Shown: in pieces, positions 1 through 64,000 of the stretch
Position numbering within the stretch: the first letter of the stretch is position 1
How the letters are laid out: every line of letters starts with the position of its first letter
Source of the DNA: Yuukianura sp. NJ FZ-2021
Lineage: Eukaryota
DNA: 64,000 bases
Assembly (NCBI GenBank): GCA_046563655.1
Contig: CM102287.1
Span: 1,550,001-1,614,000 of the forward strand
Direction: 5' to 3'
Translations under genes and position numbers: made by a program
Notes under the pieces: model-generated
Told to the model about the DNA's origin: nothing
What the model saw: only the letters and a program-made list of their open reading frames with translations
The model's database searches: none

Positions 1-429
1 TCAGATGAAGTACAAAGTTCTGGCTGGTGGGTCTCACTGTCCCGTAAAGTGAAGGAAGGTGGAGCCATGAACTTGTGTAACTCGAAGGGAGCCAATGCGT
101 TGGCTCCGATTTGGTCAAAAAGTTGGCCTAAATCCAGAGATGCCGACTCCGACGACGATGACGGGTTCCTTGGCGCTTACTCCGATTCAGACGACGGGAG
201 CAATGATGAAGACTCCGGTTCCGAGGACTGGTGCAATGATGAAGACTACGCGGATGATGATGACGATGATGACGCTGGAAATGGCGAGCGGAGAAGAGGA
301 GATCAGAGGCAACCGGGCTCACTCAGCAGTTTTGGAACGCCAGACGAGGTTATCCCCGCCGTGCCGTTCCTTCGAGAGGGGAAGGTGAAGTGCCCCGGTT
401 CCCGCCACGTAGCGTTTAGGTTAGAGTGA
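1..429 (+). CDS. C-terminal part of an ORF with an Asp/Glu/Ser-rich acidic tract, inside the LTR-like element; function unknown
   Basis: Frame 1 is open from base 1 (SDEVQSSGWWVSLSRKVKEGGAMNL...DSDDDDG...EDYADDDDDDDAG...) to TGA at 427-429. No recognisable domain. Confidence 0.35.
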   Translation, partial: SDEVQSSGWWVSLSRKVKEGGAMNLCNSKGANALAPIWSKSWPKSRDADSDDDDGFLGAYSDSDDGSNDEDSGSEDWCNDEDYADDDDDDDAGNGERRRGDQRQPGSLSSFGTPDEVIPAVPFLREGKVKCPGSRHVAFRLE

Positions 430-757
430 GACGCGGAGAGTCAGAGGAGGGAGATTTGAGAGCGAGCGTGTCGTGTATAGTTTAGTGTGTAGTGAGCTTA
501 GAGCTCAGTCTGGATTTGGTTTTCGCTCAGAGAGCATTTTAGAGTTTAGAGTGTTTTGCCAAGGGCAGTATTTGTATATTCATCAGCGTATTTATTTGTT
601 CCAAATAAATATATTTTCATGTATCGCTGGTGAGTTCCGGAGTGTTTGGTTTTCTGGTGTCGTCACTGCTGCATGAGTCTGTAGACTCAGTGACGGAGTC
701 TGAGGAGAGGCGTGGCCGAGGCCATTTTCTGCGTTTTCCGTAGCGTGCGACGTTACA
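1..757 (+). mobile_element. 3' terminus of a probable LTR retrotransposon (LTR end), truncated by the window start; different family from the element at 42443
   Basis: Non-satellite sequence ends in ...CGACGTTACA at 757, a canonical LTR ACA terminus, and joins directly to mid-monomer satellite (GTTCTAGGCAC). AATAAA at 604-609 is followed by a GT-rich tract. No similarity to the 42443 LTR. The left end and TSD are not visible. Confidence 0.6.
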
Positions 758-941
758 GTTCTAGGCACTTTATGTGGTGATCGGACTTAAATTTTCTGAT
801 TGCAAAATTGTGATCCACCATAGATCCGAATACCTCCTTTGTCACTTTTTTTGCGAAAAAATTGAATTTTTTGCGAAAAAATTGAATTTTTTCACCAAAA
901 ATTGAGTTCTAGGCACTTTATGTGGTGATCGGACTTAAATT
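758..941. repeat. Satellite monomers between the LTR end and the LINE fragment
   Basis: Same unit as the main array (GTTCTAGGCACTTTATGTGGTGATCGGACTTAAATTTT...). Confidence 0.95.
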
Positions 942-1598
942 AAATAATCCGAAGCGCTAGCCGCTTCACACCAAAAAGAAGAAATTCGAACAAGTCAAAC
1001 TCCAAACGACTAAAGAACTGAAATGGCTTTTCCCAAATCAACTACACGAATTCAAAGCACTCATGCTGGCATATGACATTCAACGATCTCAGTGCCCCCC
1101 ATACTTCATCGAATATTTTCGTCAAAATGCAGGAGGTACAGTCACAACTCGGTCCGGAGCATATTCCAAAATCCTGCACCCTCGTTCATTCAAATCCAGG
1201 GCGTCAAAACTATGGTTTCGTTTACCTGAGGAGATTGCAGATGTCACACTCAGAAACAAATTCAAAAAAGCACTCCGTGAACACCTTCTATCAACCCAAG
1301 AAAAGGAAGTCCAAGCCAAAGAGAAAAATGCAATTCCGAAGAAAAAATTCATTTAGTGTCAATTTCATTTCAACCTTTACTTTAAGTATTTTAATCATTT
1401 CAATTTTTAGTAACAACTTCATTCTTAACTATTCTATACAAAAAATTCCCTACACAATTGCAAATATTTCGATTTCAAACCACTTAAGGCTAAGAACTTA
1501 ATTGTATTCTAAGTTAATTCTTCACAACGTTTGTTTTGAAAAACCTATCTGGAATGGGATAAATAAACGAAATAATAAAAAAAAAAAAAAAAAAAAAA
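942..1598 (+). mobile_element. 5'-truncated non-LTR retrotransposon (L2/CR1 group LINE): ORF2 C-terminus, 3'UTR and poly(A)
   Basis: Interrupts a monomer at GGACTTAAATT|TTCGG. AATAAA motifs lie just before a 22-nt poly(A) at 1577-1598. Encodes KELKWL and SFKSRASKLWFRLPEEI...KFKKALREHL, typical of the post-RT C-terminus of L2/CR1-group ORF2. No clear TSD. Confidence 0.88.
944..1356 (+). pseudogene. LINE ORF2 C-terminal remnant with one frameshift near 968
   Basis: IIRSASRF (frame 2) shifts to TKKKKFEQVKLQTTKELKWLFPNQLHEFKALMLAYDIQ...KKKFI* (frame 1). This resembles the L2-type AARLIT..KK.DHITP.L..LHWL region. Confidence 0.75.
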
Positions 1599-4500
1599 TT
1601 CGGATTGCAATATTGTGATCCACCATAGCCCAGAATGACTCCTTTGTCACTTTTTTGCGAAAAAATTGAATTTTTTCACCAAAAATTGAGTTCTAGGCAA
1701 TTTATGTGGTGATCGCACTTAAATTTTCGGATTGCAAAATTGTGATCCAACATAGCCCAGAATGACTTCTTTGTCACTTTTTTTTGCAAAAAAATTGAAT
1801 TTTTTCACCAAAAATTGAGTTCTAGGCACTTTATGTGGTGATCGGACTTAAATTTTCGGATTGCAATATTGTGATCCACCATAGCCCAGAATGACTCCTT
1901 TGTCACTTTTTTTTGCGAAAAAATTGAATTTTTTCACCAAAAATTGAATTTTTTCACCAAAAATTGAATTTTTTCACCAAAAATTGAGTTCTAGGCACTT
2001 TATGTGGTGATCGCACTTAAATTTTCGGATTGCAAAATTGTGATCCAACATAGCCCCGAATACCTCCTTTGTCACTTTTTGGTGAAAAAATTGAATTTTT
2101 TGCGAAAAATTGAATTTTTTCACCAAAAATTGAGTTCTAGGCACTTTATGTGGTGATCGGACTTAAATTTTCGGATTGCAATATTGTGATCCACCATAGC
2201 CCAGAATGACTCCTTTGTCACTTTTTTTGCGAAAAAATTGAATTTTTTCACCAAAAATTGAATTTTTTCACCAAAAATTGAGTTCTAGGCACTTTATGTG
2301 GTGATCGCACTTAAATTTTCGGATTGCAAAATTGTGATCCAACATAGCCCCGAATACCTCCTTTGTCACTTTTTGGTGAAAAAATTGAATTTTTTGCGAA
2401 AAAATTGAATTTTTTCACCAAAAATTGAGTTCTAGGCACTTTATGTGGTGATCGGACTTAAATTTTCGGATTGCAATATTGTGATCCACCATAGCCCAGA
2501 ATGACTTCTTTGTCACTTTTTTTTGCAAAAAAATTGAATTTTTTCACCAAAAATTGAGTTCTAGGCACTTTATGTGGTGATCGGACTTAAATTTTCGGAT
2601 TGCAAAATTGTGATCCAACATAGCCCAGAATGACTTCTTTGTCACTTTTTTTGCAAAAAAATTGAATTTTTTCACCAAAAATTGAGTTCTAGGCACTTTA
2701 TGTGGTGATCTGACTTAAATTTTCGGATTGCAAAATTGTGATCCACCATAGCCCCGAATACCTCCTTTGTCACTTTTTTTGCGAAAAAATTGAATTTTTT
2801 TTTACCAAAAATTGAGTTCTAGGCACTTTATGTGGTGATCGGACTTAAATTTTCGGATTGCAAAATTGTGATCCACCGTAGCCCAGAAGGACTTTGTCAC
2901 TTTTTTTTTGCAAAAAAATTGAATTTTTTCACCAAAAATTGAGTTCTAGGCACTTTATGTGGTGTTCGGACTCAAATTTTCGGATTGCAAAATTGTGATC
3001 CAACATAGCCCAGAATGACTTCTTTGTCACTTTTTTTGCGAAAAAATTGAATTTTTTGCGAAAAAATTGAATTTTTTCACCAAAAATTGAGTTCCAAGCA
3101 CTTTATGTGGTGATCGCACTTAAATTTTCGGATTGCAAAATTGTGATCCAACATAGCCCCGAATACCTCCTTTGTCACTTTTTGGTGAAAAAATTGAATT
3201 TTTTGCGAAAAAATTGAATTTTTTCACCAAAAATTGAGTTCTAGGCACTTTATGTGGTGATCGGACTTAAATTTTCGGATTGCAATATTGTGATCCACCA
3301 TAGCCCAGAATGACTTCTTTGTCACTTTTTTTGCGAAAAAATTGAATTTTTTGCGAAAAAATTGAATTTTTTCACCAAAAATTGAGTTATAGGCACTTTA
3401 TATGGTTATCGGACTCAAATTTTCGGATTGCAAAATTGTGATCCAACGTAGCCCAGAATGACTTCTTTGTCACTTTTTTTGCGAAAAAATTGAATTTTTT
3501 CACCAAAAATTGAGTTCTAGGCACTTTATGTAGTGATCGCACTTAAATTTTCGGATTGCAAAATTGTGATCCAACATAGCCCAGAATGACTTCTTTGTCA
3601 CTTTTTTGCGACAAAATTGAATTTTTTCACCAAAAATTGAATTTTTTCACCAAAAATTGAGTTCTAGGCACTTTATATGGTTATCGGACTCAAATTTTCG
3701 GATTGCAAAATTGTGATCCAACGTAGCCCAGAATGACTTCTTTGTCACTTTTTTTGCGAAAAAATTGAATTTTTTGCGAAAAAATTGAATTTTTTCACCA
3801 AAAATTGAGTTATAGGCACTTTATATGGTTATCGGACTCAAATTTTCGGATTGCAAAATTGTGATCCAACGTAGCCCAGAATGACTTCTTTGTCACTTTT
3901 TTTGCGAAAAAATTGAATTTTTTCACCAAAAATTGAGTTCTAGGCACTTTATGTAGTGATCGCACTTAAATTTTCGGATTGCAAAATTGTGATCCAACAT
4001 AGCCCAGAATGACTTCTTTGTCACTTTTTTTGCGACAAAATTGAATTTTTTCACCAAAAATTGAATTTTTCACCAAAAATTGAGTTATAGGCACTTTATA
4101 TGGTTATCGGACTCAAATTTTCGGATTGCAAAATTGTGATCCAACGTAGCCCAGAATGACTTCTTTGTCACTTTTTTTGCAAAAAAATTGAATTTTTTCA
4201 CCAAAAATTGAGTTCTAGGCACTTTATGTGGTGATCGCACTTAAATTTTCGGATTGCAAAATTGTGATCCAACATAGCCCCGAATACCTCCTTTGTCACT
4301 TTTTGGTGAAAAAATTGAATTTTTTTGCGAAAAAATTGAATTTTTTCACCAAAAATTGAGTTCTAGGCACTTTATGTGGTGATCGGACTTAAATTTTCGG
4401 ATTGCAATATTGTGATCCACCATAGCCCAGAATGACTTCTTTGTCACTTTTTTTGCGAAAAAATTGAATTTTTTGCGAAAAAATTGAATTTTTTCACCAA

Positions 4501-7500
4501 AAATTGAGTTCTAGGCACTTTATGTGGTGATCGGACTTAAATTTTCGGATTGCAATATTGTGATCCACCATAGCCCAGAATGACTTCTTTGTCACTTTTT
4601 TTGCGAAAAAATTGAATTTTTTGCGAAAAAATTGAATTTTTTCACCAAAAATTGAGTTATAGGCACTTTATATGGTTATCGGACTTAAATTTTTGGATTG
4701 AAAAATTGTGATTCAAAGTAGCATAGAATGACTTCTTTGTCACTTTTTTTGCAAAAAAATTGAATTTTTTCACCAAAAATTGAGTTCTAGGCACTTTATG
4801 TGGTGATCGGACACAAATTATCGGATTGCAAAATTGTGATCCAACATAGCCCAGAATGACTTCTTTGTCACTTTTTTTGCGAAAAAATTGAATTTTTTGC
4901 GAAAAAATTGAATTTTTCACCAAAAATTGAGTTCTAGGCACTTTATGTGGTGATCGGACTTAAATTTTCGGATTGCAATATTGTGATCCACCATAGCCCA
5001 GAATGACTCCTTTCTCACTTTTTTTGCGAAAAAATTGAATTTTTTCACCAAAAATTGAGTTATAGGCACTTTATATGGTTATCGGACTTAAATTTTCGGA
5101 TTGCAAAATTGTGATCCAACATAGCCCCGAATACCTCCTTTGTCACTTTTTTTGCGAAAAAATTGAATTTTTTGCGAAAAAATTGAATTTTTTCACCAAA
5201 AATTGAGTTCTAGGCACTTTATGTGGTGATCGGACTTAAATTTTCGGATTGCAATATTGTGATCCACCATAGCCCAGAATGACTTCTTTGTCACTTTTTT
5301 TGCGAAAAAATTGAATTTTTTGCGAAAAAATTGAATTTTTTCACCAAAAATTGAGTTATAGGCACTTTATATGGTTATCGGACTCAAATTTTCGGATTGC
5401 AAAATTGTGATCCAACGTAGCCCAGAATGACTTCTTTGTCACTTTTTTTGCGAAAAAATTGAATTTTTTCACCAAAAATTGAGTTCTAGGCACTTTATGT
5501 AGTGATCGCACTTAAATTTTCGGATTGCAAAATTGTGATCCAACATAGCCCAGAATGACTTCTTTGTCACTTTTTTTGCGACAAAATTGAATTTTTTCAC
5601 CAAAAATTGAATTTTTTCACCAAAAATTGAGTTCTAGGCACTTTATATGGTTATCGGACTCAAATTTTCGGATTGCAAAATTGTGATCCAACGTAGCCCA
5701 GAATGACTTCTTTGTCACTTTTTTTGCGAAAAAATTGAATTTTTTGCGAAAAAATTGAATTTTTTCACCAAAAATTGAGTTATAGGCACTTTATATGGTT
5801 ATCGGACTCAAATTTTCGGATTGCAAAATTGTGATCCAACGTAGCCCAGAATGACTTCTTTGTCACTTTTTTTGCGAAAAAATTGAATTTTTTCACCAAA
5901 AATTGAGTTCTAGGCACTTTATGTAGTGATCGCACTTAAATTTTCGGATTGCAAAATTGTGATCCAACATAGCCCAGAATGACTTCTTTGTCACTTTTTT
6001 TGCGACAAAATTGAATTTTTTCACCAAAAAATTGAATTTTTTCACCAAAAATTGAGTTATAGGCACTTTATATGGTTATCGGACTCAAATTTTCGGATTG
6101 CAAAATTGTGATCCAACGTAGCCCAGAATGACTTCTTTGTCACTTTTTTTGCAAAAAAATTGAATTTTTTCACCAAAAATTGAGTTCTAGGCACTTTATG
6201 TGGTGATCGCACTTAAATTTTCGGATTGCAAAATTGTGATCCAACATAGCCCCGAATACCTCCTTTGTCACTTTTTGGTGAAAAAATTGAATTTTTTGCG
6301 AAAAAATCACCAAAAATTGAGTTCTAGGCACTTTATGTGGTGATCGGACTTAAATTTTCGGATTGCAATATTGTGATCCACCATAGCCCAGAATGACTCC
6401 TTTGTCACTTTTTTTGCGAAAAAATTGAATTTTTTGCGAAAAAATTGAATTTTTTCACCAAAAATTGAGTTCTAGGCACTTTATGTGGTGATCGGACTTA
6501 AATTTTCGGATTGCAATATTGTGATCCACCATAGCCCAGAATGACTTCTTTGTCACTTTTTTTGCGAAAAAATTGAATTTTTTGCGAAAAAATTGAATTT
6601 TTCACCAAAAATTGAGTTATAGGCACTTTATATGGTTATCGGACTTAAATTTTTGGATTGAAAAATTGTGATTCAAAGTAGCATAGAATGACTTCTTTGT
6701 CACTTTTTTTGCAAAAAAATTGAATTTTTTCACCAAAAATTGAGTTCTAGGCACTTTATGTGGTGATCGGACACAAATTATCGGATTGCAAAATTGTGAT
6801 CCAACATAGCCCAGAATGACTTCTTTGTCACTTTTTTTTGCGAAAAAATTGAATTTTTTGCGAAAAAATTGAATTTTTTCACCAAAAATTGAGTTCTAGG
6901 CACTTTATGTGGTGATCGGACTTAAATTTTCGGATTGCAATATTGTGATCCACCATAGCCCAGAATGACTCCTTTCTCACTTTTTTTGCGAAAAAATTGA
7001 ATTTTTTCACCAAAAATTGAGTTATAGGCACTTTATATGGTTATCGGACTTAAATTTTCGGATTGAAAAATTGTGATCCAACGTAGCCCAGAATGACTTT
7101 GTCCCTTTTTTTGCAAAAAAATTGAATTTTTTCACCAAAAATTGAGTTCTAGGCACTTTATGTGGTGATCGGACTCAAATTTTCGGAATGCAAAATTGTG
7201 ATCCAACGTAGCCCAGAATGACTTCTTTGTCACTTTTTTTGCGAAAAAATTGAATTTCTTGCGAAAAAATTGAATTTTTTTCACCAAAAATTGAGTTCTA
7301 GGCACTTTATATGGTGATCGGACTTAAATTTTCTGATTGCAAAATTGTGATTCAAAGTAGCCCAGAATGACTTCTTTGTCACTTTTTTTGCAAAAAAATT
7401 GAATTTTTTCACCAAAATTGAGTTCTAGGCACTTTATGTGGTGATCGGACTCAAATTATCGGATTGCAAAATTGTGATCCAACATAGCCCAGAATGACTT

Positions 7501-10500
7501 CTTTGTCACTTTTTTTGCGAAAAAATTGAATTTTTTCACCAAAAATTGAGTTCTAGGCACTTTATGTGGTGATCGGACTTAAATTTCGGATTGCAATATT
7601 GTGATCCACCATAGCCCAGAATGACTCCTTTGTCACTTTTTTTGCGAAAAAATTGAATTTTTTCACCAAAAATTGAGTTATAGGCACTTTATATGGTTAT
7701 CGGACTTAAATTTTTGGATTGAAAAATTGTGATCCACCATAGCCCAGAATGACTCCTTTGTCACTTTTTTTGCGAAAAAATTGAATTTTTTCACCAAAAA
7801 TTGAGTTATAGGCACTTTATATGGTTATCGGACTTAAATTTTCTGATTGCAAAATTGTGATTCAAAGTAGCATAGAATGACTTCTTTGTCACTTTTTTTG
7901 CAAAAAAATTGAATTTTTTCACCAAAAATTGAGTTCTAGGCACTTTATGTGGTGATCGGACACAAATTATCGGATTGCAAAATTGTGATCCAACATAGCC
8001 CAGAATGACTTCTTTGTCACTTTTTTTTGCGAAAAAATTGAATTTTTTGCGAAAAAATTGAATTTTTTCACCAAAAATTGAGTTCTAGGCACTTTATGTG
8101 GTGATCGGACTTAAATTTTCGGATTGCAATATTGTGATCCACCATAGCCCAGAATGACTCCTTTCTCACTTTTTTTGCGAAAAAATTGAATTTTTCACCA
8201 AAAATTGAGTTATAGGCACTTTATATGGTTATCGGACTTAAATTTTCGGATTGAAAAATTGTGATCCAACGTAGCCCAGAATGACTTTGTCCCTTTTTTT
8301 GCAAAAAAAATTGAATTTTTTCACCAAAAATTGAGTTCTAGGCACTTTATGTGGTGATCGGACACAAATTATCGGATTGCAAAATTGTGATCCAACATAG
8401 CCCAGAATGACTTCTTTGTCACTTTTTTTGCGAAAAAATTGAATTTTTTGCGAAAAAATTGAATTTTTCACCAAAAATTGAGTTCTAGGCACTTTATGTG
8501 GTGATCGGACTTAAATTTTCGGATTGCAATATTGTGATCCACCATAGCCCAGAATGACTTCTTTGTCACTTTTTTTGCGAAAAAATTGAATTTTTTGCGA
8601 AAAATTGAATTTTTTCACCAAAAATTGAGTTCTAGGCACTTTATGTGGTGATCGGACTTAAATTTTCGGATTGCAATATTGTGATCCACCATAGCCCAGA
8701 ATGACTTCTTTGTCACTTTTTTTTGCAAAAAAATTGAATTTTTTCACCAAAAATTGAGTTATAGGCACTTTATATGGTTATCGGACTTAAATTTTTGGAT
8801 TGAAAAATTGTGATTCAAAGTAGCATAGAATGACTTCTTTGTCACTTTTTTTGCAAAAAAATTGAATTTTTTCACCAAAAATTGAGTTCTAGGCACTTTA
8901 TGTGGTGATCGGACACAAATTATCGGATTGCAAAATTGTGATCCAACATAGCCCAGAATGACTTCTTTGTCACTTTTTTTGCGAAAAAATTGAATTTTTT
9001 GCGAAAAAATTGAATTTTCACCAAAAATTGAGTTCTAGGCACTTTATGTGGTGATCGGACTTAAATTTTCGGATTGCAATATTGTGATCCACCATAGCCC
9101 AGAATGACTCCTTTGTCACTTTTTTTGCGAAAAAATTGAATTTTTTGCGAAAAAATTGAATTTTTTCACCAAAAATTGAGTTCTAGGCACTTTATGTGGT
9201 GATCGGACTTAAATTTTCGGATTGCAATATTGTGATCCACCATAGCCCAGAATGACTTCTTTGTCACTTTTTTTGCGAAAAAATTGAATTTTTTGCGAAA
9301 AAATTGAATTTTTTCACCAAAAATTGAGTTATAGGCACTTTATATGGTTATCGGACTTAAATTTTTGGATTGAAAAATTGTGATTCAAAGTAGCATAGAA
9401 TGACTTCTTTGTCACTTTTTTTGCAAAAAAATTGAATTTTTTCACCAAAAATTGAGTTCTAGGCACTTTATGTGGTGATCGGACACAAATTATCGGATTG
9501 CAAAATTGTGATCCAACATAGCCCAGAATGACTTCTTTGTCACTTTTTTTGCGAAAAAATTGAATTTTTTGCGAAAAAATTGAATTTTTTCACCAAAAAT
9601 TGAGTTCTAGGCACTTTATGTGGTGATCGGACTTAAATTTTCGGATTGCAATATTGTGATCCACCATAGCCCAGAATGACTCCTTTCTCACTTTTTTTGC
9701 GAAAAAATTGAATTTTTTCACCAAAAATTGAGTTATAGGCACTTTATATGGTTATCGGACTTAAATTTTCGGATTGAAAAATTGTGATCCAACGTAGCCC
9801 AGAATGACTTTGTCCCTTTTTTTGCAAAAAAATTGAATTTTTTCACCAAAAATTGAGTTCTAGGCACTTTATGTGGTGATCGGACTCAAATTTTCGGAAT
9901 GCAAAATTGTGATCCAACGTAGCCCAGAATGACTTCTTTGTCACTTTTTTTGCGAAAAAATTGAATTTTTTGCGAAAAATTGAATTTTTTCACCAAAAAT
10001 TGAGTTCTAGGCACTTTATATGGTGATGGGACTTAAATTTTCTGATTGCAAAATTGTGATTCAAAGTAGCCCAGAATGACTTCTTTGTCACTTTTTTTGC
10101 AAAAAAATTGAATTTTTTCACCAAAATTGAGTTCTAGGCACTTTATGTGGTGATCGGACTCAAATTATCGGATTGCAAAATTGTGATCCAACATAGCCCA
10201 GAATGACTTCTTTGTCACTTTTTTTGCGAAAAAATTGAATTTTTTCACCAAAAATTGAGTTCTAGGCACTTTATGTGGTGATCGGACTTAAATTTTCGGA
10301 TTGCAATATTGTGATCCACCATAGCCCAGAATGACTCCTTTGTCACTTTTTTTGCGAAAAAATTGAATTTTTCACCAAAAATTGAGTTATAGGCACTTTA
10401 TATGGTTATCGGACTTAAATTTTTGGATTGAAAAATTGTGATCCACCATAGCCCAGAATGACTCCTTTGTCACTTTTTTTGCGAAAAAATTGAATTTTTT

Positions 10501-13500
10501 CACCAAAAATTGAGTTATAGGCACTTTATATGGTTATCGGACTTAAATTTTCTGATTGCAAAATTGTGATTCAAAGTAGCATAGAATGACTTCTTTTTCA
10601 CTTTTTTTGCAAAAAATTGAATTTTTTCACCAAAAATTGAGTTCTAGGCACTTTATGTGGTGATCGGACACAAATTATCGGATTGCAAAATTGTGATCCA
10701 ACATAGCCCAGAATGACTTCTTTGTCACTTTTTTTTGCGAAAAAATTGAATTTTTTGCGAAAAAATTGAATTTTTTCACCAAAAATTGAGTTCTAGGCAC
10801 TTTATGTGGTGATCGGACTTAAATTTTCGGATTGCAATATTGTGATCCACCATAGCCCAGAATGACTCCTTTCTCACTTTTTTTGCGAAAAAATTGAATT
10901 TTTTCACCAAAAATTGAGTTATAGGCACTTTATATGGTTATCGGACTTAAATTTTCGGATTGAAAAATTGTGATCCAACGTAGCCCAGAATGACTTTGTC
11001 CCTTTTTTTGCAAAAAAATTGAATTTTTTCACCAAAAATTGAGTTCTAGGCACTTTATGTGGTGATCGGACACAAATTATCGGATTGCAAAATTGTGATC
11101 CAACATAGCCCAGAATGACTTCTTTGTCACTTTTTTTGCGAAAAAATTGAATTTTTTGCGAAAAAATTGAATTTTTTCACCAAAAATTGAGTTCTAGGCA
11201 CTTTATGTGGTGATCGGACTTAAATTTTCGGATTGCAATATTGTGATCCACCATAGCCCAGAATGACTCCTTTCTCACTTTTTTTGCGAAAAAATTGAAT
11301 TTTTTTACCAAAAATTGAGTTATAGGCACTTTATATGGTTATCGGACTTAAATTTTCGGATTGAAAAATTGTGATCCAACGTAGCCCAGAATGACTTTGT
11401 CCCTTTTTTTGCAAAAAAAATTGAATTTTTTCACCAAAAATTGAGTTCTAGGCACTTTATGTGGTGATCGGACTCAAATTTTCGGAATGCAAAATTGTGA
11501 TCCAACGTAGCCCAGAATGACTTCTTTGTCACTTTTTTTGCGAAAAAATTGAATTTTTTGCGAAAAAATTGAATTTTTTCACCAAAAATTGAGTTCTAGG
11601 CACTTTATATGGTGATCGGACTTAAATTTTCTGATTGCAAAATTGTGATTCAAAGTAGCCCAGAATGACTTCTTTGTCACTTTTTTTGCAAAAAATTGAA
11701 TTTTTTCACCAAAAATTGAGTTCTAGGCACTTTATGTGGTGATCGGACTCAAATTATCGGATTGCAAAATTGTGATCCAACATAGCCCAGAATGACTTCT
11801 TTGTCACTTTTTTTGCGAAAAAATTGAATTTTTTCACCAAAAATTGAGTTCTAGGCACTTTATGTGGTGATCGGACTTAAATTTTCGGATTGCAATATTG
11901 TGATCCAACGTAGCCCAGAATGACTTTGTCCCTTTTTTTGCAAAAAAATTGAATTTTTTCACCAAAAATTGAGTTCTAGGCACTTTATGTGGTGATCGGA
12001 CTTAAATTTTTGGATTGAAAAATGTGATCCAACGTAGCCCAGAATGACTTTGTCCCTTTTTTTTGCAAAAAAATTGAATTTTTTCACCAAAAATTGAGTT
12101 CTAGGCACTTTATGTGGTGATCGGACTTAAATTTTTGGATTGAAAAATTGTGATCCAACGTAGCCCAGAATGACTCCTTTGTCATTTTTTTGCGAAAAAA
12201 ATTGAATTTTTTCACCAAAAATTGAGTTATAGGCACTTTATATGGTTATCGGACTTAAATTTTTGGATTGAAAAATTGTGATCCAACGTAGCCCAGAATG
12301 ACTTTGTCCCTTTTTTTGCAAAAAAATTGAATTTTTTCACCAAAAATTGAGTTCTAGGCACTTTATGTGGTGATCGGACTCAAATTTTCGGATTGCAAAA
12401 TTGTGATCCAACGTAGCCCAGAATGACTTCTTTGTCACTTTTTTTGCGAAAAAATTGAATTTTTTGCGAAAAAATTGAATTTTTTTCACCAAAAATTGAG
12501 TTCTAGGAACTTTATATGGTGATCGGACTTAAATTTTCTGATTGCAAAATTGTGATTCAAAGTAGCATGGAATGACTTCTTTGTCACTTTTTTGCAAAAA
12601 AATTGAATTTTTCACCAAAAATTGAGTTCTAGGCACTTTATGTGGTGATCGGACACAAATTATCGGATTGCAAAATTGTGATCCAACATAGCCCAGAATG
12701 ACTTCTTTGTCACTTTTTTTGCGAAAAAATTGAATTTTTCACCAAAAATTGAGTTCTAGGCACTTTATGTGGTGATCGGACTTAAATTTTCGGATTGCAA
12801 TATTGTGATCCACCATAGCCCAGAATGACTCCTTTGTCACTTTTTTTGCGAAAAAATTGAATTTTTTCACCAAAAATTGAGTTATAGGCACTTTATATGG
12901 TTATCGGACTTAAATTTTTGGATTGAAAATTGTGATCCACCATAGCCCAGAATGACTCCTTTGTCACTTTTTTTGCTGTGATCCAACGTAGCCCAGAATG
13001 ACTTTGTCCCTTTTTTTGCAAAAAAATTGAATTTTTTCACCAAAAATTGAGTTCTAGGCACTTTATGTGGTGATCGGACTTAAATTTTTGGATTGAAAAA
13101 TTGTGATCCAACGTAGCCCAGAATGACTCCTTTGTCATTTTTTTGCGAAAAAATTGAATTTTTTCACCAAAAATTGAGTTATAGGCACTTTATATGGTTA
13201 TCGGACTTAAATTTTTGGATTGAAAAATTGTGATCCAACGTAGCCCAGAATGACTTTGTCCCTTTTTTTGCAAAAAAATTGAATTTTTTCACCAAAAATT
13301 GAGTTCTAGGCACTTTATGTGGTGATCGGACTCAAATTTTCGGATTGCAAAATTGTGATCCAACGTAGCCCAGAATGACTTCTTTGTCACTTTTTTTGCG
13401 AAAAAATTGAATTTTTTGCGAAAAAATTGAATTTTTTTCACCAAAAATTGAGTTCTAGGAACTTTATATGGTGATCGGACTTAAATTTTCTGATTGCAAA

Positions 13501-16500
13501 ATTGTGATTCAAAGTAGCATGGAATGACTTCTTTGTCACTTTTTTTGCAAAAAAATTGAATTTTTTCACCAAAAATTGAGTTCTAGGCACTTTATGTGGT
13601 GATCGGACACAAATTATCGGATTGCAAAATTGTGATCCAACATAGCCCAGAATGACTTCTTTGTCACTTTTTTTTGCAAAAAAATTGAATTTTTTCACCA
13701 AAAATTGAGTTCTAGGCACTTTATGTGGTGATCGGACTTAAATTTTCGGATTGCAATATTGTGATCCACCATAGCCCAGAATGACTCCTTTGTCACTTTT
13801 TTTGCGAAAAAATTGAATTTTTTCACCAAAAATTGAGTTATAGGCACTTTATATGGTTATCGGACTTAAATTTTTGGATTGAAAAATTGTGATCCACCAT
13901 AGCCCAGAATGACTCCTTTGTCACTTTTTTTGCGAAAAAATTGAATTTTTTCACCAAAAATTGAGTTATAGGCACTTTATATGGTTATCGGACTTAAATT
14001 TTCTGATTGCAAAATTGTGATTCAAAGTAGCATAGAATGACTTCTTTGTCACTTTTTTTGCAAAAAAATTGAATTTTTTCACCAAAAATTGAGTTCTAGG
14101 CACTTTATGTGGTGATCGGACACAAATTATCGGATTGCAAAATTGTGATCCAACATAGCCCAGAATGACTTCTTTGTCACTTTTTTTGCGAAAAAATTGA
14201 ATTTTTTGCGAAAAAATTGAATTTTTTCACCAAAAATTGAGTTCTAGGCACTTTATGTGGTGATCGGACTCAAATTTTCGGATTGCAATATTGTGATCCA
14301 CCATAGCCCAGAATGACTCCTTTCTCACTTTTTTTGCGAAAAAATTGAATTTTTTCACCAAAAATTGAGTTATAGGCACTTTATATGGTTATCGGACTTA
14401 AATTTTCGGATTGAAAAATTGTGATCCACCATAGCCCAGAATGACTCCTTTCTCACTTTTTTTGCGAAAAAATTGAATTTTTTCACCAAAAATTGAGTTA
14501 TAGGCACTTTATGTGGTGATCGGACTTAAATTTTCGGATTGCAATATTGTGATCCAACGTAGCCCAGAATGACTTTGTCCCTTTTTTTGCAAAAAAAATT
14601 GAATTTTTTCACCAAAAATTGAGTTCTAGGCACTTTATGTGGTGATCGGACTCAAATTTTCGGAATGCAAAATTGTGATCCAACGTAGCCCAGAATGACT
14701 TCTTTGTCACTTTTTTTGCGAAAAAATTGAATTTTTTGCGAAAAAAATTGAATTTTTTTCACCAAAAATTGAGTTCTAGGCACTTTATATGGTGATCGGA
14801 CTTAAATTTTCTGATTGCAAAATTGTGATTCAAAGTAGCCCAGAATGACTTCTTTGTCACTTTTTTTGCAAAAAAATTGAATTTTTTCACCAAAAATTGA
14901 GTTCTAGGCACTTTATGTGGTGATCGGACTCAAATTATCGGATTGCAAAATTGTGATCCAACATAGCCCAGAATGACTTCTTTGTCACTTTTTTTGCGAA
15001 AAAATTGAATTTTTTCACCAAAAATTGAGTTCTAGGCACTTTATGTGGTGATCGGACTTAAATTTTCGGATTGCAATATTGTGATCCACCATAGCCCAGA
15101 ATGACTCCTTTGTCACTTTTTTTTGCGAAAAAATTGAATTTTTTCACCAAAAATTGAGTTATAGGCACTTTATATGGTTATCGGACTTAAATTTTTGGAT
15201 TGAAAAATTGTGATCCACCATAGCCCAGAATGACTCCTTTGTCACTTTTTTTGCGAAAAAATTGAATTTTTTCACCAAAAATTGAGTTATAGGCACTTTA
15301 TATGGTTATCGGACTTAAATTTTCTGATTGCAAAATTGTGATTCAAAGTAGCATAGAATGACTTCTTTGTCACTTTTTTTGCAAAAAAATTGAATTTTTT
15401 CACCAAAAATTGAGTTCTAGGCACTTTATGTGGTGATCGGACACAAATTATCGGATTGCAAAATTGTGATCCAACATAGCCCAGAATGACTTCTTTGTCA
15501 CTTTTTTTGCGAAAAATTGAATTTTTTGCGAAAAAATTGAATTTTTTCACCAAAAATTGAATTCTAGGCACTTTATGTGGTGATCGGACTCAAATTTTCG
15601 GATTGCAATATTGTGATCCACCATAGCCCAGAATGACTCCTTTCTCACTTTTTTGCGAAAAAATTGAATTTTTTCACCAAAAATTGAGTTATAGGCACTT
15701 TATATGGTTATCGGACTTAAATTTTCGGATTGAAAAATTGTGATCCACCATAGCCCAGAATGACTCCTTTCTCACTTTTTTTGCGAAAAAATTGAATTTT
15801 TTCACCAAAAATTGAGTTATAGGCACTTTATGTGGTGATCGGACTTAAATTTTCGGATTGCAATATTGTGATCCAACGTAGCCCAGAATGACTTTGTCCC
15901 TTTTTTTGCAAAAAAAATTGAATTTTTTCACCAAAAATTGAGTTCTAGGCACTTTATGTGGTGATCGGACTCAAATTTTCGGAATGCAAAATTGTGATCC
16001 AACGTAGCCCAGAATGACTTCTTTGTCACTTTTTTTGCGAAAAAATTGAATTTTTTGCGAAAAAATTGAATTTTTTCACCAAAAATTGAGTTCTAGGCAC
16101 TTTATATGGTGATCGGACTTAAATTTTCTGATTGCAAAATTGTGATTCAAAGTAGCCCAGAATGACTTCTTTGTCACTTTTTTTGCAAAAAAATTGAATT
16201 TTTTCACCAAAAATTGAGTTCTAGGCACTTTATGTGGTGATCGGACTCAAATTATCGGATTGCAAAATTGTGATCCAACATAGCCCAGAATGACTTCTTT
16301 GTCACTTTTTTTGCGAAAAAATTGAATTTTTTCACCAAAAATTGAGTTCTAGGCACTTTATGTGGTGATCGGACTTAAATTTTCGGATTGCAATATTGTG
16401 ATCCACCATAGCCCAGAATGACTCCTTTGTCACTTTTTTTGCGAAAAAATTGAATTTTTTCACCAAAAATTGAGTTATAGGCACTTTATATGGTTATCGG

Positions 16501-19500
16501 ACTTAAATTTTCGGATTGCAATATTGTGATCCACCATAGCCCAGAATGACTCCTTTGTCACTTTTTTTGCGAAAAAATTGAATTTTTTCACCAAAAATTG
16601 AGTTATAGGCACTTTATATGGTTATCGGACTTAAATTTTTGGATTGAAAAATTGTGATCCAACGTAGCCCAGAATGACTTTGTCCCTTTTTTTGCAAAAA
16701 ATTGAATTTTTTCACCAAAAATTGAGTTCTAGGCACTTTATGTGGTGATCGGACTCAAATTTTCGGATTGCAAAATTGTGATCCAACGTAGCCCAGAATG
16801 ACTTCTTTGTCACTTTTTTTGCGAAAAAATTGAATTTTTTGCGAAAAAATTGAATTTTTTTCACCAAAAATTGAGTTCTAGGAACTTTATATGGTGATCG
16901 GACTTAAATTTTCTGATTGCAAAATTGTGATTCAAAGTAGCATGGAATGACTTCTTTGTCACTTTTTTTGCAAAAAAATTGAATTTTTTCACCAAAAATT
17001 GAGTTCTAGGCACTTTATGTGGTGATCGGACACAAATTATCGGATTGCAAAATTGTGATCCAACATAGCCCAGAATGACTTCTTTGTCACTTTTTTTTGC
17101 GAAAAAATTGAATTTTTTCACCAAAAATTGAGTTCTAGGCACTTTATGTGGTGATCGGACTTAAATTTTCTGATTGCAATATTGTGATCCACCATAGCCC
17201 AGAATGACTCCTTTCTCACTTTTTTTGCGAAAAAATTGAATTTTTTCACCAAAAATTGAGTTATAGGCACTTTATATGGTGATCGGACTTAAATTTTCGG
17301 ATTGAAAAATTGTGATCCAACGTAGCCCAGAATGACTTTGTCCCTTTTTTTGCAAAAAAAAATGAATTTTTTCACCAAAAATTGAGTTCTAGGCACTTTA
17401 TGTGGTGATCGGACTCAAATTTTCGGATTGCAAAATTGTGATCCAACGTAGCCCAGAATGACTTCTTTGTCACTTTTTTTGCAAAAAAATTGAATTTTTT
17501 CACCAAAAATTGAGTTCTAGGCACTTTATGTGGTGATCGGACTCAAATTATCGGATTGCAAAATTGTGATCCAACATAGCCCAGAATGACTTCTTTGTCA
17601 CTTTTTTTTGCGAAAAAATTGAATTTTTTGCGAAAAAATTGAATTTTTTCACCAAAAATTGAGTTCTAGGCACTTTATGTGGTGATCGGACTCAAATTTT
17701 CGGATTGCAATATTGTGATCCACCATAGCCCAGAATGACTCCTTTGTCACTTTTTTTGCGAAAAAATTGAATTTTTTCACCAAAAATTGAGTTATAGGCA
17801 CTTTATATTTTTATCGGACTTAAATTTTTGGATTGAAAAATTGTGATCCAACGTAGCCCAGAATGACTTTGTCCCTTTTTTTGCAAAAAAAAATGAATTT
17901 TTTCACCAAAAATTGAGTTCTAGGCACTTTATGTGGTGATCGGACTCAAATTTTCGGATTGCAAAATTGTGATCCAACGTAGCCCAGAATGACTTCTTTG
18001 TCACTTTTTTTGCAAAAAAATTGAATTTTTTCACCAAAAATTGAGTTCTAGGCACTTTATGTGGTGATCGGACTCAAATTATCGGATTGCAAAATTGTGA
18101 TCCAACATAGCCCAGAATGACTTCTTTGTCACTTTTTTTGCGAAAAAATTGAATTTTTTGCGAAAAAATTGAATTTTTTCACCAAAAATTGAGTTCTAGG
18201 CACTTTATGTGGTGATCGGACTCAAATTTTCGGATTGCAATATTGTGATCCACCATAGCCCAGAATGACTCCTTTGTCACTTTTTTTGCGAAAAAATTGA
18301 ATTTTTTCACCAAAAATTGAGTTATAGGCACTTTATATTTTTATCGGACTTAAATTTTTGGATTGAAAAATTGTGATCCAACGTAGCCCAGAATGACTTT
18401 GTCCCTTTTTTTGTAAAAAAATTGAATTTTTTCACCAAAAATTGAGTTCTAGGCACTTTATGTGGTGACCGGACTCAAATTTTCGGATTGCAAAATTGTG
18501 ATCCAACGTAGCCCAGAATGACTTCTTTGTCACTTTTTTTGCGAAAAAATTGAATTTTTTCACCAAAAATTGAGTTCTAGGCACTTTATATGGTGATCGG
18601 ACTTAAATTTTCTGATTGCAAAATTGTGATTCAAAGTAGCATAGAATGACTTCTTTGTCACTTTTTTTGCAAAAAAATTGAATTTTTTCACCAAAAATTG
18701 AGTTCTAGGCACTTTATGTGGTGATCGGACACAAATTATCGGATTGCAAAATTGTGATCCAACATAGCCCAGAATGACTTCTTTGTCACTTTTTTTTGCG
18801 AAAAAATTGAATTTTTTGCGAAAAAATTGAATTTTTTTCACCAAAAATTGAGTTCTAGGCACTTTATGTGGTGATCGGACTTAAATTTTCGGATTGCAAT
18901 ATTGTGATCCACCATAGCCCAGAATGACTCCTTTCTCACTTTTTTTGCGAAAAAATTGAATTTTTTCACCAAAAATTGAGTTATAGGCACTTTATATGGT
19001 TATCGGACTTAAATTTTCGGATTGAAAAATTGTGATCCAACGTAGCCCAGAATGACTTTGTCCCTTTTTTTGCAAAAAATTGAATTTTTTCACCAAAAAT
19101 TGAGTTCTAGGCACTTTATGTGGTGATCGGACTCAAATTTTCGGAATGCAAAATTGTGATCCAACGTAGCCCAGAATGACTTCTTTGTCACTTTTTTTGC
19201 GAAAAAATTGAATTTTTTGCGAAAAAATTGAATTTTTTCACCAAAAATTGAGTTCTAGGCACTTTATATGGTGATCGGACTTAAATTTTCTGATTGCAAA
19301 ATTGTGATTCAAAGTAGCCCAGAATGACTTCTTTGTCACTTTTTTTGCAAAAAAATTGAATTTTTTCACCAAAAATTGAGTTCTAGGCACTTTATGTGGT
19401 GATCGGACTCAAATTATCGGATTGCAAAATTGTGATCCAACATAGCCCAGAATGACTTCTTTGTCACTTTTTTTGCGAAAAAATTGAATTTTTTCACCAA

Positions 19501-22500
19501 AAATTGAGTTCTAGGCACTTTATGTGGTGATCGGACTTAAATTTTCGGATTGCAATATTGTGATCCACCATAGCCCAGAATGACTCCTTTGTCACTTTTT
19601 TTGCGAAAAAATTGAATTTTGTCACCAAAAATTGAGTTAGAGGCACTTTATATGGTTATCGGACTTAAATTTTTGGATTGAAAAATTGTGATCCAACGTA
19701 GCCCAGAATGACTTTGTCCCTTTTTTTGCAAAAAAATTGAATTTTTTCACCAAAAATTGAGTTCTAGGCACTTTATGTGGTGATCGGACTCAAATTTTCG
19801 GATTGCAAAATTGTGATCCAACGTAGCCCAGAATGACTTCTTTGTCACTTTTTTTGCGAAAAAATTGAATTTTTTGCGAAAAAATTGAATTTTTTTCACC
19901 AAAAATTGAGTTCTAGGAACTTTATATGGTGATCGGACTTAAATTTTCTGATTGCAAAATTGTGATTCAAAGTAGCATGGAATGACTTCTTTGTCACTTT
20001 TTTTTGCAAAAAAATTGAATTTTTTCACCAAAAATTGAGTCCTAGGCACTTTATGTGGTGATCGGACACAAATTATCGGATTGCAAAATTGTGATCCAAC
20101 ATAGCCCAGAATGACTTCTTTGTCACTTTTTTTTGCGAAAAAATTGAATTTTTTCACCAAAAATTGAGTTCTAGGCACTTTATGTGGTGATCGGACTTAA
20201 ATTTTCTGATTGCAATATTGTGATCCACCATAGCCCAGAATGACTCCTTTCTCACTTTTTTTGCGAAAAAATTGAATTTTTTCACCAAAAATTGAGTTAT
20301 AGGCACTTTATATGGTGATCGGACTTAAATTTTCGGATTGAAAAATTGTGATCCAACGTAGCCCAGAATGACTTTGTCCCTTTTTTTTGCAAAAAAATTT
20401 AATTTTTTCACCAAAAATTGAGTTCTAGGCACTTTATGTGGTGATCGGACTCAAATTATCGAATTGCAAAATTGTGATCCAACATAGCCCGGAATGACTC
20501 CTTTGTCACTTTTTTTGCGAAAAAATTGAATTTTTTGCGAAAAAATTGAATTTTTTCACCAAAAATTGAGTTCTAGGCACTTTATGTGGTGATCGGACTC
20601 AAATTTTCGGATTGCAATATTGTGATCCACCATAGCCCAGAATGACTCCTTTGTCACTTTTTTTGCGAAAAAATTGAATTTTTTCACCAAAAATTGAGTT
20701 ATAGGCACTTTATATGGTTATCGGACTTAAATTTTTGGATTGAAAAATTGTGATCCAACGTAGCCCAGAATGACTTTGTCCCTTTTTTTGTAAAAAAATT
20801 GAATTTTTTCACCAAAAATTGAGTTCTAGGCACTTTATGTGGTGATCGGACTCAAATTTTCGGATTGCAAAATTGTGATCCAACGTAGCCCAGAATGACT
20901 TCTTTGTCACTTTTTTTGCGAAAAAATTGAATTTTTTCACCAAAAATTGAGTTCTAGGCACTTTATATGGTGATCGGACTTAAATTTTCTGATTGCAAAA
21001 TTGTGATTCAAAGTAGCATAGAATGACTTCTTTGTCACTTTTTTTGCAAAAAAATTGAATTTTTTCACCAAAAATTGAGTTCTAGGCACTTTATGTGGTG
21101 ATCGGACACAAATTATCGGATTGCAAAATTGTGATCCAACATAGCCCAGAATGACTTCTTTGTCACTTTTTTTGCGAAAAAATTGAATTTTTTGCGAAAA
21201 AATTGAATTTTTCACCAAAAATTGAGTTCTAGGCACTTTATGTGGTGATCGGACTTAAATTTTCGGATTGCAATATTGTGATCCACCATAGCCCAGAATG
21301 ACTCCTTTCTCACTTTTTTTGCGAAAAAATTGAATTTTTTCACCAAAAATTGAGTTATAGGCACTTTATATGGTTATCGGACTTAAATTTTCGGATTGAA
21401 AAATTGTGATCCAACGTAGCCCAGAATGACTTTGTCCCTTTTTTTGCAAAAAAATTGAATTTTTTTCACCAAAAATTGAGTTCTAGGCACTTTATGTGGT
21501 GATCGGACTCAAATTTTCGGAATGCAAAATTGTGATCCAACGTAGCCCAGAATGACTTCTTTGTCACTTTTTTTGCGAAAAATTGAATTTTTTGCGAAAA
21601 AATTGAATTTTTCACCAAAAATTGAGTTCTAGGCACTTTATATGGTGATCGGACTTAAATTTTCTGATTGCAAAATTGTGATTCAAAGTAGCCCAGAATG
21701 ACTTCTTTGTCACTTTTTTTGCAAAAAAATTGAATTTTTTCACCAAAAATTGAGTTCTAGGCACTTTATGTGGTGATCGGACTCAAATTATCGGATTGCA
21801 AAATTGTGATCCAACATAGCCCAGAATGACTTCTTTGTCACTTTTTTTGCGAAAAAATTGAATTTTTTCACCAAAAATTGAGTTCTAGGCACTTTATGTG
21901 GTGATCGGACTTAAATTTTCGGATTGCAAAATTGTGATTCAAAGTAGCCCAGAATGACTTCTTTGTCACTTTTTTTGCAAAAAAATTGAATTTTTTCACC
22001 AAAAATTGAGTTCTAGGCACTTTATGTGGTGATCGGACTCAATTTATCGGATTGCAATATTGTGATCCACCATAGCCCAGAATGACTTCTTTGTCACTTT
22101 TTTTGCGAAAAAATTGAATTTTTTGCGAAAAAATTGAATTTTTTTCACCAAAAATTGAGTTCTAGGCACTTTATATGGTGATCGGACATAAATTTTCTGA
22201 TTGCAAAATTGTGATTCAAAGTAGCATGGAATGACTTCTTTGTCACTTTTTTTTGCAAAAAAATTGAATTTTTTCACCAAAAATTGAGTCCTAGGCACTT
22301 TATGTGGTGATCGGACACAAATTATCGGATTGCAAAATTGTGATCCAACATAGCCCAGAATGACTTCTTTGTCACTTTTTTTGCGAAAAAATTGAATTTT
22401 TTCACCAAAAATTGAGTTCTAGGCACTTTATGTGGTGATCGGACTTAAATTTTCTGATTGCAATATTGTGATCCACCATAGCCCAGAATGACTCCTTTCT

Positions 22501-25500
22501 CACTTTTTTTGCGAAAAAATTGAATTTTTTCACCAAAAATTGAGTTATAGGCACTTTATATGGTGATCGGACTTAAATTTTCGGATTGAAAAATTGTGAT
22601 CCAACGTAGCCCAGAATGACTTTGTCCCTTTTTTTGCAAAAAAAATTGAATTTTGTCACCAAAAATTGAGTTCTAGGCACTTTATGTGGTGATCGGACTC
22701 AAATTATCGAATTGCAAAATTGTGATCCAACATAGCCCAGAATGACTTCTTTGTCACTTTTTTTTGCGAAAAATTGAATTTTTTGCGAAAAAATTGAATT
22801 TTTTCACCAAAAATTGAGTTCTAGGCACTTTATGTGGTGATCGGACTCAAATTTTCGGATTGCAATATTGTGATCCACCATAGCCCAGAATGACTCCTTT
22901 GTCACTTTTTTTGCGAAAAAATTGAATTTTTTCACCAAAAATTGAGTTATAGGCACTTTATATGGTTATCGGACTTAAATTTTTGGATTGAAAAATTGTG
23001 ATCCAACGTAGCCCAGAATGACTTTGTCCCTTTTTTTGTAAAAAAATTGAATTTTTTCACCAAAAATTGAGTTCTAGGCACTTTATGTGGTGATCGGACT
23101 CAAATTTTCGGATTGCAAAATTGTGATCCAACGTAGCCCAGAATGACTTCTTTGTCATTTTTTTTGCGAAAAAATTGAATTTTTTCACCAAAAATTGAGT
23201 TCTAGGCACTTTATATGGTGATCGGACTTAAATTTTCTGATTGCAAAATTGTGATTCAAAGTAGCATAGAATGACTTCTTTGTCACTTTTTTTGCAAAAA
23301 AATTGAATTTTTTCACCAAAAATTGAGTTCTAGGCACTTTATGTGGTGATCGGACACAAATTATCGGATTGCAAAATTGTGATCCAACATAGCCCAGAAT
23401 GACTTCTTTGTCACTTTTTTTGCGAAAAAATTGAATTTTTTGCGAAAAAATTGAATTTTTTCACCAAAAATTGAGTTCTAGGCACTTTATGTGGTGATCG
23501 GACTTAAATTTTCGGATTGCAATATTGTGATCCACCATAGCCCAGAATGACTCCTTTCTCACTTTTTTTGCGAAAAAATTGAATTTTTTCACCAAAAATT
23601 GAGTTATAGGCACTTTATATGGTTATCGGACTTAAATTTTCGGATTGAAAAATTGTGATCCAACGTAGCCCAGAATGACTTTGTCCCTTTTTTTGCAAAA
23701 AAATTGAATTTTTCACCAAAAATTGAGTTCTAGGCACTTTATGTGGTGATCGGACTCAAATTTTCGGAATGCAAAATTGTGATCCAACGTAGCCCAGAAT
23801 GACTTCTTTGTCACTTTTTTTGCGAAAAAATTGAATTTTTTGCGAAAAAAATTGAATTTTTCACCAAAAATTGAGTTCTAGGCACTTTATATGGTGATCG
23901 GACTTAAATTTTCTGATTGCAAAATTGTGATTCAAAGTAGCCCAGAATGACTTCTTTGTCACTTTTTTTGCAAAAAAATTGAATTTTTTCACCAAAAATT
24001 GAGTTCTAGGCACTTTATGTGGTGATCGGACTCAAATTATCGGATTGCAAAATTGTGATCCAACATAGCCCAGAATGACTTCTTTGTCACTTTTTTTGCG
24101 AAAAAATTGAATTTTTTGCGAAAAAATTGAATTTTTTCACCAAAAATTGAGTTCTAGGCACTTTATGTGGTGATCGGACTCAAATTTTCGGATTGCAATA
24201 TTGTGATCCACCATAGCCCAGAATGACTCCTTTGTCACTTTTTTTGCGAAAAAATTGAATTTTTTCACCAAAAATTGAGTTATAGGCACTTTATATGGTT
24301 ATCGGACTTAAATTTTTGGATTGAAAAATTGTGATCCAACGTAGCCCAGAATGACTTTGTCCCTTTTTTTGTAAAAAAATTGAATTTTTTCACCAAAAAT
24401 TGAGTTCTAGGCACTTTATGTGGTGATCGGACTCAAATTTTCGGATTGCAAAATTGTGATCCAACGTAGCCCAGAATGACTTCTTTGTCACTTTTTTTGC
24501 GAAAAAAATTGAATTTTTTCACCAAAAATTGAGTTCTAGGCACTTTATATGGTGATCGGACTTAAATTTTCTGATTGCAAAATTGTGATTCAAAGTAGCA
24601 TAGAATGACTTCTTTGTCACTTTTTTTGCAAAAAAATTGAATTTTTTCACCAAAAATTGAGTTCTAGGCACTTTATGTGGTGATCGGACACAAATTATCG
24701 GATTGCAAAATTGTGATCCAACATAGCCCAGAATGACTTCTTTGTCACTTTTTTTGCGAAAAAATTGAATTTTTTGCGAAAAAATTGAATTTTTTCACCA
24801 AAAATTGAGTTCTAGGCACTTTATGTGGTGATCGGACTTAAATTTTCGGATTGCAATATTGTGATCCACCATAGCCCAGAATGACTCCTTTCTCACTTTT
24901 TTTGCGAAAAAATTGAATTTTTTCACCAAAAATTGAGTTATAGGCACTTTATATGGTTATCGGACTTAAATTTTCGGATTGAAAAATTGTGATCCAACGT
25001 AGCCCAGAATGACTTTGTCCCTTTTTTTGCAAAAAAATTGAATTTTTTCACCAAAAATTGAGTTCTAGGCACTTTATGTGGTGATCGGACTCAAATTTTC
25101 GGAATGCAAAATTGTGATCCAACGTAGCCCAGAATGACTTCTTTGTCACTTTTTTTGCGAAAAAATTGAATTTTTTGCGAAAAAATTGAATTTTTTTCAC
25201 CAAAAATTGAGTTCTAGGCACTTTATATGGTGATCGGACTTAAATTTTCTGATTGCAAAATTGTGATTCAAAGTAGCCCAGAATGACTTCTTTGTCACTT
25301 TTTTTGCAAAAAAATTGAATTTTTTCACCAAAAATTGAGTTCTAGGCACTTTATGTGGTGATCGGACTCAAATTATCGGATTGCAAAATTGTGATCCAAC
25401 ATAGCCCAGAATGACTTCTTTGTCACTTTTTTTGCGAAAAAATTGAATTTTTTCACCAAAAATTGAGTTCTAGGCACTTTATGTGGTGATCGGACTTAAA

Positions 25501-28500
25501 TTTTCGGATTGCAATATTGTGATCCACCATAGCCCAGAATGACTCCTTTGTCACTTTTTTTGCGAAAAAATTGAATTTTTTCACAAAAAATTGAGTTATA
25601 GGCACTTTATATGGTTATCGGACTTAAATTTTTGGATTGAAAAATTGTGATCCAACGTAGCCCAGAATGACTTTGTCCCTTTTTTTGCAAAAAAATTGAA
25701 TTTTTTCACCAAAAATTGAGTTCTAGGCACTTTATGTGGTGATCGGACTCAAATTTTCGGATTGCAAAATTGTGATCCAACGTAGCCCAGAATGACTTCT
25801 TTGTCACTTTTTTTGCGAAAAAATTGAATTTTTTGCGAAAAAATTGAATTTTTTTCACCAAAAATTGAGTTCTAGGAACTTTATGTGGTGATCGGACTCA
25901 AATTTTCTGATTGCAAAATTGTGATTCAAAGTAGCATGGAATGACTTCTTTGTCACTTTTTTTGCAAAAAAATTGAATTTTTTCACCAAAAATTGAGTTC
26001 TAGGCACTTTATGTGGTGATCGGACTCAAATTATCGGATTGCAAAATTGTGATCCAACATAGCCCAGAATGACTTCTTTGTCACTTTTTTTTGCGAAAAA
26101 ATTGAATTTTTTGCGAAAAAATTGAATTTTTTCACCAAAAATTGAGTTCTAGGCACTTTATGTGGTGATCGGACTCAAATTTTCGGATTGCAATATTGTG
26201 ATCCACCATAGCCCAGAATGACTCCTTTGTCACTTTTTTTGCGAAAAAATTGAATTTTTTCACCAAAAATTGAGTTCTAGGCACTTTATGTGGTGATCGG
26301 ACTTAAATTTTCGGATTGCAAAATTGTGATCCAACATAGCCCAGAATGACTTCTTTGTCACTTTTTTGCGAAAAAATTTAATTTTTTCACCAAAAATTGA
26401 GTTCTAGGCACTTTATGTGGTGATCGGACTTAAATTTTCGGATTGCAAAATTGTGATCCAACATAGCCCAGAATGACTTCTTTGTCACTTTTTTTGCGAA
26501 AAAATTGAATTTTTTCACCAAAAATTGAGTTCTAGGCACTTTATGTGGTGATCGGACTCAATTTATCGGATTGCAATATTGTGATCCACCATAGCCCAGA
26601 ATGACTTCTTTGTCACTTTTTTTGCGAAAAAATTGAATTTTTTCACCAAAAATTGAGTTCTAGGCACTTTATATGGTGATCGGACTTAAATTTTCTGATT
26701 GCAAAATTGTGATTCAAAGTAGCATAGAGTGACTTCTTTGTCACTTTTTTTGCAAAAAAATTGAATTTTTTCACCAAAAATTGAGTTCTAGGCACTTTAT
26801 GTGGTGATCGGACACAAATTATCGGATTGCAAAATTGTGATCCAACATAGCCCAGAATGACTCCTTTCTCACTTTTTTTGCGAAAAAATTGAATTTTTTC
26901 ACCAAAAATTGAGTTATAGGCACTTTATATGGTGATCGGACTTAAATTTTCGGATTGAAAAATTGTGATCCAACGTAGCCCAGAATGACTTTGTCCCTTT
27001 TTTTGCAAAAAAAATTGAATTTTTTCACCAAAAATTGAGTTCTAGGCACTTTATGTGGTGATCGGACTCAAATTTTCGGATTGCAAAATTGTGATCCAAC
27101 GTAGCCCAGAATGACTTCTTTGTCACTTTTTTTGCAAAAAAATTGAATTTTTTCACCAAAAATTGAGTTCTAGGCACTTTATGTGGTGTTCGGACTCAAA
27201 TTATCGGATTGCAAAATTGTGATCCAACATAGCCCAGAATGACTTCTTTGTCACTTTTTTTGCGAAAAAATTGAATTTTTTGCGAAAAAATTGAATTTTT
27301 CACCAAAAATTGAGTTCTAGGCACTTTATGTGGTGATCGGACTCAAATTTTCGGATTGCAATATTGTGATCCACCATAGCCCAGAATGACTCCTTTGTCA
27401 CTTTTTTTGCGAAAAAATTGAATTTTTTCACCAAAAATTGAGTTCTAGGCACTTTATGTGGTGATCGGACTTAAATTTTCGGATTGAAAAATTGTGATTC
27501 AAAGTAGCCCAGAATGACTTCTTTGTCCCTTTTTTTGCAAAAAAATTGAATTTTTTCACCAAAAATTAAGTTCTAGGCACTTTATGTGGTGATCGGACTC
27601 AAATTTTCGGATTGCAAAATTGTGATCCAACATAGCCCAGAATGACTTCTTTGTCACTTTTTTTGCGAAAAAATTGAATTTTTTCACCAAAAATTGAGTT
27701 CTAGGCACTTTATGTGGTGATCGGACTCAATTTATCGGATTGCAATATTGTGATCCACCATAGCCCAGAATGACTTCTTTGTCACTTTTTTTGCGAAAAA
27801 ATTGAATTTTTTGCGAAAAAATTGAATTTTTTTCACCAAAAATTGAGTTCTAGGCACTTTATATGGTGATCGGACTTAAATTTTCTGATTGCAAAATTGT
27901 GATTCAAAGTAGCCCAGAATGACTTCTTTGTCACTTTTTTTGAAAAAAAATTGAATTTTTTCACCAAAAATTGAGTTCTAGGCACTTTATATGGTGATCG
28001 GACTTAAATTTTCTGATTGCAAAATTGTGATTCAAAGTAGCATAGAAGTGACTTCTTTGTCACTTTTTTTGCAAAAAAATTGAATTTTTTCACCAAAAAT
28101 TGAGTTCTAGGCACTTTATATGGTTATCGGACTTAAATTTTCTGATTGCAAAATTGTGATCCAACATAGCCCAGAATGACTTCTTTGTCACTTTTTTTTG
28201 CGAAAAAATTGAATTTTTTGCGAAAAAATTGAATTTTTTTCACCAAAAATTGAGTTCTAGGCACTTTATATGGTGATCGGACTTAAATTTTCTGATTGCA
28301 AAATTGTGATTCAAAGTAGCATAGAATGACTTCTTTGTCACTTTTTTTTGCAAAAAAATTGAATTTTTTCACCAAAAATTGAGTTATAGGCACTTTATAT
28401 GGTGATCGGACTTAAATTTTCGGATTGAAAAATTGTGATCCAACGTAGCCCAGAATGACTTTGTCCCTTTTTTTGCAAAAAATTGAATTTTTTCACCAAA

Positions 28501-31500
28501 AATTGAGTTCTAGGCACTTTATGTGGTGATCGGACTCAAATTTTCGGATTGCAAAATTGTGATCCAACGTAGCCCAGAATGACTTCTTTGTCACTTTTTT
28601 TGCAAAAAAATTGAATTTTTTCACCAAAAATTGAGTTCTAGGCACTTTATGTGGTGTTCGGACTCAAATTATCGGATTGCAAAATTGTGATCCAACATAG
28701 CCCAGAATGACTTCTTTGTCACTTTTTTTGCGAAAAAATTGAATTTTTTGCGAAAAAATTGAATTTTTTCACCAAAAATTGAGTTCTAGGCACTTTATGT
28801 GGTGATCGGACTCAAATTTTCGGATTGCAATATTGTGATCCACCATAGCCCAGAATGACTCCTTTGTCACTTTTTTTGCGAAAAAATTGAATTTTTTCAC
28901 CAAAAATTGAGTTCTAGGCACTTTATGTGGTGATCGGACTTAAATTTTCGGATTGAAAAATTGTGATTCAAAGTAGCCCAGAATGACTTCTTTGTCCCTT
29001 TTTTTGCAAAAAAATTGAATTTTTTCACCAAAAATTAAGTTCTAGGCACTTTATGTGGTGATCGGACTCAAATTTTCGGATTGCAAAATTGTGATCCAAC
29101 ATAGCCCAGAATGACTTCTTTGTCACTTTTTTTGCGAAAAAATTGAATTTTTTCACCAAAAATTGAGTTCTAGGCACTTTATGTGGTGATCGGACTCAAT
29201 TTATCGGATTGCAATATTGTGATCCACCATAGCCCAGAATGACTTCTTTGTCACTTTTTTTGCGAAAAAATTGAATTTTTTGCGAAAAAATTGAATTTTT
29301 TTCACCAAAAATTGAGTTCTAGGCACTTTATATGGTGATCGGACTTAAATTTTCGGATTGCAAAATTGTGATTCAAAGTAGCCCAGAATGACTTCTTTGT
29401 CACTTTTTTTGAAAAAAAATTGAATTTTTTCACCAAAAATTGAGTTCTAGGCACTTTATATGGTGATCGGACTTAAATTTTCTGATTGCAAAATTGTGAT
29501 TCAAAGTAGCATAGAGTGACTTCTTTGTCACTTTTTTTGCAAAAAAATTGAATTTTTTCACCAAAAATTGAGTTCTAGGCACTTTATATGGTTATCGGAC
29601 TTAAATTTTCTGATTGCAAAATTGTGATCCAACATAGCCCAGAATGACTTCTTTGTCACTTTTTTTTGCGAAAAAATTGAATTTTTTGCGAAAAAATTGA
29701 ATTTTTTTCACCAAAAATTGAGTTCTAGGCACTTTATATGGTGATCGGACTTAAATTTTCTGATTGCAAAATTGTGATTCAAAGTAGCATAGAATGACTT
29801 CTTTGTCACTTTTTTTTGCAAAAAAATTGAATTTTTTCACCAAAAATTGAGTTCTAGGCACTTTATGTGGTGATCGGACACAAATTATCGGATTGCAAAA
29901 TTGTGATCCAACATAGCCCAGAATGACTTCTTTGTCACTTTTTTTGCGAAAAAATTGAATTTTTTTCACCAAAAATTGAGTTCTAGGCACTTTATATGGT
30001 GATCGGACTTAAATTTTCTGATTGCAAAATTGTGATTCAAAGTAGCATAGAATGACTTCTTTGTCACTTTTTTTGCAAAAAAATTGAATTTTTTCACCAA
30101 AAATTGAGTTCTAGGCACTTTATGTGGTGATCGGACTTAAATTTTCGGATTGCAATATTGTGATCCACCATAGCCCAGAATGACTCCTTTGTCACTTTTT
30201 TTGCGAAAAAATTGAATTTTTTCACCAAAAATTGAGTTATAGGCACTTTATATGGTTATCGGACTTAAATTTTTGGATTGAAAAATTGTGATCCAACGTA
30301 GCCCAGAATGACTTTGTCCCTTTTTTTGTAAAAAAATTGAATTTTTTCACCAAAAATTGAGTTCTAGGCACTTTATGTGGTGATCGGACTCAAATTTTCG
30401 GATTGCAAAATTGTGATCCAACGTAGCCCAGAATGACTTCTTTGTCACTTTTTTTGCGAAAAAATTGAATTTTTTCACCAAAAATTGAGTTCTAGGCACT
30501 TTATATGGTGATCGGACTTAAATTTTCTGATTGCAAAATTGTGATTCAAAGTAGCATAGAATGACTTCTTTGTCACTTTTTTTGCAAAAAATTGAATTTT
30601 TTCACCAAAAATTGAGTTATAGGCACTTTATATGGTTATCGGACTTAAATTTTCGGATTGAAAAATTGTGATCCAACGTAGCCCAGAATGACTTTGTCCC
30701 TTTTTTTGCAAAAAAAATTGAATTTTTTCACCAAAAATTGAGTTCTAGGCACTTTATGTGGTGATCGGACTCAAATTTTCGGATTGCAAAATTGTGATCC
30801 AACGTAGCCCAGAATGACTTCTTTGTCACTTTTTTTGCGAAAAAATTGAATTTTTTGCGAAAAAAATTGAATTTTTTTCACCAAAAATTGAGTTATAGCC
30901 ACTTTATATGGTTATCGGACTTAAATTTTCGGATTGAAAAATTGTGATCCAACGTAGCCCAGAATGACTTTGTCCCTTTTTTTGTAAAAAAATTGAATTT
31001 TTTCACCAAAAATTGAGTTCTAGGCACTTTATGTGGTGATCGGACTCAAATTTTCGGATTGCAAAATTGTGATCCAACGTAGCCCAGAATGACTTCTTTG
31101 TCACTTTTTTTGCGAAAAAATTGAATTTTTTCACCAAAAATTGAGTTCTAGGCACTTTATATGGTGATCGGACTTAAATTTTCTGATTGCAAAATTGTGA
31201 TTCAAAGTAGCATAGAATGACTTCTTTGTCACTTTTTTTGCAAAAAAAATTGAATTTTTTCACCAAAAATTGAGTTCTAGGCACTTTATGTGGTGATCGG
31301 ACACAAATTATCGGATTGCAAAATTGTGATCCAACATAGCCCAGAATGACTTCTTTGTCACTTTTTTTTGCGAAAAAATTGAATTTTTTGCGAAAAAATT
31401 GAATTTTTTCACCAAAAATTGAGTTCCAAGCACTTTATGTGGTGATCGGGCTTAAATTTTCTGATTGCAATATTGTGATCCACCATAGCCCAGAATGACT

Positions 31501-33604
31501 CCTTTCTCACTTTTTTTGCGAAAAAATTGAATTTTTTCACCAAAAATTGAGTTATAGGCACTTTATATGGTGATCGGACTTAAATTTTCGGATTGAGAAA
31601 TTGTGATCCAACGTAGCCCAGAATGACTTTGTCCCTTTTTTTGCAAAAAAATTGAATTTTTTCACCAAAAATTGAGTTCTAGGCACTTTATGTGGTGATC
31701 GGACTCAAATTTTCTGATTGCAAAATTGTGATTCAAAGTAGCCCAGAATGACTTCTTTGTCACTTTTTTGAAAAAAAATTGAATTTTTTCACCAAAAATT
31801 GAGTTCTAGGCACTTTATGTGGTGATCGGACACAAATTATCGGATTGCAAAATTGTGATCCAACATAGCCCAGAATGACTTCTTTGTCACTTTTTTTGAG
31901 AAAAAATTGAATTTTTTGCGAAAAAATTGAATTTTTCACCAAAAATTGAGTTCCAAGCACTTTATGTGGTGATCGGGCTTAAATTTTCTGATTGCAATAT
32001 TGTGATCCACCATAGCCCAGAATGACTCCTTTCTCACTTTTTTTGCGAAAAAATTGAATTTTTTCACCAAAAATTGAGTTATAGGCACTTTATATGGTGA
32101 TCGGACTTAAATTTTCGGATTGAGAAATTGTGATCCAACGTAGCCCAGAATGACTTTGTCCCTTTTTTTGCAAAAAAAATTGAATTTTTTCACCAAAAAT
32201 TGAGTTCTAGGCACTTTATGTGGTGATCGGACTCAAATTTTCTGATTGCAAAATTGTGATTCAAAGTAGCCCAGAATGACTTCTTTGTCACTTTTTTTGA
32301 AAAAAAATTGAATTTTTTCACCAAAAATTGAGTTCTAGGCACTTTATGTGGTGATCGGACACAAATTATCGGATTGCAAAATTGTGATCCAACATAGCCC
32401 AGAATGACTTCTTTGTCACTTTTTTTGCGAAAAAATTGAATTTTTTGCGAAAAAATTGAATTTTTTCACCAAAAATTGAGTTCTAGGCACTTTATGTGGT
32501 GATCGGACTTAAATTTTCGGATTGCAATATTGTGATCCACCATAGCCCAGAATGACTCCTTTGTCACTTTTTTTGCGAAAAAATTGAATTTTTTCACCAA
32601 AAATTGAGTTATAGGCACTTTATATGGTTATCGGACTTAAATTTTTGGATTGAAAAATTGTGATCCAACGTAGCCCAGAATGACTTTGTCCCTTTTTTTG
32701 TAAAAAAAATTGAATTTTTTCACCAAAAATTGAGTTCTAGGCACTTTATGTGGTGATCGGACTCAAATTTTCGGATTGCAAAATTGTGATCCAACGTAGC
32801 CCAGAATGACTTCTTTGTCACTTTTTTTGCGAAAAAATTGAATTTTTTCACCAAAAATTGAGTTCTAGGCACTTTATATGGTGATCGGACTTGAATTTTC
32901 TGATTGCAAAATTGTGATTCAAAGTAGCATAGAATGACTTCTTTGTCACTTTTTTTGCAAAAAAATTGAATTTTTTCACCAAAAATTGAGTTATAGGCAC
33001 TTTATATGGTTATCGGACTTAAATTTTCGGATTGAAAAATTGTGATCCAACGTAGCCCAGAATGACTTTGTCCCTTTTTTTGCAAAAAAATTGAATTTTT
33101 TCACCAAAAATTGAGTTCTAGGCACTTTATGTGGTGATCGGACTCAAATTTTCGGATTGCAAAATTGTGATCCAACGTAGCCCAGAATGACTTCTTTGTC
33201 ACTTTTTTGCGAAAAAATTGAATTTTGCGAAAAAATTGAATTTTTTCACCAAAAATTGAGTTATAGCCACTTTATATGGTTATCGGACTTAAATTTTCGG
33301 ATTGAAAAATTGTGATCCAACGTAGCCCAGAATGACTTTGTCCCTTTTTTTGCAAAAAATTGAATTTTTTCACCAAAAATTGAGTTCTAGGCACTTTATG
33401 TGGTGATCGGACTCAAATTTTCGGATTGCAAAATTGTGATCCAACGTAGCCCAGAATGACTTCTTTGTCACTTTTTTTGCGAAAAAATTGAATTTTTTGC
33501 GAAAAATTGAATTTTTTCACCAAAAATTCAGTTCTAGGCACTTTATGTGGTGATCGGACTTAAATTTTCGGATTGCAAAATTGTGATCCAACATACCCCA
33601 GAAT

Positions 33605-33885
33605 CAAGGTAAATAGAATACTTATAGGTACGGTCGTTGAAAATTGTTTGTTCAAAACTGAGTTGCTATGGGATTTCTTTGACTCGAGTTCACTCATTTA
33701 CAGTGTTGTTCAAAATTTTCAGCATTTTAGTCTCAATACTTTCGCCGCAAACTTAAGAATAGCTTAAAAACTCGGATGAACCTGTATTTTCACTCGGAGT
33801 GACGTCACTGTGAGTGAAATTGTAAACAGGTAATAAAGATAATAAAGAATCGGTTTTGGTCGCTAAGGCATTTTTGCCGCCCCTG
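33605..33885. mobile_element. ~282-bp MITE-like insert in satellite, copy 1
   Basis: CAAGG...CCCTG termini, flanked by duplicated satellite GCCCAGAAT (left copy mutated to CCCCAGAAT). Confidence 0.75.
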
Positions 33886-36561
33886 GCCCAGAATGACTTC
33901 TTTGTCACTTTTTTGCGAAAATATTCAATTTTTTGCGAAAAAATTGAATTTTTTCACCAAAAATTGAGTTCTAGGCACTTTATGTGGTAATCGGACTCAA
34001 ATTTTCGGATTGCAAAATTGTGATCCAACGTAGCCCAGAATGACTTCTTTGTCACTTTTTTTGCGAAAAAATTGAATTTTGTTCACCAAAAATTGAGTTC
34101 TAGGCACTTTATATGGTGATCGGACTTAAATTTTCTGATTGCAAAATTGTGATTCAAAGTAGCATAGAATGACTTCTTTGTCACTTTTTTTGCAAAAAAA
34201 TTGAATTTTTTCACCAAAAATTGAGTTCTAGGCACTTTATGTGGTGATCGGACACAAATTATCGGATTGCAAAATTGTGATCCAACATAGCCCAGAATGA
34301 CTTTGTCACTTTTTTTTGCGAAAAAATTGAATTTTTTGCGAAAAAATTGAATTTTTTCACCAAAAATTGAGTTCCAAGCACTTTATGTGGTGATCGGGCT
34401 TAAATTTTCTGATTGCAATATTGTGATCCACCATAGCCCAGAATGACTCCTTTCTCACTTTTTTTGCGAAAAAATTGAATTTTTTCACCAAAAATTGAGT
34501 TATAGGCACTTTATATGGTGATCGGACTTAAATTTTCGGATTGAGAAATTGTGATCCAACGTAGCCCAGAATGACTTTGTCCCTTTTTTTGCAAAAAAAA
34601 TTGAATTTTTTCACCAAAAATTGAGTTCTAGGCACTTTATGTGGTGATCGGACTCAAATTTTCTGATTGCAAAATTGTGATTCAAAGTAGCCCAGAATGA
34701 CTTCTTTGTCACTTTTTTGAAAAAAAATTGAATTTTTTCACCAAAAATTGAGTTCTAGGCACTTTATGTGGTGATCGGACACAAATTATCGGATTGCAAA
34801 ATTGTGATCCAACATAGCCCAGAATGACTTCTTTGTCACTTTTTTTTGCGAAAAAATTGAATTTTTTGCGAAAAAAATTGAATTTTTCACCAAAAATTGA
34901 GTTCCAAGCACTTTATGTGGTGATCGGGCTTAAATTTTCTGATTGCAATATTGTGATCCACCATAGCCCAGAATGACTCCTTTCTCACTTTTTTTGCGAA
35001 AAAATTGAATTTTTTCACCAAAAATTGAGTTATAGGCACTTTATATGGTGATCGGACTTAAATTTTCGGATTGAGAAATTGTGATCCAACGTAGCCCAGA
35101 ATGACTTTGTCCCTTTTTTTGCAAAAAAATTGAATTTTTCACCAAAAATTGAGTTCTAGGCACTTTATGTGGTGATCGGACTCAAATTTTCTGATTGCAA
35201 AATTGTGATTCAAAGTAGCCCAGAATGACTTCTTTGTCACTTTTTTTGAAAAAAAATTGAATTTTTTCACCAAAAATTGAGTTCTAGGCACTTTATGTGG
35301 TGATCGGACACAAATTATCGGATTGCAAAATTGTGATCCAACATAGCCCAGAATGACTTCTTTGTCACTTTTTTTGCGAAAAAAAATTGAATTTTTTGCG
35401 AAAAAATTGAATTTTTTCACCAAAAATTGAGTTCTAGGCACTTTATGTGGTGATCGGACTTAAATTTTCGGATTGCAATATTGTGATCCACCATAGCCCA
35501 GAATGACTCCTTTGTCACTTTTTTTGCGAAAAAATTGAATTTTTTCACCAAAAATTGAGTTATAGGCACTTTATATGGTTATCGGACTTAAATTTTTGGA
35601 TTGAAAAATTGTGATCCAACGTAGCCCAGAATGACTTTGTCCCTTTTTTTGTAAAAAAAATTGAATTTTTTCACCAAAAATTGAGTTCTAGGCACTTTAT
35701 GTGGTGATCGGACTCAAATTTTCGGATTGCAAAATTGTGATCCAACGTAGCCCAGAATGACTTCTTTGTCACTTTTTTTGCGAAAAAATTGAATTTTTTT
35801 CACCAAAAATTGAGTTCTAGGCACTTTATATGGTGATCGGACTTAAATTTTCTGATTGCAAAATTGTGATTCAAAGTAGCATAGAATGACTTCTTTGTCA
35901 CTTTTTTTGCAAAAAAATTGAATTTTTTCACCAAAAATTGAGTTATAGGCACTTTATATGGTTATCGGACTTAAATTTTCGGATTGAAAAATTGTGATCC
36001 AACGTAGCCCAGAATGACTTTGTCCCTTTTTTTGCAAAAAAAATTGAATTTTTCACCAAAAATTGAGTTCTAGGCACTTTATGTGGTGATCGGACTCAAA
36101 TTTTCGGATTGCAAAATTGTGATCCAACGTAGCCCAGAATGACTTCTTTGTCACTTTTTTGCGAAAAAATTGAATTTTTTGCGAAAAAATTGAATTTTTT
36201 TTCACCAAAAATTGAGTTATAGCCACTTTATATGGTTATCGGACTTAAATTTTCGGATTGAAAAATTGTGATCCAACGTAGCCCAGAATGACTTTGTCCC
36301 TTTTTTTGCAAAAAAATTGAATTTTTTCACCAAAAATTGAGTTCTAGGCACTTTATGTGGTGATCGGACTCAAATTTTCGGATTGCAAAATTGTGATCCA
36401 ACGTAGCCCAGAATGACTTCTTTGTCACTTTTTTTGCGAAAAAATTGAATTTTTTGCGAAAAATTGAATTTTTTCACCAAAAATTCAGTTCTAGGCACTT
36501 TATGTGGTGATCGGACTTAAATTTTCGGATTGCAAAATTGTGATCCAACATACCCCAGAAT

Positions 36562-36844
36562 CAAGGTAAATAGAATACTTATAGGTACGGTCGTTGAAAA
36601 TTGTTTGTTCAAAACTGAGTTGCTATGGGATTTCTTTGACTCCGAGTTCACTCATTTACAGTGTTGTTCAAAATTTTCAGCATTTTAGTCTCAATACTTT
36701 CGCCGCAAACTTAAGAATAGCTTAAAAACTCGGATGAACCTGTATTTTCACTCGGAGTGACGTCACTGTGAGTGAAATTGTAAACAGGTAATAAAGATAA
36801 TAAAGAATCGGTTTTGGTCGCTAAGGCATTTTTGCCGCCCCCTG
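36562..36844. mobile_element. MITE-like insert, copy 2
   Basis: Near-identical to copy 1, same monomer position, same mutated left TSD. Confidence 0.75.
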
Positions 36845-38596
36845 GCCCAGAATGACTTCTTTGTCACTTTTTGCGAAAATATTCAATTTTTTGCGAAAAA
36901 ATTGAATTTTTCACCAAAAATTGAGTTCTAGGCACTTTATGTGGTAATCGGACTTAAATTTTCGGATTGCAATATTGTGATCCACCATAGCCCAGAATGA
37001 CTCCTTTGTCACTTTTTTTGCGAAAAAATTGAATTTTTTCACCAAAAATTGAGTTCTAGGCACTTTATATGGTGATCGGACTTAAATTTTCGGATTGCAA
37101 AATTGTGATTCAAAGTAGCCCAGAATGACTTCTTTGTCACTTTTTTTGCAAAAAAATTGAATTTTTCCCTAAAAATTGAGTTCTAGGCACTAGGTGATCG
37201 GACTAAAATTTTCGGATTGCAAAATTCTGATCCACCGCAGCCCAGAAGGACTTTGTCACTTTTTTTTGCAAAAAAATTGTATTTTTTCACCAAAAATTGA
37301 GTTATAGGCACTTTATGTGGTTATCGGACTTAAATTTTCGGATTGAAAAATTGTGATCCAACGTAGCCCAGAATGACTTTGTCCCTTTTTTTGCAAAAAA
37401 TTGAATTTTTTCACCAAAAATTGAGTTCTAGGCACTTTATATGGTTATCGGACTTAAATTTTCGGATTGCAATATTGTGATCCACCATAGCCCAGAATGA
37501 CTCCTTTGTCACTTTTTTTGCGAAAAAATTGAATTTTTTCACCAAAAATTGAGTTATAGGCACTTTATATGGTTATCGGACTTAAATTTTTGGATTGAAA
37601 AATTGTGATCCACCGTAGCCCCGAATACCTCCCTTGTCACTTTTTTTTGCGAAAAAATTGAATTTTTTCACCAAAAATTGAGTTCTAGGCACTTTATGTG
37701 GTGATCGGACTTAAATTTTCGGATTGCAATATTGTGATCCACCATAGCCCAGAATGACTCCTTTGTCACTTTTTTTGCGAAAAAATTGAATTTTTTGCGA
37801 AAAAATTGAATTTTTTGCGAAAAAATTGAATTTTTTCACCAAAAATTGAGTTCTAGGCACTTTATATGGTGATCGGACTTAAATTTTCTGATTGCAAAAT
37901 TGTGATTCAAAGTAGCATAGAATGACTTCTTTGTCACTTTTTTTGCAAAAAAATTGAATTTTTTCACCAAAAATTGAGTTATAGGCACTTTATATGGTTA
38001 TCGGACTTAAATTTTCGGATTGAAAAATTGTGATCCAACGTAGCCCAGAATGACTTTGTCCCTTTTTTTGCAAAAAAATTGAATTTTTTCACCAAAAATT
38101 GAGTTCTAGGCACTTTATGTGGTGATCGGACTCAAATTTTCGGATTGCAAAATTGTGATCCAACGTAGCCCAGAATGACTTCTTTGTCACTTTTTTTGCG
38201 AAAAAATTGAATTTTTTGCGAAAAAATTGAATTTTTTTCACCAAAAATTGAGTTATAGCCACTTTATATGGTTATCGGACTTAAATTTTCGGATTGAAAA
38301 ATTGTGATCCAACGTAGCCCAGAATGACTTTGTCCCTTTTTTTGCAAAAAAATTGAATTTTTTCACCAAAAATTGAGTTCTAGGCACTTTATGTGGTGAT
38401 CGGACTCAAATTTTCGGATTGCAAAATTGTGATCCAACGTAGCCCAGAATGACTTCTTTGTCACTTTTTTTGCGAAAAAATTGAATTTTTTGCGAAAAAT
38501 TGAATTTTTCACCAAAAATTCAGTTCTAGGCACTTTATGTGGTGATCGGACTTAAATTTTCGGATTGCAAAATTGTGATCCAACATAGCCCAGAAT

Positions 38597-38878
38597 CAAG
38601 GTAAATAGAATACTTATAGGTACGGTCGTTGAAAATTGTTTGTTCAAAACTGAGTTGCTATGGGATTTCTTTGACTCCGAGTTCACTCATTTACAGTGTT
38701 GTTCAAAATTTTCAGCATTTTAGTCTCAATACTTTCGCCGCAAACTTAAAAATAGCTTAAAAACTCGGATGAACCTGTATTTTCACTCGGAGTGACGTCA
38801 CTGTGAGTGAAATTGTAAACAGGTAATAAAGATAATAAAGAATCGGTTTTGGTCGCTAAGGCATTTTTGCCGCCCCTG
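38597..38878. mobile_element. MITE-like insert, copy 3
   Basis: Perfect GCCCAGAAT direct repeat on both sides. Confidence 0.75.
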
Positions 38879-41871
38879 GCCCAGAATGACTTCTTTGTCA
38901 CTTTTTTGCGAAAATATTCAATTTTTTGCGAAAAAATTGAATTTTTTCACCAAAAATTGAGTTCTAGGCACTTTATGTGGTAATCGGACTTAAATTTTCG
39001 GATTGCAATATTGTGATCCACCATAGCCCAGAATGACTCCTTTCTCACTTTTTTTGCGAAAAAATTGAATTTTTTCACCAAAAATTGAGTTCTAGGCACT
39101 TTATATGGTGATCGGACTTAAATTTTCTGATTGCAAAATTGTGATTCAAAGTAGCATAGAATGACTTCTTTGTCACTTTTTTTGCAAAAAAATTGAATTT
39201 TTTCACCAAAAATTGAGTTCTAGGCACTTTATGTGGTGATCGGACACAAATTATCGGATTGCAAAATTGTGATCCAACATAGCCCAGAATGACTTCTTTG
39301 TCACTTTTTTTTGCGAAAAAATTGAATTTTTTGCGAAAAAATTGAATTTTTTCACCAAAAATTGAGTTCCAAGCACTTTATGTGGTGATCGGGCTTAAAT
39401 TTTCTGATTGCAATATTGTGATCCACCATAGCCCAGAATGACTCCTTTCTCACTTTTTTTGCGAAAAAATTGAATTTTTCACCAAAAATTGAGTTATAGG
39501 CACTTTATATGGTGATCGGACTTAAATTTTCGGATTGAGAAATTGTGATCCAACGTAGCCCAGAATGACTTTGTCCCTTTTTTGTAAAAAAATTGAATTT
39601 TTTCACCAAAAATTGAGTTCTAGGCACTTTATGTGGTGATCGGACTCAAATTTTCGGATTGCAAAATTGTGATCCAACGTAGCCCAGAATGACTTCTTTG
39701 TCACTTTTTTTGCGAAAAAATTGAATTTTTTGCGAAAAAATTGAGTTATAGGCACTTTATATGGTTATCGGACTTAAATTTTTGGATTGAAAAATTGTGA
39801 TCCAACGTAGCCCAGAATGACTTTGTCCCTTTTTTTGTAAAAAAATTGAATTTTTCACCAAAAATTGAGTTCTAGGCACTTTATGTGGTGATCGGACTCA
39901 AATTTTCGGATTGCAAAATTGTGATCCAACGTAGCCCAGAATGACTTCTTTGTCACTTTTTTTGCGAAAAAATTGAATTTTTTTCACCAAAAATTGAGTT
40001 CTAGGCACTTTATATGGTGATCGGACTTAAATTTTCGGATTGAAAAATTGTGATCCAACGTAGCCCAGAATGACTTTGTCCCTTTTTTTGCAAAAAAAAT
40101 TGAATTTTTTCACCAAAAATTGAGTTCTAGGCACTTTATGTGGTGATCGGACTTAAATTTTCGGATTGCAATATTGTGATCCGCCACAGCCCGGAATGAC
40201 TCCTTTGTCACTTTTTTTGCGAAAAAATTGAATTTTTTCACCAAAAATTGAGTTCTAGGCACTTTATGTGGTGATCGGACTTAAATTTTCGGATTGCAAA
40301 ATTGTGATCCAACATAGCCCAGAATGACTTCTTTGTCACTTTTTTTGCAAAAAAATTGAATTTTTCACCAAAAATTGAGTTCTAGGCACTTTATGTGGTG
40401 ATCGGACTCAAATTTTCGGATTGCAAAATTGTGATCCAACGTAGCCCAGAATGACTTCTTTGTCACTTTTTTTGCGAAAAAATTGAATTTTTTGCGAAAA
40501 AATTGAGTTATAGGCACTTTATATGGTTATCGGACTTAAATTTTTGGATTGAAAAATTGTGATCCAACGTAGCCCAGAATGACTTTGTCCCTTTTTTTGT
40601 AAAAAAATTGAATTTTTCACCAAAAATTGAGTTCTAGGCACTTTATGTGGTGATCGGACTCAAATTTTCGGATTGCAAAATTGTGATCCAACGTAGCCCA
40701 GAATGACTTCTTTGTCACTTTTTTTGCGAAAAAATTGAATTTTTTTCACCAAAAATTGAGTTCTAGGCACTTTATATGGTGATCGGACTTAAATTTTCGG
40801 ATTGAAAAATTGTGATCCAACGTAGCCCAGAATGACTTTGTCCCTTTTTTTGCAAAAAAAATGGAATTTTTTCACCAAAAATTGAGTTCTAGGCACTTTA
40901 TGTGGTGATCGGACTCAAATTTTCGGATTGCAAAATTGTGATCCAACGTAGCCCAGAATGACTTCTTTGTCACTTTTTTTGCAAAAAAATTGAATTTTTT
41001 CACCAAAAATTGAGTTCTAGGCACTTTATGTGGTGATCGGACACAAATTATCGGATTGCAAAATTGTGATCCAACATAGCCCAGAATGACTTCTTTGTCA
41101 CTTTTTTTTGCGAAAAAATTGAATTTTTTGCGAAAAAATTGAATTTTTTCACCAAAAATTGAGTTCCAAGCACTTTATGTGGTGATCGGGCTTAAATTTT
41201 CTGATTGCAATATTGTGATCCACCATAGCCCAGAATGACTCCTTTCTCACTTTTTTTGCGAAAAAATTGAATTTTTTCACCAAAAATTGAGTTATAGGCA
41301 CTTTATATGGTGATCGGACTTAAATTTTCGGATTGAGAAATTGTGATCCAACGTAGCCCAGAATGACTTTGTCCCTTTTTTTGCAAAAAAAATTGAATTT
41401 TTTCACCAAAAATTGAGTTCTAGGCACTTTATGTGGTGATCGGACTCAAATTTTCGGATTACAAAATTGTGATCCAACGTAGCCCAGAATGACTTCTTTG
41501 TCACTTTTTTTGCGAAAAAATTGAATTTTTTGCGAAAAAATTGAGTTATAGGCACTTTATATGGTTATCGGACTTAAATTTTTGGATTGAAAAATTGTGA
41601 TCCAACGTAGCCCAGAATGACTTTGTCCCTTTTTTTGTAAAAAAATTGAATTTTTTCACCAAAAATTGAGTTCTAGGCACTTTATGTGGTGATCGGACTC
41701 AAATTTTCGGATTGCAAAATTGTGATCCAACGTAGCCCAGAATGACTTCTTTGTCACTTTTTTTGCGAAAAAATTGAATTTTTTCACCAAAAATTGAGTT
41801 CTAGGCACTTTATGTGGTGATCGGACTTAAATTTTCGGATTGCAAAATTGTGATCCAACATAGCCCAGAAT

Positions 41872-42154
41872 CAAGGTAAATAGAATACTTATAGGTACGG
41901 TCGTTGAAAATTGTTTGTTCAAAACTGAGTTGCTATGGGATTTCTTTGACTCCGAGTTCACTCATTTACAGTGTTGTTCAAAATTTTCAGCATTTTAGTC
42001 TCAATACTTTCGCCGCAAACTTAAAAATAGCTTAAAAACTCGGATGAACCTGTATTTTCACTCGGAGTGACGTCACTGTGAGTGAAATTGTAAACAGGTA
42101 ATAAAGATAATAAAGAATCGGTTTTGGTCGCTAAGGCATTTTTGCCGCCCCCTG
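41872..42154. mobile_element. MITE-like insert, copy 4
   Basis: Perfect GCCCAGAAT direct repeat on both sides. Confidence 0.75.
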
Positions 42155-42442
42155 GCCCAGAATGACTTCTTTGTCACTTTTTTGCGAAAATATTCAATTT
42201 TTTGCGAAAAAATTGAATTTTTCACCAAAAATTGAGTTCTAGGCACTTTATGTGGTAATCGGACTTAAATTTTCGGATTGCAATATTGTGATCCACCATA
42301 GCCCAGAATGACTCCTTTGTCACTTTTTTTGCGAAAAAATTGAATTTTTTCACCAAAAATTGAGTTCTAGGCACTTTATATGGTGATCGGACTTAAATTT
42401 TCGGATTGCAAAATTGTGATTCAAAGTAGCCCAGAATGACTT

Positions 42443-43804
42443 TGTGAGAGCACAAAAACAGAGCGTCACTTCACAAAGAGCCCTGGACGGCATACGCCAT
42501 CTAGTGAGATTTTGAGTGAAACCTCTGGAAAGATTTCACTCAAAATTCAAACCAAAACTGTTCCCGCACTTTACCGCCGCAGCACCCAGTACTTTTCCAA
42601 GCAAACAGATAGACAAAACTTAAAACTAATTATTCAACTAATTAACGCTAATTACCTAAAACTAAACTATCCTAAAAATTAACTAAAATCCTAATCTACC
42701 TAAATCACTAAACTTCCGTTACCTATCAACTACCTAAACTACCTTAATTAATGGTTGAATGTGCATGGACAAGCATGCCTTTTGGCCTAGAAAGGAGACC
42801 TTGGCCTGCCTTTCCACTGCCAGGCATGCCTTTTCGAGTACACATTGAACCAGGGGGAACCGCTGCTGAATTGATGCTTGAAGGACGACCGGGGACTACT
42901 ACAGGTATTTGCAGAGGTGGCTGGCTTCCAGCCTGCTGCAAGGTGATAGGTTGCTCGGGGTGATCCGGAGCGCCACTTAAAGTTTTCACGTTAAAATCTT
43001 TCGTCGTTAAAGTTTCGTCGTTAAAGTTTTTCACGTTTTCTTTCGCGTTTTCGGTTTTCTGTTCTTTTGTTCACCTTCAGTGACGGGAACTGCGCGTAAT
43101 TCAATTTACTTTTTGTTTCATTCAACGCGCATTAACTGGTAATTGTTTTAAATCAGTTTTCCATCAATTCAAATCAGTTTTAATCAGTTTTTCTCAGTTT
43201 AACTCGGTTTTTCTCAGTTTTTTCCAATTAATTCAATCAATTAACGCTACGCACGCGTACGCGGGTTTTCTAATTAGGATTGTCTCTGGTATTTGAACTC
43301 TGTTTTGCTCACACATTCAATTGGGTCAAAGGTCATTCGTGTTTACGTTTATTTATCTTCGAATCAGCTGACTTCTGGAATTTCTCAATTTCTTTCAATC
43401 ATTTCAAATTCAATTTAAATTAACGAGTCATTAATTGGAGTTTTGGAGTTAAAGTCAATTAGCAATTAAGATTGATTAACTGGAGAGCTTTCTGATTGGT
43501 TAACGGTTTCACGAGTCGAGTTGTCATTTTCTTTGTTGGAAGTCAAAAGTCAAAGGTCAGAGGTCGAGGTCATTGGACTGCGAGGAGAGAGGCCAAATCT
43601 ACGTGCAAATTCTCAGGTTGTTGACCCTTCTGGAGTGTGAAGTGCCTTCTATCGGCCCTTAAGAAAGAAGAAACCCTTTCTTAAGGTGAAACTACTAAGG
43701 GCCCGTCAAGTAAACGTAAGGGATAGCGAACGGAAAGGGCGGGTTTCAGATTAGAGCCGGATTTGTAGCCCTTAATTGGCCACTGGAAAATTCGTATCCT
43801 TACA
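42443..43804 (+). repeat. 5' LTR (1362 bp)
   Basis: TGTGAGAGCAC...TATCCTTACA; direct repeat of 50433-51813. Confidence 0.97.
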
Positions 43805-43806
43805 AG

Positions 43807-43823
43807 TGGGGGCTCAGACGGGA
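43807..43823 (+). promoter_or_regulatory. Primer-binding site, tRNA-Pro-like
   Basis: TGGGGGCTCAGACGGGA lies 2 nt after the 5' LTR. It resembles the tRNA-Pro PBS TGGGGGCTCGTCCGGGAT of MLV, with 3 internal differences. Confidence 0.8.
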
Positions 43824-43882
43824 AACCTTGAGTAGTAGATAGAAGGAACTGACTGAGCAAAAGCGGAAGTAACAATACAAAA

Positions 43883-45322
43883 ATGGCGCCGCGAGGAAAG
43901 AAGAACAAAAGGGCCAGGGCGAGCGTTGACTTTGAGGAGGGGGAGAGTCAGGAGAGAGAATCACGCAGAGGTTCACGCAGTCGCCAGAGTACACCACCTC
44001 CGGCTTTACCTAAAGAACAACCAGTTGTTGACAATCACGTTTCTCAATTAAATGCTGTCGATGCCATGCGCAAAGACATGGACAAACTTAAAGAACAACT
44101 CTCCGGAGTTAATGAACTTAAAGATGATTTGAAAACAATGATGGCACAGTTGGCTTCTTTGTCACTTCCGGTTGCTGAGTCGCGGAATCCGTCTCGAGTC
44201 TTTACCGAGGGGAATTCGGATGAACTTTCGAGTGACGATGAACCCTCGAGTCGTTGCCGTCGGGATTCTTCGGCCAGGCGACCGTCCAAGTCAGGGAATG
44301 TGTTGAAGGGAGGCGACATTAAGGTTCCAAAGTACAGAGGCAGTAAGGACAGGGTTCAGCCGTACGATTTCATTCTGGAGCTCAAAAAATTTCAAAAGAG
44401 TAGGGAGTTGTCGGAGCAGCAGATGCTGGATTTGGTTCTGCCCATTTCCATGGAGGGAGATGCTTCCACGTGGTATCGCTTCATTTGTCATCGGTTATTT
44501 ACTTGGACGGATTTCTGCCGAGAATTCCGAAACAAGTTCGAACCAGCCGATTTCCAGCGTCAACTCTCCAAGGCCATTCTGGATCGGTACCAAGGTAAAG
44601 AAGAGCGACTAACTGACTACATCTTGGCCATGCGCAATCTCTACAACAAGCTGACCTTCTGTCCACCGGAAGAAGAGATTCTGAAGAACATTTGGACACT
44701 TCTACACCCAGATTCTCGTCGCAGACTTGAACAAACTGGAAAACGTTACCGAACTACAATGGAGCTTTACCAAGAAGCATGCAACGTGGAGAAGAGCATC
44801 GAGCAGGACAGGGCCTACAAGGAGCCGGCGACATTTTCTCACATTGATCCAGGATTGGCATTCGCAAAACCAGAACAGACTCAGAACCGACAAGACGACA
44901 ACCGGGGACAACCCCGCAGAGATCATGCTCCCCGCTATCAGAATCAGGGTACTCAGGGCACGCAGGGCTACCAAACTCAGGGACAGCGTCCAGAATCCAA
45001 GCCTGCGCAGACTCAGGACTTGCCAGTTACCAATTCGACACCAAGAACAGAGCAACCAAGGGCTCAAGCACAGCAGAACGGCATTCCTCCGGCAAACAGC
45101 TTCGTTCCTCGCGCCACTCAAGTTTTCAAACCAGCCTACGACCGTCTCTTGCCTCCGGACATGAGACCCAGTATCAATGGCACAGGAGCCGAAGTTCCGA
45201 ACAATTCTCAACACTGTTTCAACTGCAAGGAATCCGGGCATTGGCGCCGAGACTGTCCAAAGCTTCAGAGTACGTCACAGTCGTTGCCCTCGGGAAACGG
45301 CAAAACCCCGGGTCAGCAATAA
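43883..45322 (+). CDS. gag: Gag polyprotein (479 aa): retrotransposon capsid-like region and CCHC zinc knuckle
   Basis: Capsid-like segment (VPKYRGS...GDASTWY...TWTDFCREFRNKF...YQGKEERLTDY) and CFNCKESGHWRRDC. Confidence 0.95.
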   Translation: MAPRGKKNKRARASVDFEEGESQERESRRGSRSRQSTPPPALPKEQPVVDNHVSQLNAVDAMRKDMDKLKEQLSGVNELKDDLKTMMAQLASLSLPVAESRNPSRVFTEGNSDELSSDDEPSSRCRRDSSARRPSKSGNVLKGGDIKVPKYRGSKDRVQPYDFILELKKFQKSRELSEQQMLDLVLPISMEGDASTWYRFICHRLFTWTDFCREFRNKFEPADFQRQLSKAILDRYQGKEERLTDYILAMRNLYNKLTFCPPEEEILKNIWTLLHPDSRRRLEQTGKRYRTTMELYQEACNVEKSIEQDRAYKEPATFSHIDPGLAFAKPEQTQNRQDDNRGQPRRDHAPRYQNQGTQGTQGYQTQGQRPESKPAQTQDLPVTNSTPRTEQPRAQAQQNGIPPANSFVPRATQVFKPAYDRLLPPDMRPSINGTGAEVPNNSQHCFNCKESGHWRRDCPKLQSTSQSLPSGNGKTPGQQ

Positions 45323-48300
45323 GTCCAGCTCCGATCCGGGGAAATCTCCTAACTTCCGTAGCTCCAGATCATCTTACCAATTCCGTTTCAAACTGCAATA
45401 CAGCCGAATCTTTGAGTACCGAAGTAGAGAATTCTCCACCAATAGTTTCTGTCAAAATTCTGAATCAGGCCTTCGAAGCATTGTTAGACACTGGATCGTC
45501 AATTTCTCTTGTGGGAGGTCAAATTTTGCATCTCGTTAAAACATTCAACATTCGTCTTCTAAAATCTCCTCATTCTATTCGTCAGGCAGCGGGTACTTTC
45601 ATCACAGATGAAGCAGTTGACCTCACAGTGGAGTGGCAGGGAGGAAAGTGTAAGCAGCATTTTGTCGTTAGTCCTAATTTGTCTCGTTCTGTGGTCTTGG
45701 GCAGAGATTTTCTTTCAAAGTTTAACGCCGGGGTTTTTCCTTCTGGGTGGTTGATCGGGAGTGATGACCAGCCCAAGTTTTCTTTTTCAAAATCCGAAAC
45801 TGCATTCGATTCAGACCCAAAGAATCTTCCAAATCATGCCAATTCAAAAACCAAAACGTCTCGTCGTCGGAGTGGGCTCAACAGGGGGACCACGAGTGAG
45901 CGCCCTACTGTAGGAAATGTTGGGAAGGGCGGTGATGTGACTCGCACTCATGCGCAGACCCAGGAGTCTGGCACGACGGTGGTCTCCGCTTCCCACTCTT
46001 CTTCGTTGGAGTTGTCAGGTAGTTCGGGCAATGGTCTGCTGGACATGCCGTTCTCAAATTGTGGTTTAGATGAGGGAGATGAGCTTTTGGAGTGCTCCTT
46101 GTCTGAGGGTCTTGAGAATGTTGAACTAATCGACGACTTAATGAAGGGCGTTGACCTTCCGGTTGATCACTCGAGGGAACTGCGGGGAATTATCTCAGAT
46201 TTTTCCAGTATTTTCACGAAAAAGCCGGGTTTCTGTTCTGTTTTTGAGCACCGAATCGACACTGGAGACGCAAAACCGATTTTCTGTCACCCTCGCCCTA
46301 TGACCTCAGTTAAACGAGACATTTTGCTGGACGAACTTGACAAACTGATTGCGAACGACTTGGTGGAGCCAGCGAGAAGTCCTTGGGCTTCCCACGTGCT
46401 ACTGACTCCAAAGAAGAATGGCAGTTTCCGGTTCTGTGTGGACTACCGGGAAGTCAATGCAGTCACGAAGGACGACAAGTACCCAATGCCAAGAATAGAC
46501 GACATTCTCTGTTATCTCTCTCAAGGTCACGTAATGTCAAAGTTTGATCTCTCAGATGGGTTTTTTCAAATCGGTGTGGCGGTCGAGGACCGGCCTAAGA
46601 CAGCTTTCATTACCCCTCGGGGTCTTTACCAATTTAAAAGAACGCCACAAGGGATGAAAAACTCCCCGGCAACGTTCCAAAGAGCCATGGACATGGTGAT
46701 GGACAAGTTGAGATTTAATTGTGTCCTTGGATTTTTCGATGATTTCTTGGTTTTCTCAAAGACGGTAGAAGAACACATGATTCATCTACGTGCTTTCTTT
46801 AAAACAATGTTTGAAGCAGGATTTACCATAAATCCGAAAAAAGTAGCGTTTTGTAAATCTGAAATTGACTTTCTTGGCTATGTCATTGAGGCGGGCAAAT
46901 GTCGTCCCCACCCTGACAAAGTCTCAGCCTTAACGAATTATCAAATTCCTCGAAACGTTAAAGACATTCAAAGATTTTTGGGATTCACTGGATACTATCG
47001 CCAGTTTGTCCCTGATTTCTCCATTAAAGCTGCTCCACTTTCTAAACTTCTTCGGAAGTCTGAAACTTTCAAATGGACTAAAGAATGCCAAGAGGGCTTT
47101 GATTATTTGCGGAAAACACTCCAGTCACAAGTCGAACTCAGTCTACCAGATTTGTCAAAGCCATTTTCAATTCAATGCGATGCCAGCGGACTCGGAATCG
47201 GTGCAGTACTACTCCAAGAGACAGAACAAGGAAGATCTCCAGTTTGGTTCATCAGCCGGAAGCTCAACGGGGCAGAGCTGAATTACTCCATCACAGAGAA
47301 GGAATGTCTCGCCGTAATCTACGCCGTCAAGAAATTCAAAGCGTACCTGGAATTTACCGAATTCACAATCGAAACCGATCATCAAGCGCTGACGTGGCTG
47401 CAGAAAATCAAAGAACCGACGGGACGATTGGCTAGGTGGGCTCTTGAGCTCCAAGGCTACAAGTATCAGATCAAGTACAGGTCAGGCGCACTCAACAGAA
47501 CAGCAGATGCTCTTTCTCGTGCCTTCGAAGTCCTCACACTGGAATCCGACTACATTCCGAACAAAGACGAACTAGCTCATGCACAAATTCAAGACGCAGA
47601 ACTGGGACCAATCATCAAATTTTTGAAGAACGAAGAATTGCCGGCTACGAACTCCAGAGACCACAACAACTACATTGTCCGCCGCGCAGAATCCGCTTTT
47701 GTTGACGAATCTGGCTGTTTGTACAAGTACATTGGGAACATTCACTGTCCGTGGGAAGACGACGGAACCCATTGGCGACTTTGGATTCCACATTCACTCA
47801 GAGAGACTTGCCTACGTCACTTTCATTCCAGTAAAATCGGTGGCCATCTTGGAACATCGAAAACTTACTTGAAGTTGGAGAAAAGAGTCTGGTGGAAGTC
47901 CATGCGCAAAGATACTCAAAATTTCGTCAAAAGTTGTGAAGACTGCCAACTCGCAAAAGCCTGGAAGGTGAAGCCAGCAGGATTTGGGACATCTCCAAAA
48001 GTCAAGCGGCCGTGGGAAAACCTCTACATTGATTTGATGGGCCCTTACACCAGAAGTTCGTTTCAAAACAAGTTTCTTCTCGTCGTGGTTGACAATTTTA
48101 CAAAATGGGTCGAGCTCTTTCCTCTGCGAAGCGGAACAGCAGACGTCGTCACCAAGAAACTTTGGCAAGTTTTCTGTCGCTGGGGATTTCCTTCCACCAT
48201 TGTTGCCGACAACGGACCAGCATTCGGGAAAAGTAACGTGTACAAAGACTTCTGCAAATCTTTTGGTGTCAACGCTCTCTTCATTCCACCTTACCATCCT

Positions 48301-49926
48301 CAACCAAACGTGACTGAGAGATACAACGAAACTTTAAAGTCAATGATAGTTGCGACTATCGAAAAATGTAAAGAATGGGACAGATACTTGGCAGAATTAA
48401 GCTTCGCGCTCAATTCAAGTGTCAATCAAACCATGAAATTTTCTCCAGCTTACTTAAATTTTGGACGGGAGTTGAGAACTCCGTTTGACAATGTTTTGGA
48501 AATTGCGAGTGGTCAAAGTAGTGACACTCAGGAAATGGCTGAAAGAATGAATTACGTTTGGGAATTGGCGAAAGCTAATCAACTTTCTTCTCAAAAAGAT
48601 TACATGTCACAGTACAACAAAAAGAGAAAAGAAGTGACTTATGAGATTGGAGATTTGATTCTGCGTAAATCAAGGGTGTTGTCGAACGCTGCGAAAGGAA
48701 TCACTGCCTCTCTCATGAACAAGTTCGAAGGTCCTTTTGTTGTCGCGGGAAAGAAAAATGAGACAATCCTAATGTTAAACTCAATTGGCGCGAACGAATT
48801 TGTTGGTGAAGTCCATGTTTCTGATTGCCGACCTTTCTATTGTTGCTTCCAGAATGAGCAATCTGAATCCGAACATGATTGTCGGGGGGATTCGACTTGG
48901 GGATTTGGTAATTCCACCAGTGCCGACACGAGAGCCACCTCCAATTGCATTCCCAGTGAATCCGAGCCAGTCCCAGCCTCAACCTCCACCGCCAATTCTT
49001 CCAACGTACTACGCTCCTCCTCCGAAGAAACACAAATTTGTGAGCCGATCCTCAGCACTTCGAGATGCGAAAAAGGCCGATGCCTTCAACACTGCGAGAA
49101 ATCCCAGATGGCAGACCGGGACAATCAAAGTCCAGAATTTCAATTTCAAAACGATGAACGACCACTGGCTCCAGCGTCCTCCTTCCTTCTGTATCGACCC
49201 AGGTGTGATCTCGATTTCCTTCTCCAACGAACCAGGCAAAGATGTGTACAAGAGAGACTTGACTGTTCGCGCTCCAGCCTGGGTGACGACAGATCGGCCT
49301 TACATTCAGCCAAAGGCATACGAACCACCAAAGAAACGCAGCCAAGGACTTCCAATCCGTCAAGTTCAGAAAATCATGGATGTTTTCGAGGCAGAACAGA
49401 AGCAGAAACAAGAAGATGCTCCAATGAATACCTGGCTGAAGTTCGGAGTTCCCAAGGAGAGACAGGTCGAAGCGCTTGTGAACATGGAGGAGTTTTTGGA
49501 GAAGAAGCGGAAGGAAGAACTAGAGCAGCAAAAGCCAGCCAAATTGTCGGCAGTAGCTCAAGCCGCGAAGCAGAAGGCAGCTCTGGAACGGAGGCAGATT
49601 GCCAAGAAAGCTCGACTTCGATCTCCAAGTCCTCCACAGTTCGACCTCTTTGCTCAGCCTCTCAAGTTGACTACTGCCAAAAACCCAAAGACAGTCCAGT
49701 CCAAGTTGTCAGTTCCGGTGAAGCAGATTCCATCATCTACCATTACTTCAGCCGACCTTCCGGTTCCAATGACGGTTCCAAGAACTTCCAAGTCTCCTCC
49801 AAAGAAGAAGCCAGAAGCCACCATCACTCGCCCAGAAGCCCCAATCACTCACCTAGAAGTCCCAAAAGCGGCCCCAATCATTCCATGGGTGAAAATCAAG
49901 AAGGAGAAGGGTATGACCCAGGCTGA
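45241..49926 (+). CDS. pol: Pol polyprotein (protease, RT, RNase H, integrase, plus ~350-aa C-terminal extension), probably made as Gag-Pol by frameshift near 45298
   Basis: Protease LLDTGS; RT FRFCVDYR, FDLSDGFFQI, PQGMKNSPATFQ, FFDD; RNase H CDASGLGIGAVL, NYSITEKECLA, TDHQAL; integrase H..GH..CEDC, IDLMGP, VADNG, TERYN and a GPF motif. No internal stops. Confidence 0.97.
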   Translation: MAPRLSKASEYVTVVALGKRQNPGSAISPAPIRGNLLTSVAPDHLTNSVSNCNTAESLSTEVENSPPIVSVKILNQAFEALLDTGSSISLVGGQILHLVKTFNIRLLKSPHSIRQAAGTFITDEAVDLTVEWQGGKCKQHFVVSPNLSRSVVLGRDFLSKFNAGVFPSGWLIGSDDQPKFSFSKSETAFDSDPKNLPNHANSKTKTSRRRSGLNRGTTSERPTVGNVGKGGDVTRTHAQTQESGTTVVSASHSSSLELSGSSGNGLLDMPFSNCGLDEGDELLECSLSEGLENVELIDDLMKGVDLPVDHSRELRGIISDFSSIFTKKPGFCSVFEHRIDTGDAKPIFCHPRPMTSVKRDILLDELDKLIANDLVEPARSPWASHVLLTPKKNGSFRFCVDYREVNAVTKDDKYPMPRIDDILCYLSQGHVMSKFDLSDGFFQIGVAVEDRPKTAFITPRGLYQFKRTPQGMKNSPATFQRAMDMVMDKLRFNCVLGFFDDFLVFSKTVEEHMIHLRAFFKTMFEAGFTINPKKVAFCKSEIDFLGYVIEAGKCRPHPDKVSALTNYQIPRNVKDIQRFLGFTGYYRQFVPDFSIKAAPLSKLLRKSETFKWTKECQEGFDYLRKTLQSQVELSLPDLSKPFSIQCDASGLGIGAVLLQETEQGRSPVWFISRKLNGAELNYSITEKECLAVIYAVKKFKAYLEFTEFTIETDHQALTWLQKIKEPTGRLARWALELQGYKYQIKYRSGALNRTADALSRAFEVLTLESDYIPNKDELAHAQIQDAELGPIIKFLKNEELPATNSRDHNNYIVRRAESAFVDESGCLYKYIGNIHCPWEDDGTHWRLWIPHSLRETCLRHFHSSKIGGHLGTSKTYLKLEKRVWWKSMRKDTQNFVKSCEDCQLAKAWKVKPAGFGTSPKVKRPWENLYIDLMGPYTRSSFQNKFLLVVVDNFTKWVELFPLRSGTADVVTKKLWQVFCRWGFPSTIVADNGPAFGKSNVYKDFCKSFGVNALFIPPYHPQPNVTERYNETLKSMIVATIEKCKEWDRYLAELSFALNSSVNQTMKFSPAYLNFGRELRTPFDNVLEIASGQSSDTQEMAERMNYVWELAKANQLSSQKDYMSQYNKKRKEVTYEIGDLILRKSRVLSNAAKGITASLMNKFEGPFVVAGKKNETILMLNSIGANEFVGEVHVSDCRPFYCCFQNEQSESEHDCRGDSTWGFGNSTSADTRATSNCIPSESEPVPASTSTANSSNVLRSSSEETQICEPILSTSRCEKGRCLQHCEKSQMADRDNQSPEFQFQNDERPLAPASSFLLYRPRCDLDFLLQRTRQRCVQERLDCSRSSLGDDRSALHSAKGIRTTKETQPRTSNPSSSENHGCFRGRTEAETRRCSNEYLAEVRSSQGETGRSACEHGGVFGEEAEGRTRAAKASQIVGSSSSREAEGSSGTEADCQESSTSISKSSTVRPLCSASQVDYCQKPKDSPVQVVSSGEADSIIYHYFSRPSGSNDGSKNFQVSSKEEARSHHHSPRSPNHSPRSPKSGPNHSMGENQEGEGYDPG
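45292..45341 (+). promoter_or_regulatory. -1 programmed ribosomal frameshift signal
   Basis: G GGA AAC heptamer at 45292-45298, in gag phase. After a 7-nt spacer, CCCCGGGTC (45306-45314) pairs with GATCCGGGG (45333-45341). Pol is in the -1 frame. Confidence 0.88.
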
Positions 49927-50179
49927 GGCTCCCAGACGACCTCCGAAGCTTTCCCGAGCCGACGTTGCAGATGATGACCTTCTGGAGAAGTGGAACTTCG
50001 GCGATGGAGTCAGCGCCTTCCTTCATCCTGCACTCCACCGTGGAATTGAGACGCTGACTCAAATCGAGGGATTGGAAGTTCTGGAGAAAGAGGGTAGAGA
50101 TAACTTCAGGATCAATGGAAAAATTCGAATGATGAAGAAGGAGAAATTTGGGTTCAAGGACTCGGATGAAGACGATTGA
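48854..50179 (+). CDS. ORF3: basic, Pro/Lys-rich accessory protein of unknown function (~441 aa from ATG 48854; frame open from 48785), not env-like
   Basis: Long ORF in the env position, overlapping pol in the +1 frame. No signal peptide or transmembrane segment is evident. It has several NLS-like clusters (PPKKHK, PPKKRS, PPKKKP) and is followed by an AT-rich 3'UTR. Confidence 0.75.
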   Translation: MSNLNPNMIVGGIRLGDLVIPPVPTREPPPIAFPVNPSQSQPQPPPPILPTYYAPPPKKHKFVSRSSALRDAKKADAFNTARNPRWQTGTIKVQNFNFKTMNDHWLQRPPSFCIDPGVISISFSNEPGKDVYKRDLTVRAPAWVTTDRPYIQPKAYEPPKKRSQGLPIRQVQKIMDVFEAEQKQKQEDAPMNTWLKFGVPKERQVEALVNMEEFLEKKRKEELEQQKPAKLSAVAQAAKQKAALERRQIAKKARLRSPSPPQFDLFAQPLKLTTAKNPKTVQSKLSVPVKQIPSSTITSADLPVPMTVPRTSKSPPKKKPEATITRPEAPITHLEVPKAAPIIPWVKIKKEKGMTQAEAPRRPPKLSRADVADDDLLEKWNFGDGVSAFLHPALHRGIETLTQIEGLEVLEKEGRDNFRINGKIRMMKKEKFGFKDSDEDD

Positions 50180-50419
50180 AGACATCGTTTCCTTTTCCAG
50201 TTAATGGTCATTTTTCAAATTAATTCTATCTTGTTTCCTTGCCTTCTAAGTTAGTACTCAAGAGGATTCTTCAAGTTTTTCAATTTATTCAATTATAAAT
50301 TCAGTTCTAAGTAAGAAATACTTAAATTTTTCCAAACAATTTAGAGTCACAGTTACTTTGTAAATAGTATTAGAGTCTGCTAAATAATATTTCTCAACAC
50401 GATGACTTTCGGGCCAATT

Positions 50420-50431
50420 GGAGGGGGGAAG
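50420..50431 (+). promoter_or_regulatory. Polypurine tract
   Basis: GGAGGGGGGAAG, 1 nt before the 3' LTR. Confidence 0.92.
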
Positions 50432-50432
50432 T

Positions 50433-51813
50433 TGTGAGAGCACAAAAACAGAGCGTCACTTCACAAAGAGCCCTGGACGGCATACGCCATCTAGTGAGAA
50501 TTTGAGTGAAACCTCTGGAAAGATTTCACTCAAAATTCAAACCAAAACTGTTCCCGCACTTTACCGCCGCAGCACCCAGTACTTTTCCAAGCAAACAGAT
50601 AGACAAAACTTAAAACTAATTATCCAACTAATTAACGCTAATTAACTTAAACTAAAATATCCTACAAATTAACTAAAATCCTAATCTACCTAAATCACTA
50701 AAGTTCCGTTACCTATCAACTACCTAAACTACCTTAATTAATGGTTCAATGTGCATGGACAAGCATGCCTTTTGGCCTAGAAAGTAGACCTTGGCCTGAC
50801 TTTCCACTGCCATGCATGCCTTTTCCAGTATACGTTGAACCAGGGGGAACCGCTGCTGAATTGATGCGTGAAGGACGACCGGGGACTACTACAGGTATTT
50901 GCAGAGGTGGCTGGCTTCCAGCCTGCTGCAAGGTGTTTGGTTGCTCGGGGTGATCCGGAGCGCCACTTAAAGTTTTCACGTTAAAATTCTTTTTCGTCGT
51001 TAAAGTCGTTTTCGTCGTTAAAGTTTTCGCGTTTTCTTTCGCGTTTTCGGTTTTCTGTTCTTTTGTTCACCTTCAGTGACGGGAACTGCGCGTAAATCAA
51101 TTTCTTTTTGTTTCATTCAACGCGCATTAACTTGTAATTGTTTTAAATCCGTTTTCCATTAATTCAAATCAGTTTTAAATCAGTTTTAATCGGTTTTTCT
51201 CAGTTTGATTCAGCTTTTATCGATTTTTCACAATTAATTCAATCAATTAACGCTACGCACGCGTACGCGGGTTTTCTAATTAGGATTGTCTCTGGTATTT
51301 GAACTCTGTTTTGCTCACACATTCAATTGGGTCAAAGGTTATTCGTGTTTACGTTTATTTATCTTCGAATCAGCTGACTTCTGGAATTTCTCAATTTCTT
51401 TCAATCATTTCAAATTCAATTTAAATTAACGAGTCATTAATTGGAGTTAATTGGAGTTTTCGGTCACCTAGCAATTAAGATTGATTAACTGGAGAGCTTT
51501 CTGATTGGTTAACGGTTTCACGAGTCGAGTTGTCATTTCCTTTGTTGGAAGTCAAAAGTCAAAGGTCAGAGGTCGAGGTCATTGGACTGCGAGGAGAGAG
51601 GCCAAATCTACGTGCAAATTCTCAGGTTGTTGACCCTTCTGGAGTGTGAAGTGCCTTCTATCGGCCCTTAAGAAAGAAGAAACCCTTTCTTAAGGTGAAA
51701 CTACTAAGGGCCCGTCAAGTAAACGTAAGGGATAGCGAACGGAAAGGGCGGGTTTCAGATTAGAGCCGGATTTGTAGCCCTTAATTGGCCACTGGAAAAT
51801 TCGTATCCTTACA
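50433..51813 (+). repeat. 3' LTR (1381 bp)
   Basis: TGTGAGAGCAC...TATCCTTACA, followed by TSD ACTT and resumption of the interrupted monomer. Confidence 0.97.
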
Positions 51814-54800
51814 ACTTCTTTGTCACTTTTTTTGCAAAAAAAATTGAATTTTTCCCTAAAAATTGAGTTCTAGGCACTAGGTGATCGGACTAAAATTTTC
51901 GGATTGCAAAATTGTGATCCACCGCAGCCCAGAAGGACTTTGTCACTTTTTTTTGCAAAAAAATTGTATTTTTTCACCAAAAATTGAGTTATAGGCACTT
52001 TATGTGGTTATCGGACTTAAATTTTCGGATTGAAAAATTGTGATCCAACGTAGCCCAGAATGACTTTGTCCCTTTTTTTGCAAAAAAATTGAATTTTTTC
52101 ACCAAAAATTGAGTTCTAGGCACTTTATATGGTTATCGGACTTAAATTTTCGGATTGCAATATTGTGATCCACCATAGCCCAGAATGACTCCTTTGTCAC
52201 TTTTTTTGCGAAAAAATTGAATTTTTTCACCAAAAATTGAGTTATAGGCACTTTATATGGTTATCGGACTTAAATTTTTGGATTGAAAAATTGTGATCCA
52301 ACGTAGCCCAGAATGACTTTGTCCCTTTTTTTTGTAAAAAAATTGAATTTTTTCACCAAAAATTGAGTTCTAGGCACTTTATGTGGTGATCGGACTCAAA
52401 TTTTCGGATTGCAAAATTGTGATCCAACGTAGCCCAGAATGACTTCTTTGTCACTTTTTTTGCGAAAAAATTGAATTTTTTCACCAAAAATTGAGTTCTA
52501 GGCACTTTATATGGTGATCGGACTTAAATTTTCTGATTGCAAAATTGTGATTCAAAGTAGCATAGAATGACTTCTTTGTCACTTTTTTTGCAAAAAATTG
52601 AATTTTTTCACCAAAAATTGAGTTATAGGCACTTTATATGGTTATCGGACTTAAATTTTCGGATTGAAAAATTGTGATCCAACGTAGCCCAGAATGACTT
52701 TGTCCCTTTTTTTGCAAAAAAAATTGAATTTTTTCACCAAAAATTGAGTTCTAGGCACTTTATGTGGTGATCGGACTCAAATTTTCGGATTGCAAAATTG
52801 TGATCCAACGTAGCCCAGAATGACTTCTTTGTCACTTTTTTTGCGAAAAAATTGAATTTTTTTCACCAAAAATTGAGTTCTAGGCACTTTATATGGTGAT
52901 CGGACTTAAATTTTCTGGATTGCAAAATTGTGATTCAAAGTAGCATAGAATGACTTCTTTGTCACTTTTTTTGCAAAAAAATTGAATTTTTTCACCAAAA
53001 ATTGAGTTCTAGGCACTTTATGTGGTGATCGGACACAAATTATCGGATTGCAAAATTGTGATCCAACATAGCCCAGAATGACTTCTTTGTCACTTTTTTT
53101 TGCGAAAAAATTGAATTTTTTGCGAAAAAATTGAATTTTTTGCGAAAAAATTGAATTTTTTCACCAAAAATTGAGTTCCAATCACTTTATGTGGTGATCG
53201 GGCTTAAATTTTCTGATTGCAATATTGTGATCCACCATAGCCCAGAATGACTCCTTTCTCACTTTTTTTGCGAAAAAATTGAATTTTTTCACCAAAAATT
53301 GAGTTATAGGCACTTTATATGGTGATCGGACTTAAATTTTCGGATTGAGAAATTGTGATCCAACGTAGCCCAGAATGACTTTGTCCCTTTTTTTGGAAAA
53401 AAATTGAATTTTTTGCGAAAAAATTGAATTTTTTCACCAAAAATTGAGTTATAGGCACTTTATATGGTGATCGGACTTAAATTTTTGGATTGAAAAATTG
53501 TGATCCAACGTAGCCCAGAATGACTTTGTCCCTTTTTTTGTAAAAAAATTGAATTTTTTCACCAAAAATTGAGTTCTAGGCACTTTATGTGGTGATCGGA
53601 CTCAAATTTTCGGATTGCAAAATTGTGATCCAACGTAGCCCAGAATGACTTCTTTGTCACTTTTTTTGCGAAAAAAATTGAATTTTTTCACCAAAAATTG
53701 AGTTCTAGGCACTTTATATGGTGATCGGACTTAAATTTTCGGATTGCAAAATTGTGATTCAAAGTAGCATAGAATGACTTCTTTGTCACTTTTTTTGCAA
53801 AAAATTGAATTTTTTCAGCAAAAATTGAGTTATAGGCACTTTATATGGTTATCGGACTTAAATTTTCGGATTGAAAAATTGTGATCCAACGTAGCCCAGA
53901 AGGACTTTGTCCCTTTTTTTTGCAAAAAAATTGAATTTTTTCACCAAAAATTGAGTTCTAGGCACTTTATGTGGTGATCGGACTCAAATTTTCGGATTGC
54001 AAAATTGTGATCCAACGTAGCCCAGAATGACTTCTTTGTCACTTTTTTTGCGAAAAAATTGAATTTTTTCACCAAAAATTGAGTTCTAGGCACTTTATAT
54101 GGTGATCGGACTTAAATTTTCTGATTGCAAAATTGTGATTCAAAGTAGCATAGAATGACTTCTTTGTCACTTTTTTTGCAAAAAAATTGAATTTTTTCAC
54201 CAAAAATTGAGTTATAGGCACTTTATATGGTGATCGGACTTAAATTTTTGGATTGAAAAATTGTGATCCAACGTAGCCCAGAATGACTTTGTCCCTTTTT
54301 TTGTAAAAAAAATTGAATTTTTTCACCAAAAATTGAGTTCTAGGCACTTTATATGGTGATCGGACTTAAATTTTCTGATTGCAAAATTGTGATTCAAAGT
54401 AGCATAGAATGACTTCTTTGTCACTTTTTTTGCAAAAAATTGAATTTTTTCACCAAAAATTGAGTTATAGGCACTTTATATGGTGATCGGACTTAAATTT
54501 TTGGATTGAAAAATTGTGATCCAACGTAGCCCAGAATGACTTTGTCCCTTTTTTGTAAAAAAAATTGAATTTTTTCACCAAAAATTGAGTTCTAGGCACT
54601 TTATGTGGTGATCGGACTCAAATTTTCGGATTGCAAAATTGTGATCCAACGTAGCCCAGAATGACTTCTTTGTCACTTTTTTTGCGAAAAAATTGAATTT
54701 TTTCACCAAAAATTGAGTTCTAGGCACTTTATATGGTGATCGGACTTAAATTTTCTGATTGCAAAATTGTGATTCAAAGTAGCATAGAATGACTTCTTTG

Positions 54801-57800
54801 TCACTTTTTTTGCAAAAAATTGAATTTTTTCAGCAAAAATTGAGTTATAGGCACTTTATATGGTTATCGGACTTAAATTTTCGGATTGAAAAATTGTGAT
54901 CCAACGTAGCCCAGAATGACTTTGTCCCTTTTTTTTGTAAAAAAATTGAATTTTTTCACCAAAAATTGAGTTCTAGGCACTTTATGTGGTGATCGGACTC
55001 AAATTTTCGGATTGCAAAATTGTGATCCAACGTAGCCCAGAATGACTTCTTTGTCACTTTTTTGCGAAAAAATTGAATTTTTTCACCAAAAATTGAGTTC
55101 TAGGCACTTTATATGGTGATCGGACTTAAATTTTCTGATTGCAAAATTGTGATTCAAAGTAGCATAGAATGACTTCTTTGTCACTTTTTTTGCAAAAAAA
55201 TTGAATTTTTTCACCAAAAATTGAGTTATAGGCACTTTATATGGTTATCGGACTTAAATTTTCGGATTGAAAAATTGTGATCCAACGTAGCCCAGAATGA
55301 CTTTGTCCCTTTTTTTGCAAAAAAAATTGAATTTTTTCACCAAAAATTGAGTTCTAGGCACTTTATGTGGTGATCGGACTCAAATTTTCGGATTGCAAAA
55401 TTGTGATCCAACGTAGCCCAGAATGACTTCTTTGTCACTTTTTTTGCGAAAAAATTGAATTTTTTCACCAAAAATTGAGTTCTAGGCACTTTATATGGTG
55501 ATCGGACTTAAATTTTCTGATTGCAAAATTGTGATTCAAAGTAGCATAGAATGACTTCTTTGTCACTTTTTTTGCAAAAAAATTGAATTTTTTCACCAAA
55601 AATTGAGTTCTAGGCACTTTATGTGGTGATCGGACACAAATTATCGGATTGCAAAAATTGTGATCCAACATAGCCCAGAATGACTTCTTTGTCACTTTTT
55701 TTGCGAAAAATTGAATTTTTTGCGAAAAAATTGAATTTTTTCACCAAAAATTGAGTTCCAATCACTTTATGTGGTGATCGGGCTTAAATTTTCTGATTGC
55801 AATATTGTGATCCACCATAGCCCAGAATGACTCCTTTCTCACTTTTTTTGCGAAAAAATTGAATTTTTTCACCAAAAATTGAGTTATAGGCACTTTATAT
55901 GGTGATCGGACTTAAATTTTCGGATTGAGAAATTGTGATCCAACGTAGCCCAGAATGACTTTGTCCCTTTTTTTGAAAAAATTGAATTTTTTGCGAAAAA
56001 ATTGAATTTTTTCACCAAAAATTGAGTTATAGGCACTTTATATGGTGATCGGACTTAAATTTTTGGATTGAAAAATTGTGATCCAACGTAGCCCAGAATG
56101 ACTTTGTCCCTTTTTTTGTAAAAAATTGAATTTTTTCACCAAAAATTGAGTTCTAGGCACTTTATGTGGTGATCGGACTCAAATTTTCGGATTGCAAAAA
56201 TTGTGATCCAACGTAGCCCAGAATGACTTCTTTGTCACTTTTTTTGCGAAAAAATTGAATTTTTTCACCAAAAATTGAGTTCTAGGCACTTTATATGGTG
56301 ATCGGACTTAAATTTTCTGATTGCAAAATTGTGATTCAAAGTAGCATAGAATGACTTCTTTGTCACTTTTTTTGCAAAAAAATTGAATTTTTTCAGCCAA
56401 AAATTGAGTTATAGGCACTTTATATGGTTATCGGACTTAAATTTTCGGATTGAAAAATTGTGATCCAACGTAGCCCAGAATGACTTTGTCCCTTTTTTTG
56501 CAAAAAAATTGAATTTTTTCACCAAAAATTGAGTTCTAGGCACTTTATGTGGTGATCGGACTCAAATTTTCGGATTGCAAAATTGTGATCCAACGTAGCC
56601 CAGAATGACTTCTTTGTCACTTTTTTTGCGAAAAAATTGAATTTTTTGCGAAAAAATTGAATTTTTTTCACCAAAAATTGAGTTATAGCCACTTTATATG
56701 GTTATCGGACTTAAATTTTCGGATTGAAAAATTGTGATCCAACGTAGCCCAGAATGACTTTGTCCCTTTTTTTGCAAAAAAATTGAATTTTTTCACCAAA
56801 AATTGAGTTCTAGGCACTTTATATGGTGATCGGACTCAAATTTTCGGATTGCAAAATTGTGATCCAACGTAGCCCAGAATGACTTTGTCCCTTTTTTTGT
56901 AAAAAAAATTGAATTTTTTCACCAAAAATTGAGTTCTAGGCACTTTATGTGGTGATCGGACTCAAATTTTCGGATTGCAAAATTGTGATCCAACGTAGCC
57001 CAGAATGACTTCTTTGTCACTTTTTTTGCGAAAAAATTGAATTTTTTCACCAAAAATTGAGTTCTAGGCACTTTATATGGTGATCGGACTTAAATTTTCT
57101 GATTGCAAAATTGTGATTCAAAGTAGCATAGAATGACTTCTTTGTCACTTTTTTTGCAAAAAAATTGAATTTTTTCAGCAAAAATTGAGTTATAGGCACT
57201 TTATATGGTTATCGGACTTAAATTTTCGGATTGAAAAATTGTGATCCAACGTAGCCCAGAATGACTTTGTCCCTTTTTTTGCAAAAAAAATTGAATTTTT
57301 TCACCAAAAATTGAGTTCTAGGCACTTTATGTGGTGATCGGACTCAAATTTTCGGATTGCAAAATTGTGATCCAACGTAGCCCAGAATGACTTCTTTGTC
57401 ACTTTTTTTGCGAAAAAATTGAATTTTTGCGAAAAAATTGAATTTTTTCACCAAAAATTGAGTTATAGCCACTTTATATGGTTATCGGACTTAAATTTTC
57501 GGATTGAAAAATTGTGATCCAACGTAGCCCAGAATGACTTTGTCCCTTTTTTTGCAAAAAAATTGAATTTTTTCACCAAAAATTGAGTTCTAGGCACTTT
57601 ATGTGGTGATCGGACTCAAATTTTCGGATTGCAAAATTGTGATCCAACGTAGCCCAGAATGACTCCTTTCTCACTTTTTTTGCGAAAAAATTGAATTTTT
57701 TCACCAAAAATTGAGTTATAGGCACTTTATATGGTGATCGGACTTAAATTTTCGGATTGAGAAATTGTGATCCAACGTAGCCCAGAATGACTTTGTCCCT

Positions 57801-60431
57801 TTTTTTGGAAAAAAATTGAATTTTTTGCGAAAAAATTGAATTTTTTCACCAAAAATTGAGTTATAGGCACTTTATATGGTGATCGGACTTAAATTTTTGG
57901 ATTGAAAAATTGTGATCCAACGTAGCCCAGAATGACTTTGTCCCTTTTTTTGTAAAAAAATTGAATTTTTTCACCAAAAATTGAGTTCTAGGCACTTTAT
58001 GTGGTGATCGGACTCAAATTTTCGGATTGCAAAATTGTGATCCAACGTAGCCCAGAATGACTTCTTTGTCACTTTTTTTGCGAAAAAATTGAATTTTTTT
58101 CACCAAAAATTGAGTTCTAGGCACTTTATATGGTGATCGGACTTAAATTTTCTGATTGCAAAATTGTGATTCAAAGTAGCATAGAATGACTTCTTTGTCA
58201 CTTTTTTTGCAAAAAAATTGAATTTTTTCAGCAAAAATTGAGTTATAGGCACTTTATATGGTTATCGGACTTAAATTTTCGGATTGAAAAATTGTGATCC
58301 AACGTAGCCCAGAATGACTTTGTCCCTTTTTTTTGTAAAAAAATTGAATTTTTTCACCAAAAATTGAGTTCTAGGCACTTTATGTGGTGATCGGACTCAA
58401 ATTTTCGGATTGCAAAATTGTGATCCAACGTAGCCCAGAATGACTTCTTTGTCACTTTTTTTGCGAAAAAATTGAATTTTTTTCACCAAAAATTGAGTTC
58501 TAGGCACTTTATATGGTGATCGGACTTAAATTTTCTGATTGCAAAATTGTGATTCAAAGTAGCATAGAATGACTTCTTTGTCACTTTTTTGTTGAAAAAA
58601 ATTGAATTTTTTCACCAAAAATTGAGTTATAGGCACTTTATATGGTTATCGGACTTAAATTTTCGGATTGAAAAATTGTGATCCAACGTAGCCCAGAATG
58701 ACTTTGTCCCTTTTTTTGCAAAAAAATTGAATTTTTTCACCAAAAATTGAGTTCTAGGCACTTTATGTGGTGATCGGACTCAAATTTTCGGATTGCAAAA
58801 TTGTGATCCAACGTAGCCCAGAATGACTTCTTTGTCACTTTTTTTGCGAAAAAATTGAATTTTTTCACCAAAAATTGAGTTCTAGGCACTTTATATGGTG
58901 ATCGGACTTAAATTTTCTGATTGCAAAATTGTGATTCCAAAGTAGCATAGAATGACTTCTTTGTCACTTTTTTTGCAAAAAAATTGAATTTTTTCACCAA
59001 AAATTGAGTTCTAGGCACTTTATGTGGTGATCGGACACAAATTATCGGATTGCAAAATTGTGATCCAACATAGCCCAGAATGACTTCTTTGTCACTTTTT
59101 TTGCGAAAAAATTGAATTTTTTGCGAAAAAATTGAATTTTTCACCAAAAATTGAGTTCCAATCACTTTATGTGGTGATCGGGCTTAAATTTTCTGATTGC
59201 AATATTGTGATCCACCATAGCCCAGAATGACTCCTTTCTCACTTTTTTTTGCGAAAAAATTGAATTTTTTCACCAAAAATTGAGTTATAGGCACTTTATA
59301 TGGTGATCGGACTTAAATTTTCGGATTGAGAAATTGTGATCCAACGTAGCCCAGAATGACTTTGTCCCTTTTTTTGGAAAAAATTGAATTTTTTTGCGAA
59401 AAAATTGAATTTTTTCACCAAAAATTGAGTTATAGGCACTTTATATGGTGATCGGACTTAAATTTTTGGATTGAAAAATTGTGATCCAACGTAGCCCAGA
59501 ATGACTTTGTCCCTTTTTTTGTAAAAAAAATTGAATTTTTTCACCAAAAATTGAGTTCTAGGCACTTTATGTGGTGATCGGACTCAAATTTTCGGATTGC
59601 AAAATTGTGATCCAACGTAGCCCAGAATGACTTCTTTGTCACTTTTTTTGCGAAAAAATTGAATTTTTTCACCAAAAATTGAGTTCTAGGCACTTTATAT
59701 GGTGATCGGACTTAAATTTTCTGATTGCAAAATTGTGATTCAAAGTAGCATAGAATGACTTCTTTGTCACTTTTTTTGCAAAAAAATTGAATTTTTTCAG
59801 CAAAAATTGAGTTATAGGCACTTTATATGGTTATCGGACTTAAATTTTCGGATTGAAAAATTGTGATCCAACGTAGCCCAGAATGACTTTGTCCCTTTTT
59901 TTGCAAAAAAATTGAATTTTTTCACCAAAAATTGAGTTCTAGGCACTTTATGTGGTGATCGGACTCAAATTTTCGGATTGCAAAATTGTGATCCAACGTA
60001 GCCCAGAATGACTTCTTTGTCACTTTTTTTGCGAAAAAATTGAATTTTTTGCGAAAAAATTGAATTTTTTTCACCAAAAATTGAGTTATAGCCACTTTAT
60101 ATGGTTATCGGACTTAAATTTTCGGATTGAAAAATTGTGATCCAACGTAGCCCAGAATGACTTTGTCCCTTTTTTTGCAAAAAAATTGAATTTTTTCACC
60201 AAAAATTGAGTTCTAGGCACTTTATGTGGTGATCGGACTCAAATTTTCGGATTGCAAAATTGTGATCCAACGTAGCCCAGAATGACTCCTTTGTCACTTT
60301 TTTTGCGAAAAAATTGAATTTTTTGCGAAAAAATTCAATTTTTTCACCAAAAATTCAGTTCTAGGCACTTTATGTGGTGATCGGACTTAAATTTTCGGAT
60401 TGCAAAATTGTGATCCAACATAGCCCAGAAT

Positions 60432-60714
60432 CAAGGTAAATAGAATACTTATAGGTACGGTCGTTGAAAATTGTTTGTTCAAAACTGAGTTGCTATGGGA
60501 TTTCTTTGACTCCGAGTTCACTCATTTACAGTGTTGTTCAAAATTTTCAGCATTTTAGTCTCAATACTTTCGCCGCAAACTTAAAAATAGCTTAAAAACT
60601 CGGATGAACCTGTATTTTCACTCGGAGTGACGTCACTGTGAGTGAAATTGTAAACAGGTAATAAAGATAATAAAGAATCGGTTTTGGTCGCTAAGGCATT
60701 TTTGCCGCCCCCTG
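60432..60714. mobile_element. MITE-like insert, copy 5
   Basis: Near-identical to copy 4, with GCCCAGAAT flanks. Confidence 0.75.
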
Positions 60715-63700
60715 GCCCAGAATGACTTCTTTGTCACTTTTTTGCGAAAATATTCAATTTTTTGCGAAAAAATTGAATTTTTTCACCAAAAATTGAGTTC
60801 TAGGCACTTTATGTGGTAATCGGACTTAAATTTTCGGATTGCAATATTGTGATCCACCATAGCCCAGAATGACTCCTTTGTCACTTTTTTTGCGAAAAAA
60901 TTGAATTTTTTCACCAAAAATTGAGTTCTAGGCACTTTATATGGTGATCGGACTTAAATTTTCGGATTGCAAAATTGTGATTCAAAGTAGCCCAGAATGA
61001 CTTCTTTGTCACTTTTTTTGCAAAAAAAAAATTGAATTTTTCCCTAAAAATTGAGTTCTAGGCACTTTAGGTGATCGGACTAAAATTTTCGGATTGCAAA
61101 ATTGTGATCCACCGCAGCCCAGAAGGACTTTTGTCACTTTTTTTTTGCAAAAAAATTGTATTTTTTCACCAAAAATTGAGTTATAGGCACTTTATGTGGT
61201 TATCGGACTTAAATTTTCGGATTGAAAAATTGTGATCCAACGTAGCCCAGAATGACTTTGTCCCTTTTTTTGCAAAAAAATTGAATTTTTTCACCAAAAA
61301 TTGAGTTCTAGGCACTTTATATGGTTATCGGACTTAAATTTTCGGATTGAAAAATTGTGATCCAACGTAGCCCAGAATGACTTTGTCCCTTTTTTTGCAA
61401 AAAAATTGGATTTTTTCACCAAAAATTGAGTTCTAGGCACTTTATGTTGTGATCGGACTCAAATTTTCGGATTGCAAAATTGTGATCCAACATAGCCCAG
61501 AATGACTTTGTCCCTTTTTTTTGCAAAAAAATTGAATTTTTTCACCAAAAATTGAGTTCTAGGCACTTTATATGGTTATCGGACTTAAATTTTCGGATTG
61601 AAAAATTGTGATCCAACGTAGCCCAGAATGACTTTGTCCCTTTTTTTGCAAAAAAAATTGAATTTTTTCACCAAAAATTGATTTCTAGGCACTTTATGTG
61701 GTGATCGGACTCAAATTTTCGGATTGCAAAATTGTGATTCAAAGTAGCCCAGAATGACTTCTTTGTCACTTTTTTTGCGAAAAAATTGAATTTTTTGCGA
61801 AAAAATTGAATTTTTTCACCAAAAATTGAGTTCTAGGCACTTTATGTGGTGATCGGACTTAAATTTTCGGATTGAAAAATTGTGATCCAACGTAGCCCAG
61901 AATGACTTTGTCCCTTTTTTTGCAAAAAAAATTGAATTTTTTCACCAAAAATTGATTTCTAGGCACTTTATGTGGTGATCGGACTCAAATTTTCGGATTG
62001 CAAAATTGTGATTCCAAAGTAGCCCAGAATGACTTCTTTGTCACTTTTTTTGCGAAAAAATTGAATTTTTGCGAAAAAATTGAATTTTTTTCACCAAAAA
62101 TTGAGTTCTAGGCACTTTATATGGTGATCGGACTTAAATTTTCTGATTGCAAAATTGTGATCCAACGTAGCCCAGAATGACTTCTTTGTCACTTTTTTTG
62201 CAAAAAAAAATTGAATTTTTCTCTAAAAATTGAGTTCTAGGCACTTTATGTGGTGATCGGACTCAAATTTTCGGATTGCAAAATTGTGATCCAACATAGC
62301 CCAGAATGACTCCTTTGTCACTTTTTTTGCGAAAAAATTGAATTTTTTCACCAAAAATTGAGTTCTATGCACTTTATATGGTGATCGGACTTAAATTTAC
62401 GCATTGCAAAATTGTGATTCAAAGTAGCCCAGAATGACTTCCTTGTCCCTTTTTTTGCAAAAAAATTGAATTTTTTCACCAAAAATTAAGTTCTAGGCAC
62501 TTTATGTGGTGATCGGACTCAAATTTTCGGATTGCAAAATTGTGATCCAACATAGCCCAGAATGACTTCTTTGTCACTTTTTTTGCGAAAAAATTGAATT
62601 TTTTGAGAAAAAATTGAATTTTTTCACCAAAAATTGAGTTCTAGGCACTTTATGTGGTGATCGGACTTAAATTTTCGTATTGCAATATTGTGATCCACCA
62701 TAGCCCAGAATGACTCCTTTGTCACTTTTTTTGCGAAAAAATTGAATTTTTTCACCAAAAATTGAGTTATAGGCCCTTTATATGGTTATCGGACTTAAAT
62801 TTTTGGATTGAAAATTGTGATCCAACGTAGCCCAGAATGACTTTGTCCCTTTTTTTGCAAAAAAATTGAATTTTTTCACCAAAAATTGAGTTCTAGGCAC
62901 TTTATGTGGTGATCGGACTCAAATTTTCGGATTGCAAAATTGTGATCCAACGTAGCCCAGAATGACTTCTTTGTCACTTTTTTTGCGAAAAAATTGAATT
63001 TTTTGCGAAAAAAAATTGAATTTTTTCACCAAAAATTGAGTTCTAGGCACTTTATATGGTGATCGGACTTAAATTTTCTGATTGCAAAATTGTGATTCAA
63101 AGTAGCCCAGAATGGCTTCTTTGTCACTTTTTTTGCAAAAAAATTGAATTTTTTCACCAAAAATTGAGTTATAGGCACTATATATGGTTATCGGACCTAA
63201 ATTTTCGGATTGAAAAATTGTGATTCAACGTAGCCCAGAATGACTTTGTCCCTTTTTTTGCAAAAAAATTGAATTTTTTCACCAAAAATTGAGTTCTAGG
63301 CACTTTATGTGGTGATCGGACTCGAATTTTCGGATTGCAAAATTGTGATCCAACATAGCCCAGAATGACTTCTTTGTCACTTTTTTTGCGAAAAAATTGA
63401 ATTTTTTGCGAAAAAATTGAATTTTTCACCAAAAATTGAGTTCTAGGCACTTTATATGGTGATCGGACTTAAATTTTCTGATTGCAATATTGTGATCCAC
63501 CATAGCCCAGAATGACTCCTTTGTCACTTTTTTTGCGAAAAAAATTGAATTTTTTCACCAAAAATTGAGTTATAGCCACTTTATATGGTTATCGGACTTA
63601 AATTTTCGGATTGAAAAATTGTGATCCAACGTAGCCCAGAATGACTTTGTCCCTTTTTTTGCAAAAAAATTGAATTTTTTCACCAAAAATTGAGTTCTAG

Positions 63701-63914
63701 GCACTTTATGTGGTGATCGGACTCAAATTTTCGGATTGCAAAATTGTGATCCAACGTAGCCCAGAATGACTTCTTTGTCACTTTTTTTGCGAAAAAATTG
63801 AATTTTTTGCGAAAAATTGAATTTTTTCACCAAAAATTCAGTTCTAGGCACTTTATGTGGTGATCGGACTTAAATTTTCGGATTGCAAAATTGTGATCCA
63901 ACATAGCCCAGAAT

Positions 63915-64000
63915 CAAGGTAAATAGAATACTTATAGGTACGGTCGTTGAAAATTGTTTGTTCAAAACTGAGTTGCTATGGGATTTCTTTGACTCCGAGT
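63915..64000. mobile_element. MITE-like insert, copy 6 (truncated by window end)
   Basis: GCCCAGAAT|CAAGGTAAATAGAATAC... start, as in the other copies. Confidence 0.7.

Follow-up and report, generated by a model that had tools for sequence, protein, structure and literature searches.

Long same-strand overlaps between genes are a hallmark of compact viruses, and extra sequence after the integrase of a retrotransposon can serve in targeting, as the targeting motif of Ty5 does. Passages of two accounts of HBV (PMC9093120, PMC3618453) describe how the polymerase spacer lies for about 1 kb over PreS/S, a distinct protein read from the other frame of the same strand; the hepadnavirus spacer is variable and for a long time passed for no more than a tether. 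In Cer1, a Ty3/gypsy element of C. elegans, CERV is presented in passages of PMC10309623 as a fast-diverging, lineage-specific, non-envelope protein in the env position, made from a spliced mRNA with one exon in a frame other than that of the polyprotein. The LTR retrotransposons of bdelloid rotifers, according to the main text of PMC5408684, carry family-specific ORF3s after pol, coiled-coil proteins among them, typically expressed from spliced messages, and passages of PMC3059260 describe the chromodomain of CRM elements as extra sequence past the GPY/F-type module of the integrase. Viral overprinting, as outlined in passages of PMC8227390, lays a new frame over an older gene, with a younger product that is prone to disorder and compositionally odd, and with asymmetric constraint on the two frames. 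No case of a long same-strand overlap in LTR retrotransposons was found in the portions of the literature searched, and the word "overlap" is absent from the main text of PMC5408684 and from the passages of PMC10309623.

The window (the whole stretch of 64,000 nucleotides analysed here) contains a retrotransposon in which a third gene, ORF3, shares its sequence with a long terminal tail of the pol frame. As in hepadnaviruses, this is a reverse-transcribing element with about 1 kb of same-strand overlap and a variable polymerase-frame part. The HBV spacer, however, is internal, and its openness is explained by the RT and RNase H downstream, whereas the present tail is terminal with nothing recognisable after it; the polymerase-frame part is here apparently the younger frame, and there is no sequence relationship to HBV. 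Like CERV, ORF3 is lineage-specific, fast-diverging, non-envelope and located in the env position, but the alternative-frame exon of CERV overlaps gag, while ORF3 overlaps the integrase tail, and general searches revealed no homology. With the bdelloid elements it shares a non-env third ORF following pol, although ORF3 has no enzymatic domain. In contrast to the modules of chromoviruses, CRM and Ty5, the tail has no chromodomain, shows no residue constraint and sits on top of another gene. Finally, the usual viral overprinting involves a new internal start, whereas the present case would be a C-terminal extension of pol through a moved stop, in a retrotransposon, and, unlike typical viral overprinted pairs, it has a young frame whose residues show no sign of selection.

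The element is an intact 9.4-kb Ty3/gypsy LTR retrotransposon with a third gene (42443-51813). The assignment follows from two TG...CA LTRs, a short target-site duplication, a putative primer-binding site and a polypurine tract adjoining the LTRs, a gag with a CCHC knuckle and a pol with the order PR-RT-RNase H-IN (Pfam RVP, RVT_1, RT_RNaseH, Integrase_H2C2 and rve, in this order, in a pol frame of 1692 residues). Its features are the following:

42439..42442 (5' copy) and 51814-51817 (3' copy), + strand: target-site duplication ACTT, read at both LTR edges.
42443..43804, + strand: 5' LTR (TG...CA), from direct repeats, ends read.
43807..43823, + strand: putative primer-binding site, beginning TGG, placed by its position directly after the 5' LTR.
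43883..45322, + strand: gag, first ATG to stop (Pfam Retrotrans_gag 4.9e-08, zf-CCHC 1.7e-06).
44848..48840, + strand: pol up to the end of integrase homology (...VHVSDCRPF), from Pfam domains and phmmer alignment ends.
48815..50179, + strand: ORF3, 454 aa, +1 relative to pol, homologous to the +1 ORFs of the relatives L001 and L002, with a dN/dS of 0.24 between these two.
48815..49923, + strand: dual-coding overlap, 1109 nt from the ORF3 ATG, or 1145 nt stop to stop from 48779.
48841..49926, + strand: pol-frame tail, 361 codons and TGA, with no stops against 17-23 expected, no Pfam family above threshold and no homologue found.
49927..50176, + strand: ORF3-only C-terminal part, 83 codons, from the translations.
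50420..50431, + strand: polypurine tract GGAGGGGGGAAG, read directly upstream of the 3' LTR.
50433..51813, + strand: 3' LTR, from direct repeats, ends read.

The two LTRs are 95.45% identical over 1385 blastn columns (40 mismatches, 7 gap openings). A satellite of 128-bp AT-rich monomers surrounds the element, and the target-site duplication falls inside a monomer. The gag frame is open from 43853, and pol is in the -1 frame relative to gag. The sequencing runs listed for the element comprise four of DNA type and none of RNA. Contigs from sequencing runs of organism A indicate a high-copy family; upstream of 43807, similarity is lost in contigs from other sequencing runs. Contigs of organism B match 47914-48926 and then again from about 49710, with no cover in between, and from about 49710 onward they are at least 80% alike to the element. 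One X1 contig skips 48926-49252 (325 nt). An Rfam search of the element found nothing.

Recomputing the frames bore out an earlier note on this DNA: the pol frame, open over 44848-49926, ends within ORF3 at a TGA (49924-49926), and past it the pol frame meets the six stops inside ORF3 that the note had listed, at 49972, 49975, 50047, 50095, 50101 and 50167. The end of integrase homology, which the note had set at about 48840, is likewise matched by phmmer, where most alignments stop at RPF (residues 370-385 of a query beginning at 47725). The +1 frame is open over 48779-50179, with its first ATG at 48815, which is formed where CAT-GTT encodes His-Val in the VHVS motif of the integrase, and its stop at 50177-50179; the third frame holds 23 stops across the same overlap. 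The tail of the window is acidic and Ser-rich, with 17 Cys, while the ORF3-only part holds a motif, (E/K)-W-(N/H)...D-(L/F)...(F/Y), recognised on visual inspection of the window and of L001, L002 and L003. These relatives are metagenome contigs; L001 and L002 (71% integrase identity) have the same architecture, with tails of 314 and 332 codons, and the tail of L003 has 156 codons.

Avoidance of stops in the tail frame is strict. With the ORF3 protein fixed, 18.2-22.7 pol-frame stops are expected in 381 codons of the window and none is seen. Shuffling the synonymous codons of ORF3 never produced a stop-free pol frame of such length under any of four null models (0/5000 shuffles each), in line with the reading of the earlier note, and across all shuffle runs, with 17.1-22.7 stops expected, zero was reached in 0 of 3000-5000 shuffles. 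T occupies 79 of 359 third positions of ORF3 in the window, but none of the 96 that precede AA, AG or GA codons; at such junctions it is also missing from L001 (0/84), L002 (0/85) and L003 (0/48). Nor do these sister lineages have stops soon after VHVSD-RPF, which by the earlier note would have counted against the overlap: their tails are open, with no stops against 13.6-16.0 expected in L001, 12.7-15.7 in L002 and 6.7-9.0 in L003 (0/3000 shuffles in each case). From its terminal stop onward, and with that stop counted, the pol frame accumulates 7 stops in 84 codons in the window, 9 in 55 in L001, 4 in 55 in L002 and 7 in 60 in L003. When the 311 differences between L001 and L002 were placed at random, 10.6-11.1 pol-frame stops resulted and 0/2000 runs were stop-free. 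Some shortage of stops is also found in the untranslated -1 frames of the element, where the pol core has 39 (59.7 expected) and gag 19 (27.3 expected); since this depletion is only of about 30%, a general junction bias does not explain the absence of stops from the tail. Stops have been purged from the tail frame in the four lineages, and it follows that ribosomes most likely translate the tail. The reverse test, with the tail protein fixed, is weak: 2.0-4.3 ORF3-frame stops are expected, as +1 stops seldom arise from hydrophilic codons, and 16-592 of 5000 shuffles had none. The reality of ORF3 rests therefore on comparative data, and not on its openness.

Constraint in each frame was estimated from one pair, L001/L002, with the Nei-Gojobori method, which does not model overlap. 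Inside the overlap, ORF3 has a dN/dS of 0.24 (dS 1.28), against 0.23 (dS 1.33) in the ORF3-only part, a control region of just 54 codons; its dS is thus not lowered by the overlap. The pol tail has a dN/dS of 0.96, to be set against 1.18 in the non-coding third frame and 0.048 in the integrase, and amino-acid identity between the two relatives is 91.9% in the integrase, 55.6% in ORF3 and 39.6% in the tail. The same picture is given by the differences per pol codon position 1/2/3, where pol position 1 corresponds to ORF3 position 3: these are.060/.032/.313 in the integrase,.463/.265/.278 in the overlap and.556/.264/.189 in the ORF3-only part. The overlap contains five indels, each of a length divisible by 3. 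Tail codons at about 42-57 have a pol-like pattern (2/3/8 differences per position), in small counts and adjoining an indel. Among own-family variants, drawn from 40 of 494 variant sites, pol position 3 is affected in 8/8 of the best-supported ones listed for RT-IN (46272-47607), and ORF3 position 3 in 2/2 of the best-supported ones listed for the overlap. ORF3 is under purifying selection and the tail is neutral at residue level. Of two properties expected of a functional overlapping gene pair, frames open beyond chance are seen in both, whereas purifying selection on residues is absent from the tail in the one pair compared. The suggestion of the earlier note that both frames are maintained thus holds for openness and fails for residues, the tail lying close to the third frame in dN/dS (0.96 vs 1.18) and retaining 39.6% identity.

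The distribution of the two frames bears on their relative age. Half of 48 loci (24) were analysed, and 6 of these, with a broken integrase frame, were set aside; in 10 of the remaining 18, an ORF in the +1 frame begins at the integrase end and runs to 89 aa or more. The other clade of the tree holds 13 loci with pol tails of 1-92 codons, and in one locus, L008, an ORF3 of 458 aa has an overlap of merely 118 nt. Tails of at least 156 codons occur, in the set analysed, only in the window, L001, L002, P0003 and L003, and tail length over the +1 ORF forms a series of 2, 39, 92, 156, about 190, 314-332 and 361 codons. Codon frequencies in the ORF3 frame correlate with those of the gag/pol core at r.43-.49, and those of the tail frame at r.22-.28. 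The ORF3 of the window is similar to those of L001 and L002 (E 6e-11 and 2e-11), while its tail has no detectable similarity to theirs (E 0.045 and 0.45). As distant relatives have the +1 ORF but short pol tails (2-92 codons), ORF3 probably came first, and the tail is probably a younger overprinting extension of pol. The earlier note had the integrase tail overprinted by ORF3; the constraint on ORF3 (0.24), the wider distribution of a +1 ORF at this position and the confinement of the long tail to one subclade argue that the polarity is probably the reverse, with the tail overprinting ORF3. Because hhalign detected no ORF3 homology between subclades (probabilities of 0.06-1%), the ancestry of ORF3 is read from position and frame, and independent captures of the subclade ORF3s are possible. 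The match of the L003 ORF3 to those of L001 and L002 (blastp E 1e-3 and 9e-5, with no composition correction and in Lys/Glu-rich sequence) was not relied on.

What the tail is kept for admits several explanations. The earlier note had favoured a new integrase targeting module, the Ser/Arg-rich tail, steering insertion to satellite or centromeric chromatin. In its favour, the copy analysed does sit in AT-rich satellite DNA (128-bp monomers) and is flanked by a clean target-site duplication, ACTT; selection keeps the tail frame open; and the tail of the window ends in SPRSPNHSPRSPK, whose resemblance to the Pol II CTD repeat is weak and below threshold (E 0.037). Disorder in an integrase tail does not preclude the action of short motifs, the Ty5 targeting domain being an example, and a short linear motif may be present here. 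A single insertion in the window, however, says nothing on satellite enrichment; the tail has the dN/dS of a non-coding frame (0.96), the tail of the window has no similarity to those of L001 and L002, and its SPRSP repeat is missing from both. The note was right that the tail is not a chromodomain (even at E values as high as 1, the window, L001 and L002 gave none), and no other Pfam family rose above threshold in these tails. A homologue search with the tail as a region of pol returned no protein at the thresholds and length ranges used, and neither a conserved C-terminal tail motif nor a downstream pol-frame domain was found. Against an MCMC null in which the ORF3 protein and codon set were fixed and stops disallowed, the tails show an excess of acidity (z -2.7 to -4.0) and of Ser/Thr/Pro residues (z 3.2 to 4.6). 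The same bias, in the same direction, appears in untranslated, stop-filled -1 frames (gag, the pol core, ORF3-only sequence of L005, L008 and L014, and L002 pol), and the excess was therefore not counted as evidence of composition-level selection on the tail. Taken together, these data make the targeting module improbable.

An open but unconstrained tail would also be explained if it were a linker: a +1 shift near the pol stop would then fuse integrase and tail with the C-terminal segment of ORF3 that is conserved. In 4/4 lineages pol terminates at a TGA with G as the next base, 55-84 codons short of the end of ORF3 and immediately upstream of the conserved C-terminal motif. Yet agreement on TGA among three or four related lineages carries no significance, the four pol stops showed neither a slippery nor a pause motif in common, a search of Rfam gave no element, and ORF3 is equally constrained upstream of the pol stop, implying that it is translated in its own right; such a fusion appears quite improbable. 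Residue neutrality with strict stop avoidance would also fit a selection on ribosome transit instead of on a protein, through a shorter untranslated 3' part or the masking of ORF3 signals on unspliced RNA. Farther upstream, where pol overlaps the end of gag, its frame likewise lacks stops over 157 codons (none vs 6.7 expected; 1/3000 shuffles). Most ribosomes, nonetheless, end at the gag stop some 4.6 kb upstream, from which we reason that any effect on RNA surveillance should be small, and L008 copes with 1225 nt of ORF3 past its pol stop, so that transit on its own is an unlikely account. Lastly, one frame only might be real, ORF3 being open by chance in a hydrophilic tail, as the 0.3-12% of stop-free shuffles per single lineage would allow, or the pol frame being open from the composition of ORF3, given the general depletion of about 30% in the -1 frames of these elements. 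But the ORF3 frame is open in all four lineages and runs 55-84 codons past the pol stop with all indels in frame, it shows third-position periodicity and a dN/dS of 0.24 within the overlap, and no stop-free pol frame emerged in 3000-5000 shuffles of four lineages or in 2000 divergence simulations. This possibility is very remote.

As for its product, the ORF3 protein of the window is basic and Pro-rich and has no hydrophobic segment (maximum Kyte-Doolittle 19-residue mean 0.92; 0.92-1.45 across four ORF3s), and neither a transmembrane anchor nor fusion-protein homology, the marks of an envelope, was found. No Pfam family, and hence no enzymatic domain, was above threshold for 10 ORF3s; the best E among PDB sequences was only 0.13; an Atlas search gave no usable match and no model of the protein; and IMG/VR contained no relative. 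Neither the ORF3 sequence nor an ORF3 profile found a homologue among 5.8 billion predicted proteins at the thresholds and length ranges used. Contigs encoding ORF3 homologues are public, although the predicted-protein sets hold none. Comparative sequence evidence marks ORF3 as a genuine accessory gene that evolves fast and does not encode an envelope; its message, if env and Cer1 CERV are a guide, is presumably spliced or else initiated internally.

The explanation that we consider probable is thus that a conserved accessory ORF3 has been overprinted by a younger pol tail, which is kept open yet residue-neutral and is likely translated. In the subclade of the window, the pol stop would have moved some 150-360 codons downstream across ORF3, giving Gag-Pol a long integrase tail at its end, translated in the -1 frame relative to ORF3. 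Premature termination would be harmful, and selection would have removed every tail-frame stop, while the residues of the tail would follow whatever ORF3 dictates. The tail would then act as a disordered appendage or spacer, rather than as a folded targeting domain, and its openness may be needed for a property of length or bulk, for a short motif near its end or for ribosome transit. It is a rather doubtful proposition that the integrase gained some 360 new codons by a shift of the pol stop and that, over a divergence of about one synonymous change per site, continuity was guarded and no residue, either because translation through ORF3 is itself selected or because the segment is newborn and has yet to gain a function that depends on its sequence.

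The case of ORF3 also carries a warning for annotation, as a gene that is real here is missed by gene callers, given the absence of homologues among 5.8 billion predicted proteins despite public contigs. More generally, the series of tail lengths could show the stepwise growth of an overprinted frame, and the combination of strict stop avoidance with residue neutrality makes this family a clean case for what selection sees in young overlapping frames.

The window holds a complete Ty3/gypsy LTR retrotransposon in which the pol frame runs on, as a 361-codon tail, past the end of integrase homology and beneath a second open frame, ORF3. All features lie on the + strand:

42443-51813, +, complete Ty3/gypsy LTR retrotransposon (LTRs, target duplication, primer-binding site, polypurine tract)
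42443-43804, +, 5' LTR, 1362 bp, TG start, CA end
50433-51813, +, 3' LTR, 1381 bp, TG start, CA end
to 45322, +, gag (Retrotrans_gag, CCHC)
44848-49926, +, open pol frame, -1 to gag (PR, RT, RNase H, IN zinc-binding domain, IN core)
48779-50179, +, open ORF3 frame (+1), first ATG at 48815 (frame translation)
49924-49926, +, pol-frame stop TGA (frame translation)

The element is flanked on both sides by a 4-bp target duplication (ACTT), with a putative primer-binding site starting in TGG after the 5' LTR and a polypurine tract before the 3' LTR. ORF3 is read in the frame of gag, with pol at -1 relative to each. The element is the sole interruption in ~60 kb of a satellite array (1599-41871 and 51814-63914; 32% G+C) with a monomer of ~128 bp, variants of ~148 bp and higher-order periods of 253-276 bp, which fills nearly all of the remaining window. 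Ahead of it, positions 1-1400 carry a distinct, GC-richer sequence (40% G+C) with an Asp-rich coding-like stretch, which has no similarity to the gypsy element and probably belongs to another mobile element. The LTRs are 95.45% identical (40 mismatches and 7 gap openings over 1385 columns), and despite this divergence neither gag, the 1692-codon pol frame nor ORF3 is broken. Neutral LTR decay since insertion would entail several frameshifts within the element; conversion between copies may have played a part, as may chimeric assembly within a family of high copy number (word depth 200-600).

Homology to integrase extends to VHVSDCRPF, near 48840, and nearly all of the best 150 phmmer alignments against 1.84 billion representatives stop there (query residues 370-385). 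The earlier note had reported that the pol frame nonetheless stays open over ORF3, and this observation is borne out. The ORF3 protein was held fixed while synonymous codons were permuted, codons were drawn from gag/pol usage or codon order was shuffled; 18.2-22.7 pol-frame stops are then expected per 381 codons, and none of 5000 shuffles under any model reproduced the observed zero. Of 359 third positions in ORF3, 79 are T; among the 96 followed by a codon starting in AA, AG or GA, none is. The third frame of the overlap has 23 stops, and six further pol-frame stops fall directly past the pol stop, over the remaining 83 ORF3 codons. Untranslated -1 frames of the same element do contain fewer stops than expected (39 vs 59.7 in the pol core, 19 vs 27.3 in gag), but this general deficit of ~30% is not an absence. 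Upstream, too, across the 3' third of gag and its CCHC knuckle (44848-45322), 157 codons of the pol frame lack a stop; this zero, against 6.7 expected and matched in 1 of 3000 shuffles, is only marginal once the general depletion is allowed for. The reverse test, with the tail protein fixed, is weak: it predicts just 2.0-4.3 stops in the ORF3 frame, and 0.3-12% of shuffles have none, since a hydrophilic sequence seldom has T at the second codon position. On its own, the window demonstrates maintenance of the open pol frame but not the reality of ORF3.

Relatives extend the open frame to four lineages. A scan of metagenome contigs yielded 48 loci with DNA, of which 24 were analysed (near-full integrase match, at least 35% identity); the integrase frame is broken in six and intact in 18, and 10 of these 18 carry, from the integrase end, a +1 ORF that is 89 aa or longer. 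Two loci, L001 and L002, share 71% integrase identity with the window, and their pol tails measure 314 and 332 codons; their +1 ORFs (391 and 409 aa) start 64 nt before the integrase end, overlap the tail by 943 and 997 nt, and continue 166 nt beyond the pol stop in each. A third, L003 (48%), has a 156-codon tail above a 228-aa +1 ORF. With ORF3 fixed, 13.6-16.0 (L001), 12.7-15.7 (L002) and 6.7-9.0 (L003) pol-frame stops are expected; none is observed in any of them, a result matched by 0 of 3000 shuffles each, and T is absent from all at-risk junctions (0/84, 0/85 and 0/48). Between L001 and L002, 311 of the 927 aligned overlap sites differ. When differences equal in number and kind were scattered randomly, with ORF3 stops forbidden, 10.6-11.1 pol-frame stops resulted, and none of the 2000 runs was free of them; active maintenance has therefore kept the pol frame open while these lineages diverged substantially. 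The pol stop context is TGA-G in all four lineages, with no shared slippery motif seen at it.

Which protein is under selection is a separate matter, and here the two frames part company.

Divergence between L001 and L002: differences per pol codon position (1/2/3) and Nei-Gojobori dN/dS.
Integrase:.060/.032/.313; pol frame, dN/dS 0.048 (dS 0.84)
Overlap:.463/.265/.278; ORF3 frame, dN/dS 0.24 (dS 1.28); pol tail frame, 0.96; third frame (non-coding control), 1.18
ORF3-only part:.556/.264/.189; dN/dS 0.23 (dS 1.33)

Since pol position 1 is ORF3 position 3, periodicity in the overlap tracks ORF3, as in the ORF3-only part, and ORF3 synonymous sites, which are tail first codon positions, are not slowed inside the overlap. 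All five overlap indels are multiples of three (21, 42, 6, 6, 9), against 12, 1 and 1 in the non-coding DNA downstream. Amino-acid identity falls from 91.9% in integrase to 55.6% in ORF3 and 39.6% in the tail, which is altered at almost every codon across long identical ORF3 blocks. The window ORF3 is homologous to those of L001 and L002 over more than 300 residues (E 6e-11 and 2e-11), but the tails show no recognisable homology (E 0.045 and 0.45). Among the few variants of the window's family displayed from run contigs, 8 of 8 in RT-IN (46272-47607) fall at pol third positions and 2 of 2 in the overlap at ORF3 third positions. Of the proposal that both frames are maintained, openness therefore stands, but conservation of the tail residues does not.

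Three observations point to ORF3 as the older frame, reversing the earlier view that it overprints the tail. Of the two overlapping frames, selection acts on residues in ORF3 only. ORFs in the +1 frame at the integrase end occur widely, and long tails are restricted to the window's neighbourhood in the integrase tree. Codon frequencies correlate with those of the gag/pol core at r.43-.49 in the ORF3 frame and.22-.28 in the tail frame, in three of three elements. Homology between ORF3s of different subclades was not detected, so their wide distribution is positional only. The window's partners in the tree are L001/L002 (support 100/100), joined next by library protein P0003 (93/95); L003 lies nearby without resolved placement, and in the other clade, of 13 rows, tails measure 1-92 codons. 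More distant +1-ORF loci have short tails, as in L008 (39 codons, ORF3 of 458 aa, overlap 118 nt). The closest library proteins, P0002, P0003 and P0004 (integrase identity 67%, 54% and 47%), have post-integrase tails of ~335, ~190 and ~150 residues with no similarity to the window tail; several related library proteins derive from JGI metagenome contigs, and the species-named matches are from two springtail species. In locus L014 (3098-4750) a 551-aa third ORF lies in the +2 frame, not +1, and its -1 frame has 13 stops vs 27.6 expected (z -4.0). In two outgroup loci, L026 and L027 (35-36% integrase identity), the pol tail runs to 127 codons with no sizeable overlapping ORF, so long tails are possible without an ORF3 beneath.

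The 454-aa ORF3 product is basic (net +25), with 12% proline, one Cys and an acidic end; searches for a family, a structure or an Atlas neighbour gave none. It has no hydrophobic segment (hydropathy maximum over 19 residues 0.92) and is not an envelope protein. The ORF3 ATG spans CAT-GTT, two codons of the integrase VHVS motif, and is kept in L001 and L002. By eye, a small motif past the pol stop recurs in ORF3 of the window, L001, L002 and L003; contigs from a second organism, B, match the element once more from ~49710. The tail is acidic (net -9), with 18% Ser and 17 Cys, and in composition looks like an out-of-frame product. Its acidity and Ser/Thr/Pro bias exceed the stop-free permutation null, yet also occur in untranslated -1 frames, and were discarded as evidence. 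At 49823-49850 a tail repeat of SPRSPNHSPRSPK reads as PEAPITHLEVPKAAP in the ORF3 frame, and one contig of run X1 has a back-joint there with 14 extra letters, which suggests a short tandem repeat varying in copy number within the family. Being open but not conserved, the tail lends no support to the targeting module for satellite or centromeric chromatin that had been proposed; a short motif in it is possible.

A limited open-access text search found no description of a pol/ORF3 overlap this long in an LTR retrotransposon. Third ORFs of LTR elements are described as usually expressed from spliced messages (PMC5408684), and CERV, a non-envelope accessory protein of the Cer1 element that is partly read in an alternative frame, is reported to be made from one (PMC10309623). 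By analogy, ORF3 would presumably come from a spliced or internally initiated message. Unspliced RNA would give Gag and, by a -1 shift, Gag-Pol with an integrase ending in the long tail. The closest parallel is the spacer of the hepadnavirus polymerase, which lies over PreS and whose open frame is explained by the domains downstream of it (PMC9093120, PMC3618453). The purging of stops from the tail frame indicates that termination there is costly, implying translation, and the freedom of its residues places that cost outside a folded domain. What is kept may instead be length or a bulk property, a short motif close to the tail's end, the passage of ribosomes, or a shift that leads into the C-terminal part of ORF3.

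Follow-up and report, generated by a model that had tools for sequence, protein, structure and literature searches.

A non-env accessory gene, apparently under selection, overlaps a pol-frame extension kept open in a Ty3/gypsy retrotransposon

Extra ORFs are known in LTR retrotransposons and, to our knowledge, few of them have a function; where they overlap pol, they go unseen in the output of gene callers. Export regulators of the Rev, Rex and CERV kind constitute a functional class and not a sequence family, and within the Ty3/gypsy group we know of Rev-like regulation for CERV of the Cer1 element only. The P "spacer" of hepadnaviruses, which lies over preS, tolerates change. In these reverse-transcribing elements the envelope ORF, about 1.1 kb long, encodes a second protein within the replicase frame, as outlined in PMC5604429. 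ORF3s of LTR retrotransposons are described as being typically expressed from spliced messages (PMC5408684). CERV, encoded by the Ty3/gypsy element Cer1 of C. elegans, is portrayed as an orphan protein that is nuclear, is made from a spliced mRNA and is needed for export of the genomic RNA (PMC10309623).

The window analysed here, a whole stretch of 64,000 nucleotides from Yuukianura sp. NJ FZ-2021, contains an intact Ty3/gypsy element at 42443-51813, in which LTRs, TSD, PBS, PPT, gag and a PR-RT-RH-IN pol were all found (Table 1). These features and the order of the gag and pol domains identify it as a Ty3/gypsy LTR retrotransposon (Metaviridae). The Pfam matches of pol follow the order RVP, RVT_1, RT_RNaseH, Integrase_H2C2 and rve, and the conserved integrase end (...GPFVV.GKKN...VHVSD.RPF) is visible in alignment A2. 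In blastn the 5' and 3' LTRs are 95.7% identical over 1386 columns, with 35 mismatches and 11 gap openings. The element is embedded in an array of a 127-bp satellite. The same satellite also carries other, unrelated elements within the 64-kb window, where no further copy of the Ty3/gypsy element was found.

Table 1. Coordinates of the Ty3/gypsy element and of ORF3 (positions in the window)
Feature	Position	Strand	Remarks
TSD ACTT	left copy 42439..42442; right copy 51814-51817	+ (left copy)	read directly; four bases identical
5' LTR (TG...CA)	42443..43804	+	ends read; blastn against 3' LTR
PBS-like TGGGGGCTCAGACGGG	43807..43822	+	two bases past 5' LTR; putative, from position and TGG start
Candidate splice donor GGAA/GTAACA (cut after GGAA)	43869..43874	+	12 nt upstream of gag ATG; putative, read from sequence
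gag, 479 aa, Retrotrans_gag and zf-CCHC	43883..45322	+	PF03732 E 4.7e-08; PF00098 E 1.6e-06
pol frame, conserved part: protease, RT, RNase H, integrase	44848..48777	+	-1 frame relative to gag; stop-to-stop frame
pol-frame tail, 382 codons past integrase, acidic, Ser-rich, stop-free	48778..49926	+	TGA 49924-49926
ORF3	48815..50179	+	454 aa from first ATG 48815; +1 frame relative to pol
Pyrimidine tract and CAG, candidate 3' splice site	48832..48852	+	end of integrase codons
21-nt tandem repeat, 2.6 copies, codes 7-residue repeat	49811..49865	+	within ORF3
ORF3 C-terminal part beyond pol overlap, EKWNF..GRDNF..acidic end	49927..50179	+	84 codons and stop
AT-rich untranslated spacer, ORF3 to PPT	50180..50419	+	family-copy indels cluster at 50193-50211
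Polypurine tract GGAGGGGGGAAG	50420..50431	+	kept in L001 and L002 along with LTR start TGTGAG
3' LTR	50433..51813	+	followed by TSD ACTT at 51814-51817

Between integrase and PPT, in the env position, lies the third ORF that the original prediction had placed there. Its stop-to-stop open frame covers 48779-50179 (466 codons); the start proposed earlier, 48785, lies within this frame without being an ATG or the codon that opens it, and a second, conserved ATG at 48854 would give a protein of 441 aa. Relatives of the element were found by one route only, a search of metagenome contigs with the integrase as query. It yielded 17 loci, 15 of which are distant (25-47% identity), short or interrupted; the two with the same architecture, L001 and L002, come from one metagenome, so that conservation is judged on three lineages, the window element included. 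The L001 and L002 integrases show 68-69% identity. Their ORF3 homologues, at 2877-4052 in L001 (391 codons open) and 3794-5023 in L002 (409 codons open), can be aligned with the window ORF3, to which they are 27% and 22% identical respectively. Both contigs lack the 5' region that carries the candidate splice donor.

The predicted ORF3 protein is basic, with a pI of 9.88 in the window and 9.7-9.9 across the three elements, and has a single Cys. The Pro-rich N-terminus, the WQTGTIKVQNFNF...ISISFS...DLTVRAPAW block, the charged EEFLEKKRKEELEQQK helix, the P/K/T-rich linker and the acidic end that had been described from this DNA are all present in the translation, as are the NLS-like clusters, KKR at 173-175, KKRK at 230-233 and KKK at 330-332. 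The block had been called beta-rich: the stretch exists as a sequence, but the structure consists of two short predicted strands of low confidence. Single-sequence AlphaFold2 was confident on the central helices (H214-266, pLDDT about 70-82; mean 48.4), and the two structure predictions, with mean pLDDT values of 48.4 and 45.1, placed helices at about 193-279 with pLDDT 60-81. Neither prediction gave a confident overall fold and only the central helices were modelled well. The product is predicted to be mostly disordered, with long helices in its centre and, at the C-terminus, a short region of conserved motifs. A Kyte-Doolittle scan of the three ORF3s revealed no transmembrane segment, in agreement with the original prediction; the highest 19-residue mean is 0.92 in the window, 0.93 in L001 and 1.45 in L002. 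The L002 maximum sits at the N-terminus, in a segment dictated by integrase codons.

Homology searches with ORF3 itself were negative throughout. The window ORF3 matched no Pfam family at E up to 1 and the L001 ORF3 none at E up to 0.1; the sole match of the L002 ORF3, TrmB (E 0.042, 14.1 bits), lies under the family cut-off. Among PDB sequences there was no homologue (best E 0.73 by phmmer and 0.12 by profile), and no RNA-binding or other known domain was detected with Pfam or the PDB profile search. Neither the single sequence nor alignment A1 matched the near-length class of 5.8 billion clustered proteins, phmmer gave 0 matches against 1.84 billion representatives, and no match was obtained in the ESM Atlas. 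The same held for IMG/VR contigs queried with ORF3, alignment A1 and the integrase, for prokaryote genome contigs queried with alignment A1, and for metagenome contigs queried with ORF3 itself. A match to a known family had been named beforehand as the result that would count against the prediction; Pfam, the PDB and the large protein collections provided none. ORF3 is missing from both large protein collections, though public contigs encode it. A duplication of gag was considered as a source of ORF3 and ruled out, the best BLASTP E value between the two being 0.18. By sequence, ORF3 is lineage-specific and non-env.

ORF3 had been taken for a free-standing gene. This proved incorrect, as about 1.15 kb of it is shared with an open extension of the pol frame that had been missed; that this shared extension is kept open changes what needs explaining. 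The full pol frame, 44848-49926, has 1148 nt in common with ORF3, and in the window, L001 and L002 alike it stays open for 335-382 codons beyond the integrase, over most of ORF3. When ORF3 codons were shuffled among synonyms, 18.5 +/- 3.1 stops were expected in the pol tail of the window element and 0 are seen, none of 3000 shuffles being stop-free; for L001 and L002 the expected numbers were 13.8 and 13.2, again with 0 seen and with none of 2000 shuffles each free of stops. In the window, T-ending ORF3 codons are followed by AA, AG or GA in 0 of 86 cases, compared with 99 of 295 for the other codons (p 1.2e-13), and this stop-specific context test gave p values of 1e-9 to 1e-13 across the three elements. 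Codons starting with AC, AT, GC, GG and GT are present after T-ending codons, and those starting with AA, AG and GA are absent. The avoidance is thus specific to the combinations that create stops. It ceases at the pol TGA: beyond it, 6 of 21 T-ending codons in the window precede AA, AG or GA, and pol-frame stops resume at normal density (7 within 49924-50167).

The constraint on the two frames was compared between L001 and L002 by the NG86 method. ORF3 has a dN/dS of 0.20 over 313 codons (dS 1.34), compared with 0.04 for the pol core (dS 1.23). All three ORF3s extend 55-84 codons past the pol stop, and this part also has a dN/dS of 0.20, over 54 codons. The pol-tail frame gave 0.91, a value that the overlap biases upward, so that weak constraint is possible. 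Differences within the overlap amount to 0.232, 0.241 and 0.452 at the three ORF3 codon positions, and the pol-tail frame has no third-position excess between L001 and L002. No homologue of the tail was found, either as a Pfam family or when it was searched as a pol region. Amino-acid selection on both products is not what these values indicate (ORF3 0.20, tail 0.91). Since the pol frame is open without amino-acid constraint, the arrangement is, on this sequence evidence, conserved dual coding over about 1.0-1.15 kb, in which the pol-tail frame is kept only open and no amino-acid constraint on it is detected. Full-text literature searches outside subscription journals turned up no account of a Ty3/gypsy element with a long pol/ORF3 overlap.

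Variation among copies of the family was read from runs X1-X3, comprising 255 contig pieces, with 40 of 398 differences listed. Among the listed variants, 6 of the 8 in the overlap are synonymous in the ORF3 frame and none of the 8 in that of pol; 11 of 13 in the pol core (46002-47913) are synonymous in pol. The listed variants include no indel within 48662-50192, and thus none within ORF3, and four to five at 50193-50211, at most about 35 nt past the ORF3 stop. Frequent disruption of ORF3, the other finding that was to speak against the prediction, did not appear: no frameshifting indel is listed within ORF3 in the 255 contig pieces, and there is one skip of 325 nt inside it, in a contig of run X1. 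Run X3 leaves about 48912-49427 without cover at 80% likeness and, together with the X1 skip, this shows that the N-terminal third of ORF3 is structurally variable. One X1 contig has additional letters at the 21-nt repeat, probably copy-number variation. As judged from these comparisons, ORF3 is under purifying selection and is a real accessory gene, beyond chance.

We are highly confident that ORF3 is a real, selected, non-env gene that overlaps a pol tail kept open by selection. In the model that we prefer, Gag-Pol plus the tail would be translated from unspliced RNA, and ORF3 from a spliced subgenomic mRNA with its acceptor ending at 48852 and its start at the conserved ATG 48854, a route like the usual one for env and other LTR-element ORF3s. 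L001 and L002 carry an equivalent of the pyrimidine tract and CAG, CCCTTTCTTTCAG, and the ATG after it, with A at -3, is kept in all three elements. However, the tract encodes the conserved pol motif RPF(F/Y)-Q, so that its conservation is not independent evidence for splicing, and the candidate donor GTAACA is weak; we consider the case for spliced expression to be evenly poised. The ORF3 product would enter the nucleus, where its target would be nucleic acid of the element itself; its likeliest role would be to regulate intron-containing genomic RNA or to export it, in the manner of Rev and of CERV of Cer1. This functional assignment derives from charge, Lys/Arg clusters and analogy, and the three ORF3s do not share a clear leucine-rich export signal; a Rev- or CERV-like role is put forward tentatively, as the best of several doubtful candidates. 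In this model selection acts on the amino acids of ORF3 and, in the pol tail, solely against stops. Taken whole, from accessory gene and open tail to expression and function, this explanation has our slight preference over doubt. It gives no reason why the pol tail must stay open.

Alternatively, the tail may be a length- or translation-dependent device on which ORF3 was overprinted, forming a nested gene of hepadnavirus type. The nascent Pol might, for example, be tethered to its own RNA, or ribosomes might be brought to the TGA for a +1 shift, which would join the C-terminal domain of ORF3 to the integrase at this conserved stop. Signals of frame ancestry are opposed. When RSCU was correlated with that of the remaining element, the ORF3 frame scored highest (0.53), ahead of the pol tail (0.30) and the third frame (0.20), and so codon usage favours ORF3. 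Openness points the other way: when the tail protein was kept constant, 4.7%, 3.9% and 5.8% of synonymous shuffles in the three elements (about 4-6%) left the ORF3 frame without a stop, as against 0 of 7000 shuffles for the tail given ORF3. No relative without one of the two frames was found. We regard such a device as rather unlikely; if it were real, the tail would be a frame under selection purely against stop codons in a retrotransposon.

The original prediction had favoured a nuclear protein that binds nucleic acid or chromatin and possibly acts in anti-silencing or tethering, with basic charge and Lys/Arg clusters as its basis. A VANC-like factor might direct copies into heterochromatic satellite or protect them there, and the location of this copy in the 127-bp satellite would be consistent with it, as would the rapid evolution of ORF3 (27% and 22% identity compared with 68-69% for the integrase), which is expected under conflict with the host. 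However, ORF3 has no homology to a chromatin reader or DNA-binding domain, and the unrelated elements in the same satellite mean that location need not reflect targeting. We think an anti-silencing or tethering role unlikely.

Tethering could also be achieved by a fusion, in which ORF3 would lack its own start codon and a +1 shift at the integrase end would make it a C-terminal targeting or tethering domain of the integrase, comparable to the chromodomain of chromoviruses. The ORF3 frame is indeed +1 relative to pol and opens 36 nt before its first ATG, at the integrase end, in all three elements; this first ATG is forced by the pol codons CAT GTT and is hence no evidence of initiation, and the satellite array would again suit tethering. 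The fusion is nevertheless quite improbable, as no recognisable shift site was seen, the second in-frame ATG (A at -3) is kept where pol conservation has ended, and the further 335-382 open pol codons would have no reason. Similarly low odds, in our view, attach to ORF3 being a particle-associated second nucleic-acid chaperone or a scaffold and not a regulator: it is basic, disordered and helix-containing, as many such chaperones are, but gag already has a zinc knuckle and ORF3 does not resemble gag.

The two frames might instead merge at the far end, the tail being a sequence-agnostic linker and a +1 shift at the conserved TGA appending the last 55-84 codons of ORF3 to the integrase. This would account for stop-only selection in the tail (dN/dS 0.91, 0 stops) and for the fact that in each of the three elements the pol frame closes with TGA-G lying over an ORF3 "..T GAG" codon just ahead of the PPKL/acidic part, in an alignment made by eye where MAFFT alignment A1 is ambiguous; ORF3 is also the +1 frame. 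However, the codons before the TGA vary (GGC, CCA, UCA) and do not resemble any +1 shift site known to us, the 126 nt past the TGA are no more strongly folded than shuffled sequences (z 1.16, -1.43 and 0.32), and a TGA arises easily where GAN codons come after T, which leaves such a merger very improbable. Finally, that only the tail is real and ORF3 an accidental frame permitted by its composition, already disfavoured, is barely credible: openness over the overlap alone is not very improbable (4.7%, 3.9% and 5.8% of shuffles), but the dN/dS of 0.20 against 0.91 in the tail, the third-position excess in the ORF3 frame, the variants synonymous in ORF3 (6 of 8) and not in pol (0 of 8), and the 55-84 codons past the pol stop with equal dN/dS in all three elements speak against it.

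On the preferred reading, selection maintains an orphan accessory protein in three or more diverged elements, and this protein would be a candidate for Rev-like regulation. The locus also offers a clean natural case of a long frame in which selection preserves openness and the amino acids drift, and it raises the question of what translation through a pol tail, or its mere length, gives a retroelement.

Among known systems, the ORF3s of the bdelloid rotifer elements Vesta, Juno and TelKA (GDSL, DEDDy, coiled-coil and TM types) likewise lie after pol in the env slot and are non-env and family-specific, as described in PMC5408684. Some of them encode GDSL or DEDDy enzymes; the window ORF3 has no GDSL or DEDDy match in Pfam and, on this criterion, is not a bdelloid-type lipase or exonuclease. 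The word "overlap" is absent from the main text of that paper, whereas the ORF3s studied here share 1.0-1.15 kb with an open pol frame. Errantivirus and metazoan Ty3/gypsy env genes (PMC13524379) share with ORF3 the position between integrase and PPT and, probably, expression by splicing. ORF3 differs from them in having no TM anchor or signal peptide in the hydropathy scan, one Cys in 454 aa and no match to an env family; with neither a hydrophobic anchor nor an env/fusion profile match, its sequence is not that of an envelope glycoprotein, and the non-env assignment made originally stands. The hepadnavirus arrangement differs in two respects. Its nested gene is an envelope protein, which ORF3 is not, and the essential RT and RNase H domains downstream of the overlap explain why P stays open, whereas nothing recognisable lies past the pol tail of the window element. 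CERV, in the account of PMC10309623, consists of five exons, overlaps gag and is predicted to fold into globular domains, one of them GTPase-like; the window ORF3 overlaps the pol extension, apparently forms a single exon after the acceptor and has no confident fold, and the two are likened in role and layout, not in sequence. CERV is nevertheless also an orphan, fast-evolving accessory protein encoded partly in an alternative frame over a structural gene, and its NLS-like basic residues and helical multimerisation region make it the model for a possible Rev-like role of ORF3 (PMC10309623).

Nearly the whole window is made up of an AT-rich 127-bp satellite (~32% G+C), broken by a 9371-bp insertion of higher G+C. 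This insertion is an intact Ty3/gypsy element (42443-51813). The satellite on either side (40000-42442 and 51818-54000) has a basic period of ~127 bp and a higher-order period of ~253 bp, and the insertion point lies within a monomer (...AATG ACTT/CTTTGTCAC). The G+C-richer, non-satellite stretch at 1-1000 carries an Asp-rich codon run (GATGATGACGATGATGAC...), has no similarity to the Ty3/gypsy element, and probably marks where a different insertion ends. A ~0.65-kb piece inserted in the satellite at ~1190-1830 ends in ~23 A and resembles a non-LTR retrotransposon 3′ end; thus several unrelated elements occupy the satellite.

Features of the Ty3/gypsy element (window positions) and of its relatives on two metagenome contigs, L001 and L002 (own coordinates)
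Feature	Position	Description
LTRs	42443-43804, 50433-51813	95.7% identity over 1386 aligned columns, 35 mismatches, 11 gap openings; TG...CA ends
Target-site duplication	both flanks of the LTR pair	4 bp, ACTT
Primer-binding-like site	2 bases after the 5′ LTR	starts TGG
Candidate splice donor	43868/43869	GGAA/GTAACA, 12 nt upstream of the gag ATG
gag	43883-45322	Retrotrans_gag and CCHC-knuckle matches
pol frame	open from 44848	-1 relative to gag; order: protease, RT, RNase H, integrase zinc domain, integrase core
ORF3 frame	48779-50179	first ATG 48815, giving 454 aa
Candidate 3′ splice site	48832-48852	pyrimidine tract and CAG
Candidate first ATG of a subgenomic ORF3 mRNA	48854	in-frame ATG, A at -3
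Tandem repeat in ORF3	49811-49865	21-nt unit, 2.6 copies
Polypurine tract (PPT)	before the 3′ LTR	GGAGGGGGGAAG
L001 pol frame	open to 3886	layout as in window
L001 +1 ORF	2877-4052
L002 pol frame	open to 4857	layout as in window
L002 +1 ORF	3794-5023

ORF3 lies in the env slot as the third open reading frame of the element, as stated in the original prediction, which did not report that the pol frame overlaps it. The conserved end of integrase (...GPFVVAGKKN...VHVSDCRPFY) falls near 48777, and the pol frame reaches a stop only at 49926. The resulting pol tail extends 382 codons past integrase and shares 1148 nt with ORF3, which is in the +1 frame relative to pol. When metagenome contigs were searched, ORF3 as query gave no match, and the integrase gave 17 loci. 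The L001 and L002 integrases share 69% and 68% identity with that of the window over all 426 query residues; none of the remaining 15 loci, all of them distant, short or broken, has the pol-tail/ORF3 layout. In both relatives the ORF extends ~55 codons past the pol stop and is followed by an AT-rich spacer, a PPT as in the window and the LTR start TGTGAG. The three ORF3 proteins can be aligned (27% and 22% identity to that of the window), and all are basic (pI 9.7-9.9) and devoid of a membrane helix. From the spacer to the LTR start, L001 (4053-4338) and L002 (5024-5313; window 50180-50520) differ at only 12.5-17% of sites, against 45-56% of ORF3 third positions, which suggests a constrained cis-acting region or a recent exchange there.

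The chance of double openness was gauged by shuffling synonymous codons while the protein of one frame was kept fixed. With the ORF3 protein fixed, 18.5 ± 3.1 stops are expected in the pol frame of the window; none is observed, and 0/3000 shuffles were stop-free. For the L001 and L002 pol tails, 13.8 and 13.2 stops are expected, zero being reached in 0/2000 shuffles each. With the tail protein fixed, the ORF3 frame of the window was stop-free in 4.7% of shuffles. A pol-frame stop needs a T-ending ORF3 codon followed by a codon starting with AA, AG or GA. Such starts follow none of the 86 T-ending ORF3 codons in the window, compared to 99 of 295 other codons (p = 1.2e-13); the corresponding values are 0/63 versus 87/272 in L001 and 0/64 versus 88/289 in L002. 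Beyond the pol stop of the window, they follow 6 of 21 T-ending codons. Since codons starting with AC, AT, GC, GG or GT freely follow T-ending ORF3 codons (26/86), the avoidance is specific to stops. The stop-forming context is just mildly depleted in gag (20/119) and in the pol core (47/243).

Comparison of L001 with L002 indicates which frame is under selection. Differences at codon positions 1, 2 and 3 amount to 0.071, 0.036 and 0.391 in the pol core and to 0.232, 0.241 and 0.452 in the overlap read in the ORF3 frame; the excess in the overlap sits at the ORF3 third position, which is the pol first position.

Selection on the two frames, L001 versus L002 (Nei-Gojobori estimates)
Region	Codons	dN/dS	dS
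pol core	859	0.04	1.23
ORF3 frame, overlapping part	313	0.20	1.34
ORF3 frame, past the pol stop	54	0.20	1.53
pol-tail frame	318	0.91 (biased upward by the overlap; weak constraint possible)	0.46

ORF3 is a genuine gene under selection, and it does not encode an envelope protein. Its synonymous sites match those of pol in rate of evolution and hence show no visible constraint from the tail. The pol tails are acidic (pI 5.0-5.6) and rich in Ser, Pro, Glu, Gly and Arg, a composition that, from the genetic code, would stem largely from ORF3 codons read one base earlier. In three lineages with saturated synonymous sites, the pol tail has been kept free of stops, yet its amino acids drift. As for the origin of the overlap, codon usage correlates with the rest of the element at r 0.53 for the ORF3 frame and 0.30 for the pol tail, and an ORF3-like open frame occurs on such a tail in ~4-6% of shuffles, the reverse never being seen. 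These two results point in opposite directions.

A +1 shift at the pol TGA, merging the pol tail with the ORF3 frame, was considered. By-eye alignment places the TGA-G that ends all three pol tails over an ORF3 '..T GAG' codon right before a PPKL/acidic stretch, a region where the ORF3 alignment is ambiguous. However, the codons preceding the TGA differ among the three elements, and the RNA downstream of it folds no better than shuffles. More speculatively, the tail could be a linker or pro-domain depending on length alone, or could be open because ribosomes must travel through the region.

The features listed in the original prediction, from a Pro-rich N-terminus to an acidic tail, were all recovered in the ORF3 translation (pI 9.88, 11.9% Pro, 10.6% Lys, three K/R clusters). 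The absence of a membrane helix was confirmed, since mean hydropathy over 19 residues peaks at 0.92. AlphaFold2 was confident for the central helices only (mean pLDDT of 48.4 with a single sequence and 45.1 with three). ORF3 has no family in Pfam, no relative in the PDB, none at near length in a 5.8-billion protein collection, and no match in an exhaustive phmmer search of 1.84 billion representatives or in the ESM Atlas.

Variation among family copies was analyzed by placing contigs from three DNA sequencing runs on 45300-50432 (255 pieces). Runs X1 and X2 are from one sample, possibly the assembly source; X3 carries another organism label. Among the 40 differences listed out of 398, those in the overlap are synonymous in ORF3 in 6/8 cases and in pol in 0/8; 11/13 at 46002-47913 and 18/32 at 45357-47913 are synonymous in pol. 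Frequent disruption of ORF3, which would speak against the accessory protein originally predicted, is not seen among them: no listed indel falls within 48662-50192, and four to five lie at 50193-50211, just past the ORF3 stop. One X1 contig skips 325 nt inside ORF3 (48926 to 49252). At 80% likeness, X3 leaves ~48912-49427 without cover between two covered flanks, with one contig diverging from the window at 48926; the N-terminal third of ORF3 has apparently been replaced, or is far more diverged, in this run. Contigs also have loose ends at 48926 and near the 21-nt repeat. Thus both this third of ORF3 and its repeat region differ in structure from copy to copy. The repeat has extra letters in one X1 contig, and X1 and X3 show loose ends around 49710-49812, which suggests that a 7-residue unit varies in copy number without loss of frame. 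Between protease and RT, 11 of the 14 listed differences at 45833-45945 change the amino acid, and contig depth rises ~six-fold at 45816-45987; the stretch is perhaps a variable linker, or else a short segment common to other repeats.

In all three elements, the integrase end carries a pyrimidine tract and CAG, with an in-frame ATG (A at -3) 1-7 nt past the CAG. This arrangement looks like a 3′ splice site followed by the first ATG of a subgenomic ORF3 mRNA. Because the tract codes for conserved integrase residues as well, its conservation gives no proof of splicing. Any element with spliced RNA depends on an export route for the unspliced form. ORF3, a basic, helix-bearing, fast-evolving orphan in the env slot, is a candidate for this role and would export unspliced genomic RNA; by analogy, we tentatively consider a Rev/CERV-like export regulator possible. 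The anti-silencing or tethering factor of the original prediction seems unlikely. A particle-associated protein is quite improbable.

Non-env third ORFs of LTR elements are already known. Passages of PMC5408684 describe such ORF3s as typically made from spliced messages and report several non-env types in rotifers. Retroviruses and hepadnaviruses provide cases of nested or overlapping genes (PMC5604429). In full-text literature searches, we found no Ty3/gypsy family showing ~1-kb conserved dual coding with an accessory gene over a pol extension selected only for openness. The sole Ty3/gypsy accessory protein with a tested function compared here is CERV of Cer1, described in sections of PMC10309623 as an orphan nuclear protein, encoded by a spliced mRNA in which one exon is out of the gag frame, and required for the export of unspliced genomic RNA.
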